DNA from: a virus
IMG/VR virus record: IMGVR_UViG_3300042988_001339
Span: 3,285 to 67,284 of that record
Strand: one strand, 5' to 3'
DNA: 64,000 nucleotides
Shown here: piece by piece, positions 1-64,000 of the stretch
Layout: each line of letters begins with the position of its first letter
How positions within the stretch are numbered: the first letter of the stretch is position 1
Notes under the pieces: model-generated
Database searches by the model: none
What the model was told of the DNA's origin: nothing
The model's input: the letters and a program-made list of their open reading frames with translations, nothing else
Program-made: the position numbers and the translations under genes

Positions 1-94
1 GATCGACCCGCGAGCGGTCCGGTTCGCGCCGGTCCGGTGGCTGCTGTTCCCGGTCCGCACGTTCCGCGCGTTCCGCGCGGCGGTCGGGGAGGGC

Positions 95-493
95 GTGGTC
101 GACCCGCAGGAGGCGTGGGCGCTCGCCCCCGCGAAGACGCCTGCGGCGCCCGCGCCGGTCGAGCCCGCCGCGGTCCCGGTCACCGTCGAGGTGACCCCAG
201 TCAGCCAGCCCCCGGCCGCCGCGGTGGCGGCACCCCTGATCACCGTGCCGGGGCCCGTCGCCCCCCCGAAGGCCCCGGCACGGCCCACCCGCCAGACCCG
301 CACCACCACCGGTGGGCCCCGGGCTGCGACCGACGAAGACGTCCTCCGGGTCACCCGTGGCGTCCTCGCGAAGAAGCCGTCCGCGGGCCGGGTCGTCGTG
401 ACCCGGGCCCTCGCCGAGGAGGGGTACAGGCCTGGGGACAAGACCCGCCTCGACCGGCTCATCAGCCAAGCCCGTGGGGAGCAGCAGTCATGA
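95..493 (+). CDS. Pro/Ala-rich protein, probably the C-terminal part of a gene starting before the window
   Basis: High-GC codon pattern; stop overlaps next ATG (ATGA). Confidence 0.5.
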   Translation: MVDPQEAWALAPAKTPAAPAPVEPAAVPVTVEVTPVSQPPAAAVAAPLITVPGPVAPPKAPARPTRQTRTTTGGPRAATDEDVLRVTRGVLAKKPSAGRVVVTRALAEEGYRPGDKTRLDRLISQARGEQQS

Positions 494-696
494 CCACGCC
501 ATCGTCGATCCCGTCAACCAACCAGCAGCAGGAGGCACCAGTGAACATCCCCGCCGTCGAGGTCCTGGACGAGGTCCGGCCGCCCGCGTACCGGGTCGCG
601 CCGCGCCTGTCGCGTCGTCTCGGGTACGCATGGGCGCCCGTCGTTGTCGGTGCCGTTGGCGCCGTTTCGTGGCTGGTGCAGGTGGTGTCCCGGTGA
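490..696 (+). CDS. Small membrane protein
   Basis: MTTPSS...WAPVVVGAVGAVSWLVQVV hydrophobic C-terminus; coupled overlaps. Confidence 0.55.
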   Translation: MTTPSSIPSTNQQQEAPVNIPAVEVLDEVRPPAYRVAPRLSRRLGYAWAPVVVGAVGAVSWLVQVVSR

Positions 697-1064
697 CCGC
701 GCTCGTGCCGTTCACGCCGCTGACCGAGGTGCAGCGGGTGCCGCAGCCGGGGGATGTGGACTGGGAGGGCACCATTCGCCTGGACACGGACTGGCGGGAT
801 GTCGCCACGGTCGTCGGGTCGATGGGGCTCGTCGGGGTGTCCTCGGTGACGGGGTTCGCGGTGACGGGCGGCCCGGTCGGGCTCGTCGGGTCCGGGCTGG
901 GGGCGTTCGCTGCGGTGGTGGGCGCGCACAAGGTGGCGTGGTCGCTCGCCCGCCGCCGGCGGGTGGACCAGACGCCCGTGGCGCCGCTGCCGGTGCCTGT
1001 GTCGGTGGAGGTGCTGGAGCACGCGCCGGGCGTGTACGTGGAGGGCGCACCCCGATACGCGTGA
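693..1064 (+). CDS. Membrane protein, hypothetical
   Basis: Two Gly-rich hydrophobic segments; GTGA overlap; followed by terminator. Confidence 0.55.
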   Translation: MTALVPFTPLTEVQRVPQPGDVDWEGTIRLDTDWRDVATVVGSMGLVGVSSVTGFAVTGGPVGLVGSGLGAFAAVVGAHKVAWSLARRRRVDQTPVAPLPVPVSVEVLEHAPGVYVEGAPRYA

Positions 1065-1076
1065 CCCCCGCCCGCG

Positions 1077-1119
1077 ACGGCGGTGCCCCCACTCACAGGG
1101 TGGGGGCACCGCCGTTTCT
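1077..1119 (+). terminator. Intrinsic terminator
   Basis: 16-bp stem ACGGCGGTGCCCCCAC/GTGGGGGCACCGCCGT followed by TTCT. Confidence 0.75.
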
Positions 1120-1242
1120 GCACCCGAGCCCGTATGCCATGGACCCAATACGCCACGGGAGACACGCATACCGCCCACCAGCAGGTGGGACACCATCCCG
1201 TAGTAGGCGACACGGCCGGGCGGCCCCCGTAGCCTCGGACTC

Positions 1243-1686
1243 GTGAAGGATCTCGCCGCGTTCCTCGCCGCCCGCTTCGACGAAGCCGAAGAGCGCGCCC
1301 ACACGTGCACGCCAGTCTTCGCCGGTCCGGGCGGCCCGGACGCGACGACCGTGTGCGCGACAGGGCCAGCCGATTGCCCGCAGTCGATGGCGGACGCCGC
1401 GCACATAGCGGCCTACGACCCCGCGCGGGCACTCATGGACGTCGCGGTCCGGCGGGCGATCCTCACCGCCGTGACCGGGTGGCGGCACCACGTCAACGAC
1501 GAAGACCCGTGGTACACGTGCAGTGCCGCGACCACGGAAGCGGATGGCGGGGAGACCGCTGACCTGTCCCGCCGCGGCGGGGACTGCGACTGTTGTCGGG
1601 ACACCCGGGCCCGGCAGATCCTCGGGCCTCTCGCGGTCCCGCACGCCGACCACCCCGACTACGACCCCGCGTGGAGTGCGCCCTGA
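1243..1686 (+). CDS. DUF6221-like protein (copy 1)
   Basis: DLAAFLAARFDE...HIAAYDPARALMDV...HADHPDYDPAW signature. Confidence 0.8.
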   Translation: MKDLAAFLAARFDEAEERAHTCTPVFAGPGGPDATTVCATGPADCPQSMADAAHIAAYDPARALMDVAVRRAILTAVTGWRHHVNDEDPWYTCSAATTEADGGETADLSRRGGDCDCCRDTRARQILGPLAVPHADHPDYDPAWSAP

Positions 1687-1691
1687 CGTGC

Positions 1692-1733
1692 GGACGGCCC
1701 GATCCCTCGGGGCAGGGGGGTCGGGCCGTCCTT
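1692..1733 (+). terminator. Terminator-like hairpin
   Basis: GGACGGCCCGA...TCGGGCCGTCC-TT directly after the stop. Confidence 0.65.
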
Positions 1734-1922
1734 GACGCGGGCCGGTTACGGGGGCGTTCGCGGCGCCGCGCACCCCACGATAGGCACACGACCCCACTTT
1801 CGGCAGGCGATCCGCCTACTTGCGGTGGGTGGGCACCCGGTCCGGGGCCTCCACCGCGGGGCCGTCGACACGCCGCCAAGGTAGTCACGCCGCCAAGTAG
1901 GCGTCATGCTCGCCCCGTGACG

Positions 1923-2177
1923 ATGCAGCCCCCGGCACCCCCACCGCCCGGCTGGTACCCCCACAGCGCGGGGACGCTGCGCTACTGGGACGGCCAGCAG
2001 TGGACCGCGGACATCGCGCCCGCCGTACAGGCGCAGGCACCGCGGGCACGGGCCGTGTCCGGGATGAGCACGGGGGAGAACATCCTCCACCTCATCCTCA
2101 CCATCTGCACCATCGGTCTCTGGGCGCCGCTCTGGTGGCTCCGTGCGCGACTGTCCCGCCGGAGGATCATCTACTGA
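1923..2177 (+). CDS. DUF2510-like domain membrane protein
   Basis: PPGWYP...LRYWDGQQWT motif plus HLILTICTIGLW transmembrane segment. Confidence 0.8.
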   Translation: MQPPAPPPPGWYPHSAGTLRYWDGQQWTADIAPAVQAQAPRARAVSGMSTGENILHLILTICTIGLWAPLWWLRARLSRRRIIY

Positions 2178-2207
2178 CCCGGGCCGCCGCGCCCGGCTCA
2201 ACCAGCG

Positions 2208-2247
2208 AAGGCCTCCTTCCATGCGCGGGCATGGGGGGAGGCCTTTC
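2208..2247 (+). terminator. Intrinsic terminator
   Basis: AAGGCCTCC...GGAGGCCTTT hairpin. Confidence 0.65.
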
Positions 2248-2402
2248 CTGTGCCCGCTGGCGCCTAGCGCGAGTGGGTGACGCACCTACAGGTCGACGGC
2301 GGCGCGGCCGATGATTGGTGTGCAAGACAAAAGAGCGGGCCCCCGGAAGCGCTGCGAACGCACCCGGGAGCCCTACGACCCCGGACCCACTCGGAGGGCA
2401 CC

Positions 2403-2726
2403 GTGACCGCGACCGCCACACTGCCACACCCCCGCACCCCCACCGATACGCCCATCGCGCGTGTCGCACCCGACGCCCACTGGATGTGGGGCGTCCTCGC
2501 CGCCGGCGCGACCGGGTCCGTGGCCATCGCCGCGACCGCCGTGTGGGGTGCCGTCCAGCACCCGGGCGCCGCCGCCGTCATCTTCGCCGCTCTCACCGTC
2601 TGGGCGTTCACCGTCGCCACGGTCCGGGAGATCCGGGAGACCCGGAGGGCGCCGCGGGGTCTCGGCGCATGGCGGATCGCCTGCGGCGCGACACCCCTCG
2701 ACCTCACCCTCCCGGCCCGGGCGTGA
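2403..2726 (+). CDS. Membrane protein, hypothetical
   Basis: GGAGG RBS, GTG start, two TM segments. Confidence 0.6.
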   Translation: MTATATLPHPRTPTDTPIARVAPDAHWMWGVLAAGATGSVAIAATAVWGAVQHPGAAAVIFAALTVWAFTVATVREIRETRRAPRGLGAWRIACGATPLDLTLPARA

Positions 2727-2791
2727 CCCGGACCGACCGCATGACCCCCGAACGCCACCACCCGCCGACCACCCGACCTGAGGAGCACCCG

Positions 2792-3199
2792 ATGCCCGCC
2801 ACCCCCGTCCCCGCCGTCAACCTCCGCGCCGCCCTGATGCGCGCCGCTGTCGCCTACGGCACCCTCGCCGCGCCCCTCGACGGCATCGAGATCCCGCTCC
2901 GCGTCGCCATGTCCGTCACCTGGGAGAACGGCGTCGCGCACATCAACATCGGGGACGCCGACGCCGCCGAACGCGTCGCCCACACCCTCCACCTCGACTA
3001 CCAGCCGCACGCATCGACCGCCCGCGTCCACAACTGGTCGGGGACCCTCCACGACCAGCCCGTCATCGTCACCGGCCACGGACCCCTCGGCACCAACCCC
3101 GACGTCCTCCGCCTCCGGGCCCGTGCCGCGGCCCGCCGCAAGCTCGACCTCCTCGTGCCCGCCGCCCGCACGGCCCGCGTGATCGACGTGACGGCGTGA
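2792..3199 (+). CDS. Hypothetical protein
   Basis: GAGGAG RBS before ATG; strong third-position GC bias. Confidence 0.65.
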   Translation: MPATPVPAVNLRAALMRAAVAYGTLAAPLDGIEIPLRVAMSVTWENGVAHINIGDADAAERVAHTLHLDYQPHASTARVHNWSGTLHDQPVIVTGHGPLGTNPDVLRLRARAAARRKLDLLVPAARTARVIDVTA

Positions 3200-3203
3200 C
3201 GGC

Positions 3204-3512
3204 GTGACCGCCCAGACCGAGGGGGCCCCGCGCCGTGGTCCCGGACGGCCCCGCCTCACCACGGACGAAACCAGCGTCCTCGTGACGCCCCGGTTCGCCG
3301 GCGAGTGGCACGCCGACGGGTACCCCTGGTGTGACCAGTGCGGGATGCCCGCGGTGCGTGTCCCCGGGTCCACGTGGCTCCACGCCGCTCCCGGGCACCG
3401 CGGCGGGGTCCCCCGGGAGTTCGACACGACCGGGCACCGGGTCACCGCCAACGACTGGTGGGATCTCGTCGTCAACGGGCCGGGTCACAGCGACCCGAGG
3501 GACGCCGCGTGA
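3204..3512 (+). CDS. Hypothetical protein with AT-hook-like RGPGRPR and CxxC
   Basis: ORF track; motifs in translation. Confidence 0.55.
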   Translation: MTAQTEGAPRRGPGRPRLTTDETSVLVTPRFAGEWHADGYPWCDQCGMPAVRVPGSTWLHAAPGHRGGVPREFDTTGHRVTANDWWDLVVNGPGHSDPRDAA

Positions 3513-3517
3513 GGGGC

Positions 3518-3841
3518 ATGGCACGGATCGTCCGCTGGTGGCGGCGGCCCGGGGCGCTGGACCCGGTGGCGGCGCGCATGGAGCGGGAGTACCCGGACGT
3601 GATGGATCGGATCTTCGGCCCGGACCCTGATCGTTCACCCCGGCCACTAGTCGACCCGGAGCGGCCCTCGCCCGCGTATCAGGCCGCGGTGGTCGTGGCC
3701 GTGGAGTGCCTCGCGTTCTGCGAGGTGCACCCTCCCGGTCACTGGAACTGCCGGAAGGCGTGCGCGAAGCCCCTCGGGCACCAGCGGCCCGGCGGCGGCA
3801 ACAACTCGCACGCCTGCGCCACCGTGATCTACGGCTGGTGA
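3518..3841 (+). CDS. Hypothetical Cys/His-rich protein
   Basis: ATG after GAGGGG; codon bias. Confidence 0.5.
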   Translation: MARIVRWWRRPGALDPVAARMEREYPDVMDRIFGPDPDRSPRPLVDPERPSPAYQAAVVVAVECLAFCEVHPPGHWNCRKACAKPLGHQRPGGGNNSHACATVIYGW

Positions 3842-3963
3842 GCTACGGCTGGTAGTGGGATGCCCCTCGGCCCTGCACCGGCCGGGGGGCGTGCCGCTTG
3901 TGGGGTGGCGTGGTGCCTAGTGTGGGTCGGCTGTTCGGGGGATCTGTGGTGTGTCCACTTCAG

Positions 3964-3988
3964 AAACTACGGCGCAGCGCCGTAGTTT
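3964..3988. promoter_or_regulatory. Perfect 25-bp palindromic operator overlapping a putative promoter
   Basis: AAACTACGGCGC-A-GCGCCGTAGTTT; overlaps TTCAGA-N18-TAGTTT. Confidence 0.65.
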
Positions 3989-4266
3989 ACTCATGTGAGG
4001 CCGGAACGCCCGGCCCACACCACCCCCGGAGGTCACCATGTTCCGCACCGCGCAGTACGGCGTCGAGCACAACGGCAGCCCGCTCGTGGTGCGCTGCGAC
4101 AGCGCCAGCGAGGCGCTGACCCTCGCCCCGGAGTTCGACGGTGGCGTCGCGGTGCGCCGCGACCCCCGCACGGGGACGTGGCAGCGGCTCGGGTAGCCGC
4201 CCAACGGCTGGCCCCCACGGGGGCCCGCCACCGCCACCATCGCCACCACCCCAGGAGGACCCCACC

Positions 4267-4743
4267 GTGACCACCCACACCTACGCCGACGTCCAAGAGG
4301 GCGACACCATCGTCCTGCCCGACGGGCGACCCGCCATCGTCACGTTCGCCTTCACCACCGACGCCCACGGCGGCACCTTCTACGGCGGCGCCGACTCGGC
4401 CGTCCACTACCACCACGACCCCACAGCGCCCGTCGTCGGCACCACCCGCGTGAGCCTCTGCGAGGCCACCGACACCCCCGTCACCCTCCTGGGACCCATC
4501 GCCCCCCGGGCCCGCTCCCACGCCCACCCCACCCACCGGCCCGCCCCGGGTGACACCGTGCGGGTCGTCACGGCCAGCACCCCGGACCTCACGGGCCGCA
4601 CCGGGAGCGTCCAGCAGGTACACCCCGACGGCACCACCGTTCTCCTCTCGCTCGACCCGGCGCCCGAGGATGACGCCGAACCGTTCGCGGAGCCCGGCAA
4701 GGGGCGCCTCTGCGTCGTCTACGCCGTCGAGCCCGTCGCCTGA
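4267..4743 (+). CDS. Hypothetical protein (possible tandem SH3/KOW-like barrels)
   Basis: AGGAGG RBS; EGDTIV and PGDTVRV...GRTGSV motifs. Confidence 0.6.
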   Translation: MTTHTYADVQEGDTIVLPDGRPAIVTFAFTTDAHGGTFYGGADSAVHYHHDPTAPVVGTTRVSLCEATDTPVTLLGPIAPRARSHAHPTHRPAPGDTVRVVTASTPDLTGRTGSVQQVHPDGTTVLLSLDPAPEDDAEPFAEPGKGRLCVVYAVEPVA

Positions 4744-5120
4744 TGGACGACACCAGCCCCGCGGGGCCCGCCCGCCCGGACGACAAGACCGCAGGCGTGG
4801 ACCTCCCATACGGGCGGCCCCTCGCCGAGATGTCGCACGAGTGGCTGTGCGCCGAGGTCCGACTGCTGCACCTCCAGCGGGCCACCCTCCAGCGGGAGGT
4901 CGGCGAGCTCGCGGGTGACGCCGCGCGGTGGCGGGCCCTCGCCCGTGGTCTTGCCGCGGTCATCCGGGGGCTCCCGCGGCGCCCCGTGATCCGCAAGGCG
5001 TGGGCGCAGGCGTTGCCGTGCCTGGAGTGGGCGGAACGCGCCCAGCCCTACAGTGACGTCCCCGGGTGGGCACCCACCCCGAAATGGATCACGGAGGAGC
5101 CCGGCCATGACCGATCTTGA
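4743..5120 (+). CDS. Hypothetical coiled-coil protein
   Basis: TGATG overlap; ORF track. Confidence 0.55.
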   Translation: MDDTSPAGPARPDDKTAGVDLPYGRPLAEMSHEWLCAEVRLLHLQRATLQREVGELAGDAARWRALARGLAAVIRGLPRRPVIRKAWAQALPCLEWAERAQPYSDVPGWAPTPKWITEEPGHDRS

Positions 5121-5340
5121 AGGGGAGTGGGTCGACGTCGCCGGAGCCGCCAACATCTGCGGGATCAAGCCCGGGACGTGGCGTGACTACGTGTCCAGCG
5201 GGCACGCCCCAGCACCCGACGACCCGGACGCCGGCGCCCCACCCGCGAGACGCAGGCCCCGTTGGCGACGAGAGACCGTGGAGCAGTGGCACGCGGGGCG
5301 TCCCGGGCCGGGTCGGCACGGACCCCGGACGACCTCCTGA
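5107..5340 (+). CDS. AlpA/Xis-like HTH DNA-binding protein
   Basis: VAGAANICGIKPGTWRDYVSSGHAPAPD...PRWRRETVEQW...RPG. Confidence 0.8.
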   Translation: MTDLEGEWVDVAGAANICGIKPGTWRDYVSSGHAPAPDDPDAGAPPARRRPRWRRETVEQWHAGRPGPGRHGPRTTS

Positions 5341-5386
5341 CAGTAGGTGTGTCGCCTAGCCAGGAGGGGTCCAGGGCCCTACTATC

Positions 5387-5414
5387 GACGTAGATAATTC
5401 CTGTTATCCACGGA
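5387..5414. other. dif/lox-like tyrosine recombinase site
   Basis: GACGTAGATAA-TTCCTG-TTATCCACGGA: 11-6-11 layout with ATAA-N6-TTAT core and inverted arms. Confidence 0.6.
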
Positions 5415-5427
5415 CCGGAGCCCTGAA

Positions 5428-5775
5428 ATGCCCATCCCCATCCGCACCCCCGACGGAACCCCGCTCGGACACGCGACCATCCACCTCCCCCCGGGCCTTA
5501 CGCCCGGCGACCTCATCGCAGGGATCCGTGACGGCGGGGTCGACGAGTACGTCCACCTCCCGCGCGCGACCGGTGCGGGTACCACCGCCGACCGGATCCG
5601 GGAGGGCCTCGGCATCCTCGCCCAGTACGGCAAGGTCGACTGTGCCGCCGGGCACGACGAGTTCTTCGCGGGCGTGGACAGGGCGCTGTCCCCAGCGGAC
5701 CTCGACGCGATCCTTGCGCTCGGGTGGCGGTCGGACTCCGACGGCGGCCCTGGCTCGTTCGGGATCTTCGTCTGA
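5428..5775 (+). CDS. Hypothetical protein
   Basis: GGAG RBS; codon bias. Confidence 0.6.
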   Translation: MPIPIRTPDGTPLGHATIHLPPGLTPGDLIAGIRDGGVDEYVHLPRATGAGTTADRIREGLGILAQYGKVDCAAGHDEFFAGVDRALSPADLDAILALGWRSDSDGGPGSFGIFV

Positions 5776-6029
5776 TGCGGGCCCTCCCGCGCCACCGCGG
5801 CGCCATCATCGAGGCCACCGTGCCCGTGGGCGCGGACGGCCAGGCCTCCGCCATGCTCGTCCTCAGGGAGGACGACAACATCGTGTGGGACTCCCTCACC
5901 CTGGGCACCTACCCCACCTACGTCCCCAGTGAGCTGACCGACGTGACGGTCCACTTCGCTGGGATCGGCGCACGCCCCACCCCGACCACCCCCGCCGGTT
6001 TCGGTCGCACTCTCGGGGTCGTCCCGTGA
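5775..6029 (+). CDS. Hypothetical protein
   Basis: TGATG overlap. Confidence 0.55.
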   Translation: MRALPRHRGAIIEATVPVGADGQASAMLVLREDDNIVWDSLTLGTYPTYVPSELTDVTVHFAGIGARPTPTTPAGFGRTLGVVP

Positions 6030-6370
6030 GCGACCTGACCACCGAGCGGGTCGCCCACAGCGCGATGGTCGGCGCCCTCGCCCTCGCCAACCCGGGGACC
6101 GAACTCCCCGACTGGTTCCGTGAAGCGGCGCTCGGGTACGGCATGCGTCCAATCGCCGAGCCTGTTACCCGCGCGGTGCTCGCCGACCTGGAGGACCGGT
6201 ACATCCTCATCCCCCGGGAAGGCGTCACCGTCCGCACCGACTGGGGCATCCAGATGCCCACCACTGGCCGCGTGTTCACCGAGATCCGGGAACCCGACTG
6301 GGACCTCAAGCACGGGCAGGTCAAGGTGAGTCGCACGCACATCGTCGGCGCCTGGGAGGCCCAGTCATGA
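6026..6370 (+). CDS. Hypothetical protein
   Basis: 4-bp overlaps at both ends. Confidence 0.6.
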   Translation: MSDLTTERVAHSAMVGALALANPGTELPDWFREAALGYGMRPIAEPVTRAVLADLEDRYILIPREGVTVRTDWGIQMPTTGRVFTEIREPDWDLKHGQVKVSRTHIVGAWEAQS

Positions 6371-6732
6371 CTGGCACCCGAGAGATCACGGGCGACGTAG
6401 AGCGGACCTGCCTCGCGTGCGCCTGCGCCGTCCGGAATCCCAAGTCCCCCCAGTCGTTCGGTGACGAGGTGCTGACGGAACTGGTCGCGGGGTACCTGCG
6501 CGACCACCGGTACCAGCGCGGCGACGGCGGGTCCAAGGTGGACCGGGGTGACGAGTTCCGTGCGGCCACCCTCGTGCACCTCGTGCTCGGGCACAGCGCG
6601 GAGGTGGAGCGGCTGCGTGCGGTGGAGGTGGACGAGCGCCGGCACTGCGACGAGCAGACGCAGGAGATCGAGGCCCTGTCGCGTCAGGTCCGGGACCTGG
6701 CGCTCCGCGCGGCACCGGAGGCGACCCTGTGA
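6367..6732 (+). CDS. Hypothetical protein (CxxC, coiled coil)
   Basis: 4-bp overlaps at both ends. Confidence 0.6.
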   Translation: MTGTREITGDVERTCLACACAVRNPKSPQSFGDEVLTELVAGYLRDHRYQRGDGGSKVDRGDEFRAATLVHLVLGHSAEVERLRAVEVDERRHCDEQTQEIEALSRQVRDLALRAAPEATL

Positions 6733-7193
6733 GCGCCCCCGGGATCGTGGCGTTCCTCCGGGCCCGCCTCGACGAGGACGAGGCGGCGGCCAGGCTCGCA
6801 GGGGCCACTCCTGACGAGCGGTGGCGACGCCACGAGAACGCCGTCCTCGAAGACGTCCCCGATGGCCACCGGGGGGCATGGATCGCCCAAGCCTGTGAGG
6901 ATGAGGAAACCGCCGCGCACATCGCCAGCCATGATCCCGCGCGCGTCCTCGCGGACGTCTCGGCGGTCCGGGCGCTGATCGCCGTGGTCGCATCGTGGCG
7001 GCACAGGGCCGACTTGGATGCGTGGGTGTTCTGCGCCCGCGCGCCCGAGACCCGCGCGACGTTCCCCGACGACTGGGACGAGGGTGGCGATCGGTGTACG
7101 TGCGGCCGGGACCGGGACGTCCTGGCGGTCCTCGGTCCGTTCGCCGCTGTCCACGCTGCGCACCCCGACTACCAGCAGGCGTGGAAGCCGTGA
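6729..7193 (+). CDS. DUF6221-like protein (copy 2)
   Basis: IVAFLRARLDEDE...HIASHDPARVLADV...AAHPDYQQAWKP. Confidence 0.8.
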   Translation: MSAPGIVAFLRARLDEDEAAARLAGATPDERWRRHENAVLEDVPDGHRGAWIAQACEDEETAAHIASHDPARVLADVSAVRALIAVVASWRHRADLDAWVFCARAPETRATFPDDWDEGGDRCTCGRDRDVLAVLGPFAAVHAAHPDYQQAWKP

Positions 7194-8170
7194 GCGGGCT
7201 CGCGGCCATCGAGACGGCCACCCAGGACATCGCGGTCATCGAGTTCCCCGACGGATCCGACCCCTGGAGCGTCCTCGTCCGCGCATGGCTGCACTCGTTC
7301 CGCAAAAAGCACACCACCCGCCGGGCCTACCTGACGGACGCGAAGCAGTGGACAGAGTGGTGCACAGGCCGGGGCATCGACCCGTTCTGGGCCTACCAGG
7401 TCCACGTCGACCAGTGGGCCGAGCACCTCGCCGAGCGTGGCGGGCACGGCGGGAGACCGGCGGCGACCAAGACGCTGGCCCGCAAGCTCGCGGCCCTCGC
7501 GTCCCTCTACCGGTACGCGAAACGCCACGGGCTCGTGGAGAACAATCCGCTCCCGGACGTCGACAGGCCGGACGTGTCCCGGGACTACGCGGCCACCATC
7601 AGCCTCGACGAGGCGCAGACGCGGGCGGTGGTGCGGGCGGCGCGGGACCACTCCCCTACGGCGCACGCCCTGGTGGTGCTCCTCGCGTTGACGGGTGTCC
7701 GGGTCGCTGAGGCGCTGGCCGCGGATGTCACGGACCTTGTCGACGATCACGGGTACCGGTGCCTGAACGTGACCCGGAAGGGTGGTGCCGTGGACCGTGT
7801 CGCGTTGCCGCCGCAGGCCGCGCACGTCGTCGCCGGGTACCTCGGTGACCGGGCGGACGGGCCTTTGTTCGTGGGTGTCACGGGGGGGCGGGTGACGTAC
7901 TCGGCGGCCCGGTGGATGCTGACCCGGATCGGCCGGGCCGCGGGGTTGTCGTTGGCGTTGCATCCGCACATGTTGCGGGCGTCGTTCGCGACCATCTCGT
8001 TTGATCATGGGGTTGGGCCGGACCGGATCCAGGACGCGATGGGGCACGCGGACCCACGGACGACCCGCCTGTACGACCGGGGCCGAGGGAAGCTCCGGCG
8101 GAAGGCAGAGCCGGGGAACGTAGTCGCGAAGTTCGTGATGCCCGACGACGAGGAGGTGGGTCGTGGGTGA
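7190..8170 (+). CDS. XerC/D-like tyrosine recombinase 1
   Basis: N-terminal TRRAY..D core-binding domain; TGVR, RKG, HMLR, GHADPRTT..Y catalytic motifs. Confidence 0.92.
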   Translation: MSGLAAIETATQDIAVIEFPDGSDPWSVLVRAWLHSFRKKHTTRRAYLTDAKQWTEWCTGRGIDPFWAYQVHVDQWAEHLAERGGHGGRPAATKTLARKLAALASLYRYAKRHGLVENNPLPDVDRPDVSRDYAATISLDEAQTRAVVRAARDHSPTAHALVVLLALTGVRVAEALAADVTDLVDDHGYRCLNVTRKGGAVDRVALPPQAAHVVAGYLGDRADGPLFVGVTGGRVTYSAARWMLTRIGRAAGLSLALHPHMLRASFATISFDHGVGPDRIQDAMGHADPRTTRLYDRGRGKLRRKAEPGNVVAKFVMPDDEEVGRG

Positions 8171-8381
8171 CCCGCTCCCCGAGGTCGCCGTGACTTACGC
8201 CATCGACGTCGGGTGGACGTCGTCGCGGCCCGTCATCCCCGATGAGCATGTCCGGCGGGTCGTCGTGTCGTCGACCGACGGGACGGGCCGGGACGCGACG
8301 CTCCTCGCGGCGCAGATGGTCGCGTGCGACCCGCGGTGTGAGATGCCCACCAGCACGACGATCGTGGGGGTGGAGGCGTGA
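8163..8381 (+). CDS. Hypothetical protein
   Basis: Coupled ORF with RBS. Confidence 0.55.
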   Translation: MGDPLPEVAVTYAIDVGWTSSRPVIPDEHVRRVVVSSTDGTGRDATLLAAQMVACDPRCEMPTSTTIVGVEA

Positions 8382-8677
8382 CGCCGGCGGACGATCCGAT
8401 GGCACGGGTCCGGGGTCTGCTCGCGGAGTCTCGGGCGGCGGTCCGTGAGGGGCGGGCGCTCATCGAGCGGGCCGTGGATCTCCGGGGTGAGGCGTTCGCG
8501 GCGTTGCCGGTCGGGACGCGGCTCCGGTACGACTCGCAACTCTTGGAGTACGTGGTGGAGCTGCACCGGGACGGATGGCGGCAGGTCACCGGGGATGGCC
8601 GCCCGGAAGCGGGTTGGGTGCGGGAGCAGTGGAGCCACAGCAACTGGCGGATCGTCGGGGAGGACGACCTAGGGTGA
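8378..8677 (+). CDS. Hypothetical protein
   Basis: 4-bp overlap. Confidence 0.55.
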   Translation: MTPADDPMARVRGLLAESRAAVREGRALIERAVDLRGEAFAALPVGTRLRYDSQLLEYVVELHRDGWRQVTGDGRPEAGWVREQWSHSNWRIVGEDDLG

Positions 8678-8704
8678 CCTGCTTCGAGGACCGGGGTAGG
8701 TGCC

Positions 8705-9262
8705 CTACGGGGCGGGCGGGATGAGTCCCTTCACGCGGGCCCGGTGGATACGGCCCCGGACCGCGGCTAGGGACACATCTTCCCCGTCGTCGACGAGGGT
8801 GCGGTGCACGTAGATGGCCGGGCGACGCGCGGAGTCCCCGCCAGCAGCGACCGCGGCAGCGTGGAGGGACGCGACAACCCGCAGGGCGTCCCCTGGGGTC
8901 TGTGGCCGGGACTGGGGTGGCCCCGGCGCGGTGAGCTCGGCGGCGCCTTCCTGGTCGCCTGTGGCGGCGCGTGCGGCTGCGAGGCGGGCGCGTGCGGCTT
9001 CCGCTATCTCCCCGGCCCGCAGGCTGCGGAGCGCCGGGTGGTTGACGTCGGCGAGTCCCCCGGGGCCCGGGGTGTTGTCTGCGGTGAAGGTCCGGACGTC
9101 GAGGCCGACGAGGGTCACGCGGCCCCGGACCCGCGCGAGGTGGCAGGTCAGCAGGTAGGGGCCGGTCTCGTTGGGCCACCGTAGGGTCACGGGTTTCCCG
9201 TCGGGCCCGGGGGTCAACCAGTCGATGTCGTCCACGACGTGCACGGTAGCGGGCAAAGGCAC
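8705..9262 (-). CDS. Putative DNA-binding regulator with C-terminal HTH (DUF6214-like)
   Basis: VSLAAVRGRIHRARVKGLI C-terminal HTH pattern; start uncertain. Confidence 0.55.
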   Translation of the reverse strand: MPLPATVHVVDDIDWLTPGPDGKPVTLRWPNETGPYLLTCHLARVRGRVTLVGLDVRTFTADNTPGPGGLADVNHPALRSLRAGEIAEAARARLAAARAATGDQEGAAELTAPGPPQSRPQTPGDALRVVASLHAAAVAAGGDSARRPAIYVHRTLVDDGEDVSLAAVRGRIHRARVKGLIPPAP

Positions 9263-9491
9263 GAGGGCCCCGTGTAGGAGCGCGGGGCCCAAGGCGATGC
9301 GGCAAGCCCCGGGGGGCGGATGCGGGGCGCGACCTACGGGCCCCGTCGTCCGGCGGGAACTCCCGTAGGTCACTTCCGGGCCCCACCTCGGTCGGACCCG
9401 GCGTCGCGCCGCGGGGGCTCAACCGTCCGGACGGGCCCCACGCGACACTTCCCGCCCCCGGAGGGACGGGCACGCTCGTGACGCTACCGGG

Positions 9492-9671
9492 TCAGTCGCC
9501 CGCCGACCACCCGTACCGGGTCTCGACGCGCCTGTAGGCGTCCCGGATGTCCTCGGGCATCGCCCGGAGGAGGATCGCGTCGGCCTCCCGGTGTGCGTCC
9601 TCGGGGTTGCCGGTGTCGATGGCATCGAGGGCGTCCATGATCTGGGCTGGGTGCGCGTACTCGTCGTCCAT
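9492..9671 (-). CDS. 59-aa phage protein, not in the ORF track
   Basis: MDDEYAHPAQIMDALDAIDTGNPEDAHREADAILLRAMPEDIRDAYRRVETRYGWSAGD read manually. Confidence 0.55.
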   Translation of the reverse strand: MDDEYAHPAQIMDALDAIDTGNPEDAHREADAILLRAMPEDIRDAYRRVETRYGWSAGD

Positions 9672-9749
9672 CTGCCGATGGTAGGCGCGTCCCGGGCCCC
9701 GGGGACAGGGCTAGGGCAACCACGGGGCGGCGGGGCCCCGGCCCGGGGT

Positions 9750-9965
9750 GTGCCGGACGGGGCCCCCACGGTGACGTTCCCGGCGCCGTTCACGAACACC
9801 CCGCGGGTGCTCTTGGCGCCGCCTCGGACGGCGGCCGGGTCGGCTGTCGGGTCGTTCTTCCAGATCACCGCGCTGAGCGCCACCTCGGTGACGATCCGGT
9901 GGGGTATCGCCGCGAGCACCACCACGTCGTGCTCCGTCGACTGGGTGGCGGTGCAGACGCTGTGA
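9750..9965 (+). pseudogene. Orphan tail-fibre tip (H-type lectin / gp53-like) fragment
   Basis: TVTFPAPFTNTPRV...ITALSATSVTIRW...VDWVAV motif with no convincing N-terminus. Confidence 0.55.
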
Positions 9966-10096
9966 CGGGCATCTGCGCGGCGACGCGTCAGCGTTCGCCC
10001 CAACCAGATCATCTTCGTCTTGGTCTTCGTGAGGGTTTTCTATAGACGGCCTGTTGCCGCCCGGCCGTTCTCCACTAGTGGATTCCTGCCGGATGG

Positions 10097-10207
10097 TCTG
10101 ACCTGCGGTTATGTCTCTGACCTGCATGTTCGTGGTCCCACGTTGGCCCGGGTGTGGCGGTTCGCTAGCGGTTCGCTATCGGTTCGGACCCTAGGCGTTT
10201 GACCTGC
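10097..10207. repeat. Short direct-repeat cluster (att- or origin-like)
   Basis: TGACCTGC x3 (about 10099, 10118, 10200); GCGGTTCGCTA tandem x2 plus a partial copy (10157-10187). Confidence 0.6.
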
Positions 10208-10275
10208 CACCACTAGGCGGAGCACACTCAGAGTCATCACCACATGCCACAACGAGACCCGCGTAAGGAGGAAAG

Positions 10276-10458
10276 ATGACCGCCTGGCTGAGCAAGCGCC
10301 AGACCGCCGAAGCCCTCGGAGTCACCGTCAAGACCCTCGACGAGTGGACCGCCAAGGGCACAGGGCCACCCCGCATCAAGCTCGGGACCACCCGGCAAGC
10401 CACCGTCCGCTACGACCCCGAGGCGGTGCGCGAGTGGATGCGCCAACACGCCGTCTGA
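10276..10458 (+). CDS. Excisionase-like HTH protein
   Basis: WLSKRQTAEALGVTVKTLDEW..KGTGP...VRYDPEAVREW; AAGGAGG RBS. Confidence 0.88.
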   Translation: MTAWLSKRQTAEALGVTVKTLDEWTAKGTGPPRIKLGTTRQATVRYDPEAVREWMRQHAV

Positions 10459-10494
10459 ACGGCGAAGAGCACGGCGCCGGGCTCTTCGCCGTTT
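10458..10494 (+). terminator. Terminator
   Basis: 13-bp stem AACGGCGAAGAGC/GCTCTTCGCCGTT. Confidence 0.7.
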
Positions 10495-10649
10495 AGCTAC
10501 GGCCGTTTCGGAGGGCGTCCGTTCGGGTGACGTGCCGTCGTGTCGCCACCCCCACAGCGGCCCCGGGGCCGCACGCTAGTGGTGTGGGGGCCGGATCCCG
10601 TTGGCGCGCCCGGCCCCCACGCCGACCATGATGCCCCCGGGAACGACAG

Positions 10650-10694
10650 GACAGGCCCCTCCCCCGCCCCGAAGGGCAAGGGAGGGGCCTGTCT
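10650..10694 (-). terminator. Terminator ending the late operon
   Basis: GACAGGCCCCTCCC/GGGAGGGGCCTGTC hairpin downstream of holin. Confidence 0.65.
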
Positions 10695-10730
10695 GTGTGG
10701 TCCCGCAGATCGACGCTCGTGCCGAGAGGG

Positions 10731-11186
10731 TCAGGCAGTGAACCCGGCGTTGAGTTCGTCGCGGACGACAGTCGCCGGCGGATCCGCGAAGGCGTGGACG
10801 ATCGCCGTCACACCCGACGCGAGGGCCGCCACGACGATCGCCCGGGCATCCGCGTGCAACAGGTCGAACCCCTCGGCGGTCAACGCGGCACCGATCGATG
10901 CGGCGACCGCACTGATCGCCCGGTACCCGTACTGGATGATCAGGGGCGAGTCGGGGCCGGGGGCGACCCGGGCGACCCGGAGCACGATCACGGAGAGGGT
11001 CGCGACCCCGAATGCGGTGAGCGTCGCGAGAGCGGACCCGCCGTCGAGGCGACCGTCGGCGCCGACGAGAACCAGGAATGGCAGGAGGATCTGGAGGTTC
11101 TGCCGGAACGCGCCCTCCACGACGGCGGCCCACCAGGCGCGGGTCGCGAGGGGCCCGAATCGGGCTGCGGGAACGGGGGCGGTCAT
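10731..11186 (-). CDS. Holin
   Basis: About 4 TM segments, WWAAVVEGAFRQ pattern of actinophage holins, next to lysin. Confidence 0.75.
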   Translation of the reverse strand: MTAPVPAARFGPLATRAWWAAVVEGAFRQNLQILLPFLVLVGADGRLDGGSALATLTAFGVATLSVIVLRVARVAPGPDSPLIIQYGYRAISAVAASIGAALTAEGFDLLHADARAIVVAALASGVTAIVHAFADPPATVVRDELNAGFTA

Positions 11187-11782
11187 GACGACTCCTTCGG
11201 GTGGTGGATCGTGGGCATCGGGGGCGGCGCGGGTGCGTCGATCCCGTTGGCGTGGAGGAGGTCCGTGACGGTCTCGTGCCACGTCTTGTCTCGGGCCAGG
11301 TACAACGTGACGTCGTCGCGGAACGACGCGAGTCCAGCGACGTCCTTGCGGAGTTCGCTGATCTCCGCGGACTGCGCTTTGATCCATTCCTGGGCGTCCC
11401 GCTGGATCTGCGACCGGAGACCCGCGTTCGTCCTCCACGCGGTCCCGAGGACACCGATGACGCCACCGAAGACGGTGGCGATGGTGGAGATGACAGCGAC
11501 GGTGCCGCTGCCCGTGGTCTGCGCGGCCTCCCCCGCGATGAGCCCCGCGGGCATGGTCGCTGCGGCGACGATGACGGTGAGGCCCGCGACGGGACTCACG
11601 TCGACCCCCAGGACCCGCAGGTGCGGTGACGGGCGGGGGGTCCCGATCGGTGGTGGCGTGGCATGCGCCCGGGGTGGATCATGTGGTGTCCTGTCGGCTG
11701 GGCGCCGTCCCCCCGGACGACGGTCGTCGGCTGTGGTTCGGCCGTGGCGCTCGACCGCATGCTGTGGTGCTGCTGTGGGCAC
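11183..11782 (-). CDS. Lysis-cassette membrane / coiled-coil protein
   Basis: TM helices then coiled coil, ending GIDAPAPPP; start uncertain. Confidence 0.6.
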   Translation of the reverse strand: MPTAAPQHAVERHGRTTADDRRPGGRRPADRTPHDPPRAHATPPPIGTPRPSPHLRVLGVDVSPVAGLTVIVAAATMPAGLIAGEAAQTTGSGTVAVISTIATVFGGVIGVLGTAWRTNAGLRSQIQRDAQEWIKAQSAEISELRKDVAGLASFRDDVTLYLARDKTWHETVTDLLHANGIDAPAPPPMPTIHHPKESS

Positions 11783-11793
11783 GTCCGGGCCCC

Positions 11794-12573
11794 TCAGAGG
11801 TGCCGGTTGATGTACCGCTGGAGGGCCCGGACCGTGAGAGGGCCGATGGCGCCGTCGGGCTTCGCGCCGACGCGCCGCTGGAGGGCCTTCCGGTCCGCGG
11901 CGTCCCAGGTGCCGTCCTGGCGGCGGGACAGCCACCGCTCGACGTCGCGGCGGAAGTCACGGTCGATGCGCCCGTCGACGGGGGTGTCCCGGAGGACGAC
12001 CTGGAGACCGGACGTGGTCGCCTTGCCCCAGATGCCGTCGACGATGAGGGGGCGGACGGGGCGGGTCGACCGGGACACGGACCGGGGGGCGGGGCGGACC
12101 ACGGTCTCCCGGGTGTACGCGGGGTACGCGTAGACGACCACGAGGGACGTCGGGCGGACCCGCCGATAGACCCCGCCGCCGTCGGCTTGCGACCCCCGGA
12201 CCCCCGAGCTGGTGTTGCCTTCGATGGTGGTGATGGTCCCGTTGGCGTGGACCTTCTCCACGAGTCCGACGTGCTGGATCCGGTGGACGGTGTCCGGGAA
12301 GTCGAAGAACGCGATGGCCCCACGGTGGGGCGTCGTCCCCCACCGGGCCGTGCCCTGCTGCATGTAGTGGCGGGCCATCGCGGGGGTGTACGCGATGGCC
12401 GGGATCAGGGTGTCCCCACCGGACGTGCGGTGCCCGCACCACCACAGGAACATGGCGCACCAGGGCGCGTTGTCCAGCCCGTAGGCCTTGCCGTACTTGC
12501 TCGCGTTGTTCCTGCCCTCGATGTACCCGAGTTCGGCGCGGGCGACGTTGAGGAGAGCGGTCACAGTCGTCAT
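11794..12573 (-). CDS. Endolysin (CHAP plus peptidoglycan-binding repeats)
   Basis: PWCAMF, HVGLV, TIEGNTS; VDGIWG..T..LQ and DGAIGPLT..ALQ. Confidence 0.92.
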   Translation of the reverse strand: MTTVTALLNVARAELGYIEGRNNASKYGKAYGLDNAPWCAMFLWWCGHRTSGGDTLIPAIAYTPAMARHYMQQGTARWGTTPHRGAIAFFDFPDTVHRIQHVGLVEKVHANGTITTIEGNTSSGVRGSQADGGGVYRRVRPTSLVVVYAYPAYTRETVVRPAPRSVSRSTRPVRPLIVDGIWGKATTSGLQVVLRDTPVDGRIDRDFRRDVERWLSRRQDGTWDAADRKALQRRVGAKPDGAIGPLTVRALQRYINRHL

Positions 12574-12576
12574 GGG

Positions 12577-12768
12577 TCAGTCCTCCTGGACGGCGGGGTC
12601 AGCGAGGGCCGCATCGGCGTCGGAGTCGGCGACGTCGGCCTCCTCGAACCCGGGCTCCTGGTCGGCCGGCGTCTCGTCGTCGGGGCCGGTCGTTTCGACC
12701 GGCGGGGGGACGGTCGTCGGGTCGGCGTTGGCGATGAGCGCGAGGAGTTCCGCGGGGATTTCGGGCAT
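12577..12768 (-). CDS. Small acidic protein
   Basis: RBS; lies directly before the lysin. Confidence 0.55.
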   Translation of the reverse strand: MPEIPAELLALIANADPTTVPPPVETTGPDDETPADQEPGFEEADVADSDADAALADPAVQED

Positions 12769-12811
12769 GACGGTGTGCCCCTTCCTTCGGGGTTGGGGTG
12801 GGGGTGGTGGG

Positions 12812-13321
12812 TCAGGCGGTGTAGGCGACCCAGCGCATCTGGAGGCGTGCTTCGACGAGGGTCCTGGTGGCGCCCGATGACTGTTCGACGAACACTTCGA
12901 CGTAGTCGTTGGTCACGAATTCGCGTTCGATGACGAAGTTTGTTGCTACGAACGCGGTTGCGGTGCCTGTGACTGACACGTTCAGTGGCACGTAGTTGTA
13001 GATCGAGGTGCCGCCGGTGCCGGAGCTTCCGGCGTTGGCGCGGGTGTTGATGTTCAGGAGGCTGTAGTTCGCCGCCGCCATGATCACCGATGTGGTGATG
13101 ACATACAGGCCCGGCGTCTTCACCGTGAGACGAGTCGGGGTCCCCGCAGACCACATCGAGTCCGTGTCCCACCCCAGGCTGGAGAACGTGATGACGGACT
13201 TCACGGTGTTCGCGAAACTCCCCGACGCCGACGAGATGAACCCCCGCGGCGGGTCGAGAGCGAACGCAAGCTGCGCCGCGGTGACAACGGCACCATCACT
13301 GAACGTCGGTGGAGTCGCCAA
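12812..13321 (-). CDS. Minor tail / fibre protein (C1q-like beta domain)
   Basis: GAVVTAAQL anchor; DTDSMW..PTRLTVKTPGLY; DYVEVFVEQSSG. Confidence 0.8.
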   Translation of the reverse strand: MATPPTFSDGAVVTAAQLAFALDPPRGFISSASGSFANTVKSVITFSSLGWDTDSMWSAGTPTRLTVKTPGLYVITTSVIMAAANYSLLNINTRANAGSSGTGGTSIYNYVPLNVSVTGTATAFVATNFVIEREFVTNDYVEVFVEQSSGATRTLVEARLQMRWVAYTA

Positions 13322-13345
13322 CGGTCCTCCTCGATGCGGGGGCGG

Positions 13346-15793
13346 CTAGAACACGGCGATGGTCGTTGACCCGAGAACCCCATAGGTGGCGTCCCCGAGG
13401 ATCCATGCCTGCGCCGGTTCGATCGGCACGAGCTGGAACTTCGTTTTCCACACACCGGGGCCGGTTTCGTGGGCGCGGTGCAGGATGTAGAAGTTGTTGG
13501 TCATCGTGAAGGCGCGGGTCCGTCGCTTCACGGCCACCCGGTCCCCGAACTTCAACCCGAGAGCGACCGGCCACAGAGACGGGTTCGCCGCAGGGTTGAT
13601 CTCGATTTCGGTGACCCGCAACGCCGGCTGCTTGTACTTGGCCAGCAGGTGGTCCCGGTACCGGGTGACGTCCTGCTCGCGGTCAAGGGTCGTCGCCCGT
13701 TGCAGCGACGACCGGAAGAACGACAGTGCGGACGCGGCGTCGCTAGCGGCACCGGAAGTGATTTCCCCGTACCCCGTGACCTCGATGTCGTTGTACACGA
13801 ACGACGGGTCGAAGTCGTACCCGATGCCCCCGCTGTACGGCACTTCCCCGACGGTCGTGTCTTCCCCGAACGTCACTTTCGGTGCCGTCTGAAGCTGGAA
13901 CGACTCGCGGGTGATGAGGGTCAGGTCCCCGTCGGGGTGACACACCACGTGCCCGCTCTCCGCGACCGCCACCTCACCGACGATCTCGGCGACGGTGCGG
14001 CCTGCGAGCCCCACGGTGGGGCCCATCACGTCCGCGCCATCCGAGGTGATGGCTTGGGGGCCAAGCCAGTTCGCCCACGCGAGGACCCGGCGGAGACGTT
14101 CCCCAGGGAGGTCCCGGAGGTGGCCGTGCGCGGCGGACGCCGCGTGGTCCGCGATCCGCTGCGCACTGAGTTCCGCCCAGTACCAGGACACCCACGCGAC
14201 TTGCCCCGAGAACGGTGGGCCCGTGAACCCGTAGTAGGCGCCCCCCACGAACATCGTGTACGGCAGGTAGGAGGAGCCCCCGAGGAACGCGCCCACGTGC
14301 TGCGCGACCTGCACGCCATCGACGAACAGAGTGGACGTCTTCGTCGTCGACCCGGTCTGCGTCCACACCACGTGATGCCAGTCGTCGTTCGTGTACGACG
14401 CACTCGACGTGATCGTGTAGAAGAACGTGGGGGTCCCGTTGTTGTTGACCTGCCGGGCGAACACCTGCCCCAGCGCATTCACCCCGATCTGCAAGGGCTG
14501 CGCCGACGAGGGAGCGAACGCGTCCGCGATGACCTCCACGGCACCCGGTGGCCCGGCGGCCCGCCGGAACCACAACTCCACGGTCGCCGCGAACCCCGCG
14601 GCGAGTGGCACCGCCCCCGTGATCCGGAACATCGTGTAGTCCGTCGGGGAGTCCGGCGTGAACGACACGCAGGTCCCTCCGTCGACCGACGGTGACCCGG
14701 GCGTCCCGAGGGCCGGGGCCGTCCGGCCGTCCTCGTTGGCCCACTGCGAGGACCGCGTGACAGGCGTCCACGGGGCAGGCCGCGGGACCCGCCCCCCGTT
14801 GTCCCCGAACGTGAACGTGACTTTCGGGGAGTCCGCGGAGATGTCCTCCGACAGGCAGTCCATGAGTTCCACGCGGGGCAGGACCGCCAACGAGTCGACG
14901 CACGTCAACGTGGCCTTACCGAGGTAGCCGGCGGCTTCCCAGCCGATCGGGTACCGCTCGATGTGCCCGGCGAACAGGGGGTAGATGACCGGGCCCGTCG
15001 TGGTGAACGTGGATGCGGTCGGCCCGAGGTCGATCTGCACGGAGTCAACCCACACCTGCTGGCCGCTCGTGTTGGTGTCGGGGTAGACCTGGATCGTGGA
15101 CCACACGGCGTCCGCGGTCCACGTGACCGTGACCCGCTGCCACGTGGAGTTGCTGGTGGGGCTGACGACAGCCGAAGACCCGAGTTGGACGCGCATCCGC
15201 GGGACGCCGGTCGCTGCCCACACGTACAGGGACAGGGTGTACTGCTCCCCGATGGTGAACGGGCCCTGCGATGGCGCGGACACGAGACTGATGGTGTTCG
15301 TGCCGCCGTTCGCGGCGGTCGGCCACGTGATGAGCATCGACCGTGTCCCGGTATGCGCGCGGACCGTTGACGATGCGCGGGTGGGTGGCGTCGACCCTGA
15401 CGCGACCCATTCCCCGAGGCCGCCACCTTCGAATGTGGACGTGTCCGTGGACTGCCCCCACTGGGTGGCGTTCGCCGCGTTGAGGAGGTTCCCGGGTGTC
15501 GTCGGCCAGGTCGCGGTACCCATGATCCGCCGGTACGGGAGGAGCCGGTTGCCCGCGCTGTTGAACGGTGACGCGGTGTTCGCGGGGTTCAGTGCTTCGT
15601 CGTCGTTGAGGAGCGCGAGTTCGCATTCCCCGGCCTCGATGGTGTTGAGCTCGTACTGGCCGCCGTACCCGGCGCGGAACCCCAGGACGCGCCCGTTGAG
15701 GCTCGACCAGGTGTTGCTGCCGGCGAGGGTGGTGTTCGGGTCGGCGGAGAACAGGGCATGCCAGCCCTCGATGGGCCAGTTCGCGTTCGGCAT
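13346..15793 (-). CDS. Minor tail / baseplate protein with CBM-like and LamG domains
   Basis: Follows tape measure; TVELWF...WHHVV...LFVDG LamG motif. Confidence 0.85.
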   Translation of the reverse strand: MPNANWPIEGWHALFSADPNTTLAGSNTWSSLNGRVLGFRAGYGGQYELNTIEAGECELALLNDDEALNPANTASPFNSAGNRLLPYRRIMGTATWPTTPGNLLNAANATQWGQSTDTSTFEGGGLGEWVASGSTPPTRASSTVRAHTGTRSMLITWPTAANGGTNTISLVSAPSQGPFTIGEQYTLSLYVWAATGVPRMRVQLGSSAVVSPTSNSTWQRVTVTWTADAVWSTIQVYPDTNTSGQQVWVDSVQIDLGPTASTFTTTGPVIYPLFAGHIERYPIGWEAAGYLGKATLTCVDSLAVLPRVELMDCLSEDISADSPKVTFTFGDNGGRVPRPAPWTPVTRSSQWANEDGRTAPALGTPGSPSVDGGTCVSFTPDSPTDYTMFRITGAVPLAAGFAATVELWFRRAAGPPGAVEVIADAFAPSSAQPLQIGVNALGQVFARQVNNNGTPTFFYTITSSASYTNDDWHHVVWTQTGSTTKTSTLFVDGVQVAQHVGAFLGGSSYLPYTMFVGGAYYGFTGPPFSGQVAWVSWYWAELSAQRIADHAASAAHGHLRDLPGERLRRVLAWANWLGPQAITSDGADVMGPTVGLAGRTVAEIVGEVAVAESGHVVCHPDGDLTLITRESFQLQTAPKVTFGEDTTVGEVPYSGGIGYDFDPSFVYNDIEVTGYGEITSGAASDAASALSFFRSSLQRATTLDREQDVTRYRDHLLAKYKQPALRVTEIEINPAANPSLWPVALGLKFGDRVAVKRRTRAFTMTNNFYILHRAHETGPGVWKTKFQLVPIEPAQAWILGDATYGVLGSTTIAVF

Positions 15794-15824
15794 GCCCCGC
15801 CCCTTCCTCTTTGTCGGTGCTTGG

Positions 15825-18800
15825 TCAGGCGGGGGTCTTCGCGGACAGCCCGTTCGTCCCGTTGCGTTGCTCCCGCCGCAGGCTCCGGGTCTGCACGTTC
15901 CGTTGGATCTCCCGGCCGTCGAGGTGCACGACGACCGTCACGGTCTCCGCACCGGACGTCCCGCCCTGGGTCATCACCGCGGCCTGCCCCGGGGTCATCC
16001 CCCGGACCGCGGACCGCCCGCCCCGGGGGGTCGCCGCAGCGACCATCCCGTTGACCGCGGCGACCGCTGTCCCGGTGTGCCGCAGGACACCAGCCGCGAC
16101 CCCCTCGGGGATCATCCGGCCAACCTCGTCGGCCATCACCCCGGACGGCGACTTGATCCGCAGCGCCCGCTTCACGGCGATCACCAGGGACTTCGCGAGA
16201 GCCGCCATCTCCCGGGCAAGGTTCGCCCGCTGAGACTGGAGACCCTTCAGGATGCCCTGCGCGGCCTGGATCCCCGAGTTGTACATCTCCCCGGCCCACC
16301 CAGCACCGAGGCGGCCCGCGCCCGTCGCCAGCGAAGCGGCCTGCTTGTTGATGTTCTTCAGGACCCCGCCGTCCGCGTTCCGCAGCGACCCGACGAGATC
16401 CCCGGCCTGCTCGACACCCGCCGCCGCGAACTGCGACAGGATCGTCTTCGACACGCCCCGCTTCTTCAACGCATTGAGGTTCCGGCGGAACGCCGCGAGT
16501 TGCTTCGCCCTGTCCTCCAGCACCTTCGCGTAATCCGACGCGAGGTTCCCCGTCCCTCCGGGCTGCCCCTTCTCCGGGATCGCCCCGATCAGGGACGCCG
16601 CACCCCCGTAGTTCGCGGCAGCCGTCGACTGCGCGTACTGGGCCCGGGCCTGCCCAAGTGCCTGCACCCGCGCCTGCTGCGCCTGGATCCGCGCGTCGAT
16701 CGCCTTCAACGCATTGAACTTCGGAAGGTAGCTGGATGCGATGTCCTGCACCCGGGTCCGGGTCGCCGTCGACACCCTCATCGACGCGATCCGATTCGAG
16801 AACGCCCGCAGGTAGCGGAACACGACAGGTGCCTGCTGCTCCATGCCCCGCTGGATGCCCGTGAAGATGGACGTCCCGAGGCGGGCCATCCGCCGCGACG
16901 GAGACCGAATCTCCAGCACCTTCGCGGTCGTCGCAGGAATCAGACCAGCCATCGCCGCAGCAGCCGACGTCAGGGACGACTTGCCGGCGCCCATGCCGGA
17001 CGCGAGGCCCGCCGCGGCGGACGCCCCGAGGCCCTGCATGTCGCCGACGCCGCCGCCCTTCGCCATGACCGCGGAAGCACCGGTCCGGTACACGGCGGAC
17101 CCACGCGGGAGGTCCACGAGTTCTGGGCCGTGCTCACCGACCCAGGACGGGCCACCCCGCCAGTGCTGCGTGCCCGTCGCGTTGTACCCGTACTGGCGGG
17201 ACGATCCCGCTTTCCCAACCGTGCCAACGGATCGCACGTTGATGGTGACGGTCTTGCCCTTGATGGCGTCGATGTTCGCCTGGATGTCCCGGGCGCTGTC
17301 CCGCGCGGCGGTCGCGGCGTCCCGCATGCTCGCGGCGAGGTTCTTGTCGAACACCCCGACTGCGCCCGCGACGCCATCGAGCATCGACGCGACGACCCCC
17401 AGGAGGCGCCGCAGGATGCCCCCGACGGTGCTGGCGACGACCTCGAACGTCTTGTCGATGACCCGGACGACCCCGAGGAACAGGCGGATCCCCGCGCCCA
17501 TCGCGGCGAGCTCGGCGCCGAGGAACTGCCCGAAGGCCTTCACGAGAGGCTTCGCGCCCTCCCATGCGGCTGCGATCGTGGGCCCGATCTCATCCCACGT
17601 CGCCTTCATCTCGGGCCACACCTGATCCCACTGGGATTTGATCAGCCCCATGGTGGAGGAGAACCCCTCCTTGAACGCGGACCAGTTCTCCTTCGACGCC
17701 TGAACGATCCGCTGGACCGTCGGGTCCTGCTCGACCTTCGCCCACGTCTGCTTCCACCAGCCGCCCGCGTCACCGAGTTTCGCCTTCACGGTGTCCCAGT
17801 TGTTCGCGAGGAGAGTGAACGCGCCGATCGCTATGGCGATGGGGTTGCCGGTCGCGACACCGATAGCGAGACCGAGCGCAGCGAACGCGTCAGCGAACTG
17901 CTTGACCTTCTCACGGTTGTCGGCCATCCACGTCACGGCATCCTTGACGACCCGGATCTTGTCGCCGACGAACGCGAGGGCGTCCCCGGCAGTCTTCAGG
18001 CCGTTCGTGATGTCCTGCGCGGACTTGGAGTCCGCCCACTTCTTGAACTTGTCCGCGAGCCGCCCGACCGCCTCACCGGCCTTCTTGAACCGGTCCGCGA
18101 TGTCCCCACGGTTCGCGAGATCCCCGAGGGCTTCCACGGCCCGCTCCACCGCCGGGGCGGCAGCCTTGAACGCGTCAGCGGCACCCTTCGCGGTGTCCCG
18201 GATGAGCTTGATACCGGGAGCACTGTTCACCCACTTGCCGAGGGCGAGACCGGTGGTGTTCGACGTCCGCGCGATGCTGTCGATGCTGGCGGCGATCGCC
18301 GGCATGTTGAGACGGCTGAAGTCGAGACCGACCTGACGGAACCCCCGGGACCCGATCTCCTCCGCGCGTTTCTGTGCCCGCTCGAAGGCCTTCGCGACGG
18401 GCTCAAGGTCTTCGGTGATGCCCTTCGCGACAGACTTCACCGTCGAAGAGATCAGTTTGAAGCCGCCGATGAGGGACGGGACGAACGCGACGAGCGGCCC
18501 GAGGGAAGCGATCCCCTTCGCCAACGCCACGATCTTCGTTGCGGCGATGCCCGCACTCATCGCGAGGAGACCCACCGACGACGCAGCGATCCCGATGTAC
18601 GGCAACGCTGTCTTGAGTGCGCTCGTGATCTGCCCCAGCGCGGCGCCCCCGACCCGACCGAGGAGCCTGTACCCCGCGACGTGCGCGTTGATGAGGCCCC
18701 GCACAGGCCCCATCCGGGCATACGCGGTCTTCATCTGCGTGGACGTCTTCTCCGCGAACTCCCGCGCGGCCTGCGCGACAGTCCCCTTGAGGCCCGCACG

Positions 18801-19025
18801 CATCTGCGTCGCCACAGCGGGCGCGATGTTCCGGCCGATCGCCTCACCGGTCTGAGCGCCGACCTTCTTCCCCTCGGCCTCCATGCGCCTGCCGCCCGCG
18901 TTGACCTCGTCCGCGGCGCCCTTCATCGCGGCAGCGGTCGCGGCCCGGAACTTCGCGAGCTCCGCGTAGGCGTCACGAGCGTTCGCCTTGATCTGGAGCA
19001 CGACGGGCGGCAGGTAGTTGCTCAC
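15825..19025 (-). CDS. Tape measure protein
   Basis: 1066 aa Ala-rich helical; VGEHGPEL and two I(R/K)SPS motifs. Confidence 0.92.
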   Translation of the reverse strand: MSNYLPPVVLQIKANARDAYAELAKFRAATAAAMKGAADEVNAGGRRMEAEGKKVGAQTGEAIGRNIAPAVATQMRAGLKGTVAQAAREFAEKTSTQMKTAYARMGPVRGLINAHVAGYRLLGRVGGAALGQITSALKTALPYIGIAASSVGLLAMSAGIAATKIVALAKGIASLGPLVAFVPSLIGGFKLISSTVKSVAKGITEDLEPVAKAFERAQKRAEEIGSRGFRQVGLDFSRLNMPAIAASIDSIARTSNTTGLALGKWVNSAPGIKLIRDTAKGAADAFKAAAPAVERAVEALGDLANRGDIADRFKKAGEAVGRLADKFKKWADSKSAQDITNGLKTAGDALAFVGDKIRVVKDAVTWMADNREKVKQFADAFAALGLAIGVATGNPIAIAIGAFTLLANNWDTVKAKLGDAGGWWKQTWAKVEQDPTVQRIVQASKENWSAFKEGFSSTMGLIKSQWDQVWPEMKATWDEIGPTIAAAWEGAKPLVKAFGQFLGAELAAMGAGIRLFLGVVRVIDKTFEVVASTVGGILRRLLGVVASMLDGVAGAVGVFDKNLAASMRDAATAARDSARDIQANIDAIKGKTVTINVRSVGTVGKAGSSRQYGYNATGTQHWRGGPSWVGEHGPELVDLPRGSAVYRTGASAVMAKGGGVGDMQGLGASAAAGLASGMGAGKSSLTSAAAAMAGLIPATTAKVLEIRSPSRRMARLGTSIFTGIQRGMEQQAPVVFRYLRAFSNRIASMRVSTATRTRVQDIASSYLPKFNALKAIDARIQAQQARVQALGQARAQYAQSTAAANYGGAASLIGAIPEKGQPGGTGNLASDYAKVLEDRAKQLAAFRRNLNALKKRGVSKTILSQFAAAGVEQAGDLVGSLRNADGGVLKNINKQAASLATGAGRLGAGWAGEMYNSGIQAAQGILKGLQSQRANLAREMAALAKSLVIAVKRALRIKSPSGVMADEVGRMIPEGVAAGVLRHTGTAVAAVNGMVAAATPRGGRSAVRGMTPGQAAVMTQGGTSGAETVTVVVHLDGREIQRNVQTRSLRREQRNGTNGLSAKTPA

Positions 19026-19091
19026 GGCGCGGCCCCTCCCGGGTGTCAGTTCGTGGCGCCCAGGACGGGCAGGCAGAGGGGGTGTGCGTGG

Positions 19092-19538
19092 CTACCTGGC
19101 GACGGCCCGGGCCCACCGCTTCACGGCGACCGCCTGGAGCCGCTTGTGGGAGTCGTCCGCTGCGGGCTTGAGGTAGGGGAACGGGCGGGTCCGCTGGTGC
19201 CCCCGGCCGCCCCCACCGCCGGGGTAACCGAGTTCGATGCGGCGCCCGTAGACGGTGGTCGGGCCCGTCTCGCCCTCCCACGACGCGACCCCGGCGCGTC
19301 GGGCGGGGGTCGACCTGATGGACCGCCGCAGGTTGCCCGTCACGATGTTCGGCTTGTTGCCGCCGACGTGCGGGTACCCCGGAGGGTGCGACCCCTCGAA
19401 GTTGCCTTTCGCGGCCCGCTCCACGACCGCCAGGCCCTCAGCGACAATCCCGCGGCCCGCGCCGTCGATACGGCGTTGCATCGCCGCGACCGCCCGGGAG
19501 AACGCCTCCAGGCCTTCGACCTCACCCCGGAACCGCAC
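19092..19538 (-). CDS. HK97 gp10-like tail component
   Basis: TGNLRRSI...YGRRIELG...PFPYLKPA. Confidence 0.85.
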   Translation of the reverse strand: MRFRGEVEGLEAFSRAVAAMQRRIDGAGRGIVAEGLAVVERAAKGNFEGSHPPGYPHVGGNKPNIVTGNLRRSIRSTPARRAGVASWEGETGPTTVYGRRIELGYPGGGGGRGHQRTRPFPYLKPAADDSHKRLQAVAVKRWARAVAR

Positions 19539-19556
19539 GCCGACCTCCCCCGGGGG

Positions 19557-19795
19557 CTACTTGCTGGCGTCCTGTGCTTTGCGGCGTCCCCGCTCGACAA
19601 CGGCGTCAATCTCCAGGAGCCAGCGGATGACCCGGGGGTCCTCATCGAGGTACGCGTTGTGCGTGTACCCGGGGAACGCCGCGAGGAACTGGTACTCCGT
19701 CCACCACGCGTGGGTGACGGGGTCGAGGCGGGACGCGTTGATGGTGCCGTCTGCCCCCAGCGCGTCCTTCAGGCGCCGGAGGCCCCAGTAGGGGA
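19557..19795 (-). CDS. Frameshift extension of tail assembly chaperone (gpGT-like)
   Basis: Startless -1 frame YWGLRRLKDALG...RWLLEIDAVVERGRRKAQDASK overlapping the end of the chaperone. Confidence 0.65.
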
Positions 19796-20326
19796 CGTGC
19801 GGTCCTCGATGCCGTCGACCGTGTACGGGTCGATGACGTGCGGGCCGGGCGCCGGGAGCGCGGCCACGGGGGTGGACTCACCAGGCGCCGGGACCACCAC
19901 GGGCGGTTCCGGGGCAGGGGCGGGTTCCATGCCGGGCGACCCGAGGAGTGCGGCGCCGATGTCCTTCGTTGCTTCCTGGAGGGCGTCGTACAGGTGCGGG
20001 GGGAGGTCCATCATGGCGTCCGCGTTGGCGGGGATCGGCTGGTCGATCGTCCACGACAGGAGGCACGCGGCGACGACCCGGTCACCCAACGACATGAACG
20101 TGTCGGCTTCCCGTTGGGTGAACGCCAGTTCCGGGTCAGCGATGAGCCCTTCGATGGTGTCGTCGTCCGACGCGATGATCTGCGCGAACCGCTGCGGGTT
20201 CATCTGCATCATGAGGGTCCGGACGGGGCGGCGGTGCCGTTCGGTGATCTCGTGGACCTCGCGGAGCGTCGCGTGGGCGGGCGGGTCCGAGGGGTTCCAT
20301 CCGGGGATGGTGACGACGGTCGGCAT
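19769..20326 (-). CDS. Tail assembly chaperone
   Basis: Position after tail tube; LLSWTI...DLPPHLYDAL. Confidence 0.8.
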   Translation of the reverse strand: MPTVVTIPGWNPSDPPAHATLREVHEITERHRRPVRTLMMQMNPQRFAQIIASDDDTIEGLIADPELAFTQREADTFMSLGDRVVAACLLSWTIDQPIPANADAMMDLPPHLYDALQEATKDIGAALLGSPGMEPAPAPEPPVVVPAPGESTPVAALPAPGPHVIDPYTVDGIEDRTSPTGASGA

Positions 20327-20425
20327 GGGGGTGTCCGTTCCTGTTGGGGGCTAACGGTTCTCGTGCGGGTGGTGCTGTGGTGCACGGGTGGGGTGCCGGG
20401 CCACGGCACCCCACCCGGCGTCCTG

Positions 20426-21406
20426 CTACAGGGGGGTCGAGGCGGTGTTCGCGAGGATGAACCGCATCGGGGACTGCCCACCACCCACGGCGTCCGTGGA
20501 GTTCGCGAGGGCCTCCCACTTCGCCTCGATCTCCAGGAACTTCCCGGCCGCACCGTTGATCGATGCCTCGTCGTAGGCGACGACGGACATCTGCCACCGC
20601 GCGTAGTGGGTGGCGTCCCCGACGGGGTTGACCTGGACCAGCAGCACGGGCTGCGTGTTCACGAGGTAGTTCTGGAGGTCGAGGGGGGCGCCGGTGTGGC
20701 CCTGGTAGACGCCGGTCAGTTCGCCGGTGACGGTGATGGGGCCGACGAAGATGGCGTAGGGGGCCTGGGTGCCGTCGGCGGTGTGGATCGGTTGCGTCTC
20801 CCGCTTCACCGTGATCTTCACGGAGGAGTAGACGAGCGCCGCCGACCCACCGAGGGTGACCGTCGTGTTCCAGCCCGCCCACGGACGCAGCGTCGTCGGC
20901 GTGTTCGTCGGGACCGACCCCAGCTTGACCGCGGGCATCCCCATCCACTGGTAGGAGCCCGTGGGGGCACCCTCCGCGGGGATATCGAACTCGCCCTGGA
21001 CGAGCTGTGAGGCGGCCATCTGCCAGCACTCGGACCCGTTGTAGAGGAACAGGGTGTACGACGGGGGCTGCGCGTCACCGGTGTTCTTCAGGCTGAACGC
21101 GTGGGACCAGGGGTCCGCGCTGCCCGTGACGGTGTCGACGCCCCCCAGCAGGTTCCGGACGTGCGTCACGAGCGAGTCGAGGTAGAAGTACGCCTTGTAG
21201 TCGATCGTGTCGTGGCGGACACCCTGCACCTGCTGGAACGTCGCCGCCATGCTCCCCCGCATGGCGTCGTCCTTGAGCATCGTCTGGACCGGGGTCCACT
21301 TCGGGTCGAGGACAGGCACCCAGATGGTGGGGGCGGCCTCTGCGGTGCCGGGGACGGTCTCTCGCGCGAGCCCGACCCACGTCAGATTGCTGGGGAACAC
21401 GGCCAT
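20426..21406 (-). CDS. Major tail tube protein
   Basis: VGLARETVPGT, PPSYTL motifs; size and position. Confidence 0.88.
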   Translation of the reverse strand: MAVFPSNLTWVGLARETVPGTAEAAPTIWVPVLDPKWTPVQTMLKDDAMRGSMAATFQQVQGVRHDTIDYKAYFYLDSLVTHVRNLLGGVDTVTGSADPWSHAFSLKNTGDAQPPSYTLFLYNGSECWQMAASQLVQGEFDIPAEGAPTGSYQWMGMPAVKLGSVPTNTPTTLRPWAGWNTTVTLGGSAALVYSSVKITVKRETQPIHTADGTQAPYAIFVGPITVTGELTGVYQGHTGAPLDLQNYLVNTQPVLLVQVNPVGDATHYARWQMSVVAYDEASINGAAGKFLEIEAKWEALANSTDAVGGGQSPMRFILANTASTPL

Positions 21407-21457
21407 TGCTGTCTCCTACGGAGGGTGCGGGTTTCGGGCTGCGGGGGTGCTAGTGGG

Positions 21458-21817
21458 TCAGGCGGCGTCGGGCGCGGGCGGGGTGTCGCTGGCCGCATCA
21501 GCGGTGGGGCGCCGGCGGGTCGACCGCGGGACCTGCGCGGGCACCGGGGCGGCCTCCACGGGCTCACTCGCGTCGTCCGCGGCGTCGGCGGTGGTGTCCT
21601 CGGCTGCGGGCGCGGCGCGGTGCGTGCTGCCCGCCAGGAACGCGTGGAAGAACGGCAGCGGCTCGTCGGTGACGAGGACGTCCCCGGGGCGCAGGACGAC
21701 CGTCGATCCCAGGTCGGCGGGCACGTCGTCGCCGTCGCGGACGACCCGGACGCCGGGGCCGTGCGACAGGTCGGAGAACACGCGCTCTTCGGTGTCGGTG
21801 TACGGGTACTCAGGCAT
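21458..21817 (-). CDS. Hypothetical virion-region protein
   Basis: RBS; operon position. Confidence 0.6.
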   Translation of the reverse strand: MPEYPYTDTEERVFSDLSHGPGVRVVRDGDDVPADLGSTVVLRPGDVLVTDEPLPFFHAFLAGSTHRAAPAAEDTTADAADDASEPVEAAPVPAQVPRSTRRRPTADAASDTPPAPDAA

Positions 21818-21890
21818 GGCAGAGGAACCGCCCTCTCGCGGTAGACGGGTCTGGGGAATGTGCAGGGTCGGCGGGAACCCCGCCGGAAAC

Positions 21891-22400
21891 TCAGGTGGTG
21901 ACCATCTCCGTCACCTCGAACTCCAGAGCGGCCCACACCACGACCTGCCCCGAATCCTCATGCGGCGCATCGACCTGCACCCGGACGTCCTGCTCACCCT
22001 CACCGGCCTGCCAGATCGGCCCCGACGACCCGCACCCGAACGTCCGGTCACCCCGGATCCGCTCCACCAGGTCATCGATCAGGCCGTCGAACGCGTCAGT
22101 CCACCCGTCGGTCACGTTGTCCGGGCCGTGGTCGGTGTACCGCCACCGGAAGAACACGACCAGCGCGCACTGGTAGTCGACCCTCTTGATGCCACCGTGC
22201 TCCCCGCCCATCGCGACCCGCGACTCCACGCGGTCGTTGAGGTGCACGTAGGACCCGGCGCCCCACCCGGAGTCGACACCGATCGCCCAGTCCGTGTCGA
22301 CGATCGTCACCGGGAGCCCCCGGTACACCGTCGACAGGCCCGGGATGGCGGGCGGCGCCAGGTACGCGGCGATCGCTGCACGGACCCCCTTGGAGCCCAT
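21891..22400 (-). CDS. Tail terminator-like protein
   Basis: VRAAIAAYL...LVERIRGDRTFG; position. Confidence 0.7.
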   Translation of the reverse strand: MGSKGVRAAIAAYLAPPAIPGLSTVYRGLPVTIVDTDWAIGVDSGWGAGSYVHLNDRVESRVAMGGEHGGIKRVDYQCALVVFFRWRYTDHGPDNVTDGWTDAFDGLIDDLVERIRGDRTFGCGSSGPIWQAGEGEQDVRVQVDAPHEDSGQVVVWAALEFEVTEMVTT

Positions 22401-23296
22401 CAGCGGACCCGCGCGAACGGGCGGAGCATCTCCCGGACGTCCGCCATCTCGTCGAGGTTCAGGGCGTTCCCCGGGGTCTTCGTTTCCGGCTGGGACCGCA
22501 TGCCGCCCATGACGATCGCTGACGCGGACCGGGTCTTGATGAGCGCGGACGTCGTCAGTACGGCGGCCTGCTTGATGACCGGCGGCAGCCCGGACACGCT
22601 GATCCCCACCGTGTCATGCGCGTACTGCAAGGGGCCCGTGAGTGGGACCGTCAGCGACCCGAAGGTGTACCCCGCGGCGACAGTCACGGTCTCCGTGGAG
22701 TTGTTGTCGTACAACGTGATCCGTGAAACGCCAGGGACGAGACCCGTCCCGTCCGTGACACTGATCTGCGTGGCGCCCGCGGCTGCGGGCGCGGCGAGGG
22801 TCGTGTTCGGCCACCCGTTGACGTACTCCCACTGGCAGTACGCCTCACCGCCGGGCCGGACGATCCCACCGAACTCGATGGGCCCCGTCCACGCCCGGGC
22901 CCCGATCAGAGGGACCACGAACGCGGCGTCCTCCACCCACACCCGGGACAGGTCCGTGACCGGGGTGACCGCGGAACCCGCCGCGCCGTAAGAGAATCCG
23001 GTGACGGCGACGATCGGCGAGTACCGGCAGTGGATCCGGAGCAGCCCGTCCCGGCCGACCCTGAACCTGCCCGACTCCGTGTCGACCGTCGCCGACAACA
23101 CCTGGTTGCAGAGCTGGTCGATCCACGACGACGCCCGCCCGATGATGTTCACGAGTTCCGTCGCGGACGCGGCGGCGTCACCGGGGACGAGCGCGGACGC
23201 GTCGACCCCGGACGGGGCCCGCCGGTACTCCTCGGCCGTGAGGTACGGCCGGGACACCTGCGGGGCCGACGCGGACAGTGCGTAGGTCGCGGTCAC
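22400..23296 (-). CDS. Head-to-tail adaptor
   Basis: PYLT..Y, ASSWIDQLCNQ, LPPVIKQAA, EMLRPFARV. Confidence 0.8.
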   Translation of the reverse strand: MTATYALSASAPQVSRPYLTAEEYRRAPSGVDASALVPGDAAASATELVNIIGRASSWIDQLCNQVLSATVDTESGRFRVGRDGLLRIHCRYSPIVAVTGFSYGAAGSAVTPVTDLSRVWVEDAAFVVPLIGARAWTGPIEFGGIVRPGGEAYCQWEYVNGWPNTTLAAPAAAGATQISVTDGTGLVPGVSRITLYDNNSTETVTVAAGYTFGSLTVPLTGPLQYAHDTVGISVSGLPPVIKQAAVLTTSALIKTRSASAIVMGGMRSQPETKTPGNALNLDEMADVREMLRPFARVR

Positions 23297-23327
23297 CGGG
23301 GGCCCCCTTCTCGGGACGACAGGCGGG

Positions 23328-23567
23328 TCAGGCTGCGGTGTTGGCGCGGCAGCGGGAGCAGTCCTTGAACCACGACCGGAACCCGCACCGCCCGCACGTG
23401 TGACCCCCGGCCTTCGCGACGCCACCGAGGGACGCCGGGAAGTACCCCGCGTCCCGCAACGCCTGCTCGTGCGCGGGATGCGCGTCGAAGATCCGGCCCC
23501 GGTAGCGGGTCGCGTCGACCTGCGTCTCGATCGCACCCCGGTCCGGGGCAACCCACCGGCGGCCCAT
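23328..23567 (-). CDS. Small zinc-ribbon protein
   Basis: CGRCGF..WFKDCSRC. Confidence 0.65.
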   Translation of the reverse strand: MGRRWVAPDRGAIETQVDATRYRGRIFDAHPAHEQALRDAGYFPASLGGVAKAGGHTCGRCGFRSWFKDCSRCRANTAA

Positions 23568-23998
23568 CAGGCGAGACGCTTCCCGACGATCCCCGTGGCG
23601 GGGTCGACCGCCCACTCGGTGCCGTCGCCGAACGAGACGCACTCGGCGCCGACACAGACGAACTCGCCCGTGTGGTCGCCCTGCACGCGGGGCACCTCCG
23701 GGGCCTGCGGCTCGGGGTCGGGTCCACCCTGGGATGCGGTGGCGGCGGCGTCGGCCGGCGGGAGGTTGGCGTCGGCGGTGTCGATGACGCCGAGCGCTGC
23801 GGCGGCGGACGTCACGGCCGGGTCGGCGTCCGGGTCGGTGGCGTCCGCGGGGTCGGTCGTCGCGGTGTCCGGGGTGGTCTCGGAGTCCACGGCGTCGGCG
23901 TCGGTGGGGACGCTGGTGGTGTCGGTGGCCTGCTCGGTGGCCAGCGCCTCAGCGGCGGCCTTCTCGGCGGCGATGGTCGCGGCACTCTTGCGGGGCAT
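23567..23998 (-). CDS. Acidic low-complexity virion-region protein
   Basis: GAGGAG RBS; coupled to the next gene. Confidence 0.6.
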   Translation of the reverse strand: MPRKSAATIAAEKAAAEALATEQATDTTSVPTDADAVDSETTPDTATTDPADATDPDADPAVTSAAAALGVIDTADANLPPADAAATASQGGPDPEPQAPEVPRVQGDHTGEFVCVGAECVSFGDGTEWAVDPATGIVGKRLA

Positions 23999-24156
23999 CA
24001 GGGGGGCTCCTCGATTCGGTGCGGGGGTGGGACGGTGGAAGTCGTTGCGTGGCATGGGTGACGCGGGCACCCCACCCCCAAGGAAGGCCACCCGCGCCAC
24101 CCGCCCACACGCGCGCCGCCCCCGATCGGGGGCGAGGGCGGCGCGCGCGAGACCAT

Positions 24157-24189
24157 GCCGGGACCCGTTACAGTGCAACGGGTCCCGGC
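24157..24189 (-). terminator. Hairpin after major capsid gene
   Basis: 13-bp perfect stem GCCGGGACCCGTT/AACGGGTCCCGGC. Confidence 0.65.
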
Positions 24190-24193
24190 CAGA

Positions 24194-25960
24194 TCACTTC
24201 CGGACGATCCCGGACAGGCACCCGTTCCACGCCGGGGCGTAGCACAGGAACGTCCCGAACCAATACGACGACACGTCGTAGGAGTGCTGGAGCACCGGCC
24301 ACTGCACGGCCATGTAGTCCTGCACGTTCACGACGGACCAGACGTCCGACACCTCGGTGTCCGGGATCGGCAGCGTGAGGCTGAGGATCGGGGACACGCC
24401 CTGCGGGAGCCAGGGGTGGACCATCAGGTCCACCATCTTCCCCGTCACGGCGTTCTGGACGCCGCTGATGAGGGTGCCGACGGTGGCCTGCTGCGCCTGG
24501 TCCGAGGTGAGCGCGATCCGGTACCCGGACGAGTTCGCGTTCAGCTTGATGGTGTCGGAGAGCTGCTTCCGGTCCCCACCGTTGAGGAGGATGAGGTCCG
24601 GGTCGGCCTTCACGCTGTCGTACATCGACGCGAACGCGACGTTGTACTCGTCCGCCGGGTTGCTGCTGAACGTGGTCCCGAGGTTCCGGCGGTAGCCCGA
24701 CTGCGAGCCGAGAGCGATCGTCAGGATGCCGTCGTAGTCGAGGGCCGACGAGTCGTTCGCGACGGTGGGCGGGTTGGAACCCGAGTTCGGGAGACCGCCC
24801 GTGCCACCACCGTTGAAGTTGATCGTGACAGCGCCGTCCTGGCCGCTGGCGATCGCGAGGGTCGCAGCCTGGTTGTCCGGGTTCGGGGTCCGGGCCGCGG
24901 TGCCGCTGGAGATGGTGAGGGTGGCGGGGAACACCGACGCAGCGGCGTTCACTGAGCCCGCGTACACCTTGTACCCGACGGCGCCCTGGACGGCGGCGGC
25001 GAGCTGGACGTCCACGACGCGGCCCGTGACCGCCGACAGGCCCGTGCTGGTGGCGGTCCCGGACACCGTCTCACCGAACACGGTCGCCGCGGTCACGTAC
25101 ACGAACAGGTTGGCGATGTTCGCGGTGTTGCCCTGCTCGCCCGCGCCCGCGACGCGGACCGTGAGGGTCGGGGTACCCGGCGTCGACAGGGCGCCCGCGA
25201 ACCCGGACGCGGTGCCCCGGCCACCGAGGAGCAGACGCTCCTCGGTCAGCATCGACGAGTACAGGAGGCTGGTCTGCGAGAGCTGCCGGATGTCCTCGAA
25301 GCCCTGCCCGGCGTACTGCGCCGACCACGGCACCGAGTCCGACAAGCCGAACTGGAGGTACGGGACGGCGGCCTCGTCGCCCGCGTACGAGATCTTCGGT
25401 CCGCGGTTCATCGTCAGCGAACCGAACGTGGCCGTGCTGGAGTCGGTGATGCCGGGGCGGATGACACCCACACCACCGGTGCCGCTGCCGGTGAACCCGG
25501 TGATCCGCTTGTAGCGGCGGGCCGTACCGGTCCCCTTTTTCCGCGAGATCATGTTGCGGAGCGGCGTCGGCCGCGGAGCGAGGACCTTCGCGCCCTGCTC
25601 CAGGTCGAACGCCACGTACCCGGTGGACAGCGGCGACGTGAGGGTCAGATCCTTCACGATGTCCGCCTGCTGCGCCGCCAGCGTCGCCTTCAGGCTGGAG
25701 ATCGTGTCCGCGGACACGCCACCGACACCCTTGTTCAGGGTGCCCTCCAGCGACTCCAGGCCCTTCACGACGTCCGCGAGGGTGTCGACGGGGGTCGCCG
25801 GGGGCGCCTCGAACCCGGGCAGCTCCGGCGACCAGCCCGTCTTCGTGCTCGGGGCCGTGTCGAGGGCCTTCTTCAGGGTCTCCAGCCGGGTGACGACCTC
25901 GGCCGGGTCGTTGGTGCCGAATGCGGACTTCAGGTCCACGGTTGCACTCACAGTGCTCAC
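24194..25960 (-). CDS. Major capsid protein with internal beta-rich insertion
   Basis: FDLEQGAKVL.PRPTPLRN.I.R..G.GT motif; position after protease. Confidence 0.85.
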   Translation of the reverse strand: MSTVSATVDLKSAFGTNDPAEVVTRLETLKKALDTAPSTKTGWSPELPGFEAPPATPVDTLADVVKGLESLEGTLNKGVGGVSADTISSLKATLAAQQADIVKDLTLTSPLSTGYVAFDLEQGAKVLAPRPTPLRNMISRKKGTGTARRYKRITGFTGSGTGGVGVIRPGITDSSTATFGSLTMNRGPKISYAGDEAAVPYLQFGLSDSVPWSAQYAGQGFEDIRQLSQTSLLYSSMLTEERLLLGGRGTASGFAGALSTPGTPTLTVRVAGAGEQGNTANIANLFVYVTAATVFGETVSGTATSTGLSAVTGRVVDVQLAAAVQGAVGYKVYAGSVNAAASVFPATLTISSGTAARTPNPDNQAATLAIASGQDGAVTINFNGGGTGGLPNSGSNPPTVANDSSALDYDGILTIALGSQSGYRRNLGTTFSSNPADEYNVAFASMYDSVKADPDLILLNGGDRKQLSDTIKLNANSSGYRIALTSDQAQQATVGTLISGVQNAVTGKMVDLMVHPWLPQGVSPILSLTLPIPDTEVSDVWSVVNVQDYMAVQWPVLQHSYDVSSYWFGTFLCYAPAWNGCLSGIVRK

Positions 25961-26080
25961 GTCCTTCCATGACGTGGGGCACACCAAGACGGCCGGGCGC
26001 CCCGGACGTGGCGGGGGCCTCTCGTGGCGTGCGGGATGGGGTACAGCAGGAGAGAGGTTGAGGACCAGACCCCGGCGGGG

Positions 26081-27979
26081 TCAGCCCTCGGCGGTCAGCG
26101 CCGCGGCCTGCGCCTCACACTCATCGGCGCGCCGCTCGTACTCCGCCGCCAGATCCGGGGTCAGGCCACTCCTCGCGGCCCGCCGGAACCCGGCAGCCTT
26201 CGTCCGCAGCACGTCGCCCTCACGGGACGACCGCAGCGCTGCGACCGGGCGGGTCCTCACGGGCCCACCGGGTGCCGCCGCCTTCGCCAACTGCTCCACA
26301 CGCGCCTTCAGGTCCGCGTTCTCCGCCGTCAATGCCTCGACGGCCTTCTGGAGGACAGCGGGCCCGGAGGCCTCCGCGTCTGGTGCCTGCACGGTCTCGG
26401 GCTGGTCGGCCTTGCTGATGGTGCTACCCGCCACGAGGGCGGGAGTCTCGATGGACACCGGGGCGTCCGAGGTGACGGCCTTCCCGGCCGATTCGGCGGT
26501 GGTGGTGTCGTGGGTGCAGGCGTCGCAGCAGCCACACCCCGAGGACTTCACCGAGACCACGCCACCCGACAGGTCATCGTCCGGGCCACCCACCAGCACG
26601 CTGGCGACAGCCTCCGCGGCCTCGACCGTCTGGTCCACCGCACCCACCTCACGGGGCGGCGGCGCCTCCCCATTCAGCGCCTCGCACCGCCACCAGCAGA
26701 GGAAGACGTCGAGGGAGTCGAGGAGCATCCGCATGTCCTGCGTCTCGTCGTCACCGTTGAGTGCCTCCGTGGCCTCCGCGATGATCAGCGACAGGAGACC
26801 GTTCCGCACCGAGCGGAGCGCCCCCACGTCATGCGTGACGCCGTCGCCCTTCACGAGGTCCGGGACCGCCCGGCCACGCGCCGACAGGTGCGCGACCACA
26901 GCCGCCACGTCACCCTTCACGGCCGGGGCGGCGACGGGTGCGGCGGCCGGGATGGTGCCCGCGGCCTTCAGCAGGTCCGCGACCCGCGCCGCGAGGACGT
27001 CGAGGTCCAGGGCCGGGGCGTCCGGCGTGACCGCCTTCACCGCAGGCTCCACGGGCGCCTCCGCGACCGGCACGGCGACCGGTGCGACCTCCGGGACCGG
27101 GACCGCATCCACGGGCGGCACGACAGCCGCCAGGGCCGCCCGCCGCGCGAGTTCATCCGCCGGCGACAGGACCGACTCACCCGGCCGCACCATCGGCACG
27201 TCCGGCGCGGGCTCCACGACCGGGATGTCCCCCGGTGCGCCCGGGGTGGCGGCGTCACCGCCCCCTTCCCCAGCGGCAGCGACGTCACCGCCCACGGGCG
27301 CACCGGAGACCGTGCCCGCCTCGACAGCCACGGGGGCGTCGGCAGCGGGAACCTCAGGGGCGGCCTCGGCGACCTCGGCCGGGCTGTCCGGGACGGCGAC
27401 GTCCGCGAGATCCTCGGCGGTGAGGGTCTTCACGAGGTCCGCGCCCTCGGCCTTCTCCTCGAACTCCTCGACACGGACGAGACGTGTCTGCGGGTCGAAG
27501 TCGCCGGTGCGGACCTTCGTACCTGGCTTCGCGGACTTCGCGAGGGTGAGGAGGCACGTCGGGTTCGCGGGCCGGTCCACGAGACTGACCTCCACGATCT
27601 GGCCGTCCACGATCCGGCCACCGGGCGCCGCCTTGTCCGTCGCGATCCGCGGGTTCCTGATGCCGATGCTGAATCCCTTCAGCACCTTCGCCTTCACCTT
27701 GGCGATCGACCCCGTGTCGACGATGTGCGCGGTGATGACGTGCCGGTCACCCTCGTCCTGCTTGTACTCCGTCGCGACACCCGCCGCGATGTTGGAATGC
27801 TGCTCCCGGACGTTTCCGAACGAGAACCACGCGGGCATCGCGGTCTTCAGCCAGGCGGGGTCGCAGACCTGCTGATCGACATCGAGCGTCGGGTCGGTCG
27901 CGATGCCGGTCACGAGGAGCGTCCCGTCGGGCTGCTCGTCGGACTTCGTGATGGCGGCGTAGACGTTCGCGGTTTCCAT
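26081..27979 (-). CDS. Capsid maturation protease fused to scaffold-like region
   Basis: VREQH, LKGFSIG, EVSLVDRPANP HK97-type protease motifs; coiled-coil C-terminus. Confidence 0.9.
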   Translation of the reverse strand: METANVYAAITKSDEQPDGTLLVTGIATDPTLDVDQQVCDPAWLKTAMPAWFSFGNVREQHSNIAAGVATEYKQDEGDRHVITAHIVDTGSIAKVKAKVLKGFSIGIRNPRIATDKAAPGGRIVDGQIVEVSLVDRPANPTCLLTLAKSAKPGTKVRTGDFDPQTRLVRVEEFEEKAEGADLVKTLTAEDLADVAVPDSPAEVAEAAPEVPAADAPVAVEAGTVSGAPVGGDVAAAGEGGGDAATPGAPGDIPVVEPAPDVPMVRPGESVLSPADELARRAALAAVVPPVDAVPVPEVAPVAVPVAEAPVEPAVKAVTPDAPALDLDVLAARVADLLKAAGTIPAAAPVAAPAVKGDVAAVVAHLSARGRAVPDLVKGDGVTHDVGALRSVRNGLLSLIIAEATEALNGDDETQDMRMLLDSLDVFLCWWRCEALNGEAPPPREVGAVDQTVEAAEAVASVLVGGPDDDLSGGVVSVKSSGCGCCDACTHDTTTAESAGKAVTSDAPVSIETPALVAGSTISKADQPETVQAPDAEASGPAVLQKAVEALTAENADLKARVEQLAKAAAPGGPVRTRPVAALRSSREGDVLRTKAAGFRRAARSGLTPDLAAEYERRADECEAQAAALTAEG

Positions 27980-28045
27980 GCGTGCGCTCCCTGTCGGGCA
28001 TGAAGAAGCCCCGGGCCGGGCGGGCTCCGGGGCTGAGATGTGCGG

Positions 28046-28972
28046 TCAGTCGTCGAATGCGTCGGCCGCGGGCCGTGCGCTGCACCTGCACGCCGGGTGC
28101 TGGGGTGGTGCGGGGGCCCCGAGTTCGTAGGGCCCGCCTTGTTCCCGGGCCGCGCACGCGGGGCAGGCACCGTCGGACGCGGTCCAGTCCCAGCGGGTGA
28201 TCCCGGCGGCCTCGTACTGGAGGAGGGTCGCGCGGGTCATCGCCCGCGCGGTCTCGGTGTGCGCGATCCGCAGGGCCCGTTTCGGGTCGTCGAGGATGTC
28301 GGTGCAGTCCCGGGCGATCCGGTCAGGGCCGTGCCCGGCTTCCAGGCCGTCGGCGATGCGTTCCCCGAGGCGCTTCACGGTGGTGTCGGTGATGCCCTTG
28401 AGGCTGATGCCGGCGTCGTCGAGGAGCCGCCCGAGTCCCCCGCGGCGTAGCAACTGTTCGGCGTCGGGGGTCGACACGTGGGTGTCGTGCCAGTCGATGC
28501 CGTCTGCGATGGCGGCGAGGTCGGCGGCGGCCCCGGGGGTGGGTGTGCGCCCGGTGCCGTCGAGTTGTTCGGTGGCGGCGTGGGTGCCTGCGAGGAGCGC
28601 GTCGGCTTCCAGTCCGGTGAGGGCGTCCCGGAGTGGTTCCAGGTTGGGGTCGGACGCGGTGAGTGACCCGGTGACGGACTGGATGATGGCGTCGCGGACG
28701 CCGTCCGGGAGGGGGTCGCCCGGGGTGTCACCGGTGACGCCGGTGAGGTCGGCGGGGAGCGGGGTGGGGGTGTGCTGCCGCGCGGTGAAGATTGCGGCGA
28801 GGATTGCGCCCGGCGTGAAGACAGCACGGATTGCCGCCGTGATGACAGTAACCCATGCGAGGGCTAGGGTGATGTCGTAGCGGGATTGGGGTTCACGTGT
28901 CCCCTGGTCTCGCCACCCTTTCGTGAGGGTGGCGCGGGTGGCCCGGCCGGTGATGACCTGGGCCACCCGCAT
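28046..28972 (-). CDS. MuF-like minor head protein
   Basis: RALRIAHTETARA...ACPAC...PPQHPACRC. Confidence 0.88.
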   Translation of the reverse strand: MRVAQVITGRATRATLTKGWRDQGTREPQSRYDITLALAWVTVITAAIRAVFTPGAILAAIFTARQHTPTPLPADLTGVTGDTPGDPLPDGVRDAIIQSVTGSLTASDPNLEPLRDALTGLEADALLAGTHAATEQLDGTGRTPTPGAAADLAAIADGIDWHDTHVSTPDAEQLLRRGGLGRLLDDAGISLKGITDTTVKRLGERIADGLEAGHGPDRIARDCTDILDDPKRALRIAHTETARAMTRATLLQYEAAGITRWDWTASDGACPACAAREQGGPYELGAPAPPQHPACRCSARPAADAFDD

Positions 28973-29013
28973 GGTGGCGCGTGCGCGGGCGTCGACGTCG
29001 CCACCCCCTCCTG

Positions 29014-32000
29014 TTAGATGTCGAGGCAGGCGACGGCGGCGGCGTAGTCGCCGTCTCCGGCTAGTGCGTTCGCGGCCTCCGCGATGTGTGACGCGTGGGC
29101 CTGGAATCCGAAGGGGCGCCAGGGCCTGTCGCCTTTCCGGACGCGGCGGACGAACATGCGGAACGCCGTGGATTCGGCGGCCTTCGCGGTGTCGTCTGCC
29201 CCGAGCGCCTGCAACACGACGTCGAGGCTGGCCGCGAGCTCTGCTCGGACGGCGGGGTTCCCCCGGAGGTCGGCGGGTGCCCACCACGCGAGGGCCTCGG
29301 TGACGTCCCCGTCGGGGTCGTCTGGGTTGGTGACCCACCGGTCGCCGCGGATGTTGACGGCGTCCTCGTCGGGGACCTGGAGGACAACACCGACGTACCC
29401 GCCGGACTGCCAGCCTCCGGTGACGTCCCCGGGTGGGACGTGCATGCCGGTCTCTTCGGCCCATTCGCGGCGGGCCGTTTCCTCCGGGGTTTCGACGCCG
29501 TCCACGCACCCGCCGGGGAGTTCCCACGTGCCGGATGCGGGGTCGCCGTCGGTGAGGGCCCGCTGGAGCATGAGGACCCGCCCGGTGGATCGGGCTTGGA
29601 TGGCGAGGCCGGCGGCGACTACGGGGGCCGGGCCGGTCTCGTCTTCGGGTTGTGCGGCCTTGGCGGTGCGGGGGGCGGGGACCTTGACGGGTTCCTGTTC
29701 CCTGTCCGTGGGCTCGTCGTCCTCGGTGTCGCCCTGGTCGGTGTCGGGGTCGTCGTCGGGCGTATTGCCCGCCGGGGCGGTGAGTGCCGCCTGTGCCGCT
29801 GCGGCGGTCGTGAGGACGGTGTTCGCGCGGTCCGCGATCCCCGCCAACGGGATGACCGTGTTCCCCGCGTACAGGAGCGGCATGTCCGCTTCGGGGACGT
29901 CGAAGCGGGGCAACCCCGCCTCGTCGCGGCCCTCGTTGATGGTTTTCCGTCCGGTCCGCACGCGCTCCGACTCGGCGGCCTCATCGTCCTCGTCATCATC
30001 GAAGACGAACGAGAACTCCAAGGTCTCGGGCATCCCCAGGTACTCGGCGCTGATGGCGTTGATGATGCCAGCCATCCACTTCGCTGTGGGTTTGGTGGCG
30101 CGGCGTTCGTTGCGGCGTTCGTCGCCTTCGTCGAAGCCGGCGCCGCCGAGTCCTCCGGATGGGGGGAATCCGAGTTCTTGTGCGGTGATGTCGAAGTGGT
30201 TCCCGATCATGCGGATCAGGAACAGGTCATAGTCGGGCTTGTACCGGGACTCCAGTGACGGCAGGAGGGTCGGGACGAACCCTGCGGGGAGCATTTTCGC
30301 CCGGTGCCGTTCCGCGATGTTCCCCGACAGCATGTCGTTGAACACGGTCTCGTACGCCCGCAACTGGTCGGGCGTCATGTTCGCATTCACGTTGATCAAC
30401 AGTTCGGGGGCTACCCCGTCGTCGTACTCCGAGTTCATCCACGCGCGCCGCTTCAGGTACAGGTCGGCGTCCTGGATGGCCTGCTCCGTGGGGCCGTACC
30501 CGTAGGGGGTGTGGGTGCGGCGGTTCCGGGGCCGGTAGATGAGGCTGTCCGCGGTGTACTCGCCGTCCGCCTGGTTCGACGCGGTGAACTCGCCGCGGGG
30601 GAACCCGTGAAGGATCTGCTGGTAGGCGGGCCCCTCCTGCGGCGTGGACCCGGTGTGGTCAAGCAGCGGCTTGATGGTGTTACCGCACCACGCCGGACGC
30701 CCGTTGCGGCGGACGTACAGGACCTCATTGGGCACGCTGACGCAGTACACGTCCCCCTCGTAGGGGACGGTCGTCATCGACGTGATCTTGTTGCTGCGTG
30801 CGCGCCGAAGCGAGATGTCGTAGCGGTCCCGCTTGAGCGATCCCGCCCTGCGGTGCACGCCCGCGGAGAACCCGAGCTTGACCGCTATCTCCTGGACGGC
30901 GCCCGCAATCATGGGGCTCGTCGTGGTGATGTAGCGCGCCTTCGGGTCCCCGTGCCCGACCCAGCCGTCACCCAGCCAGTAGAAGTGCAGGAAGATCTCC
31001 AACTGGCGGGCCGACATGTTGAGGATCTCGGACGGGACGGACTTCTCCCACGACTTCCCGAACCGCGCCACATACTCGGCCAGGGTGCGACTGTAGACGA
31101 GGAACCCGCGACCGGACTCAGCCGCAGGTCGCCCCAAGATCCGTGCCAGCAAATCCTTGAACTCCTGGTAGCCCTTGGACTTGGACTCCTGTGAGATGAC
31201 GACCGTCGAGTCGTACTTTCCGTGGGATCCGCGCTTGTCGACGTGCCCCTCCGCAAGGTACATGCCCATGAAGGCGGCGAAGTCGTCGCCGGACATGCGG
31301 AAGTCGCTCGACCGCTTGCCGGCGGCCGGGATGACGAACTCGTCGAGGTCGGGGGCGTCCCATGACGCGACCACGGGGATGCGGGGGGTGTCGCCACAGG
31401 CGAGGGCAAGGGCTTCGGCGGGGATGATGACTTCACCGCGACCCCGGCTTGCGTGGCCGCCCAGCACCCGCGGGAGGGACTCCACGAGCATCCGGTGGTT
31501 TGGCGTCACCAGCAGGTCGATCGCCCGGGACGTGAAGTGGTACATCGGGCCGTCGTGGCGGGCCTTGTGGAAGTAGGTGGCCTGCTGCCATTCGAAGGCG
31601 TGGGTCTTCTGGTTGCGGGTGGCGAACTCGTCGTCCGTCGTGGTGTCGGCAAACTTCACCCAGCCGCGGCGGGTGAGAACCTCGGTGTCGTCGGAGTAGC
31701 ACGACCCGTCCAGGATCGTCAGGGAGTGGAGGTCCCCACCCAACGTCGCCCGCGGGAAGATGCTGAGCGCGTCAAGGACCAGCGCCTCCTCCATCGCGGC
31801 ACCCAGCCAGTCCTCCATCGTCCAGCCCTGGATCTGGTCAGGGTGCTTCCACCACCGCTTGAGGTTGGTGATCTGCTCGGCGTTGTCCCTGCGGAACGAC
31901 CGCTCCCACGCCGCGCGGGACGCGGGCATCGCGGCCCTCTGGTCGGCCTTCGCGTCCCGGTCCCCGGACATGGCTGCGCGGGCCCGGGACGCCTCGACAG

Positions 32001-32505
32001 CAGTCCCGGCGGCCCCCGCCATCGCGGACTCAAACGCACTCTCGGATGCGACGAAGTCCCAGCCGAGTTGGGTGAGCTGGCCCTTGCGGATCTCGATGCA
32101 CTTCCTGATGATCCCCACACCGTCAGCCAACTGCCGCAGGACGGTCCAGGGCATGACCCGGTCCCCGCCCCCCGGCAGGTTGTGCGACACCGCGTACTCG
32201 GAGCGGCGGGGCAGCGGGCGGCCGTCCGCGCCGAGGGGGTCGATCGCTGCGGGCCGCAGCGGGCGGCCCGGCCCGAACGGGACGAGGGGGTCCGTCCAGC
32301 CACCCGGGACGAGCGGCGCGGCCTGCCCGGCACCCCACCCGGGGGACTGCTGGAGCCCGGCCTGTGTCGCCTGCGGCACGAGGTCAGTGACCGTCGCCCC
32401 GCGCGGGGCCTGGATCATCTTGAGGAGTTCGGCGGCGATGGCCTGCGCCGACGGGCCCTGCGGCTGCACGGGCTGGGGGCGGGGAGAGCGGCGCTTCCGC
32501 GACAA
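29014..32505 (-). CDS. Portal protein with intein and C-terminal NUDIX domain
   Basis: DGS|TIKPL portal motif split by an intein; PYGYGPTEQ; TINEGR..GLP; NUDIX box. Confidence 0.9.
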   Translation of the reverse strand: MSRKRRSPRPQPVQPQGPSAQAIAAELLKMIQAPRGATVTDLVPQATQAGLQQSPGWGAGQAAPLVPGGWTDPLVPFGPGRPLRPAAIDPLGADGRPLPRRSEYAVSHNLPGGGDRVMPWTVLRQLADGVGIIRKCIEIRKGQLTQLGWDFVASESAFESAMAGAAGTAVEASRARAAMSGDRDAKADQRAAMPASRAAWERSFRRDNAEQITNLKRWWKHPDQIQGWTMEDWLGAAMEEALVLDALSIFPRATLGGDLHSLTILDGSCYSDDTEVLTRRGWVKFADTTTDDEFATRNQKTHAFEWQQATYFHKARHDGPMYHFTSRAIDLLVTPNHRMLVESLPRVLGGHASRGRGEVIIPAEALALACGDTPRIPVVASWDAPDLDEFVIPAAGKRSSDFRMSGDDFAAFMGMYLAEGHVDKRGSHGKYDSTVVISQESKSKGYQEFKDLLARILGRPAAESGRGFLVYSRTLAEYVARFGKSWEKSVPSEILNMSARQLEIFLHFYWLGDGWVGHGDPKARYITTTSPMIAGAVQEIAVKLGFSAGVHRRAGSLKRDRYDISLRRARSNKITSMTTVPYEGDVYCVSVPNEVLYVRRNGRPAWCGNTIKPLLDHTGSTPQEGPAYQQILHGFPRGEFTASNQADGEYTADSLIYRPRNRRTHTPYGYGPTEQAIQDADLYLKRRAWMNSEYDDGVAPELLINVNANMTPDQLRAYETVFNDMLSGNIAERHRAKMLPAGFVPTLLPSLESRYKPDYDLFLIRMIGNHFDITAQELGFPPSGGLGGAGFDEGDERRNERRATKPTAKWMAGIINAISAEYLGMPETLEFSFVFDDDEDDEAAESERVRTGRKTINEGRDEAGLPRFDVPEADMPLLYAGNTVIPLAGIADRANTVLTTAAAAQAALTAPAGNTPDDDPDTDQGDTEDDEPTDREQEPVKVPAPRTAKAAQPEDETGPAPVVAAGLAIQARSTGRVLMLQRALTDGDPASGTWELPGGCVDGVETPEETARREWAEETGMHVPPGDVTGGWQSGGYVGVVLQVPDEDAVNIRGDRWVTNPDDPDGDVTEALAWWAPADLRGNPAVRAELAASLDVVLQALGADDTAKAAESTAFRMFVRRVRKGDRPWRPFGFQAHASHIAEAANALAGDGDYAAAVACLDI
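30679..31701 (-). mobile_element. Intein (341 aa) with LAGLIDADG endonuclease in portal
   Basis: CYSDDTEVLTRRGW start, VTPNHRM, FMGMYLAEG, WLGDG, end VYCVSVP...WCGN/T. Confidence 0.92.
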
Positions 32506-32547
32506 CGGGTGCCCCCTTCGAGGGTGGTCGGCTTGGGGCCGGGCGGG

Positions 32548-35500
32548 TCAGCGTCCGGGGAGGATGAGGCCAGCGATGGTGACTGTCCCGTCGGGGGCGG
32601 TCGTGATGGGCCCGGGCACGTCCGGGGCGTCCGGGGTGTCCGGGGTGTCGCCGGGGTCGTTGGGGATCGGGATGGATCCCGGGACTCCGGGTGGCCCGTC
32701 GGGGCGGAGTTCCACCGGCAACGCCGCGGGCCCTGTGGGTGCCGCGTGCGGGAGTTCCTTCCCGCACCGGAAGCACGTGGCGCGGCCGGTCGTGTTCGGG
32801 GTCTTGCACTCCGGACACGGCGCACTGAGCTGGGTGAGGAACGCGAGAGCGGACGCGCCACCCGCCAACTCCGTCACCGCCCACACGAACGCATCGAGAC
32901 GGTCCGGGGACCACCCGGAGGTCGGGTTCCACGTGCACAACTGGTCCTCAAGCTCAGACCAGCGGCCGACATGCCGGACCATCTTCCGCTGCGTGAGGAC
33001 CGCGATCGGTTCCGCCCGGACCGCCTTCCCCCGCGACGCGCGGACGACGGTGACAGGCAGGTTCGGGTGCGCGGCCTTGATGGTCGCCTCGACCATCTCG
33101 CCACCGAAGTTGATTTCGGCGCAGATAGCGTCCGCGGTGTGCTTCTCGTACGCGGCGTACACGCGGTCCGCCCACTCGGTGGGTGACCACGAACCCGAGA
33201 GGTCTTCGAGGACGTAGAACCGGCCGTCGGACCCGAGCCCGACGACGACGATCCCGCACTCGCTCTTGCCGTTCGTGGATGACCCGGACGGGTCGACACC
33301 GACAACGACACGGACTAGGCGAACGTCCGGGGGGACACTGCCGACCCGCTGTGCATCGATGACGTCCTGGGACCACAAGGCGCCGGGGATGGCGTCCATG
33401 GCGTCCCAGTCGCCGTCGAGGAGCGCCCGGCGGAGGCGGGAGTCGGGCATCGCTCGTAGCTGCGCGACGTACCCGGGGTTGGACTTCATCAGCCCCGGGT
33501 TGTCCTCGATGGTCGCGGGGAGGAACGCCCGTTTTGGGTGCCAGCCGATGACCTTCCCGTCCTCCACGACGGGCGGTGACCACGGGACGCCCGCGTCCGG
33601 TGGCGCTTGGCCCTTGGCGAGGTCTTCGGGGCGGGGGGACACGAACCGGCGTTTCACCCACCGGAACCCGACGCCCTCAGGGTTCGACGCGGAGATGACG
33701 TGCGCCCGGTGCCCCCGCGCGGACCGGACCCGGCTGAGCATGAACGTGTACTGCGACTCCGTGAACTCGGTGAGCTCGTCGAACAGGAGCAGGTCGAACT
33801 CGGCCGACTTGTAGTTCTGCTCATCGCCCGGGCTGTTGTCGCTGCCCGCGTTCTGGAGGCTGATGAACCGGATCACGGAGGCGTTGGGGAACGTGAACGT
33901 GAAGTCGGTCTTGTTTTCGCGTGCGTGCCCGGCGAGCATCCCGGGGAGGTGCAGGCCGTGGGTCTGCTTCAGCATCGGCAGGGTGCGGCGGACGAGCGCG
34001 ATGTGCGCGCCGGGGTGCGCGACCGCGAAGTCACAGGCGTAGGACCGGAGGAAGAACGAGTTGTGGGTGACGATGTAGTCGTCGGTCACGTACAGGTGGT
34101 TCAGGTTGTCGACCGTGATGCACCGTGAGTTGTCGACCACGGTAGGGACGACGGACACGACGCGATGCCAGGGCTCGTGGTCGCCGCCGTTGAACCCCGC
34201 GACCGCCCGTGCCCGCTTCCGGGGCATGTGGAACAGGTCCACGGTGGCGCGGCCCTGGATGTAGAGCCGGTACGCGAGGCGGCCGGCGCGCTTCTCCCCC
34301 CCATGGGTGTACGTGGTGGTCTTGGTGTTCAGGGTCGCCCGGTAGCCGAGGGACCGGAGGATGGCCTGCATGTCCTTCGCGAGGCGCTCGGACACGGTGA
34401 CGAACTCGACGTGGCCGCGGTCGTCGATGTGCCCGTCGGTGTCCATGAGGCCCTGGACGAACGCGAGCCGGTCGGGGGTGGGTGCGCGCATGATGCGCCC
34501 GGGGATGAACTTCTCCCACGAGTGGAGCCCGTACAGGCCGTCCCGCTTGAGGAGCGTCGCCGCGGACTCGCCGGTCCGCTTCGGGTAGGCCGCGACGAGT
34601 TCGCCGCCCGCGTTGAGGGCGTCATCGAGTCGCTGTGCGGTGGCGGGTCGGGGCCAGACGGTGCCTCGTTCGATGGTTCCGATCGTCCCTTGCGGGGAGC
34701 CGATGAGTGCGCCTAGTTCACGTTGCCCAAGGTTGCGCGCCTTCCGCCACCTCTTCATGGTTGCCGTGAATTCGGCGAGGGCGTCCCGGTCGTCGCGGTC
34801 AGCGCCAGGGCGGGTGATGCTGTAGGTAGGGCAGTGCGCCCCGTTGTCGGTGCCCGTGACCTGCCGCAACTCCAAGCCGTGGGGTAGTTCGGCGCGGATC
34901 CGGTCGAAGATCTCCGGGTCTACCCCGCAGATCGACACGTTGACGGAGATGCTGCCGTCGCCGACGAGCGCGCCGAGCGTGTAGGGGCTGAACGTCGCCC
35001 ACTGCGTTCCGACCCCAGTCATGGTGACGGGGTTCGTGAGCGGCAACTGCACGTAGTGAGGGCGGAGGCCGCGGGCCTTCTCGTCGTCGGCTCGGGCGAC
35101 GAGCCGTGCGAGCTCGACGGTGTTGACGACCTTCGCGCGGGACTGGACCCGCAGGTTCCATTCATCCTCGGGGCGTAGGCCCTTGGGGATGGCTGGCGGG
35201 TCAATCTTCCGGCGCTTCCGTTGGCCCGCGATCGATACGGCCCAGAGGTGCTCGTCGTCGGCCTCGACGGTGGACCCGTCGGCGAGAGTGACCCGGTAGA
35301 ACTGCTTCGGGCCATTGTCGGTGACCTTGATGACGGTGGCGGTGGTCCCGTCGGGGTTGCAGACGGTGTCGCCGACCTTGATGTCACCGAACAGGGTCCA
35401 GCCCTTGGGGGTGAGGATCTTCGTTTCTTGGTCGGGCGTGTACCCGGGCGCGGTGCGGTCCGGGGTCCGGCCGCCTTTGCCGGGGCCGGCGCTTCCCCCG

Positions 35501-35634
35501 AACAGCAACTCGAAGACTTCGCCCGCGAGTTTCACGGCCTGCGCCTGCTTGGGGTGCGGGGTCCAGAACTTCACGGGCTTCGGGTTGAACACGTCCAGAG
35601 CGTGAGCGAAGACATTTGTTTGGGGGCTCTGCAC
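32548..35634 (-). CDS. terL: Terminase large subunit (intein-containing)
   Basis: Walker A GGSAGPGK|S, Walker B LLLFDE, ASNP, VGVDP, PDRLDA. Confidence 0.95.
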   Translation of the reverse strand: MQSPQTNVFAHALDVFNPKPVKFWTPHPKQAQAVKLAGEVFELLFGGSAGPGKGGRTPDRTAPGYTPDQETKILTPKGWTLFGDIKVGDTVCNPDGTTATVIKVTDNGPKQFYRVTLADGSTVEADDEHLWAVSIAGQRKRRKIDPPAIPKGLRPEDEWNLRVQSRAKVVNTVELARLVARADDEKARGLRPHYVQLPLTNPVTMTGVGTQWATFSPYTLGALVGDGSISVNVSICGVDPEIFDRIRAELPHGLELRQVTGTDNGAHCPTYSITRPGADRDDRDALAEFTATMKRWRKARNLGQRELGALIGSPQGTIGTIERGTVWPRPATAQRLDDALNAGGELVAAYPKRTGESAATLLKRDGLYGLHSWEKFIPGRIMRAPTPDRLAFVQGLMDTDGHIDDRGHVEFVTVSERLAKDMQAILRSLGYRATLNTKTTTYTHGGEKRAGRLAYRLYIQGRATVDLFHMPRKRARAVAGFNGGDHEPWHRVVSVVPTVVDNSRCITVDNLNHLYVTDDYIVTHNSFFLRSYACDFAVAHPGAHIALVRRTLPMLKQTHGLHLPGMLAGHARENKTDFTFTFPNASVIRFISLQNAGSDNSPGDEQNYKSAEFDLLLFDELTEFTESQYTFMLSRVRSARGHRAHVISASNPEGVGFRWVKRRFVSPRPEDLAKGQAPPDAGVPWSPPVVEDGKVIGWHPKRAFLPATIEDNPGLMKSNPGYVAQLRAMPDSRLRRALLDGDWDAMDAIPGALWSQDVIDAQRVGSVPPDVRLVRVVVGVDPSGSSTNGKSECGIVVVGLGSDGRFYVLEDLSGSWSPTEWADRVYAAYEKHTADAICAEINFGGEMVEATIKAAHPNLPVTVVRASRGKAVRAEPIAVLTQRKMVRHVGRWSELEDQLCTWNPTSGWSPDRLDAFVWAVTELAGGASALAFLTQLSAPCPECKTPNTTGRATCFRCGKELPHAAPTGPAALPVELRPDGPPGVPGSIPIPNDPGDTPDTPDAPDVPGPITTAPDGTVTIAGLILPGR
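34060..35475 (-). mobile_element. Class-3-like intein (472 aa) with LAGLIDADG and XRE-HTH insert
   Basis: Inserted in the P-loop; ILTPKGW, EHLW, RCITV, VTHN/S; LGALVGDG and QGLMDTDG. Confidence 0.9.
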
Positions 35635-35711
35635 GTTCAGGAGCCTACTATTACTAGGCTAGTTTGCTAGCGTGACGCGGCGACGCCGAACCGGCGAACC
35701 TCGCGGTGCCG

Positions 35712-36248
35712 TCAGGTGATGGTGAGGGTCCCGATGGCCCGGACGGGGATCTCTGGTGAGTCGATGATGCGGATCCAGACGATCCAGAATCCGTGGCCGA
35801 GGTCAGCGGTTTGGCCGGGGCCGACCAGGACGCGGGCGGCGTACTGGACGGGTGGGCCGGTGAGGGTTTCCCAGGTGCCGGGGACCCAGACGGTGACCGT
35901 GGTCCCGTAGGTCGCGGTCCCGTAGGTGGACTGGCCGTAGACGGCCCCGGTGGGTGCGGTGCCGGTGCTGGTCCCGGGGGCGGGGCCCGCGGTGAATGCG
36001 AACTGGGCGGTGCCCGCGGTGGGGTTGACGGGGGCGCCGGCGGTGAGGGCGCGGACCATGACGCGGATCCGTTGGGTGGATGCGCGGTGCATGCGGCGGG
36101 GGCTGGTGGGGTCGGTGGTGAACTGCCATGAGGTGGCGCCGAGGACGGGGGCCCCGCCCCCGGTCCCGCCGCCCCCTCCGGTGCTGGTGGTGTAGTTGCC
36201 GGACACGGTCTGGCCGTAGATGGCCTGTCCGAGCACTGCGACTGTCAC
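35712..36248 (-). CDS. Putative virion structural protein
   Basis: YGQSTYGTATYG repeat; DSPEIPVR; Gly/Thr-rich. Confidence 0.6.
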   Translation of the reverse strand: MTVAVLGQAIYGQTVSGNYTTSTGGGGGTGGGAPVLGATSWQFTTDPTSPRRMHRASTQRIRVMVRALTAGAPVNPTAGTAQFAFTAGPAPGTSTGTAPTGAVYGQSTYGTATYGTTVTVWVPGTWETLTGPPVQYAARVLVGPGQTADLGHGFWIVWIRIIDSPEIPVRAIGTLTIT

Positions 36249-36292
36249 GGGCCGCCCTCCTCGTTGTGTGGTCGGGGGCCCGCGGCGCCGGG

Positions 36293-37216
36293 TTATGACG
36301 CTGAGGCGAGCAGTGCGGCGACGGTGTTCGAGGCCTGGGCGTGGAGCTCGACACCAAGCCTGTCGTAGGACATGGTCGTGCGGCTGCTGGCGTGGTCCAT
36401 GCCGTCTTGGACGACGCGGAGGTCTACGCCCGCCTGGAGCGCGAGCGTCGCGAAGGACCGGCGGAGGGAGTGCGGGCTGACCTTTTTCGTGATCCCTGCG
36501 TCGCGGCAGAGACGCTGGAGCGCCCGGTCTGCCGACCGGCGGGTCATCTGGGTGCCGTCGCGGCGGGTGATGAGCCAGCCCGTGGCGCGCCCGGCGGTGA
36601 CCGCGTCCACGGCCTGCATCACGGGGATGGGGAGCACCTTGACGGACGGTTTATTGCCCTTCCCGACGGTGCGGAGGACCCGGTAGCCGAGTTCAGTGGT
36701 CGAGAGGTCCTCGATGCGGATGGCGCACGTGGCGGAGACCCGCATCCCGACGGTGCCCATCAGGGAGATGAGTGCCCAGTCCGACGGGGACGATGCCCGG
36801 GCGGCCCGCAGCAGCGACCCGAGTTCGAAGCGGTTGAGCCATGTCCTCCGGGACGGATCGTCGTGGATCTCCGGGAGGACCAGGTGGTGTGCGGGCGAGT
36901 GCTCGATGAAGCCGTCGACCACGGCGAGGTCGTAGTAGCCGCTGATGGTGCCCATCCTGCGGACGACGGACGCGGGGGCGTTCTTCCGGTGCTCGACGAG
37001 GTGCACGACGAACGCCTGGATGTGGCCCCGCTTCATCGTGAACGGGTGGAGGCCCCTGGACGCGCACCACTCGAAGAACAGGCGGAGGTCGAGTTGGTAG
37101 GCGGCGCGGGTGTTCGCGTTGAGGAACCGGCCGAGGAACGCCATCGCCGCGAGGTTCGCGGGGTCGTTGAGGGCGTCGTGGGTTTGGGCGGCGGGCAGGA
37201 GGGTAGCGTCGTACAT
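36293..37216 (-). CDS. XerC/D-like tyrosine recombinase 2
   Basis: NTRAAY..DL; GMRVS, GKG, HSLRR, HASSRTTMSYDR. Confidence 0.92.
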   Translation of the reverse strand: MYDATLLPAAQTHDALNDPANLAAMAFLGRFLNANTRAAYQLDLRLFFEWCASRGLHPFTMKRGHIQAFVVHLVEHRKNAPASVVRRMGTISGYYDLAVVDGFIEHSPAHHLVLPEIHDDPSRRTWLNRFELGSLLRAARASSPSDWALISLMGTVGMRVSATCAIRIEDLSTTELGYRVLRTVGKGNKPSVKVLPIPVMQAVDAVTAGRATGWLITRRDGTQMTRRSADRALQRLCRDAGITKKVSPHSLRRSFATLALQAGVDLRVVQDGMDHASSRTTMSYDRLGVELHAQASNTVAALLASAS

Positions 37217-37321
37217 GTCGGGCTCCAGGTTGCTCTGGGGTTCCGGCTGGCCCGGCCAGCGCTGACACGCTGGTCGGGCCTTCCTGTTGTCGCCGGATCG
37301 GACGCGCTGGGCGCGCGTCCG

Positions 37322-37349
37322 GTTCCAAGTAGCCGTGAATATGGGTCGC
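37322..37349. other. Degenerate dif-like site upstream of recombinase 2
   Basis: GTTCCAAGTAG-CCGTGA-ATATGGGTCGC, 11-6-11 layout, weak match. Confidence 0.3.
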
Positions 37350-37358
37350 AGCGAGCCC

Positions 37359-40292
37359 TTACGGGTTGGTGTTCGTGACCGTCGTCGTGATGGTGGCGCC
37401 GGTGAGGTCCTGTTGCGCCGTGATGGCACCCACCGTGTCGTTGCCGTCGTACACCAGGCGCGTGACGGTGCCGCCGGTGAGCTGGAGCCCGTGGGACATG
37501 CCCGCCGATCCACCCCTGTTGTCCCAGAGGATGTTGCCCCGCACGTACATCGCGGCGGCTGACGCGCCGGACACGATCGCGGGGCGCGGCGTTGCGGGCG
37601 CGCCGCAGTTACGGACCCTATTGCCCTCGATGATGATCCGGTCCCAGGTGCCGTCCGCCACCCAAACCCCCCGGGCCGTCCCCTGCGCGTCAAGGCATGA
37701 GTTGCCGTCCACCACGAGAGTCCCGAGGGTGCCGCCCGTGACGGTGGTCACCCTGATACCGGCCGTCCCTGCGAGCCTGATGTCATTCCCGCGGATCGTG
37801 AGGTCCCCGGCGTTGGTGATGCTCGTGATCCCTTCGGCCTGACCGTCGCAAATTACGACATTGTCCAGCACCTGCGCGGAAATCGAGTAGAGCCCCGCCA
37901 CGAATCCACCGCCGATGTAGATCCCCGTGGATCCAGGCCATCCCCCTACGACAGTGTTGCCCTGGATGATCGTCCCGTCGCACGCTCGGTCGGAGATGCC
38001 GAAGCCGCAATCCTCGACGTGGTTTCCGATGATTCGCGCACCCCGCGAGCGAATGTTGCCGGACTGCGATTCAGTGAAGATTCCATTCTTTCCGCACCAC
38101 CGGACCACGTTCCCGATGATCGTGAATGCTTCGTGGTGGAAGAATCCAGTTCCGATGCCGAAGCCAGACCCGCCAGCCGTGCCACCGAGTTCGGGGACCT
38201 GCGCCCCGCCCCGCTCGATGACATTCCCCACCATGTAGCCATCGGGCAAGAAATCGCACCCGAACGCAGTGGCGCTCGTGTCGTGGATGTACATGTTGGC
38301 GCAGGTCAGGCGCACACAGTTGGTGATGTAGATGCCCTTGTTTACACTGCTGTAGGTCGCGACGCGGGACCCAGAGCCATCAATCTCGAAGTCGCGGAAC
38401 GTCACATCAGTGATCGTCCCGCTGTTCTGCGTGCCGCCCTCATAGCGCCACGCCGACCCGCCGACCCCGCAGTAAGAGACGATAGAGCGACCAGCGCCGT
38501 ACCCCCACCAGGTCGTCCGCGAGAGCACGGGCAGTTCGCCGGTGACCATGTAACTGCCAGGCTCGATCTCAATCGAGCCGCGAACGCTCGCGGCAGCCGT
38601 GAATGCCGCCGTGTCGTCAGTGCCCACGCCGACCCACGCCCCAGGAATCGCCACGGTCCTGCCCGAAACCGTTGCGCGCGACGCCCCAAGCACGGTTGCC
38701 GCCGTGGCGCTCTGAATCGCGACGATCCACGTGACCATGTCGGCTCTCTGCGCGTTCGCGCGGATTCGTCCCGCGCCCGGGATGACGATCCGCTTGCCGA
38801 TGTCGGCGGAAGTCCAGTTGGCGGTAGCACTGTTGAGCGTGCTGCTGTTGTTGTTGATCGCGCCGTCGGTGATGGTGCGGCCAGCCGTGACGCTCTTGGT
38901 CGGCGCAGACGCGAGCGTGGCCTGCGTCGCGGACACCACGGCGGCGATCGTCGTCAGGTGCGTGCGCCCGACGGTCAGAGTGCCGTTGTCCGCTCCCGCG
39001 TAGGGGATCGCCACGGTCTTTCCAACGTCGCCCGCCGTGAATGCGGCCGTGGGGGATGTGAGGGTGGTCGACGCGGCGGTCACGGTCGCGTCGGTGACCA
39101 CTCGCATGTCACCGACGGCGCCGAAGACTCGCTTCACGCCGTTGCTCGACGCTGACAGGGTGCCCCAGCCGAGCGCGAGCGGACTCACTGTCGTGACGAC
39201 AGGGACCTGTCCGACCGTGGGGGTGCCGACCGGGCGAGGCGCCGCGAAGGCGGTCGTGGCGATGCTCGTGTCATTGTCGCCCGCGCTCGGCGTGGGAGCC
39301 GTCGGATTGCCCGTCAGGGCCGGGCTCGCCAGGGGCGCATACGTGCCAGTCAGTGAAGGGCTCGGGGTGTCCGTGGAGGTGATGACCCACGCCGAGACAC
39401 CGTCACTGGTGAGCTCCACCGACTCCCCCGCGAGGGTCAACGCCCGGGACGTCTGCCCGACCGCCGTCCCCGTGATGGTGTCGCCCCCGGCCCGTGACAC
39501 GGTGACCACGTTCGCTGAACCGTCGATCTTCTTGACGCCCGTCACCGTCCCCGCCGCGACCGAGTTCGCCGCCGGCAACGTCCGGGCGATCGCCGCGGAC
39601 GTCGCGTCCACCAGGGCCATCTGGCCCGCGACGAGTGTCCCCGTCGTCGCGGTCGACGGGGCACCCAGTGCCGCCGTCACGGCGGTCAACGCGGGCGCGC
39701 CCAGCGCCGCCCGGGCGGTCGCGGCGTCCGTGCCGCCGGTGCCGCCCCGGGCCAGGGGCAGGGTGCCCGACGTGATGTCGGCCGCCGAGTGCGCGTGCAC
39801 CGTCCCAGCCTTGGCCGCGAGTGCGGCGGTCGTCGAGGCGGACAGGGCCGTCACGTCCGCGTCGAGAGCCACCTCGATGGTGGTCGTCCCGTCGGAGATC
39901 GTGCCGTCGGCATCGATCGTGATGGACGAGCCGCCACCGCCGGTCGCGTCGGCCTGCCACGTCGCCGCCGTCGGGGACGTCGCCTTCAGGACCAGCCCCG
40001 CGGAGGCGGTGCCGGTGACCGTGACGCCACCGACAGCGGCGGTGTCCGCCGCGGTCCCCGACGTCGCGAGCTTCCCCGCGACGGTCGTGTCCAGCGCAGC
40101 CAGACGCGCCGCGACAGACGCGGCGGACCCCTGAGGGGTCAGGCCGAGAGTGTCCTCGATCTGGTTGATGGCGGTCTCGACGGCGTTCGCTGCCGCCGCG
40201 CTGATCCGCGCGGTGCTCGGGGCGTCCGCGGGAGCACCAGTCCAGTCGGTGCGGTTCGCGGGGAGGTTCGACAGATCGTCGGGGTATGCCAC
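37359..40292 (-). CDS. Tailspike / fibre with right-handed beta-helix (depolymerase-like)
   Basis: HAHSAADITSG, SPALTGNPTAPT...TSIATTAF, FGAVGD, GTDDTAAF and repeated IxGN rungs. Confidence 0.85.
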   Translation of the reverse strand: MAYPDDLSNLPANRTDWTGAPADAPSTARISAAAANAVETAINQIEDTLGLTPQGSAASVAARLAALDTTVAGKLATSGTAADTAAVGGVTVTGTASAGLVLKATSPTAATWQADATGGGGSSITIDADGTISDGTTTIEVALDADVTALSASTTAALAAKAGTVHAHSAADITSGTLPLARGGTGGTDAATARAALGAPALTAVTAALGAPSTATTGTLVAGQMALVDATSAAIARTLPAANSVAAGTVTGVKKIDGSANVVTVSRAGGDTITGTAVGQTSRALTLAGESVELTSDGVSAWVITSTDTPSPSLTGTYAPLASPALTGNPTAPTPSAGDNDTSIATTAFAAPRPVGTPTVGQVPVVTTVSPLALGWGTLSASSNGVKRVFGAVGDMRVVTDATVTAASTTLTSPTAAFTAGDVGKTVAIPYAGADNGTLTVGRTHLTTIAAVVSATQATLASAPTKSVTAGRTITDGAINNNSSTLNSATANWTSADIGKRIVIPGAGRIRANAQRADMVTWIVAIQSATAATVLGASRATVSGRTVAIPGAWVGVGTDDTAAFTAAASVRGSIEIEPGSYMVTGELPVLSRTTWWGYGAGRSIVSYCGVGGSAWRYEGGTQNSGTITDVTFRDFEIDGSGSRVATYSSVNKGIYITNCVRLTCANMYIHDTSATAFGCDFLPDGYMVGNVIERGGAQVPELGGTAGGSGFGIGTGFFHHEAFTIIGNVVRWCGKNGIFTESQSGNIRSRGARIIGNHVEDCGFGISDRACDGTIIQGNTVVGGWPGSTGIYIGGGFVAGLYSISAQVLDNVVICDGQAEGITSITNAGDLTIRGNDIRLAGTAGIRVTTVTGGTLGTLVVDGNSCLDAQGTARGVWVADGTWDRIIIEGNRVRNCGAPATPRPAIVSGASAAAMYVRGNILWDNRGGSAGMSHGLQLTGGTVTRLVYDGNDTVGAITAQQDLTGATITTTVTNTNP

Positions 40293-40349
40293 GGGAGGCC
40301 CCTTCTCGGGAGGGTTCAGGTCAGGTGGACGGGGGGCCGCGGCCCGGGG

Positions 40350-40532
40350 TCAGGAGAGAGCGGCCTGCGCTTCGCGGCCGACAGCGAGTTGGAGATCCTG
40401 CACGGTCGCGGCCTCCGCCGCAGCGACAGACCGGACCGCGAGAGCGGCGGCGGCAACCTCAGCGGCCTTCGCGGCGGTGAACCGGGCCTGCATCCGGGTC
40501 CGGGCATGCGGGGTGTGCGGGGTCGACGGCAT
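40350..40532 (-). CDS. Small hypothetical protein
   Basis: ORF between terS and the spike gene. Confidence 0.4.
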   Translation of the reverse strand: MPSTPHTPHARTRMQARFTAAKAAEVAAAALAVRSVAAAEAATVQDLQLAVGREAQAALS

Positions 40533-40804
40533 CAGGGGCCTCACTTCCGGGGTGTTTATGTGTTGTGACCTGCGGCGATACCTATAGAACGATCATGCAT
40601 GAGGGCAGGCATGACACCCAGTGCAACTAGGTCACCCGGGCGCCGACAACGCACCGTCAGGGCTGGGCCGCGCCACCCACGCCGCCACCAGAAGCGCCCC
40701 GAACCCCCACGGGTCCACCGCCCACAACCACGACGCCAGACCACCCACCACAGCGAGCAGCACAACACCCGCCACCCACAGGCCAAGGACCACCACCACG
40801 CGGG

Positions 40805-41572
40805 TCACGACCCGACCGCCGGCACAACCTGCCCCACAACCACCGAAGGGTCAGGGAACGGCTCCGACCCCGCGAGACACCGCAACGCCGTCAGGAGCAG
40901 CCCACGGAACGTCTCAACCTCCGAAGCGTCCAACTCCCACACCACAGCCGCCGCACGCTGCACCCACGCGAACGCCTCCGCGACCCGCGCCGCCTGATCC
41001 TGCGCAAGCTGGACAACCTTCTCCTCCAGCCCGATCTGCACCGCCTTCACGCACAGATTCCCGAGCCGGTCACGTTCCTCGTCGTACTTCCGTAGCCACA
41101 GGTGGACCTCAGGCCCAACCTCCGTGACCGTCTGCGTGACGTCCGTGTGGTTCCCACCCTCGGAACCCTTCCGCTCGGTCCGGGACACACCCCGAGTCCC
41201 CTGGATCAGCAGGTGCGCGCCACCCAACGCCTGCACCTGACCCCGGTAGAACTCGACATGCCCCGCGCTCCACCCGATCAGTTCGAGGAGCATCGCCTTC
41301 GGATTCGGCACATCCACCAACGCACCCAGAAGAGGCGCCGCCGAACCCATCTCAGCCACCACAGACCGCACAGCCTCAGCCGCCGCAGCACCCGCCAGAT
41401 TCTCGGCAGCCTTCTTCTTCGACACCTGGTTCGCACCGCCATGCATCCGGCACGCCGCCGTACCAGCAGCAGGCCGAGCCATACACGGCTCCGGCGGGTC
41501 AGTCCGCTTCTTGTGCCCCGAGCACCACGGATGCGGCTGCCCGCACTTCTTGCACGGAGACCCGTCGCTCAT
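40805..41572 (-). CDS. Terminase small subunit-like protein
   Basis: C..CGQPH..C.GH, CRMHGG, YDEERDRL..LC..A..IGLEE. Confidence 0.75.
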   Translation of the reverse strand: MSDGSPCKKCGQPHPWCSGHKKRTDPPEPCMARPAAGTAACRMHGGANQVSKKKAAENLAGAAAAEAVRSVVAEMGSAAPLLGALVDVPNPKAMLLELIGWSAGHVEFYRGQVQALGGAHLLIQGTRGVSRTERKGSEGGNHTDVTQTVTEVGPEVHLWLRKYDEERDRLGNLCVKAVQIGLEEKVVQLAQDQAARVAEAFAWVQRAAAVVWELDASEVETFRGLLLTALRCLAGSEPFPDPSVVVGQVVPAVGS

Positions 41573-41890
41573 GTGGCTGTCCCGGGCGCGTGGCGCTCAT
41601 CGGGCATGGCAAGGCGGCTGTCGTGATGACAGTACCTGATGGGGGTGTTGTGGGTGGGGTGGCGGGTCATGTGTCGTTCCTGTTCGGGTGGGTGGTTCGG
41701 ATGCGTGGCGTGCGGGTCCAGCGGGGGGTGTGTCCGCGTTTGGCGCGCCAGTTGGGGTGGCGGGGGTGGGTGGTGATGGTGATGTTGTCGGGGATGACGA
41801 TGGGGTCGCCTCGACGGAGGGCCTGCGTGATGGCGGCTTCGAAGCGTCGGAGTTGGTCGGGGCTACAGGGGTCCCGAACGGTGACGACGA

Positions 41891-42052
41891 TCATTTGTTG
41901 CTCTTGGGGTTGGCGTTGGCCGTGATGAAGATGCCGAGGAGGCCGAGGGATTCGGTGGGGGTGAAGCCTTCGTTGGTGAGGGCGATGTAGAGCTGGCGCC
42001 AGGCGGAGGCCAGTTGGCGGATGTCGGAGGAGGGTTCGATGGGTGTGGTCAT
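41891..42052 (-). CDS. Small phage protein
   Basis: LYIALTNEGFTPTESL motif; 4-bp overlaps. Confidence 0.6.
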   Translation of the reverse strand: MTTPIEPSSDIRQLASAWRQLYIALTNEGFTPTESLGLLGIFITANANPKSNK

Positions 42053-42314
42053 CGGGGGTCCCCTAGGAGGGTGTGGGTGAGGTCGGTGATGGTCGGGTAC
42101 CGGCTGTGTCCGGTGCCGATGACGCCGCGGGCGAGGAGGTCGGGGGTGGCGGCGCCCCAGCGGACGATGGACCAGCGGTGCCAGGTGTCGGGCCCGTTGT
42201 CGGTGGTGTGGTGGGCCCATTGGGTGCAGCGGGTGCGGGGGTCGGGGGTGAGGGTGGCTGTGCAGCGTTCGCGGATGCGGATGTTGTGGGGCTGGTCCCA
42301 CCAGGGGGTGGCGG

Positions 42315-42713
42315 TCACCGGGAGGCGTCCGCGGTGAGGACGACGAGCGGGAGGACGCGGCGGCCGGGGATGTCGGCGTGGTAGGCGCACACGTTGTCCA
42401 GTGCCGCCTCTGGGCGGGGCCCCGTCCGGTACCAGGGGTAGTCCGCGCAGATCGGCGGACGGTCCTCGTATGCCGTGCAGCGGCGTGAGGTCGTGTCGAA
42501 CTTCGCGCACGTCATCCGCCACGTCACAGGTGTCTCGTCGGGCGGGTTGATGCCGTGCTCGCGCAGCGTCCAGTGCTTGGCGGCGAACGCGGCGTTGGCG
42601 ACCGTCGTCCAGTGCGCCCCTTCGGCGGCGGCCTTGGCAGGCCAGGTCGCCGGGTCGAACGAGAGGACGACCGGGTCACAGCAGGCGCCGCAGTGGGGCG
42701 GGCATTCGGTCAC
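42315..42713 (-). CDS. YkgJ-like Cys-cluster (Zn/Fe-chelating) protein
   Basis: CGACC...C..FD...C.AYEDRP.IC.DYP. Confidence 0.85.
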   Translation of the reverse strand: MTECPPHCGACCDPVVLSFDPATWPAKAAAEGAHWTTVANAAFAAKHWTLREHGINPPDETPVTWRMTCAKFDTTSRRCTAYEDRPPICADYPWYRTGPRPEAALDNVCAYHADIPGRRVLPLVVLTADASR

Positions 42714-42976
42714 GGGCCGTCCTGCTGGGCGGCGTAGTGGAGGGCTGCGACCTTGAGGGGCCATGGCTGGATGGGTTCCCCGAGCCAGGTGAGGGTGGCG
42801 GCCATGCCCTCGCGGACGATGAGGCGGGCTTCGGTGGCGTTCCGGGAGGGGATCCCGACGTGGATCACCTTGCGGGTGCCGGCGGGCACGTAGGCCTGCC
42901 CTTCGGGGATGAGGCGGGACCCGACGATCGGGACGCCGAGGGATCCCGCGAGGGCGTCGAGAGCGGGGGTGGTCAT
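42710..42976 (-). CDS. Hypothetical protein
   Basis: 4-bp overlaps. Confidence 0.55.
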   Translation of the reverse strand: MTTPALDALAGSLGVPIVGSRLIPEGQAYVPAGTRKVIHVGIPSRNATEARLIVREGMAATLTWLGEPIQPWPLKVAALHYAAQQDGP

Positions 42977-43308
42977 GGGGTCTCCTTGGGGATGGCGTGG
43001 TGGAGGCCGCGGGCGGTGAGTTCGCGGCGCATCGCGGTGTTCTCGGCGGCGAGGCGGGTGATGGTGCGGGTCGCGGCGTCCGCGGGGGTGTCCCCTGGGG
43101 GTTCGTCGAGTACCTCGATGCAGCGGGCGCCGGGGCCGCGGCGGATCCGGCCTTTGCGGGTGAGGGCTGCGAGGGTGTGCGCGACGGATGATGTGGAGGT
43201 GACGCCGAGGATGGTGGCGAGTTCGCGGACGCTGGGTGGGTAGCCGCGGTCTCTGGTGGCGAGGATCGCGTCGAGGCAGGCGGCTTCGCGGGCGGTGAGA
43301 GCGGTCAC
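42973..43308 (-). CDS. LexA-like DNA-binding domain protein lacking the peptidase domain
   Basis: LTARE...GYPPSVRELA..LGVTSTSSV...L..L.RKGRIRR.PGAR.I. Confidence 0.88.
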   Translation of the reverse strand: MTALTAREAACLDAILATRDRGYPPSVRELATILGVTSTSSVAHTLAALTRKGRIRRGPGARCIEVLDEPPGDTPADAATRTITRLAAENTAMRRELTARGLHHAIPKETP

Positions 43309-43652
43309 GTGGTTTCCCGCGCGGGGGGCTGGGGGAACTGGAGCGTCGGCGGCGGGCCGGTTGGCGTGGTGGTCCCGAGCCAGGAGAACGGCTGCGTGGG
43401 CATCCCGTGCGGGACCGTCGGGTGTGGGTCTTCGTGGGGGGTGTCGACGATGGGGATGAGGATGCGGTGCTGTCCGGGGCCCCCGTCGGGGTGGGGGACG
43501 CTGGTGAGGGCGGTGATCTCGATGGAGTTGGGGCCGAAGCGGATCGCGGAGACGGCGGTGGCGTCGATGCCGAGGCCCGCGAGGGCGTCGCGGAGGGCCC
43601 CGCGGTCGATGCGGGCGGGGATGCTGACTGTGAACGGGGCGGGGGTGTTCAC
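43305..43652 (-). CDS. Hypothetical protein
   Basis: 4-bp overlaps. Confidence 0.5.
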   Translation of the reverse strand: MNTPAPFTVSIPARIDRGALRDALAGLGIDATAVSAIRFGPNSIEITALTSVPHPDGGPGQHRILIPIVDTPHEDPHPTVPHGMPTQPFSWLGTTTPTGPPPTLQFPQPPARETT

Positions 43653-43903
43653 GGGGTGGTCTCGGTGCGGGCGGCGATCGCGGCCCGGATGAGGCAGTCT
43701 TTCGCTTCGAGGAGCTTCCGGAGACCGGTGGTGAGTTCGGGGTCGGCGGGGAGCCGTTCGGCGAACTCCCACGCGAGGTCGGCGATGGGCCGGGCGACGG
43801 CCTGGAGGTCCGGCGCGAGGTGGGTGTGGGCGAACCAGCGGAGGATGCCCCGGACGGACGGGTGGAGGGGCAGGAGGTGGCGGTGCTCGGGCGCTACGGG
43901 CAT
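43649..43903 (-). CDS. Helical-hairpin phage protein (Acb2/Tad1-hairpin-like)
   Basis: FAHTHL..LQAVA...LPADPELTTGLRKLLEAKDCLIRAA. Confidence 0.65.
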   Translation of the reverse strand: MPVAPEHRHLLPLHPSVRGILRWFAHTHLAPDLQAVARPIADLAWEFAERLPADPELTTGLRKLLEAKDCLIRAAIAARTETTP

Positions 43904-44111
43904 GGGGTCTCCTCGGTGGTGGTTCTCGCCGCGCGGCGGGCGGCGACATGGGCGGTCTTCGTGCTGCACGGCCACGGCTGCCAGCACTCGTTGCACCACA
44001 GGTACGCCTCGCAGTCGTCGCCTGCGTCCGGGCCGCAGGTGGGGTGCCCGTGGTGCGGGTGGTGGACGCGGGTAACGCACTGCCCGCAGACGGTGGCGGG
44101 GGCCGGGTCCG

Positions 44112-45212
44112 TCACGGGGTCTCCCCTGCGTACAGGGCGGCGGCGATCCGCTCGGCGGTCGCGAGGTCGTAGAGGGTGCGGCCCTGCGGGTCGGTGCCCA
44201 CCCGCGGCAACGTCCCGTGTTGCGTGCCGCGGCAGGACCACTGCCAGATCAGCGACGGCTTGATCTCCCGGCCGTGCTCCGCGGACAGCCACGCGGCGAT
44301 GGCGCGGCCCGTGGCGGCGGTGTCCCGGCCCGGGGTGGGGTCGTCGTGGTCCGGTTGGCCGGGGCGGGCGAGCATGATGCGCCGCCACTCGTGGGGTTGC
44401 CCGGTGTGCCCGCAGGTGGGGCAGGTGATGGTGAGGGTCCCGAGTTTCGCGCGGACGGGTCCCCCGCAGGGGGTGCCGTCGGCGGCGGGGAGGGGGCAGG
44501 GGCCGAGGAGGACCCCGCTGGGTGGGGTGGGGTACGCGGTCCTGGTGGCGTCCGCGACGCACGCCAACACGTCGTACACGAACTGGTCGGCGTGGTCCGA
44601 CGCGAGGAGCCATTCGGTGTGCCGGTGGACGGTCCGGATCGTGTCGTGCGGGTCGCTCGACGTGGGGCGGGACAGGCCGCGCCCGTAGGGGCCGGCGGGT
44701 AGCGGGTCCGGGACGGGCCCGCCCCGGAGGTAGGCGACGTTCATGGCGTGGGCGTGGGCGTCGCGCTGCGCCTTCGTTGGTTCGACGGGTTGGGCGAGGA
44801 TGACCCGCCAGTGCAGGAGCATCACCCGGATCCACTCCCGGGACCAGCGGGGCCCGTCGGCGAGGACGAGACGGGATTCTGCGGTGCCGGTGACCCGTCC
44901 CGAGTAGGCGACGCGGGTTGGGGTCAGCAGGTCCTCGTAGATGTCGGCGAGGGTGTCGAGGGCTGTGGTGGTTCGCTCCCAGCACGTCATGCAGACCATG
45001 CCGCCGGGTAGGGCGAGCCTGGGGGCGCAGCCGGTGCAGTCGGGGTCGGGGCCGTGGTGGCAGCCGCCGGGGACGTCGCAGGGCGGCGGGTATGCGGGGT
45101 TCCGGTGGCAGATGCAGTCGCAGTCCTGGGCGCCGCAGCCGGGGGCGTGTTTCCCGCGGACGGTGCACTGTCGCACGCAGGGGCGGGGCGGCGTGTGGGG
45201 TGCGGGGGTCAC
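44112..45212 (-). CDS. Zn-binding protein with C-terminal HTH (putative late regulator)
   Basis: Multiple CxxC; LGPCP...CGG...CPTCG; IWQW..RG...GRTLYDL; lies upstream of the late genes. Confidence 0.65.
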   Translation of the reverse strand: MTPAPHTPPRPCVRQCTVRGKHAPGCGAQDCDCICHRNPAYPPPCDVPGGCHHGPDPDCTGCAPRLALPGGMVCMTCWERTTTALDTLADIYEDLLTPTRVAYSGRVTGTAESRLVLADGPRWSREWIRVMLLHWRVILAQPVEPTKAQRDAHAHAMNVAYLRGGPVPDPLPAGPYGRGLSRPTSSDPHDTIRTVHRHTEWLLASDHADQFVYDVLACVADATRTAYPTPPSGVLLGPCPLPAADGTPCGGPVRAKLGTLTITCPTCGHTGQPHEWRRIMLARPGQPDHDDPTPGRDTAATGRAIAAWLSAEHGREIKPSLIWQWSCRGTQHGTLPRVGTDPQGRTLYDLATAERIAAALYAGETP

Positions 45213-45730
45213 GCGGTGTGACCCGTGCGGGCCCGGGGAAGGGACGTCACGGTAGGCATGATGCCGCATGACGCTAGGTGCGGGTGCTCATCTGTTCGGT
45301 TGCGTGTCGCGTGCGTCCCGGGGCCCCTCTCGGGGCGTCGGTCACTCTGTGTGTGTGGCTACGAGTCCTTCGGGGTGGGACCGGTCGGGGGTGACGTCGA
45401 CCCCGAGGACCATGGCGGTGAGGTCGGTGGAGCGCGCGAGGGGCCCGAACGGGGAGACGGTTCGGGCCATTCGTTCTAGTGTGGCCGGGTGCGCGACGAC
45501 CCGGGAGCGGGTGGCGCGGGCGGTGCTGGTGATGGCTTGGATGTCGTGGGGGGTGGCGTTGGGGGTGAGCCACCACAGGTCGATCCATGTGGGTGCGTCA
45601 CGCTGGGTGTTGTCGTTACCGCGCGCGTGTGTGTGATGTCGCCGCTCAGTCACTATCCCAAGGTCCCACGCATCACCCGTTCTGCCTAGTCCGAATGGGC
45701 TAGGTGCCTGCCGTGTCGCAGTCGCGGGGC

Positions 45731-45976
45731 CTACGCCCCACGGGCAGGGTCAAGGATCTCCTCGACGTCGCAGAACTCGAACCAGGCGGAGCACGGCGGG
45801 CACACCTTCACCTGTTCCGGGCGTCCACCCGGGCCGGACGGGAGGACCACCCGGACCGTGTACCTGTCCCCCGGGGCGATGTCCCCGGCGCACCCGTAGT
45901 AGCCCGTCGCGTTGCACGCGTGCCGCTTCCGGGCAGTCCTCGTTACCACCGCCGTCTCGTAGTGGTGCCCGGTCAT
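45731..45976 (-). CDS. Small zinc-ribbon protein
   Basis: ARKRHAC...C..DI.PGDRY...CPPC. Confidence 0.7.
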   Translation of the reverse strand: MTGHHYETAVVTRTARKRHACNATGYYGCAGDIAPGDRYTVRVVLPSGPGGRPEQVKVCPPCSAWFEFCDVEEILDPARGA

Positions 45977-46251
45977 GCCTTCACTGTCCGGTACCGGGCG
46001 GTCCGGCCCGTCCCCGTGTGACGGGTCGCGGCGCCCATGTCGACGAGACGATTGAGGAACACACGGGTGTCCGTCAGGGACTCCCCGGCCCGGCGCGCGA
46101 CCGCGGACGGCAGCGCCCCGCGGGGGTCACCGCCGGCGGCGAGGGCCGAGCATTCCTGGGTGAGCGCGAGCTCCACCCGGTCCATGGCTGCGACGAGCGC
46201 ATCGGGCATCCGGTCGTGGATGCCGTCCCGGGTCAAGTCGAAGACGGTCAC
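45973..46251 (-). CDS. Winged-HTH protein
   Basis: SAVARRAG.S...RVFLNRLVDMG.A.R.G.G..RY. Confidence 0.65.
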   Translation of the reverse strand: MTVFDLTRDGIHDRMPDALVAAMDRVELALTQECSALAAGGDPRGALPSAVARRAGESLTDTRVFLNRLVDMGAATRHTGTGRTARYRTVKA

Positions 46252-46772
46252 GGTGTCTCCACGGGGTAGATGTCGGCGATGAGCGCGGGCCTGCTGTCGG
46301 CGGTGGAAGCGGCGGTGGGGCCCCATGCCCCTTCGCGGGCTAGGCCGCGGTCGATGAGGGTGAGGCCCGCGGCGGCGTAGGGCGCGTGCCCGGGCGGGAT
46401 GGTGAGGGTGGCTGCTGCGACGACGGTCCCGGCGCGGTTGAGGAGGCGGAGCGTGGTCCCGTCGATGACAGCGGTCCGCGCGTCCCGGACGTTGGTGGTC
46501 ATCGCGACGGCCCTGGGGATGTTCCGGGTGGTGTCCCAGCCGCACGCGAGGTGGCCGAGGTCCCCGGTCTTGGGGCAGTTCGCGCGGTCGAGGTCGTCGT
46601 CCTGCGGGGGCCGCCCGGTGGCTGCCGTGTACGTCTCGGCGTCGATCCCCGGGTCGACGGTCGCGGGGGTGTCGGTCGTTGCGTGGGCCGGTGTGGCGCT
46701 GGCCCGGGCGGCGCGGACGCTGCGGAGCAGCGCGGTGCACAGGTCCACCTGCTCACCCTCGGGGGCCGTCAC
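46248..46772 (-). CDS. Hypothetical protein
   Basis: ATGRPPQDDDLDRANC...GH..CGW motif; overlaps. Confidence 0.6.
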   Translation of the reverse strand: MTAPEGEQVDLCTALLRSVRAARASATPAHATTDTPATVDPGIDAETYTAATGRPPQDDDLDRANCPKTGDLGHLACGWDTTRNIPRAVAMTTNVRDARTAVIDGTTLRLLNRAGTVVAAATLTIPPGHAPYAAAGLTLIDRGLAREGAWGPTAASTADSRPALIADIYPVETP

Positions 46773-47032
46773 GACGCGGCCTGCGACTGGAGGGCCGTGA
46801 CGGCGGCGACGACTTCGGCGTGACCCGCGACCGCGGCCTCACGGGTCGCGTACCGGGTCCCCAGGTCCGGGTGCGGGTCCCTATCGGCCGCGGTGGGGTC
46901 CGCGGATACCACGGAGGTCTCCCAGTAGACGGGCTGCCGGTACATGGCTCCGAGGCCGAAGTACAGGGTCGACACGACGACGTCACCGACGTGGTCCTGT
47001 CCGACGTCCGCGGTGGTGAGGAGCATACGCAT
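46769..47032 (-). CDS. Hypothetical phage protein
   Basis: VSTLYFGL...WETSV...RYATREAA.AGH motif. Confidence 0.65.
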   Translation of the reverse strand: MRMLLTTADVGQDHVGDVVVSTLYFGLGAMYRQPVYWETSVVSADPTAADRDPHPDLGTRYATREAAVAGHAEVVAAVTALQSQAAS

Positions 47033-47187
47033 CGTGGTCTCCGTTCAGAGGGCGGTGACGGCGGCGACGGCGGCGACTGCTGCGCCGCCGGTGGCGCCGA
47101 GGATGGCGGCGACCGTGACGAGGACGAGGACCGCGAGGATGCGGCGGGCCGTGTAGTTGGGGCGGCGGGCCGCGTGCCGTGCGGGGG

Positions 47188-47394
47188 TCATGCGGTCACG
47201 ACCTGGACGTGGACGGGGGTGCGGGCACCCCACGTGACGCGGCGGACCCGGCCGGTGATGGTGCGGATGGTCAGCTCCACCTTCCCGGCGGGGGTGGTCA
47301 GGTCGCGGGCGGGGCGGGTGAGGACCGTGCAGCCCGTTCCCGCGAGGGTCATGCCGGGGGCGAGTGCCCCGGCGGTGGTGCGGGTGGTGGTCAC
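47188..47394 (-). CDS. Hypothetical protein, first gene after promoter cassette
   Basis: GGAG RBS downstream of the cassette. Confidence 0.55.
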   Translation of the reverse strand: MTTTRTTAGALAPGMTLAGTGCTVLTRPARDLTTPAGKVELTIRTITGRVRRVTWGARTPVHVQVVTA

Positions 47395-47414
47395 TGGGGG
47401 CTCCATCCGTGCGT

Positions 47415-47467
47415 GTCTATCTCGACATAGACGAAGGTAGCGGGGCACTGCACCTAGCGCAAGTAGG
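47415..47467 (-). promoter_or_regulatory. Dual-operator SigA-like promoter cassette (copy A)
   Basis: Minus strand CCTAC-TTGCGC-TAGG...TACCTT-C-GTCTATGTCGAGATAGAC. Confidence 0.8.
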
Positions 47468-47603
47468 CACACCCGCCCGGGCTACGGCGCGTCCCGAGAC
47501 GGCGGGACACTCCCCACCGGGGGCGGCGCATCACGGACACCCCCGCCCTGGAACGCCAAGACGTCGGCATCGCGCTCCTCAGCAGTCTTGCCCCCGGGGC
47601 CGG

Positions 47604-48137
47604 TCATAGGACTCCTCCGATGGTGAGGGCGAGCCACCCGGCGGCGGGCAGCAGCAGAGCGTTCACGGCGTGCTCGGTCCACCCGTCGGCCTTCAACCCG
47701 AGGCCGACGTGCCAGCCCCATGGGAGGAGCGGCACCCCCCGCTTGAGGCCGTACCGGGCGTTCCCGCGGCCGAACATCAAGTCCCCCGCGATGTGGGAGC
47801 CCCACCCGGTGACGACGCCGAGCGCGACCGGCGCGAGCTCCGCGGGGAACCGCCCGAGGTAGACGGCGACGGCGAGGGCCGCGGGGATCCCCCACCAGTG
47901 CGCCAAGCCCCGGTGCTGCATCGGGCCCCCGTTCCCGAGGATCTCGTCGGGCAGCCACCGGTCCAGGGTCTTCCACCACGACTGGTTGTCGACGTCGCAG
48001 GAGAGTTTCCCGCCGGCGGTGGCGGTGGCGGTGGCGATGTAGGCGGCGGTCGCGGTGGCCCCGGTGACGGGCGGCGCCCAGTGGATGAGCGCGAGGGCCG
48101 TAACGACGCCGAACAGGTGGTGGGTGGGGGTCCTCAT
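47604..48137 (-). CDS. YdjM-like membrane metal-dependent hydrolase
   Basis: TH, DVD, HRGLAH, SHIAGD, GVPLL motifs. Confidence 0.82.
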   Translation of the reverse strand: MRTPTHHLFGVVTALALIHWAPPVTGATATAAYIATATATAGGKLSCDVDNQSWWKTLDRWLPDEILGNGGPMQHRGLAHWWGIPAALAVAVYLGRFPAELAPVALGVVTGWGSHIAGDLMFGRGNARYGLKRGVPLLPWGWHVGLGLKADGWTEHAVNALLLPAAGWLALTIGGVL

Positions 48138-48381
48138 GTCGGCCACCCGGTGCTCTCGGTCGGGTCGTTGGGGACGAGGCGCATGCGGGCACCCCACCGG
48201 CCGGACCGGGCCCGCTGTTCGTCGGCGGCGGTGAGGGCTGCGGCTAGGCCCGGGTCGTTGTCGGCGAGTTCGTCGAGGTATGTGTCGACAGCGGCGGCGG
48301 TGAGTTCGGGGACGGGGCGGCCGAGGTAGAGGGCGGTGTCGCGGAGGCGGTGGGAGCGGCGCAGGGCGGCCGGGTCGTGGG

Positions 48382-48714
48382 TCACCGGAACAGCACCCCC
48401 TGCCAGACGCCGGGGCCGGGCGCGGTGACGTAGCCGAGGTGGCCGATGTGGTCGCCGCCGCTGTAGCAGTTCCGCGGCGAGCAAGGGTTCCAGCGGAACA
48501 GGCCGACCCTGGATACCTCCGCGGTGTCGGCCCAGGTGGGGATCTCGTCCGGTGACATGCAGAGGTCGGTGTAGATGCTCTTGATGTCCTCCGCGGCCCA
48601 CTCCTTGAGCGCTTCCCTGGCTGCGGTGACGTCGAGGGTCCCGCGGACGACGGGGCCGCCCTCTTCCATGCCTGTGACCTTGAGGGCCGCGGTGGTCGTG
48701 AGGATGGTAGTCAC
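48382..48714 (-). CDS. Hypothetical protein
   Basis: FRWNPC...PGPGVWQGV; overlaps. Confidence 0.55.
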   Translation of the reverse strand: MTTILTTTAALKVTGMEEGGPVVRGTLDVTAAREALKEWAAEDIKSIYTDLCMSPDEIPTWADTAEVSRVGLFRWNPCSPRNCYSGGDHIGHLGYVTAPGPGVWQGVLFR

Positions 48715-49082
48715 GGTGCGCGTACCTCCGTTTCGTCGTCGAAGGGCTGGAGTAGGTCGGTGACGGGGTCCGTCTGATCCGCACTGAGGCGTTCGCAGAG
48801 CGCGGTGAGGTTCTCCCGCACCAGCCAACCGCGCTGGTCGTAGATGAGGCCCTGCCCGAACCGGAGGTACGGGTCCGTCGTGGTCGGCCACAGTGCGGAT
48901 GAGCCCGTGGCGTCAGCGCGGTCGAAGCGGGCGGCTGTGCGGTCTGCCTCGTCGAGCAGCGGCGTGAGGTACGCGCGGGACCCCCACGCGACGGGGCCGT
49001 CGCTGTTGTCCGACCAGATGACGTAGAAGTCCCCGGAGTCGGGAGCGGGCTTGACGATGGTGCCCCGCAGGTAGCCGGTCAC
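48711..49082 (-). CDS. Hypothetical protein
   Basis: DFYVIWS..D.P..WGSR...RFDRADATGSS. Confidence 0.6.
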   Translation of the reverse strand: MTGYLRGTIVKPAPDSGDFYVIWSDNSDGPVAWGSRAYLTPLLDEADRTAARFDRADATGSSALWPTTTDPYLRFGQGLIYDQRGWLVRENLTALCERLSADQTDPVTDLLQPFDDETEVRAP

Positions 49083-49289
49083 GGCGTGCACTCCTCGTGG
49101 ATGTAGGCGCCGGGTGTCCCTGCGTGACGGATCATGTCGCCGTCGTGGATGGGGTCACCGCACCCCGAGCAGTGGCCCGGGTAGCGGGCGGGGAACGGTG
49201 GGCCCGGGTCCCCGGCCGGTTCGGGTTCGGTGGGGGCGTGGATGCGGCACCCGCACTCGGTGACGAGGAGGTCGGAGAGGTCGCAGCGG

Positions 49290-49559
49290 TCAGCCACGGA
49301 TGCCCTCCCCGTCGAGGTAGTCCATCCGCCACGTCGGGTGCCACGGACGGGCGTGCCGCTCCCCGTCGAGGCGGACACGGATCCGGGCGCCGTCCCCGCG
49401 GGTGATGCGGCCCGGTTTCCCGTTCGCGACCACCCGGGCGCCGCGCTTCGCGGGGACCCCGTAGTAGGCCCGGACGTACCCGAATGACGTCTTGTCGATC
49501 TGGTCCGGGCTGGTCGCCCAGTGCGGGAGTTGGTCCAGGTTCAGGCCGCCGTCAGCCAC
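49290..49559 (-). CDS. Hypothetical phage protein
   Basis: YVRAYYGVPAKRGARV...HPTW motif. Confidence 0.65.
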   Translation of the reverse strand: MADGGLNLDQLPHWATSPDQIDKTSFGYVRAYYGVPAKRGARVVANGKPGRITRGDGARIRVRLDGERHARPWHPTWRMDYLDGEGIRG

Positions 49560-50376
49560 GGGGCACCTCCTGCACGTCGTACTCCGCCCACGCCACGGCC
49601 TGCGCGATCCTGCACGCGGCCCGTGCTTCCGCCCGGGACTCCGGCGGGCCGCACAGCACCCGCAATCGGGCCGCCGCGAGCTCCGGCGTGTCGATCGGGA
49701 CGACCCCGCACGTGTCGCAGAACACGGCCCGGCGCGTGAACGGGCGCCGCACCCGGCACACGGGGCAGTCGGCGACCCAGCGGCGTTCCGGGGCACGCTC
49801 GATGATCGGGCCCGTCTTGTGCACGGGCCGGGCCCGGTGCCGGGTGATGTCGTGGATCGCGACGACCACCGCACCCGGGTGCGCGGCCCGCGCCGTCAGG
49901 ACGTAGGCGTCCGGGTTGTCGGCGGCGACCGCGTCCCCCTCCCGGGTGATGAGCGCCGCGACCCGGACCGCGAGCCCGGGCCTGCGCGACGGGATGGACA
50001 CGATGTACCCGTCACGCCACCCCCGGACGGTCACCGCGAGCATGTCGTCCACGGCGTCCGTCCCGGCGAACGCGACAACCAGGGACCGGCGGACCGCACC
50101 AACGTCAAGCACGGGGCGCCTCCTCGGCGGGGTGAATGATGATGGATCGGAGCGGCCCGTACACGCGGGCAACCCGCGCCTCGTCGGCCTCACGGAGCGT
50201 CGGTTCCGTCGACGTCGGGTAGCACTCCCACCGGCCGCGCCCGGCTGACCAGAGCCACAGGTCCCCGTCCCGGTCCATGAACCCCGTCACGGGCAGGGCG
50301 CCGGCCGCGTCCGCGGTCAGGAGCGCATCGATGGCACCCGGGTCGGGCGCCGGATAGGTGATCTGCTGGTCCGCGG

Positions 50377-50838
50377 TCACCGGTCGACCTCCGCGCTGTG
50401 CTCGCCGCCGCTGCTGGGTGCGGGATCTTCCACAGGGTCCGGGAGTCGCACGAGACCCACGTCTTCCGCGTCGTCCCCGTAGACGTCCGTGCCGTCCTGG
50501 CCGATCCAGACCGTGACCAACGGGGATGCGTCGTCGTTGCGGCCTTGGGTCGTGAACCACCACATCGGGTCGCAGCCCGGCAGGCTGCCCCAGAACCGGG
50601 CCCCGGGTGCGGTGGGCAGCGGCAGATAGGCCGCCACAAGCCGGATCCGCTCGATGACCGAGGGAGACCATGAGGTCTCCTCGCCGGTGCGGTGCGCGTC
50701 CCCATCCCGGAGCGCGGTGAACAGCCCGCCCGGCTCCTTGATGGACGTGACGGTCCCCGTCCACGACTTCTGTGTGATCTCGACGCGCATCCCGGGCCGG
50801 AGGTCGCGGACGTTGATGATGTTGTCGGTGCCGCTCAC
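50377..50838 (-). CDS. Hypothetical protein
   Basis: 4-bp overlaps; codon bias. Confidence 0.55.
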   Translation of the reverse strand: MSGTDNIINVRDLRPGMRVEITQKSWTGTVTSIKEPGGLFTALRDGDAHRTGEETSWSPSVIERIRLVAAYLPLPTAPGARFWGSLPGCDPMWWFTTQGRNDDASPLVTVWIGQDGTDVYGDDAEDVGLVRLPDPVEDPAPSSGGEHSAEVDR

Positions 50839-51053
50839 CGGGCACCGCCCGGAGCGTCGTCAACCAACCGGTAACCGTTCGACGTCGGCCGGAAACGGTC
50901 GAGGCGGATACGGGTCTCTCGCTTGCCCCGCATGTCAATGACCGTCGCGTGAGTGGCGTCGATGCTGATGACCCGGACCTTGCGGCCCGCGGACCGCTTG
51001 TCGTTGTCGGCCCAGACCTGCCCGACCTTGGGCGCGGTGCTGTCGGCGCTCAC
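50835..51053 (-). CDS. Small SH3-like protein
   Basis: VGQVWADNDKRSAGR.VRV...RFRPTSNGY. Confidence 0.65.
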   Translation of the reverse strand: MSADSTAPKVGQVWADNDKRSAGRKVRVISIDATHATVIDMRGKRETRIRLDRFRPTSNGYRLVDDAPGGAR

Positions 51054-51760
51054 CGGGCACCTGCCAGGGTCCGGGACCGCATCGCCCACTCACCGCACAC
51101 GTCGTCCGCGGGCTTCCCCACCCGCTTCAGGTACGCCGCGAAGTCCGCCTGACGCGCCGCATGCCATCCCGCCTGCGCGGCGTGCAGGTCCGGGAGCGAC
51201 AGGCCCGCGACCGCGGGGAACATGCAGCCGATCCGCCACACCAGACGTGCCGCGCACACGGCGTCAGCGGTCGCGTCGTGCGCGCCGTCCAGAGAAACCC
51301 GGTAGTGCTCCGCCTGCGCGGTGAGGGTCCGGGACCCCTTCCGGTACTTGTCGACCTCCCGGTCAATCACGTAGGGGTCGATGACGGGGCCCGCCACGGT
51401 GAAGGTGGTGTCGTGGTGCCGGGCAATCTCGCGGTCCAGGACGGTCAGGTCATAGGCGGCGTTGAACGCGACGACGGGAAGACCACTCGACCACGCGTCC
51501 GTGAGGGCGTCCGTGATCTCGCGGACCGCGACCGCCGGGTCCACGCCCTCGGCGCGGGCCCTCTCGGTGGTGATGCCGTGGACAGCGGTCGCACCCTCCG
51601 GGATCTCGACGCCCGGGTTCACCAGCCACTCACGGGCTTCGGTGGGGAGCCCGCCGCCGACGTGGACGACGCACGCGGTGACGATCCGAGCGTCCTCCGG
51701 GCTGGGCGCGGACGTCTCCAGGTCGAAGGCGACCATGCGGCCCGTGTGCCAGCCGCTCAC
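51050..51760 (-). CDS. DnaQ-like DEDDh 3'-5' exonuclease
   Basis: FDLETS, VHGIT, FNAAYD, AHDATADA. Confidence 0.92.
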   Translation of the reverse strand: MSGWHTGRMVAFDLETSAPSPEDARIVTACVVHVGGGLPTEAREWLVNPGVEIPEGATAVHGITTERARAEGVDPAVAVREITDALTDAWSSGLPVVAFNAAYDLTVLDREIARHHDTTFTVAGPVIDPYVIDREVDKYRKGSRTLTAQAEHYRVSLDGAHDATADAVCAARLVWRIGCMFPAVAGLSLPDLHAAQAGWHAARQADFAAYLKRVGKPADDVCGEWAMRSRTLAGAR

Positions 51761-51975
51761 CGGATGTCCTCGGTGGTGGTGAGTTCCGCGGTGCACGCCC
51801 AGCAGGACCGGATGTGGTCGTCGAGGTCGGTGTCGCAGAGGACACCGGTGTCGCACCCGGCGGGCGGGGCGTCGATGGTCGCGGTGTCCACGCGGTCCCC
51901 GCAGCCGGTGCAGGCCTCGATCTCGGACACGTCGGGTGCCCACTGCGCGGGGGGCGCGAGGGTGGCGGTCGTCAT
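51757..51975 (-). CDS. Small Cys-rich protein
   Basis: CxxC pairs; first gene after cassette B. Confidence 0.55.
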   Translation of the reverse strand: MTTATLAPPAQWAPDVSEIEACTGCGDRVDTATIDAPPAGCDTGVLCDTDLDDHIRSCWACTAELTTTEDIR

Positions 51976-51998
51976 TTGGGGCTCCATCCCGTCCGGTC

Positions 51999-52051
51999 GT
52001 CTAGTTCGACATAGACGAAGGTAGCGGGGTGATGGACCTAGTGCAAGTAGG
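51999..52051 (-). promoter_or_regulatory. Dual-operator promoter cassette (copy B)
   Basis: CCTAC-TTGCAC-TAGG...TACCTT-C-GTCTATGTCGAACTAGAC. Confidence 0.8.
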
Positions 52052-52075
52052 CACTCGGCGAAACACCCAACATCG

Positions 52076-52345
52076 CTAGGCAGACCAGTCAGGCAGCAGA
52101 CCCAGCAGATACTCCGCGCGCGCAGCCCGCCGCGCAGCCGTCGGGGCGTTCTGGTAGTCCCGCCGCGCCTGCCGACACGCCTCATCAGGCGTCTCCCCGG
52201 CCCGGTAGTGCGCCATGAACGCTGCATGAGTCCCGCACGGCGCCCGCGGGCGCGGCGGCTTCCGTGGCGTCGGAGCCGCCGGCGTGGAGGCAGCCCGGAG
52301 GATCGCTTCCGCGAGGGCCCGCGCCGACTCCGGTGGGCGCGTCAC
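52076..52345 (-). CDS. Small putative Zn-binding protein
   Basis: CGT.AAF.AH.R.GE..D.AC motif. Confidence 0.6.
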   Translation of the reverse strand: MTRPPESARALAEAILRAASTPAAPTPRKPPRPRAPCGTHAAFMAHYRAGETPDEACRQARRDYQNAPTAARRAARAEYLLGLLPDWSA

Positions 52346-52620
52346 GCCGCCTCCCCGGCCCGCGCCAGCGCGCGCCGCCGTTCCCGCTCGGTGAGCCCAC
52401 CCCAGACGCCGTACTCCTCGCGGTTGGCGATGGCGGAGGTGAGGCACTCGACCCGGACGGGGCAGCCCCCGCAGACCCGCTTGGCTTCGCGGGTTGACCG
52501 GGCGTCCGCCTCCGGGAAGAACAGTTCCGGGTCGGCGGTCGCGCATGCGGCGCGGTCCTGCCACTCCAGTGCCCCGACGCTCTCCGGGATGATCGTGTCC
52601 GGCGCGGAGCGTCGCATCAT
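52342..52620 (-). CDS. whiB: WhiB-family transcription factor
   Basis: WQDRAAC...DPELFFP...AKRVC.GCPV..EC...GVWGGLTERER. Confidence 0.95.
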   Translation of the reverse strand: MMRRSAPDTIIPESVGALEWQDRAACATADPELFFPEADARSTREAKRVCGGCPVRVECLTSAIANREEYGVWGGLTERERRRALARAGEAA

Positions 52621-52892
52621 GACCACACCCGCAGGGCCACGACATAGGCCACGACCGCGGCGACAAGCACCGAGGCGAACGCCAGCGCGTGCAGCCACCC
52701 GCCGCGCGTCTCGGGGTCGGGGCTGACCGGGATGGCGGCGGCCTGCCCCGCGTAGGCGGCGTGGTGGCGCTGCGCCCGGTGCTCCCAGATGCGGGTGAGG
52801 GCGGTGATGGCCGCCGCGTGTGCGGCGGCGGTGATGTAGGCGTGTTCGTCGGCGGTGAGCACGGCGGGGCTGGTGGGTGGTTCGGTGGTCAC
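52617..52892 (-). CDS. Small membrane protein
   Basis: C-terminal TM helix; GGAGG RBS. Confidence 0.55.
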   Translation of the reverse strand: MTTEPPTSPAVLTADEHAYITAAAHAAAITALTRIWEHRAQRHHAAYAGQAAAIPVSPDPETRGGWLHALAFASVLVAAVVAYVVALRVWS

Positions 52893-52912
52893 GGGGGTGC
52901 CTCCACAACGGG

Positions 52913-52966
52913 GTCTAGGTCGACATAGACGACCGTAGAGCCAGCGGGTCACCTACCACAAGTAGG
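52913..52966 (-). promoter_or_regulatory. Dual-operator promoter cassette (copy C)
   Basis: CCTAC-TTGTGG-TAGG...TACGGT-C-GTCTATGTCGACCTAGAC. Confidence 0.78.
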
Positions 52967-53065
52967 TGACTAGGCACGTCACCCATCCGTCCTAGGTGCC
53001 TCCGGGCAAGCAGAAGGCCCCCGCCGTTGAGGCGAGGGCCCTGCGCGGTACCGGAGAGGCCGCCG

Positions 53066-53353
53066 TCACTTCCAGACGACCACCGACGGGTCAGCGAGGA
53101 ATGCCTGGACGTCCTCGCGGTCCACCGACCACAGCAAGATCCGCGCGAACGGCGGCGGACGCTCACCCGCAGGATCCGGCGCAGGGACGACCGCCCCGGC
53201 GCACAACCCACCGAACCGGCGCCCCCGATGTAGGTCACGGTGCACCGCGGACGGCGTCACACCTTTCGCCTCCGCGATGTCCTCCACCGTGTAGTGCGCG
53301 GGCATCGACTTCGGGGCCGGGACGGCCAGCGTCTTCGTCTTCGCGGGCGTCAC
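53066..53353 (-). CDS. HTH DNA-binding protein (candidate repressor)
   Basis: YTVEDIAEAKGVTPSAV..D..RG; preceded by a GTCTA-N8-TAGAC site at 53390-53407. Confidence 0.65.
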   Translation of the reverse strand: MTPAKTKTLAVPAPKSMPAHYTVEDIAEAKGVTPSAVHRDLHRGRRFGGLCAGAVVPAPDPAGERPPPFARILLWSVDREDVQAFLADPSVVVWK

Positions 53354-53424
53354 GTGGCCCTCCCCTTCCATGGGATCAATCGTGCAGGTGTCTACGTCAG
53401 ACTAGACGCACGCGCGGGGTGATG

Positions 53425-53883
53425 TCACGGCAGGGACACGCCCGGCGCGTGCACGATCAGGGCCCGCCGCAGACACGCCGCATAGGCATGCTTCGTCAGC
53501 CCCGTGCTCGCCGCGAGCTCAGCGAGAGTCGCCCACGGGTCCGCGACCCGCGCCGTGAGGACCACACGGTACTTCTCCGTCAGCGGCGTGTCGGTGTCGA
53601 GGATGGCCTGCGCGGCGACCACCGTGCGGGCCGCCGCGACGCCCGTGCGGGTCGCGTTCGCCGCCGCGAACGCCGCTGCCTGCCTCGCCGACGGGGGCCG
53701 CGTCCGCCGCGCCCGCGGCATGTTCGGGAGCAGCCCGCTCCTGTACCTCCAGGTGCGGACAGCCCCGATGTCCACCCCGTGCCGGTCCGCGATCTCCCGG
53801 TCCGTCAGGCCACGCATCCACGACCGCCGCAGCGGCCCCGCCCACGATGCGGGGGCGGGTGGGGTTGCCGGCGCGGCGGTCAC
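53425..53883 (-). CDS. HTH plus WhiA C-terminal-like HTH domain protein
   Basis: LTDREIA..HGV...VRTWR, then AN.TRT..AA...ATLAELA...LTK.A.A..LRR. Confidence 0.7.
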   Translation of the reverse strand: MTAAPATPPAPASWAGPLRRSWMRGLTDREIADRHGVDIGAVRTWRYRSGLLPNMPRARRTRPPSARQAAAFAAANATRTGVAAARTVVAAQAILDTDTPLTEKYRVVLTARVADPWATLAELAASTGLTKHAYAACLRRALIVHAPGVSLP

Positions 53884-54162
53884 GGGGTGACCTCCCCGAC
53901 GGTGACCGGGGCGCGGAGGCACGCGACGATCAGGACCGCGTCCGGGCGGTCGTGCCCGCCCCGGACCCCATCGTCCGGTGAGCGACAGATGGGCCACCCG
54001 CCCCTGACCGCAGCCAGGATCGGGACATCGTCCTCGTCGGCCGGGAGGCTCCACGGACCGGCAGATGCGTCACGGTCGAGGCTGTCGAGGCTGTCGGCCT
54101 CGGCATCCATCGCGTGCGCTGCGGCACGCAACTCCTCGACAGGCGACAGGACGCGCGCAGCC

Positions 54163-54414
54163 TCAACCACGGGGCACCTCCTGCCCGCCGGTGTCCTCGA
54201 CCCGCAGCAACGTGAACCCGGTCACCACGACCGGGGACGAACCGACGTTCCGGGCGAGCTGCTCGGAAAGGTGGACGAGGGACCCGCCGTGCGTGATCGG
54301 GGCCGGGAAACTGGCCTCGGTCGCGCCGGCGCCCCCGGTGAACGAGTAGGCGATCCAGTAAAACCACTGCTTCGCCGGGGCCGGGGGGTTGTCCATCTGG
54401 TCAGTCATGGTCAT
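54163..54414 (-). CDS. Hypothetical protein
   Basis: ORF track, RBS. Confidence 0.55.
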   Translation of the reverse strand: MTMTDQMDNPPAPAKQWFYWIAYSFTGGAGATEASFPAPITHGGSLVHLSEQLARNVGSSPVVVTGFTLLRVEDTGGQEVPRG

Positions 54415-55284
54415 CTCCTGTCGTCAGCGGCACGGTGCCGCGGAAACCCTTCGGGGCGCGCGACACGCGACGTGTCGCGCGGTCCCGCACAACCTCACGC
54501 CACAAGACGTCAGGGACGTCCAGGTCCTTGGGTCGCAGGCCACGCGGCGCGGGGGCCGGGAACAGGCCCGGCTTGTCATCGCTCACCGCTCCGGCACCCC
54601 ACACGTCCCGCCGGAGGTGGCCAGCGCCACGGACACGATGCTTTCCGCTGGCACGTAGGCGGAGATGCGCCCGAAGTCGGCGAATGCGGGATCGGCGGCC
54701 AGATCGACGTCCAGGGACATGGCCCCGATGCGGGTGATGCGCGCCCGGATGGTGATGTCGACGACGTCACCGGCCCCGACCCCGTAGGTGCGGGGGTCAA
54801 CGGCCCGGAGTGGCTTCACCGCTGACTCCAGGCGATCGCCTTGAGGCGGTCCGCGCCACCGAGGTCTGTGGTGATCCATCGGTGTGCCGTGACCAGCCCC
54901 GGGAAGCCGGAGGCGAGGCGCTCCAGATTCCACGCGTCCGCGGCGCGCATCGCCGCGATCAACTCGGAGAAGAACGGCGGCGGAAGTCGACCACCCGCGA
55001 CGCGTGAGTACCCGAACCGGTGCAGTACCCACGCGGCCTCATCGGGTGTCGGCTCGACCATCACTGCACTGTCCGTTGTGTCGCTCACTGGTTGTCTCCT
55101 GCGCGCTCGTTGGTGACTGTCTGTGGGCTCGCCGGGCACATGCAGGGCGGGGGCCCCGCGTGGGTGCACCCGCGGATGTCGTCGTGTTCCCCGGCCGTGT
55201 GCGACGGCGGGCAGAGGCAGCGGCGGCCCGTGGACGGGCCCGCACCGAGCGCCCGGCGGACCCGGTCGATGAGGACGGCGCGCT

Positions 55285-55669
55285 TCACGGGGCCACCTGC
55301 CGGATCTGCCGGGCGGTCGGCGCCGGGGCCTGCGCGAGCCGCGCGAGGTCCGCGGCAACGGACTCCATCAGGGCAGCCGGGTCGGTGAGCCCGCAGCGGG
55401 CGTCCGCGGCGGCGTCCGCGAGGAGCCCCGCGAGGCTGTCGAGGTACGCGGCGACACCCGGCGGCACGGCGCCGGGCCGGGAGGTGACATCGAGGGGAAC
55501 GGGATCCACCCCGCTGGGCCGCAACACGAACGCGTCGAAACGGGCCTCGTACTGCCGCCCGGTCTCGGGGTCGACGTCCCACGCGGCGCGGGCCATGTGC
55601 CCGGCCCACGTCGCGAGCATCACCCGCGCGTGCGGGTTGCTCGTTTCGATCGTCACTGCGTGGAGCATC
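55285..55669 (-). CDS. Hypothetical protein
   Basis: GGAAGG RBS; codon bias. Confidence 0.5.
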
Positions 55670-55837
55670 GTCAGCCTTCCTGGATGGCTCGGGTGATGGC
55701 CGCGCGGCGGGTGCGGGCGCGGCGGGTACGTCGGTCGCCGTGGATGCCGTGCGCGCCGGAGCGGCGGCGCTCCTCGCGGGCACGGAGACGCTCGGCGGCG
55801 TCGGGACTCTTCGGGGGCCGCGGGTGCATGGTCCGGC

Positions 55838-56248
55838 TCATGCGGCACCGACCGTGGCCCGGGACGTCGCGAGACAGTCCGCGACGAACCCGAACAGGTC
55901 ACCGGGGACCGCCCGGTCCCGGAGGGCGGTGACGGCTTCCCCGGCGGCCCCGGCGCGGCCAGTCACGGCTACCTCCAGGTCGCGCTGGGCGACGGCCTCG
56001 GCCCACAGGGCACCGAAGTCGGCGGCGGCTGCGGTCTCGGCGCGTGTGCGGCGCTCGGCGTGCTCGGCCTGCGCGACGGTCCACGACCAACCAGTCATCT
56101 GCTTCGCGTGGGTGGACCCGACGTGGGAGATGGTCCCGTCGGGGCCTTGTATGCGGAAGCGGCGGGTGAGGGTCCGGCCGCAGTGGTCGCAGGTGCCGCG
56201 GGTGTGGTCGATTCCGAGGAGGGTCCACGTGGTGGTTGCGGTGGTCAC
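55838..56248 (-). CDS. Zn-ribbon-like protein
   Basis: CDHCGR.L...VGSTHA; first gene after cassette D. Confidence 0.6.
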   Translation of the reverse strand: MTTATTTWTLLGIDHTRGTCDHCGRTLTRRFRIQGPDGTISHVGSTHAKQMTGWSWTVAQAEHAERRTRAETAAAADFGALWAEAVAQRDLEVAVTGRAGAAGEAVTALRDRAVPGDLFGFVADCLATSRATVGAA

Positions 56249-56268
56249 TGTGCTCTCCCTCCTCGGTC

Positions 56269-56321
56269 GTCTATCTCGACATAGACGACAGTAGTGCGGC
56301 ACGGTGCCTAGCGCAAGTAGG
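56269..56321 (-). promoter_or_regulatory. Dual-operator promoter cassette (copy D)
   Basis: CCTAC-TTGCGC-TAGG...TACTGT-C-GTCTATGTCGAGATAGAC. Confidence 0.8.
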
Positions 56322-56327
56322 CACGCA

Positions 56328-56705
56328 CTACCGGTCGTGATGCCCCGGCCCATGCTCACCAGACGCGCACAACACGCACGCCACAGGCGACACCGGGCGC
56401 AGCGGAACCCACTGCCCGCCCAGCCCCACATACGGCTGCGCAGCCCGCGGGTCCCCCGGATGCGCCGCAGCCCACACCGCCATCCGCTCCAGCGCGACCT
56501 TCACCAGGTGCCACGTCGTACTGCCGTCACCCGGCGGCGACACCCGCGCCTGCCCAGCGATCGCCACGAGCTGCCCCCGGCTACACCGGTCCAGGTCGGC
56601 CGCCGTGATGCCACGCTGCCAGCACCACGACGCGACCACCGCGACCTTCCGCCGCCGGTTCACCTCCGCCGCCGGCGTGTGCCGGAAGTCGACGCCTTCA
56701 GCCAC
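56328..56705 (-). CDS. Hypothetical protein
   Basis: Coupled ORF at the end of the cas-containing transcript. Confidence 0.55.
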   Translation of the reverse strand: MAEGVDFRHTPAAEVNRRRKVAVVASWCWQRGITAADLDRCSRGQLVAIAGQARVSPPGDGSTTWHLVKVALERMAVWAAAHPGDPRAAQPYVGLGGQWVPLRPVSPVACVLCASGEHGPGHHDR

Positions 56706-57381
56706 GACCCGTACCCACCGGGACCGTGCACAGGACGCTCACCGTCTGCCCCCAGCAGTACGCGCACGCGAACCCCCTGGCCGCCCCTTGTGCCGCACAC
56801 GCGCGACACGAGTACGACCACGCCACCGGCACGCACCCACACGACCGGGCCAGCAGGTCAGCGGTCACCGCGGGGTCCTCGCACAGGTCCTCGACGCCGG
56901 TCAGAGCGTGAGGCCAGATCGTCTCGCACACCGGGGCCACCGCGAGAGCAGGGGCGCCGGCGGGGGCCTCCGTCGCGGCGGTCACGTCCCCTCCATCTTC
57001 CTTCGGTGCCCAATGCAGACGAGCGGGTTCGGCCGCAGGGCACGCGGATCCCCGGCGTAAGTCACATAGGCCTGCCGGAGTCGCTTCGCGTGACGGCGAG
57101 GACACCAACCGATGCCGCAGCGACGCGTCACCCCGGACAGGGATACCCCGATGCCAGGACGACGACCGGACACCTGTCGGGCGGTCACGAACCGCGGTCC
57201 CCGCAGCCTCCATCCGAGCCAAACACCCCGCAACCTCCACCAGGCCAGCGCCCACACCGGCAGCAACAGCAGCCGCCACAGTGGACCGGCGACGGTCTGC
57301 CCGCGCAGGCAGCCACGCCCACACCCGGGCCTCCAAGTCATGCGCCGTAGCGTCGGCGGACACCGAAACCTCCTCGGACAC
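56698..57381 (-). CDS. wHTH-like N-terminus plus Cys-rich C-terminus (possibly 2-3 small genes)
   Basis: EVAGCLARMEAAG.AVR; internal RBS and GTG near 56985. Confidence 0.4.
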   Translation of the reverse strand: MSEEVSVSADATAHDLEARVWAWLPARADRRRSTVAAAVAAGVGAGLVEVAGCLARMEAAGTAVRDRPTGVRSSSWHRGIPVRGDASLRHRLVSSPSREATPAGLCDLRRGSACPAAEPARLHWAPKEDGGDVTAATEAPAGAPALAVAPVCETIWPHALTGVEDLCEDPAVTADLLARSCGCVPVAWSYSCRACAAQGAARGFACAYCWGQTVSVLCTVPVGTGRG

Positions 57382-58066
57382 TCAGCACCTCCGGGTAGTA
57401 GTGGTTCTCCCATTCCCACCGACCGTGATCAGCGCCCCGGTCGCCGCCGAGGCTGGTAACACGCAGCCGATCCCGAGGCAGGACCCCACCGAAAGACATC
57501 GCGTAAGCCGGATGCAGCGGCAGGTCATGAAGGGCCGCGTACAGCCAGATGTCTTCCGAACGCCAGTCGATGATCGGGCGGCAGGACCGTCCCGTTGACG
57601 TGCCGTGGACACCCCGGGACCGTGCCCGCGCGAACGACTCGTCGGCGCGGAGCCCGGTGATGCGCCGAGCGGACACGTTCCGCTCGATCCACCGGTAAGG
57701 ATGCGGGTCGTCCACGGGGATCTCCTGGTACGGGGCGGGCCACCGGTCCAGGTAGGCGGCGGCAACCGCCGCACAGTCAGGGTTCGCGAGCCTGTCCGTC
57801 CGGGTCGGCGCGTAGGTCACCCAGATGAGCGGGATCCCGAGACCGGCCGCGAGGTGCGCGACGGTCACGGAGTCCCGGCCCCAGGAGACCCCAATGTGGC
57901 AGTCGCCGGCCGCAGCGAACGTCTCAATCTCGGCTCGGGCGGTCACGGTGAGGCGGTCGAGCCGCCGCCGGGTTGCCCCGGCGGCGGCGATCGCCCGGTC
58001 GTACCGCCACATCCGCGCCCACTCGGCACGGTCGGCGTCCGACAGGCGCGGGCAGTCGACTAGCAC
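57338..58066 (-). CDS. cysH: Type IV-B-associated CysH / PAPS-reductase-like protein
   Basis: PP-loop VSWGRDS, ITGLRADES..R, RPIIDW...DIW.Y...DLPLHPAY. Confidence 0.88.
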   Translation of the reverse strand: MLVDCPRLSDADRAEWARMWRYDRAIAAAGATRRRLDRLTVTARAEIETFAAAGDCHIGVSWGRDSVTVAHLAAGLGIPLIWVTYAPTRTDRLANPDCAAVAAAYLDRWPAPYQEIPVDDPHPYRWIERNVSARRITGLRADESFARARSRGVHGTSTGRSCRPIIDWRSEDIWLYAALHDLPLHPAYAMSFGGVLPRDRLRVTSLGGDRGADHGRWEWENHYYPEVLSVRGGFGVRRRYGA

Positions 58067-58785
58067 GGCCTGCACCTGACACGCCGCAGCGGGTGCCAGT
58101 GCGGTGCCCGAGCTGACTCGACGACCGTCCCAGCCGGGTCAGGCAACGGACGGTCCATCCACCCATCCCGAGGCCCGGCGCAGGGTTCGACGCGCACGGA
58201 GTGGATGCGGCCCCACCCGTGGCGGGTCAGCCGCCCAACCCCCTTGAGTCGCAGCAACAACTCGATGAGAGGGTCCGGTCGGCCGAGGAGCCGCCACTGG
58301 ATGATGTCGGCCCACGCGGCGGGGTGCGGGACGTTCCGCGCCTTGTGCGGACCAAGAGCGGCATGGAACCGGTTGTCCTGAGCGAACCGGGCATGTTCCT
58401 TGACCGGTGGAACTTTCCGGGTGTGTGCCGTGGTCCACGCGACCGGTCGCCAGTCGCCGCGGGACACCGCCCACCCCCACACCTCGCCCGCCTCGTTGAG
58501 GAGCGAAGGGTGTGTCCCCTCGGGGGCCGGTCTTGTCCACGTCGCGACCGGTAGAGCGAAGTCCACGGGAGGGTTGCCGGGCGACAGGGGCGGCAGGACA
58601 GCGTGCGCGTCACGGGCCGCCAGGTACGCGGCCCACGACAGCGGCCCGTCGCCGACCAGGAGATCGGCTGTCGACACGACAGGCTCCGCGAGACGAGCCG
58701 TGACGAGGAGCGGCACGAACTCGGGGTCCCCGGTCTGGTCGACGACCGTGGCGCCGTCGACCATGAGGGGCGGCCGAGGCGTCAC
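58060..58785 (-). CDS. csf3: Csf3 (Cas5-like RAMP)
   Basis: PLLVTARL...DGPLSWAA, DFALP, WGWAVS, G-loop VGRLTRHGWGRI, RAPHWHP. Confidence 0.85.
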   Translation of the reverse strand: MTPRPPLMVDGATVVDQTGDPEFVPLLVTARLAEPVVSTADLLVGDGPLSWAAYLAARDAHAVLPPLSPGNPPVDFALPVATWTRPAPEGTHPSLLNEAGEVWGWAVSRGDWRPVAWTTAHTRKVPPVKEHARFAQDNRFHAALGPHKARNVPHPAAWADIIQWRLLGRPDPLIELLLRLKGVGRLTRHGWGRIHSVRVEPCAGPRDGWMDRPLPDPAGTVVESARAPHWHPLRRVRCRPC

Positions 58786-59621
58786 CGCAGGCCCGTGAGG
58801 AGATCCCGGATCGCCGCGGCATGCCCGACGGTGTGCTCACGGTGCCGGGCGGCGGCTGCCCGCAGGTCAGCGTCGGACGCGCCGATCAGGACGGCATCAC
58901 ACGCCCCGTACCCCTGGGCGGTCTTCGCGCCGAGCGTCCACCCACTGTCCGTGACCGCGACGAGTGCCGCGGCGAGAGCGTCGTCCTCGGCCGGGGTCGC
59001 GGCCTCGGTGGACAGGCCGAGGGTCCACCGGGACCCCGCCAGGACCACCTGGAAATCGTAGATCATCTGAGTGGTTTTCGTTGGGGACAACATGACGTCC
59101 TCAACGATCCGGTCGACAGCAGACCCGTCGACATCGTGACGGGTACCGAACTCCTCCGCGAGCCAGTCAGCGGCCGGGACCGCGGGGACGCCCGGGTCAG
59201 CCATCCGCCACGCGTTCTCGGCGCACCACAGGTGGACGTGGGTCGCGCGGAGCGCACCCGTCACGATGTCCGGGCCGTGGGAGTACCCAAGGAGCGGGAG
59301 CATCGGGAGCAGCGCGTGCCGATCCCGCATCGACACCAGGTCGGTCTGGGCGCCGGCCTGGGTGAGGGCACCCCCGGACCAGAGCAGGTCGACACACGCT
59401 TTCGACAGGGCGCCGTCAGCGATGCCTGCGTCTGCGACGAGCAGCCACGCGAGGGCGGCACGGATCTTGTGGCGGATGCTGTTCCCCGACACGAAAGGGA
59501 CCTTAGCGGGGGTCCCGTCGGGGAGAACGATGTCCTGGAGGCGCATGAGGGCCGTGTTCCCGGACGTGCCCGCGCCGTGGTGGATGGGCGCGGTCGCGGT
59601 GAGCTCAATGCTGACGTGCAT
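58782..59621 (-). CDS. csf2: Csf2 (Cas7-like RAMP)
   Basis: APIHHGAGTSGNT, VPFVSGNSIRH, LWSGGAL, EFGTRHD, QMIYD, LGAKTAQGYG. Confidence 0.92.
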   Translation of the reverse strand: MHVSIELTATAPIHHGAGTSGNTALMRLQDIVLPDGTPAKVPFVSGNSIRHKIRAALAWLLVADAGIADGALSKACVDLLWSGGALTQAGAQTDLVSMRDRHALLPMLPLLGYSHGPDIVTGALRATHVHLWCAENAWRMADPGVPAVPAADWLAEEFGTRHDVDGSAVDRIVEDVMLSPTKTTQMIYDFQVVLAGSRWTLGLSTEAATPAEDDALAAALVAVTDSGWTLGAKTAQGYGACDAVLIGASDADLRAAAARHREHTVGHAAAIRDLLTGLR

Positions 59622-59644
59622 GATGATCAGGAGTCCTCTCGGGG

Positions 59645-60097
59645 TCAGAATATGGGGGCGTCGACAGCAGCCGACGCCTTCGGGGCGGCCGTCGCGGGCT
59701 TCGCGGCTGCACGGGCGGTCTTGCGGTCGTCGCGGCGGAGCCGGACCATCGCCGCGACGAACACGGCGTCGCGGGCCGCGAGGCGCCGCCACCTGGCGAA
59801 CAGGTCGGGGTCCCGCAACGCTTGCGCGAGCCGGTCGATCTGCTCCGCGGTCTCGATCTGGAGGGTGTCGATCTGGAGTTTCCGGGCCACCCTGGTCGTG
59901 ACCTCCCGGACGTTCGACCCGGCGTAGCAGCCGGTCTCCAGCGCCGTCTTCGCGCGGTCCCACCAGCGGTTCACGCCGATCACGGCGACGTCCGCGGAGC
60001 GGAGCATCGCGTCGAGGAAGTCGACGGCGTAGTCGATGAGCTGATCGTCGGTGACGACGACCGTCCCGGCGTCAGGCGAATCGGTCGGCAAGGTCAT
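59645..60097 (-). CDS. cas11: Cas11-like small subunit of type IV-B
   Basis: 150 aa all-helical (WWDRAKTALET...ARKLQI) between csf1 and csf2. Confidence 0.75.
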   Translation of the reverse strand: MTLPTDSPDAGTVVVTDDQLIDYAVDFLDAMLRSADVAVIGVNRWWDRAKTALETGCYAGSNVREVTTRVARKLQIDTLQIETAEQIDRLAQALRDPDLFARWRRLAARDAVFVAAMVRLRRDDRKTARAAAKPATAAPKASAAVDAPIF

Positions 60098-60821
60098 TGA
60101 GGGTCTCCTTCGTGGTGAGGTACAGGGCCAGGTCGAGGATCTGGCTTCCTGCGTGGGGGCGGATCGTTGACGCGTGGCGGCGCCACGCGTCGAGTCCTGC
60201 GCCGGTCAGCGCGGGGATGGAGGGGTTCGCTTCGCGGATCCGGTCGGGATGGTGCCCGGTGCGACGCAGGTCCGCAGCGGCCCCGAGGAGCCCCGCGAAC
60301 GTGGCGGGGCTGGACGCGATGGTGGCCGCCTCGAACCGGGCCAGCCACGGGCCGGCGCCGCGGTTCACGGGCGTGTAGGGCAGCAGGTGCTTCTGCCCGG
60401 ACTGTGCGACCGCCACGGCCCACGAGTCGCCTGCCGGGGGGCCTGTGAGGATGTCGACAACGGCCGACATGTCGCGGCGGTTGCACAGGTGCAGGTGCAG
60501 CCCGGACGCGGGAGCAGTGTCCGGGGACGGTGGGAGCGGGGTGTCGGCGGTCGTGACGATCGACCACATCCGCAGCGTCGCCGGGGGTTTCCCTGCGAGA
60601 GCCCACGAGCAGGCTGGGCAGACACGGGTGCTGTCGGGGCGGGTCGCGGTGAGGAGGTCGAAGTTCGCGCCGAGCGCATCTTTCGTCGATGACGTTACGT
60701 CGGCGGACGTCCCGCACACGAGGCAGGCCGCGCCTGGTGTCGAGGTGGTGACACGGCCGGGGTCGGGTCGCCCGGCTGCGTCCCATGCGAGATGGGTGGC
60801 GGACGTGGGCGCGAGGGTCAC
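60072..60821 (-). CDS. csf1: Csf1 (Cas8-like large subunit, Zn finger)
   Basis: CLVCG...NFD...VCPACSW and SGQKHLLPY motifs. Confidence 0.82.
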   Translation of the reverse strand: MTLAPTSATHLAWDAAGRPDPGRVTTSTPGAACLVCGTSADVTSSTKDALGANFDLLTATRPDSTRVCPACSWALAGKPPATLRMWSIVTTADTPLPPSPDTAPASGLHLHLCNRRDMSAVVDILTGPPAGDSWAVAVAQSGQKHLLPYTPVNRGAGPWLARFEAATIASSPATFAGLLGAAADLRRTGHHPDRIREANPSIPALTGAGLDAWRRHASTIRPHAGSQILDLALYLTTKETLNDLADRFA

Positions 60822-61429
60822 TGGTCTGCTCCGAGGACGTGGAGGCCTGCGCCGTAGGCGCGGGCGTGGCCGTGACCTTCGGTGAGGCGGTGATGAAGTG
60901 CGTCGGGGTCGATGACGTGTCCGGTCACGGTGACGAGGACCCGGGCGGTGGTGACGATTTGCCCGTCGGGTCTGCGGCCTGTCGACGCTGGGAGGTCCCG
61001 GACTTGGATCGGGGCGTCTGGAGCGAGGACCGGGACGATCCGGACTGACACCCATTCGGCGCGTTCGGAGTCGGGGACGGGCACCCGGTACTGACGGGTC
61101 ACTCGGCGGGACCCGTCGGGGAGGGTCTCGCGGTCGCGTCGCGTCCGGTACGGGTTGAGGATCGCGGCAAGCCGAACCCGTTCCCCGACCTGGGTGGCTC
61201 GGATCGGCTGGTGGGCCAGGGCCTTCACCATGCCCGGGGGGATGAGGTCCAGTGTCGGGCTGTCCCCCGTGACGACGAGGAGGGTGTGCGGTGCGGGCAT
61301 GCCCCAGGTGACGGGGGCTTTCCCGTCGCCGAGAGCGAGGGCCATCGCGACGCGGCGTGCTTGGTGCGCGTCGGTGAGCCACTCGGCGCCTCGGTCGGAC
61401 AGGGTGGCTGCGGCGAGATGGGCGCTCAC
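60818..61429 (-). CDS. cas6e: Cas6e / Cse3-like RAMP endoribonuclease
   Basis: GERVRL...NP, GHVIDPDAL...L.EGHGHARAYGAGL C-terminal G-loop. Confidence 0.82.
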   Translation of the reverse strand: MSAHLAAATLSDRGAEWLTDAHQARRVAMALALGDGKAPVTWGMPAPHTLLVVTGDSPTLDLIPPGMVKALAHQPIRATQVGERVRLAAILNPYRTRRDRETLPDGSRRVTRQYRVPVPDSERAEWVSVRIVPVLAPDAPIQVRDLPASTGRRPDGQIVTTARVLVTVTGHVIDPDALHHRLTEGHGHARAYGAGLHVLGADQ

Positions 61430-61911
61430 GGCTTCTCTGCCTTCCGGATCCGCGCGTCAAGTTCGACGCGGTACGACTCCCCGTTGTCGTCGTTGGTGAT
61501 CGTGAACGAGCCCGGTTCGGTCTCCGTGTCCGTCACCCACCACTCGCCGCCGTCGAGGACCAGGCAGTCCCCTTCGGCTTCTTCGACGAGCGCCTCCAGG
61601 AGGTCGGCGGCGTCGAACCGTTCTGCGGCGTCGTTGACGACCGGATGGCACCGGAGCGTGTCGTCCTCCTCCGCGGGGACCCTCGGGACGCCCAGGACGG
61701 CGGCGGCAATCGGCAGGAGACGGCGCTGAACGGCAGGCGGCGCGTTCTCCCCCGCGGCCCGCAGGTGCGCGGAGAGGGCGGTGTCGATGGCGACCCGGCG
61801 GGCCATGCGCTCCGACGCAGGGAGTTCCTTCTCCAGCCATGTGCGGCGGAGGTCGGCGGTGTCGCGCTCCAGCCGCTCGGCGGCGGCGATGAGGGTCTCG
61901 GCGGGGGTCAT
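61426..61911 (-). CDS. Hypothetical protein
   Basis: 4-bp overlaps; coupled to cas6e. Confidence 0.6.
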   Translation of the reverse strand: MTPAETLIAAAERLERDTADLRRTWLEKELPASERMARRVAIDTALSAHLRAAGENAPPAVQRRLLPIAAAVLGVPRVPAEEDDTLRCHPVVNDAAERFDAADLLEALVEEAEGDCLVLDGGEWWVTDTETEPGSFTITNDDNGESYRVELDARIRKAEKP

Positions 61912-62210
61912 GCTGAGCCCTCCCGGTCGGTGGTCGTGATGTCGGCCAGGCGGTCGGTGAGCTGGTCCGCCACGGACTTCTCCACAAACTCGTGGTCGGC
62001 CATCTCACCAAACGCGTGATCGTTGACGTGACCGTCTTCGCGGCGCCGTCCGCACGCGGCGCACTCACTGCGGAGCCAGTTCCGGGTGTTGATCGCGATG
62101 GCGGCGCGGAGGGAGTCCCCATCCGGGCCCTGCGGGATGACCAAGACGGGCATCTGGTCGGGGTCGCCGATGGCCTCGGGGTTTGCGATGTACGGCTGGT
62201 CGGCGGTCAC
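61908..62210 (-). CDS. Hypothetical protein (CxxC..H)
   Basis: 4-bp overlaps. Confidence 0.55.
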   Translation of the reverse strand: MTADQPYIANPEAIGDPDQMPVLVIPQGPDGDSLRAAIAINTRNWLRSECAACGRRREDGHVNDHAFGEMADHEFVEKSVADQLTDRLADITTTDREGSA

Positions 62211-62518
62211 GCGGGCACCGCCAGGTCGTCGCGGACCTCGACCACGACACCCTCCACGACACCCGGGAGCGACACCCCGAGGTCCGCGGCAGTCGCGTCG
62301 TACAGGGGCGCGTCCGCACCCCACCCGTCGGTGAAAAACCTGCGGTGCAACGGGTGCGTGCCCGGGTCGAACGGCACCCGCGGGACCGGCCTGGACGTGA
62401 TCCCGAGACGGTCAGCGACCACCGAGAGGTCAGCGCCCGCGTAGTCCACCCGGGGCGCGGTCAGGGTGAGGATCGTCGTCGGCGGCTCGGTCGGCCGCCG
62501 GCGGGGAGTGCGGGACAT
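62207..62518 (-). CDS. Hypothetical protein
   Basis: ATG after purine-rich RBS; 4-bp overlap. Confidence 0.55.
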   Translation of the reverse strand: MSRTPRRRPTEPPTTILTLTAPRVDYAGADLSVVADRLGITSRPVPRVPFDPGTHPLHRRFFTDGWGADAPLYDATAADLGVSLPGVVEGVVVEVRDDLAVPA

Positions 62519-62623
62519 GGGGGTGTCTCTTTCTTCAGGGGGGGTGCGTGCACGGAAACCGGGGACGGGGGTACTGCCGGGCAGGCGCCCCCGGAGAAGC
62601 GCCCGCCCGGCACCGGACGCGGG

Positions 62624-63055
62624 TCAGTCCGCGATGAGGCGGATCTCGTCGGCCTGCTCCCGCTGGCGGCGCACCACGTAGCGGCCGGGGCCGATGCCGA
62701 GGTAGCCGTGCTCGGGGTGCGCGAGCCATGCCGTCGCGCCGGCCGGGACGTGGAGGACGCCGAGGTCGAGCCCGGTCGGGCCGCCCTGCGAGGGGTCCCA
62801 CGTGACCGTGGCGTCCCCGAGCAGCAGGTGCGTGTTCCCGCCGTTCTCGCCGCGGACGACGGGGATCCCGGCCGGGGGGATCGGCTGCGGGTAGCCGCTG
62901 CCGGTCGCCGGGACGGTCGCCTCGGTGGGGATGACGGCGACGTCGCCCTGGAACTGCAGGGCCGTGTGGACGGGGACGAGCTCGTCCCGGTCGAGGTGGT
63001 CGTGGACGTCGACGCCGTGGGTGCCGATGAGGTCGGCGAGGGTCTGGGTGCTCAT
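62624..63055 (-). CDS. His-rich partner of DUF6745-like protein
   Basis: QGDV, GE.GGNTH, HPEHG, YVVRRQRE motifs. Confidence 0.75.
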   Translation of the reverse strand: MSTQTLADLIGTHGVDVHDHLDRDELVPVHTALQFQGDVAVIPTEATVPATGSGYPQPIPPAGIPVVRGENGGNTHLLLGDATVTWDPSQGGPTGLDLGVLHVPAGATAWLAHPEHGYLGIGPGRYVVRRQREQADEIRLIAD

Positions 63056-63092
63056 GTTCGGTCGCTTCTTCCTGTGGTTGGTCGTGCTCGGG

Positions 63093-64000
63093 TCACGCCC
63101 GCCGGGCGGCGGTCGCGTAAAGCTCGGGGGTGAGGCCGTAGCCCCACGCGGCGGCTGCGATGGGGTCCTCGATCTCGGCGGGCACGGTGAGGCCGAAGCG
63201 GTGCCGGGACCCGTCCCGCTCGACAGTCCCGTTCGTGCACAGCAGCACCCGGACATCGGCGTCCCCGTAGATCCGCTCGGGGACGTCGTAGAGCGCGAGC
63301 TCCTGCCCCGGATTGCCGGGGTCGGCGACAGTCGGGCCGACCTGCGCCAGACCCGCCTCGCGGACGAACCGGTCCCAGCCCGCCCGCTCAATCGCGCACC
63401 GCCGGACCTCCGCGTTGCGCTCCTGCAGGATCCGGGTCGTGTCCCACCCGGCGCCCTCGATGAGGTCCGCCGGGACCCGGGTGCCGTGCCACGCGTAGAC
63501 CGCGGTCCCGTCGGCCCAGGCCACGGCTGGCCCGGTCTCGCAGTGCAGCCGGTGAGATCCCCATCCCGTCGGGGCGAACTGCTCTACATTCAGGACGGTC
63601 GGCCTCTCCGCGACCATCGCGAAGTCGCCCCACGCCCACCAGTAGCCGGCCACGTTCGCGTCCGCGTAGGCCTGCGCGCGGTCCCAGAGGTCGTCGTCGA
63701 GCTCCAGGCCGCCGTGGTCGCGGAACCAGAGCCGCCACGCCATCCACCCGGACCAGTGCTGGCCGCCGAAGCGGCGGTACCAGCCTGCGCGCAGCACATC
63801 GGCGATCGCCTTCCGGAACACCGCGCCGCGCACCGCGCCGTCCACCGCGCCGTCCACCGCGTCGCGCACCGCGCCGCCCACCGCGCCGCGCACCGCGCCG
63901 CCCACCGCGTCGCGCACCGCGTCGCGCACCGCGCCGCGCACCGCGCCGTCCACCGCGTCGCCCACCGCGCCGACCACCGCGCCGTCCACCGCGCCGCGCA
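63093..64000 (-). CDS. DUF6745-like protein (5' end outside window)
   Basis: ERP, RLHCETGPAVAWADG...WHG, NAEVRRCAIE..GW, NGTVE.DG. Confidence 0.8.
   Translation of the reverse strand, partial: RGAVDGAVVGAVGDAVDGAVRGAVRDAVRDAVGGAVRGAVGGAVRDAVDGAVDGAVRGAVFRKAIADVLRAGWYRRFGGQHWSGWMAWRLWFRDHGGLELDDDLWDRAQAYADANVAGYWWAWGDFAMVAERPTVLNVEQFAPTGWGSHRLHCETGPAVAWADGTAVYAWHGTRVPADLIEGAGWDTTRILQERNAEVRRCAIERAGWDRFVREAGLAQVGPTVADPGNPGQELALYDVPERIYGDADVRVLLCTNGTVERDGSRHRFGLTVPAEIEDPIAAAAWGYGLTPELYATAARRA
63820..64000. repeat. 12-bp coding tandem repeat, at least 15 units
   Basis: ACCGCG(C/T)CGNNC units encoding (D/R/G/V)(G/D)AV. Confidence 0.95.

What the first reader, a model, noticed from the sequence alone, without database searches (positions are those of the whole stretch)
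57338..61429. Phage-encoded, array-less type IV-B Cas effector operon with a type I-E-like Cas6
Seen: six co-oriented, mostly overlapping genes cas6e-csf1-cas11-csf2-csf3-cysH embedded among small phage early genes. I found no CRISPR array, cas1/cas2, dinG or cas3 anywhere in the 64 kb. Known: type IV-B loci carry csf1/cas11/csf2/csf3/cysH, usually lack both Cas6 and arrays, and their RNA source and function are unresolved; Cas6e recognises type I-E repeat hairpins, and I-E is common in actinobacteria. Inference: this module may capture host I-E pre-crRNA or crRNA and load it into a nuclease-less complex (anti-CRISPR sponge or guide hijack), or use phage solitary-repeat guides for RNA-guided regulation or modification through CysH.
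Basis: partly seen in the sequence, partly recalled or inferred. Interest (0 to 1): 0.92.

Follow-up and report, generated by a model that had tools for sequence, protein, structure and literature searches.

The report
Phage type IV-B CRISPR module with Cas6e
A temperate actinobacterial phage carries a guide-less, nuclease-less type IV-B CRISPR complex plus its own Cas6e-like RNA-binding subunit, and its relatives sit as prophages in hosts whose own type I-E CRISPR arrays hold spacers against them, which points to the module living off or blocking host CRISPR RNA.

Summary
The window is part of a 67,284-bp temperate siphophage. At 57338-61429 (minus strand) it has cas6e-like, csf1, cas11, csf2, csf3 and cysH-like genes. 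All six are supported by profiles or folds. The whole genome has no CRISPR array, I-E-like repeat, cas1, cas2 or cas3.

This gene order is not a one-off. A Cas6e-like gene lies directly upstream of csf1 in 32 of 36 related loci; the other 4 loci end at csf1. These proteins form an old lineage separate from host I-E Cas6e.

Of the 15 host genomes, 12 carry a canonical I-E Cas6e. The base rate is 45 of 121 in Corynebacterium and 26 of 301 in the class. In 8 of 10 hosts examined, the I-E array holds perfect spacers against the host's own module-bearing prophage region. There are up to 32-35 such spacers, most with an xAA PAM. None was found in 4 control genomes.

The best reading is that the module binds host I-E crRNA and protects the phage from I-E interference. 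This is inferred, not shown. The window's own Cas6e-like protein has Arg in place of the catalytic His, and its host is unknown.

The parts
60818..61429 (-). cas6e-like gene (203 aa from the GTG start; the source calls a 175-aa form). It is a divergent Cas6e with Arg25 at the catalytic-His column, His22 at the Tyr23 column, and the G-rich loop GHGHARAYGAGL kept.
   Evidence: PF08798 scores 41.5 bits against a cut-off of 25. TIGR01907 scores 21.8 bits, below its cut-off of 45.2. PADLOC Cas6 gives E 2.6e-12. The family profile A2 matches T. thermophilus Cse3 2Y8W at E 6.8e-21 over the full length.
60072..60824 (-). csf1, the type IV large subunit with a CxxC...CxxC motif. The GTG start at 60824 is inferred.
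   Evidence: PADLOC Csf1_0_IV gives E 2.6e-27 over residues 6-240. The AF2 model has pLDDT 93.1. Foldseek matches 7xg1_A and 8rc3_G of type IV-A complexes with probability 1.00. The gene shares 28% identity (E 2e-6) with the gene in the same position in Skermania phage SPI1.
59645..60097 (-). cas11, the small subunit (150 aa, all-helical).
   Evidence: PADLOC typeIV_Cas11 gives E 9.9e-13. The AF2 model has pLDDT 89.4. VIA-align gives 7jhy_h (Type IV-B complex) Z 11.1, rmsd 3.3 over 115 residues, with the next row at Z 5.0. Foldseek alone found nothing.
58782..59621 (-). csf2, the type IV Cas7 backbone subunit (279 aa).
   Evidence: PADLOC typeIV_Cas7 gives E 7.3e-77. PDB 7JHY Csf2 matches at E 1.7e-7. 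There are 152 homologues at E <= 0.001.
58060..58785 (-). csf3, the type IV Cas5 (241 aa).
   Evidence: PADLOC Csf3_0_IV gives E 9.6e-22. TIGR03116 gives E 1.5e-9, below its cut-off.
57338..58075 (-). cysH-like PP-loop (PAPS-reductase family) gene (245 aa).
   Evidence: PF01507 scores 36.8 bits against a cut-off of 22.5. There is a weak BrxP match at E 3e-4. The gene is syntenic in the relatives.
56698..57381 (-). Accessory gene that overlaps the end of cysH. Its N-terminal ~70 residues recur inside or beside the module in relatives. I read it as a winged-helix regulator, but no family was matched.
   Evidence: It shares 46% identity (E 3e-16) with the ORF between csf3 and cysH of L010. tblastn finds it in 10 of 36 related loci. 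Pfam gives no hit.

Best explanation
This is a phage-borne type IV-B effector module that has its own Cas6e-like subunit but no guides. Most likely the Cas6e-like protein binds the repeat hairpin of the host's type I-E CRISPR transcripts. It then caps a Csf2/Cas11 filament, with Csf3 and Csf1, assembled on that RNA. Host guides therefore end up in a nuclease-free complex. The phage or prophage gains protection from I-E interference, either because guides are drained away from Cascade or because its own protospacers are occupied. What is shown: the gene set; the absence of an array; the fixed Cas6e-csf1 linkage in the lineage; the bias towards I-E hosts; and the tolerated, PAM-proper self-targeting spacers in relatives' hosts. 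What is inferred: which RNA is bound; that the complex, rather than another prophage gene, causes the tolerance; and any role of the CysH-like enzyme, whose chemistry is unknown. In this window the Cas6e-like protein has Arg at the catalytic His position, so it may bind without cutting.
For: All six genes are identified. The 67-kb genome has no array, I-E-like repeat or cas1/2/3. A Cas6e-like ORF lies directly upstream of csf1 in 32 of 36 related loci, and the 4 misses end at csf1. The catalytic His is kept in 28 of 28 distinct relatives and in 42 of 45 family representatives, so an RNA substrate is expected. None of the 36 related loci (about 450 kb) holds an array. A canonical I-E Cas6e is present in 12 of 15 host genomes, against 45 of 121 in a Corynebacterium sample and 26 of 301 in a class sample. 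All 10 host regions fetched hold I-E arrays. One host, G001, has a complete uninterrupted cas3-to-cas2 operon. Array spacers match the host's own module-bearing prophage region. G001 has 32 matches, all within 42 kb and nowhere else in 2.3 Mb. G004 has 35, all within 50 kb. G006 has 12, G005 has 6, G009 has 8 and G011 has 1. G002 and G003 have one perfect match each. The upstream xAA motif is present in 25 of 30, 28 of 34 and 6 of 8 protospacers. Four control Corynebacterium genomes with I-E arrays of 36 to more than 183 repeats but no module show no self-match. The predicted Csf2:Cas6e-like complex scores 0.73 against a best control of 0.01. That mark was reached by 58 of 80 solved complexes and 2 of 110 mismatched pairs; the runs agree in at least 82% of contacts, and the partner's pLDDT is at least 84. 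Because like complexes are solved, this pass may only reflect likeness. Small HTH genes and DNA methyltransferases are embedded in or next to the module in relatives, as in anti-defence gene clusters (the comparison with acr/aca operons is recalled).
Against: No RNA binding or inhibition was measured, and every functional clue is correlative and comes from relatives. The window phage's host is unknown, and none of the 445 spacers tested matches it. Its Cas6e-like protein lacks the catalytic His. Tolerance of self-targeting could come from another prophage gene or from a silent host system. In G006 and G011 spacers also match other regions of the genome. Three of 15 hosts lack a canonical Cas6e; two of them are MAGs. 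The hosts are related to each other (5 Corynebacterium), the controls number only 4, and the loci were chosen through Csf2. The Cas6-less JS623 IV-B complex bound heterogeneous RNA rather than co-expressed I-E crRNA (passages of PMC8175902). IV-B as a whole correlates negatively with I-E, and the authors thought a multi-protein anti-CRISPR unlikely (passages of PMC7038947).
Confidence: 0.45

Rival explanations
1. Guide co-option for the phage's own ends. The module loads host I-E crRNAs, or crRNAs of co-resident elements, and uses them to bind and silence or mark competing phages and plasmids. That would be superinfection exclusion or gene regulation, with the CysH-like enzyme or the neighbouring methyltransferase as the output, and not inhibition of host immunity.
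For: The anatomy and the I-E host bias are the same as for the best explanation. Nuclease-free type IV-A complexes act by repression (passages of PMC12669027). A cysH-like gene lies in or beside the module in nearly all relatives, and a DNA methyltransferase lies within about 1 kb of csf3 or cysH in 20 of 36 loci.
Against: This reading does not by itself explain why dozens of PAM-proper spacers against the resident prophage are tolerated. No target or modification is known. The window has no methyltransferase.
Confidence: 0.2
2. The module has a function unrelated to CRISPR RNA. As in the solved JS623 complex, the Csf filament assembles on non-CRISPR RNA, and the Cas6e-like subunit caps it or recognises a phage or host hairpin that is not a CRISPR repeat. 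The CysH-like enzyme and methyltransferases act in nucleic-acid modification or anti-restriction. The I-E association and self-targeting come from other prophage genes or from sampling.
For: The JS623 complex bound heterogeneous RNA (passages of PMC8175902 and PMC7937560). The CysH-like protein weakly resembles BrxP. Methyltransferases are embedded in the module in relatives. The window's Cas6e-like protein lacks the catalytic His.
Against: JS623 has no Cas6. Here a Cas6e-family subunit with an intact active site is fixed across the lineage. No conserved phage hairpin or repeat was found. The I-E bias and the self-targeting are strong in the genomes examined.
Confidence: 0.25
3. The module is a decaying remnant with no current function.
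For: There is a His-to-Arg change in the window's Cas6e-like protein. In one relative, L017, the Cas6e-like gene is split over two frames.
Against: All six frames are open and tightly coupled. Synteny is kept at 30-60% protein identity across 36 loci from at least eight genera. The Csf1 and Cas11 models are confident.
Confidence: 0.05

Closest known systems
Type IV-B CRISPR-Cas (csf1-cas11-csf2-csf3 plus cysH-like; the Mycobacterium sp. JS623 plasmid complex, PDB 7JHY)
   Same: It has the same five genes in the same order, no array, no adaptation genes, no helicase or nuclease, and a mobile-element location. Csf2 and Cas11 match the 7JHY chains.
   Different: It carries a Cas6e-family gene fused into the operon upstream of csf1. 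It lies on phages and prophages, not plasmids. Its hosts mostly have I-E systems, whereas IV-B overall correlates negatively with I-E (passages of PMC7038947). Csf2 shares only about 29% identity with plasmid IV-B Csf2.
Type IV-A3 CRISPR-Cas (plasmid systems with a Cas6e-like protein and I-E-like repeats that lean on host I-E adaptation)
   Same: It is also a type IV effector paired with a Cas6 of the Cas6e family and with a co-resident I-E system (passages of PMC7038947). The Csf1 fold matches type IV-A Csf1-sized chains.
   Different: It has no DinG, no array of its own, and no Cas8-like replacement. It does have Cas11 and a cysH-like gene. Its Cas6e-like proteins form a separate and much more divergent group than host I-E Cas6e. 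I did not compare them with IV-A3 Cas6 sequences.
Type I-E Cas6e (CasE/Cse3)
   Same: The family profile aligns over the full length with T. thermophilus Cse3 (E 6.8e-21) and E. coli CasE (E 3e-17). The G-rich loop is kept, and so is the catalytic His in most members.
   Different: It scores below the TIGR01907 cut-off (21.8 against 45.2 bits), has Arg at the catalytic His column in this window, and is not linked to Cascade genes.
Prophage anti-CRISPR loci revealed by self-targeting spacers
   Same: Resident prophages are matched by many PAM-proper spacers of an apparently intact host system, and small HTH genes sit in the operon. That self-targeting marks anti-CRISPR carriage is recalled knowledge.
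   Different: Known anti-CRISPRs are mostly single small proteins, whereas this would be a six-gene ribonucleoprotein. No inhibition has been measured.
Virus-borne IV-B systems (Skermania phage SPI1; Bathyarchaeia 'Fuxiviridae')
   Same: These are IV-B gene sets in virus genomes (passages of PMC10541130).
   Different: SPI1 has no Cas6e-like gene. Per the paper's passages, the Fuxivirus locus has a mini-array, and no Cas6 is mentioned in the passages I saw.

Membership tests
Type IV-B CRISPR-Cas | Csf2 (type IV Cas7) | tested here: met
   PADLOC typeIV_Cas7 gives E 7.3e-77. 7JHY Csf2 matches at E 1.7e-7. TIGR03115 reaches only E 1.8e-5, below its cut-off.
Type IV-B CRISPR-Cas | Csf3 (Cas5) and Csf1 (large subunit) | tested here: met
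   Csf3_0_IV gives E 9.6e-22 and Csf1_0_IV gives E 2.6e-27. The Csf1 model matches type IV-A complex chains 7xg1_A and 8rc3_G.
Type IV-B CRISPR-Cas | Cas11 small subunit | tested here: met
   typeIV_Cas11 gives E 9.9e-13. VIA-align gives Z 11.1 to 7jhy_h, with the next row at 5.0.
Type IV-B CRISPR-Cas | Adjacent cysH-like gene | tested here: met
   PF01507 scores 36.8 bits against a cut-off of 22.5, and the gene overlaps csf3 by 16 nt.
Type IV-B CRISPR-Cas | No DinG or RecD helicase, no Cas10-HD, no cas1/cas2, no CRISPR array | tested here: met
   There is no array. tblastn with host Cas1, Cas2 and Cas3 finds nothing better than E 0.07. Ten large ORFs scanned with PHROGs and ten with Pfam show no helicase or nuclease of these kinds. 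Small ORFs were not all scanned.
Type IV-B CRISPR-Cas | No Cas6 (as usually described) | tested here: not met
   A Cas6e-like gene heads the operon. Passages of PMC7038947 note 12 exceptions among IV-B loci. I therefore file this as a variant of IV-B.
Cas6e (type I-E CasE/Cse3) | Family profile and fold | tested here: met
   PF08798 scores above its cut-off. The A2 profile matches 2Y8W at E 6.8e-21. The TIGR01907 equivalog cut-off is not reached.
Cas6e (type I-E CasE/Cse3) | Catalytic His (His26 of T. thermophilus Cse3; the numbering is recalled) | tested here: not met
   The window has Arg25 at that column. His is found in 42 of 45 representatives and in 28 of 28 distinct locus-derived relatives.
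Cas6e (type I-E CasE/Cse3) | Binds and cuts I-E repeat hairpins | not testable with these tools
   This needs RNA binding and cleavage assays.
Anti-CRISPR (functional class) | Inhibits CRISPR interference | not testable with these tools
   Support is indirect only: tolerated self-targeting in the hosts of relatives and none in 4 controls.

The most novel reading that the evidence does not exclude
The Cas6e-bearing IV-B lineage is a multi-subunit, RNA-loaded anti-CRISPR. It uses a captured Cas6e to seize the host's own I-E guides, including those raised against the phage, and packs them into nuclease-free Csf filaments that drain Cascade of guides or sit on the phage's protospacers. A prophage could then live for long periods in a cell whose array is one-third to one-half directed against it. 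This would give type IV-B its first function and would be a new class of counter-defence.
Probability: 0.3. Interest if true: 0.92.

Novelty: new variant of a known kind. Interest (0 to 1): 0.77.

Why it matters
Type IV-B is the one CRISPR-Cas subtype with no known RNA source or function. A lineage that always carries a Cas6e-family subunit, never an array, and sits in I-E hosts names a candidate RNA: host I-E crRNA. Its hosts include cultured strains whose arrays are heavily aimed at the resident prophage. The records behind L026 and L032 are titled Corynebacterium ulceribovis DSM 45146 and C. striatum ATCC 6940. That turns the old 'guide scavenger or sponge' idea into direct pull-down, deletion and interference tests. 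My five literature searches found no paper that describes this lineage or links it to I-E self-targeting. The closest statement is that 12 IV-B loci have a Cas6 (PMC7038947), listed in a supplement I could not open.

Tried and rejected
I tested the idea that the phage carries its own guides and rejected it. TRF, the repeat finder, Rfam at gathering and at E <= 5, and my own spaced-repeat scan found only coding tandem repeats. These include a 12-nt repeat at 63819-63997 inside a DUF6745 gene. The only Rfam CRISPR hit, CRISPR-DR31 at 58473-58509 with E 3.6, lies inside csf3 and is at chance level.

Solitary I-E repeats were also rejected. No host repeat occurs with 7 or fewer mismatches in its own prophage locus. 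The generic hairpin pattern occurs twice in the genome against 0.82 expected. Covariance model R1 scores at most 14.1 bits in the window, among 76 hits at E <= 10. Its best hit in relatives is 20.5 bits inside a cas11 gene, and the hits are not conserved in position.

Sequence profiles of Csf1 and Cas11 found nothing in the PDB, and Foldseek found nothing for Cas11. Only VIA-align and PADLOC identified Cas11. The single-protein search for the Cas6e-like protein found nothing in viral contigs. It found nothing in 50,697 phage records by tblastn, and the operon's DNA had no blastn match there. The three genes upstream of the operon (61426-62518) and the gene at 56328-56705 have no counterpart in the relatives, so I left them out of the module.

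I first counted G083 as a further module host because of a 68-bit PF08798 hit. When I fetched the region it proved to be a second I-E-like system with its own 35-repeat array and no csf genes, so I dropped it from all counts. In G008, a fragmented assembly, I found no perfect spacer on the module's contig. In G007 I found none in the 14.9-kb locus, and that genome was not searched as a whole. They may include members of this lineage.

Full report
WHAT IS THERE. The window is bases 3285-67284 of a single 67,284-bp contig that the tools treat as a virus record. Its G+C content is about 72%. It encodes a large terminase, a portal, a tape-measure protein, minor tail proteins, a CHAP lysin and two integrase-family proteins, so it is a temperate siphophage of a high-G+C actinobacterium. 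On the minus strand, at exactly the coordinates given, lie six tightly coupled genes:
- cas6e-like, 60818-61429
- csf1, 60072-60824
- cas11, 59645-60097
- csf2, 58782-59621
- csf3, 58060-58785
- cysH-like, 57338-58075

GENE IDENTITIES. The general libraries gave only weak names. PF08798 and PF01507 scored above their cut-offs, while TIGR03115, TIGR03116 and TIGR01907 scored below theirs, and csf1 and cas11 had no hit.
- The PADLOC cas profiles match all five effector genes over nearly their full length. Cas6/Cas6e gives E 2.6e-12, Csf1_0_IV 2.6e-27, typeIV_Cas11 9.9e-13, typeIV_Cas7 7.3e-77 and Csf3_0_IV 9.6e-22.
- Csf2 matches the solved IV-B Csf2 of 7JHY at E 1.7e-7.
- The Csf1 model is confident (pLDDT 93.1, pTM 0.89). 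Its only significant Foldseek matches are 240-residue chains of two type IV-A effector complexes, 7xg1_A and 8rc3_G (E 1.6e-5 and 3.2e-5, probability 1.00, TM 0.47-0.57).
- The Cas11 model has pLDDT 89.4. It had no Foldseek match. An all-against-all structural search put the Cas11-sized chain of the IV-B complex first: 7jhy_h, Z 11.1, rmsd 3.3 over 115 residues, with the next row at Z 5.0.
- The cysH-like protein matches the PAPS-reductase domain and, weakly, BrxP.

NO GUIDES OF ITS OWN. I found no CRISPR array with Tandem Repeats Finder, the repeat finder or Rfam at the gathering threshold. An Rfam search at E <= 5 and my own spaced-repeat scan of all 67,284 bases also found none. The only repeats are coding tandem repeats. 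tblastn with a host's Cas1, Cas2 and Cas3 finds nothing better than E 0.07. Twenty large ORFs scanned with PHROGs or Pfam show no DinG-like or Cas3-like helicase or nuclease.

NOT A ONE-OFF. Csf2 has 152 homologues at E <= 0.001, at 40-86% identity. A profile of 27 of them retrieved 21 loci from IMG/VR viral contigs and 15 from species-representative genomes. The genomes belong to Corynebacterium, Nocardia, Phytoactinopolyspora, Brevibacterium, Frankia, Nocardiopsis, Scrofimicrobium, Cutibacterium and three MAGs. All 36 loci keep csf1, csf2 and csf3, and cysH wherever the contig reaches that far.

An HMM built from 45 members of the Cas6e-like family (87 representatives at E <= 0.001 in 1.84 billion proteins) finds a Cas6e-like ORF immediately upstream of csf1 in 32 of the 36 loci. 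The four misses (L011, L023, L028, L029) are contigs that end at csf1. In L017 the gene is split over two frames. Three viral loci are the same DNA as three genome loci, and 28 Cas6e-like proteins are distinct.

Classic IV-B loci have no such gene. This holds for Skermania phage SPI1, which was the only hit among 50,697 phage records, and for three plasmid loci. None of the 36 related loci holds an array.

THE Cas6e-LIKE PROTEIN. The family profile aligns end to end with T. thermophilus Cse3 (2Y8W, E 6.8e-21) and E. coli CasE (E 3e-17). Forty-three of 45 members match TIGR01907, with best E 2.1e-12.
- The column aligned with the catalytic His of Cse3 holds His in 42 of 45 representatives and in 28 of 28 distinct locus-derived relatives.
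- In this window, its 71%-identical relative P0002 and one other protein, that column holds Arg.
- The window has His three residues earlier, at the column of Cse3's Tyr.
- The G-rich loop is kept.

The module-linked proteins score 110-208 bits against their own HMM, apart from the two fragments of the split L017 gene at 68-71 bits. The canonical Cas6e proteins of their hosts score 57-79 bits. On a tree the ten host proteins form one clade with 100/100 support, apart from the module-linked ones. The window's protein sits among the module-linked ones on a long branch, so its exact place is unsure. The Cas6e is therefore an old, fast-evolving part of the module and not a recent capture from the host.

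A structure prediction of Csf2 with the Cas6e-like protein passed its controls. The score was 0.73 against a best control of 0.01. That mark was reached by 58 of 80 solved complexes and 2 of 110 mismatched pairs. The runs agreed in at least 82% of contacts, and the partner's pLDDT was at least 84. Residues 166-180 of Csf2 contact the Cas6e-like sheet. Cas6-Cas7 complexes are solved, so this may show likeness only.

HOSTS HAVE TYPE I-E. In the 15 genomes that hold the module, PF08798 finds a canonical Cas6e (150 bits or more) in 12. The exceptions are G010 and two MAGs, G013 and G015. The base rate was 45 of 121 genomes in a sample of the genus of G004 (at 190 bits or more). It was 26 of 301 in a class-level sample with TIGR01907. 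These samples are not corrected for relatedness or completeness. All ten host regions I fetched hold I-E arrays of 28-29-nt CCCCGC...GCGGGG repeats beside cas6e. In G001 the cas3-cse1-cse2-cas7-cas5-cas6e-cas1-cas2 operon is uninterrupted, and every gene matches its I-E family. By contrast, passages of PMC7038947 report that IV-B as a whole correlates negatively with I-E.

THE HOST ARRAYS AIM AT THE RESIDENT PROPHAGE. I cut 445 spacers from the ten arrays and compared them with all the loci. The only matches were between an array and the module-bearing locus of the same genome. I then searched whole genomes with the arrays.
- G001: 32 matches, 18 at 100% identity. All lie within C1:1,065,535-1,107,948 around the module and nowhere else in 2.3 Mb.
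- G004: 35 matches, 13 at 100%, all within C83:111,718-161,836.
- G006: 12 matches around the module, 8 at the start of the same contig and 3 elsewhere.
- G005: 6 matches lying 18-27 kb beyond the fetched locus on the same contig.
- G009: 8 matches flanking the module.
- G011: 1 perfect match 3.4 kb outside the locus, plus 9 perfect matches on another contig.
- G008: only an 89% match on the module's contig.
- G002 and G003: one perfect match each in the locus.
- G007: no match in the locus, and the genome was not searched as a whole.

So 8 of 10 hosts have at least one perfect spacer against the region that holds the module. For G005 and G011, that the match lies in the same prophage is inferred. 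Some protospacers lie inside the cas6e-csf3 genes themselves. The two bases just upstream of the protospacer are AA in 25 of 30 (G001), 28 of 34 (G004) and 6 of 8 (G009) cases, as expected of real I-E acquisitions.

Four control genomes of the same genus have I-E arrays of 157, 100, at least 183 and 36 repeats and only one PF08798 match each. None showed a spacer-length match outside its arrays. A genome I had taken for a fifth Corynebacterium carrier, G083, proved to have a second I-E-like system and no module. I removed it from the counts.

NO REPEAT IN THE PHAGES. Host repeats do not occur with 7 or fewer mismatches in the corresponding prophage loci. The generic hairpin pattern occurs twice in the window's genome against 0.82 expected. 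A covariance model of ten host repeats gives only noise-level hits in the window. The best is 14.1 bits on the antisense strand at 54638-54672, among 76 hits at E <= 10. In relatives its hits are not conserved in position.

ACCESSORY GENES. In relatives the module is interrupted or followed by small regulators and DNA methyltransferases.
- A zinc-ribbon plus LuxR/GerE gene lies between cas6e and csf1 in 3 loci (L009, L033, L037). tblastn also finds it upstream of csf1 in L029, whose contig ends there.
- An XRE HTH gene lies between csf3 and cysH in 4 loci.
- An N6_N4 or D12 methyltransferase lies within about 1 kb of csf3 or cysH in 20 of 36 loci.
- A small domain is shared with the window's gene at 56698-57381 in 10 of 36 loci (46% identity to L010, E 3e-16).
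The window itself has no methyltransferase by this search. HTH genes inside counter-defence operons, and clustering of anti-defence genes, are recalled patterns and were not tested here.

READING. The lineage always has a Cas6e-family subunit, usually with an intact active site, and never an array. It lives in I-E hosts. Its prophages persist in cells whose I-E arrays are heavily directed at them, with proper PAMs. The simplest account is that the Cas6e-like subunit recognises host I-E repeat RNA and nucleates a nuclease-free Csf complex on host guides, which protects the phage. I put this at 0.45.

It remains possible that the guides are used against competitors (0.2). The complex may instead bind non-CRISPR RNA, as the Cas6-less JS623 complex did, with another prophage gene causing the tolerance (0.25). 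Least likely, the module may be decaying (0.05).

Several points count against over-reading. Everything functional is correlative and comes from relatives. The hosts are related to each other and were found through Csf2. There are only four controls. In two hosts, spacers also match other regions. This window's Cas6e-like protein lacks the catalytic His, and its host is unknown.

KNOWN OR NEW. IV-B, its cysH link, its presence on actinobacterial plasmids and sometimes prophages, and the 'scavenger or sponge' ideas are all in print (passages of PMC7038947 and PMC8175902). IV-B in viruses is also in print (passages of PMC10541130), and SPI1 carries an unannotated copy. PMC7038947 notes 12 IV-B loci with a Cas6 in a supplement I could not open.

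The 2025 classification update does not describe such a variant in the passages I saw. Five full-text searches found no paper on a Cas6e-bearing, prophage-borne IV-B lineage or on its link to I-E hosts and self-targeting. I therefore rate it a new variant of a known kind. It also offers cultured strains in which the open question of IV-B function can be tested directly.

Noticed in passing
L026, L032 and their genomes G001 and G004 (C1:1,065,535-1,107,948; C83:111,718-161,836): About a third (32 of 99) and nearly half (34-35 of 75) of the spacers in two intact-looking Corynebacterium I-E arrays match one resident prophage and nothing else in the genome. Most have an xAA PAM. This looks like primed acquisition against a tolerated prophage.
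   Followed up: yes
L005-L040, between csf3 and cysH or just after cysH: DNA methyltransferases (N6_N4 or D12/Dam class) lie within about 1 kb of csf3 or cysH in 20 of 36 related loci. The repeated pairing of cysH with a methyltransferase hints that the CysH-like enzyme acts in DNA modification. The window has no methyltransferase.
   Followed up: partly
L009, L033, L037 (between cas6e and csf1); L036, L014 (Cas6e ORF extended by about 150 aa): A zinc-ribbon plus LuxR/GerE HTH gene is inserted between cas6e and csf1. In two loci the Cas6e-like frame runs on into a Cys-rich extension.
   Followed up: partly
window 63093-63998 (minus strand), at the end of the contig: A DUF6745 protein begins with about 15 copies of a 12-nt (4-residue, Gly/Ala/Val/Arg/Asp-rich) tandem repeat that runs to within a few bases of the contig end. 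The assembly may have broken here.
   Followed up: no
window 29014-32505 and 32548-35634: The portal ORF also matches NUDIX hydrolase families. The large-terminase ORF of 1028 aa carries extra stretches that match primase/helicase-loader and HTH families.
   Followed up: no
window 7181-8170 (+) and 36293-37216 (-): There are two tyrosine-recombinase (integrase family) genes in one phage genome.
   Followed up: no
L064 (G083:C1:2,130,001-2,150,000): A Corynebacterium genome has a second, divergent I-E-like system (a Cas6e at 68 bits to PF08798, a Cas3-like gene, and a 35-repeat array with a related repeat) besides its canonical I-E locus.
   Followed up: partly
G011:C13:9,783-21,683 and G006:C43:214-14,845: The I-E arrays of two module-bearing hosts also hold many perfect spacers against a second region of their own genome. 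What those regions are was not examined.
   Followed up: no
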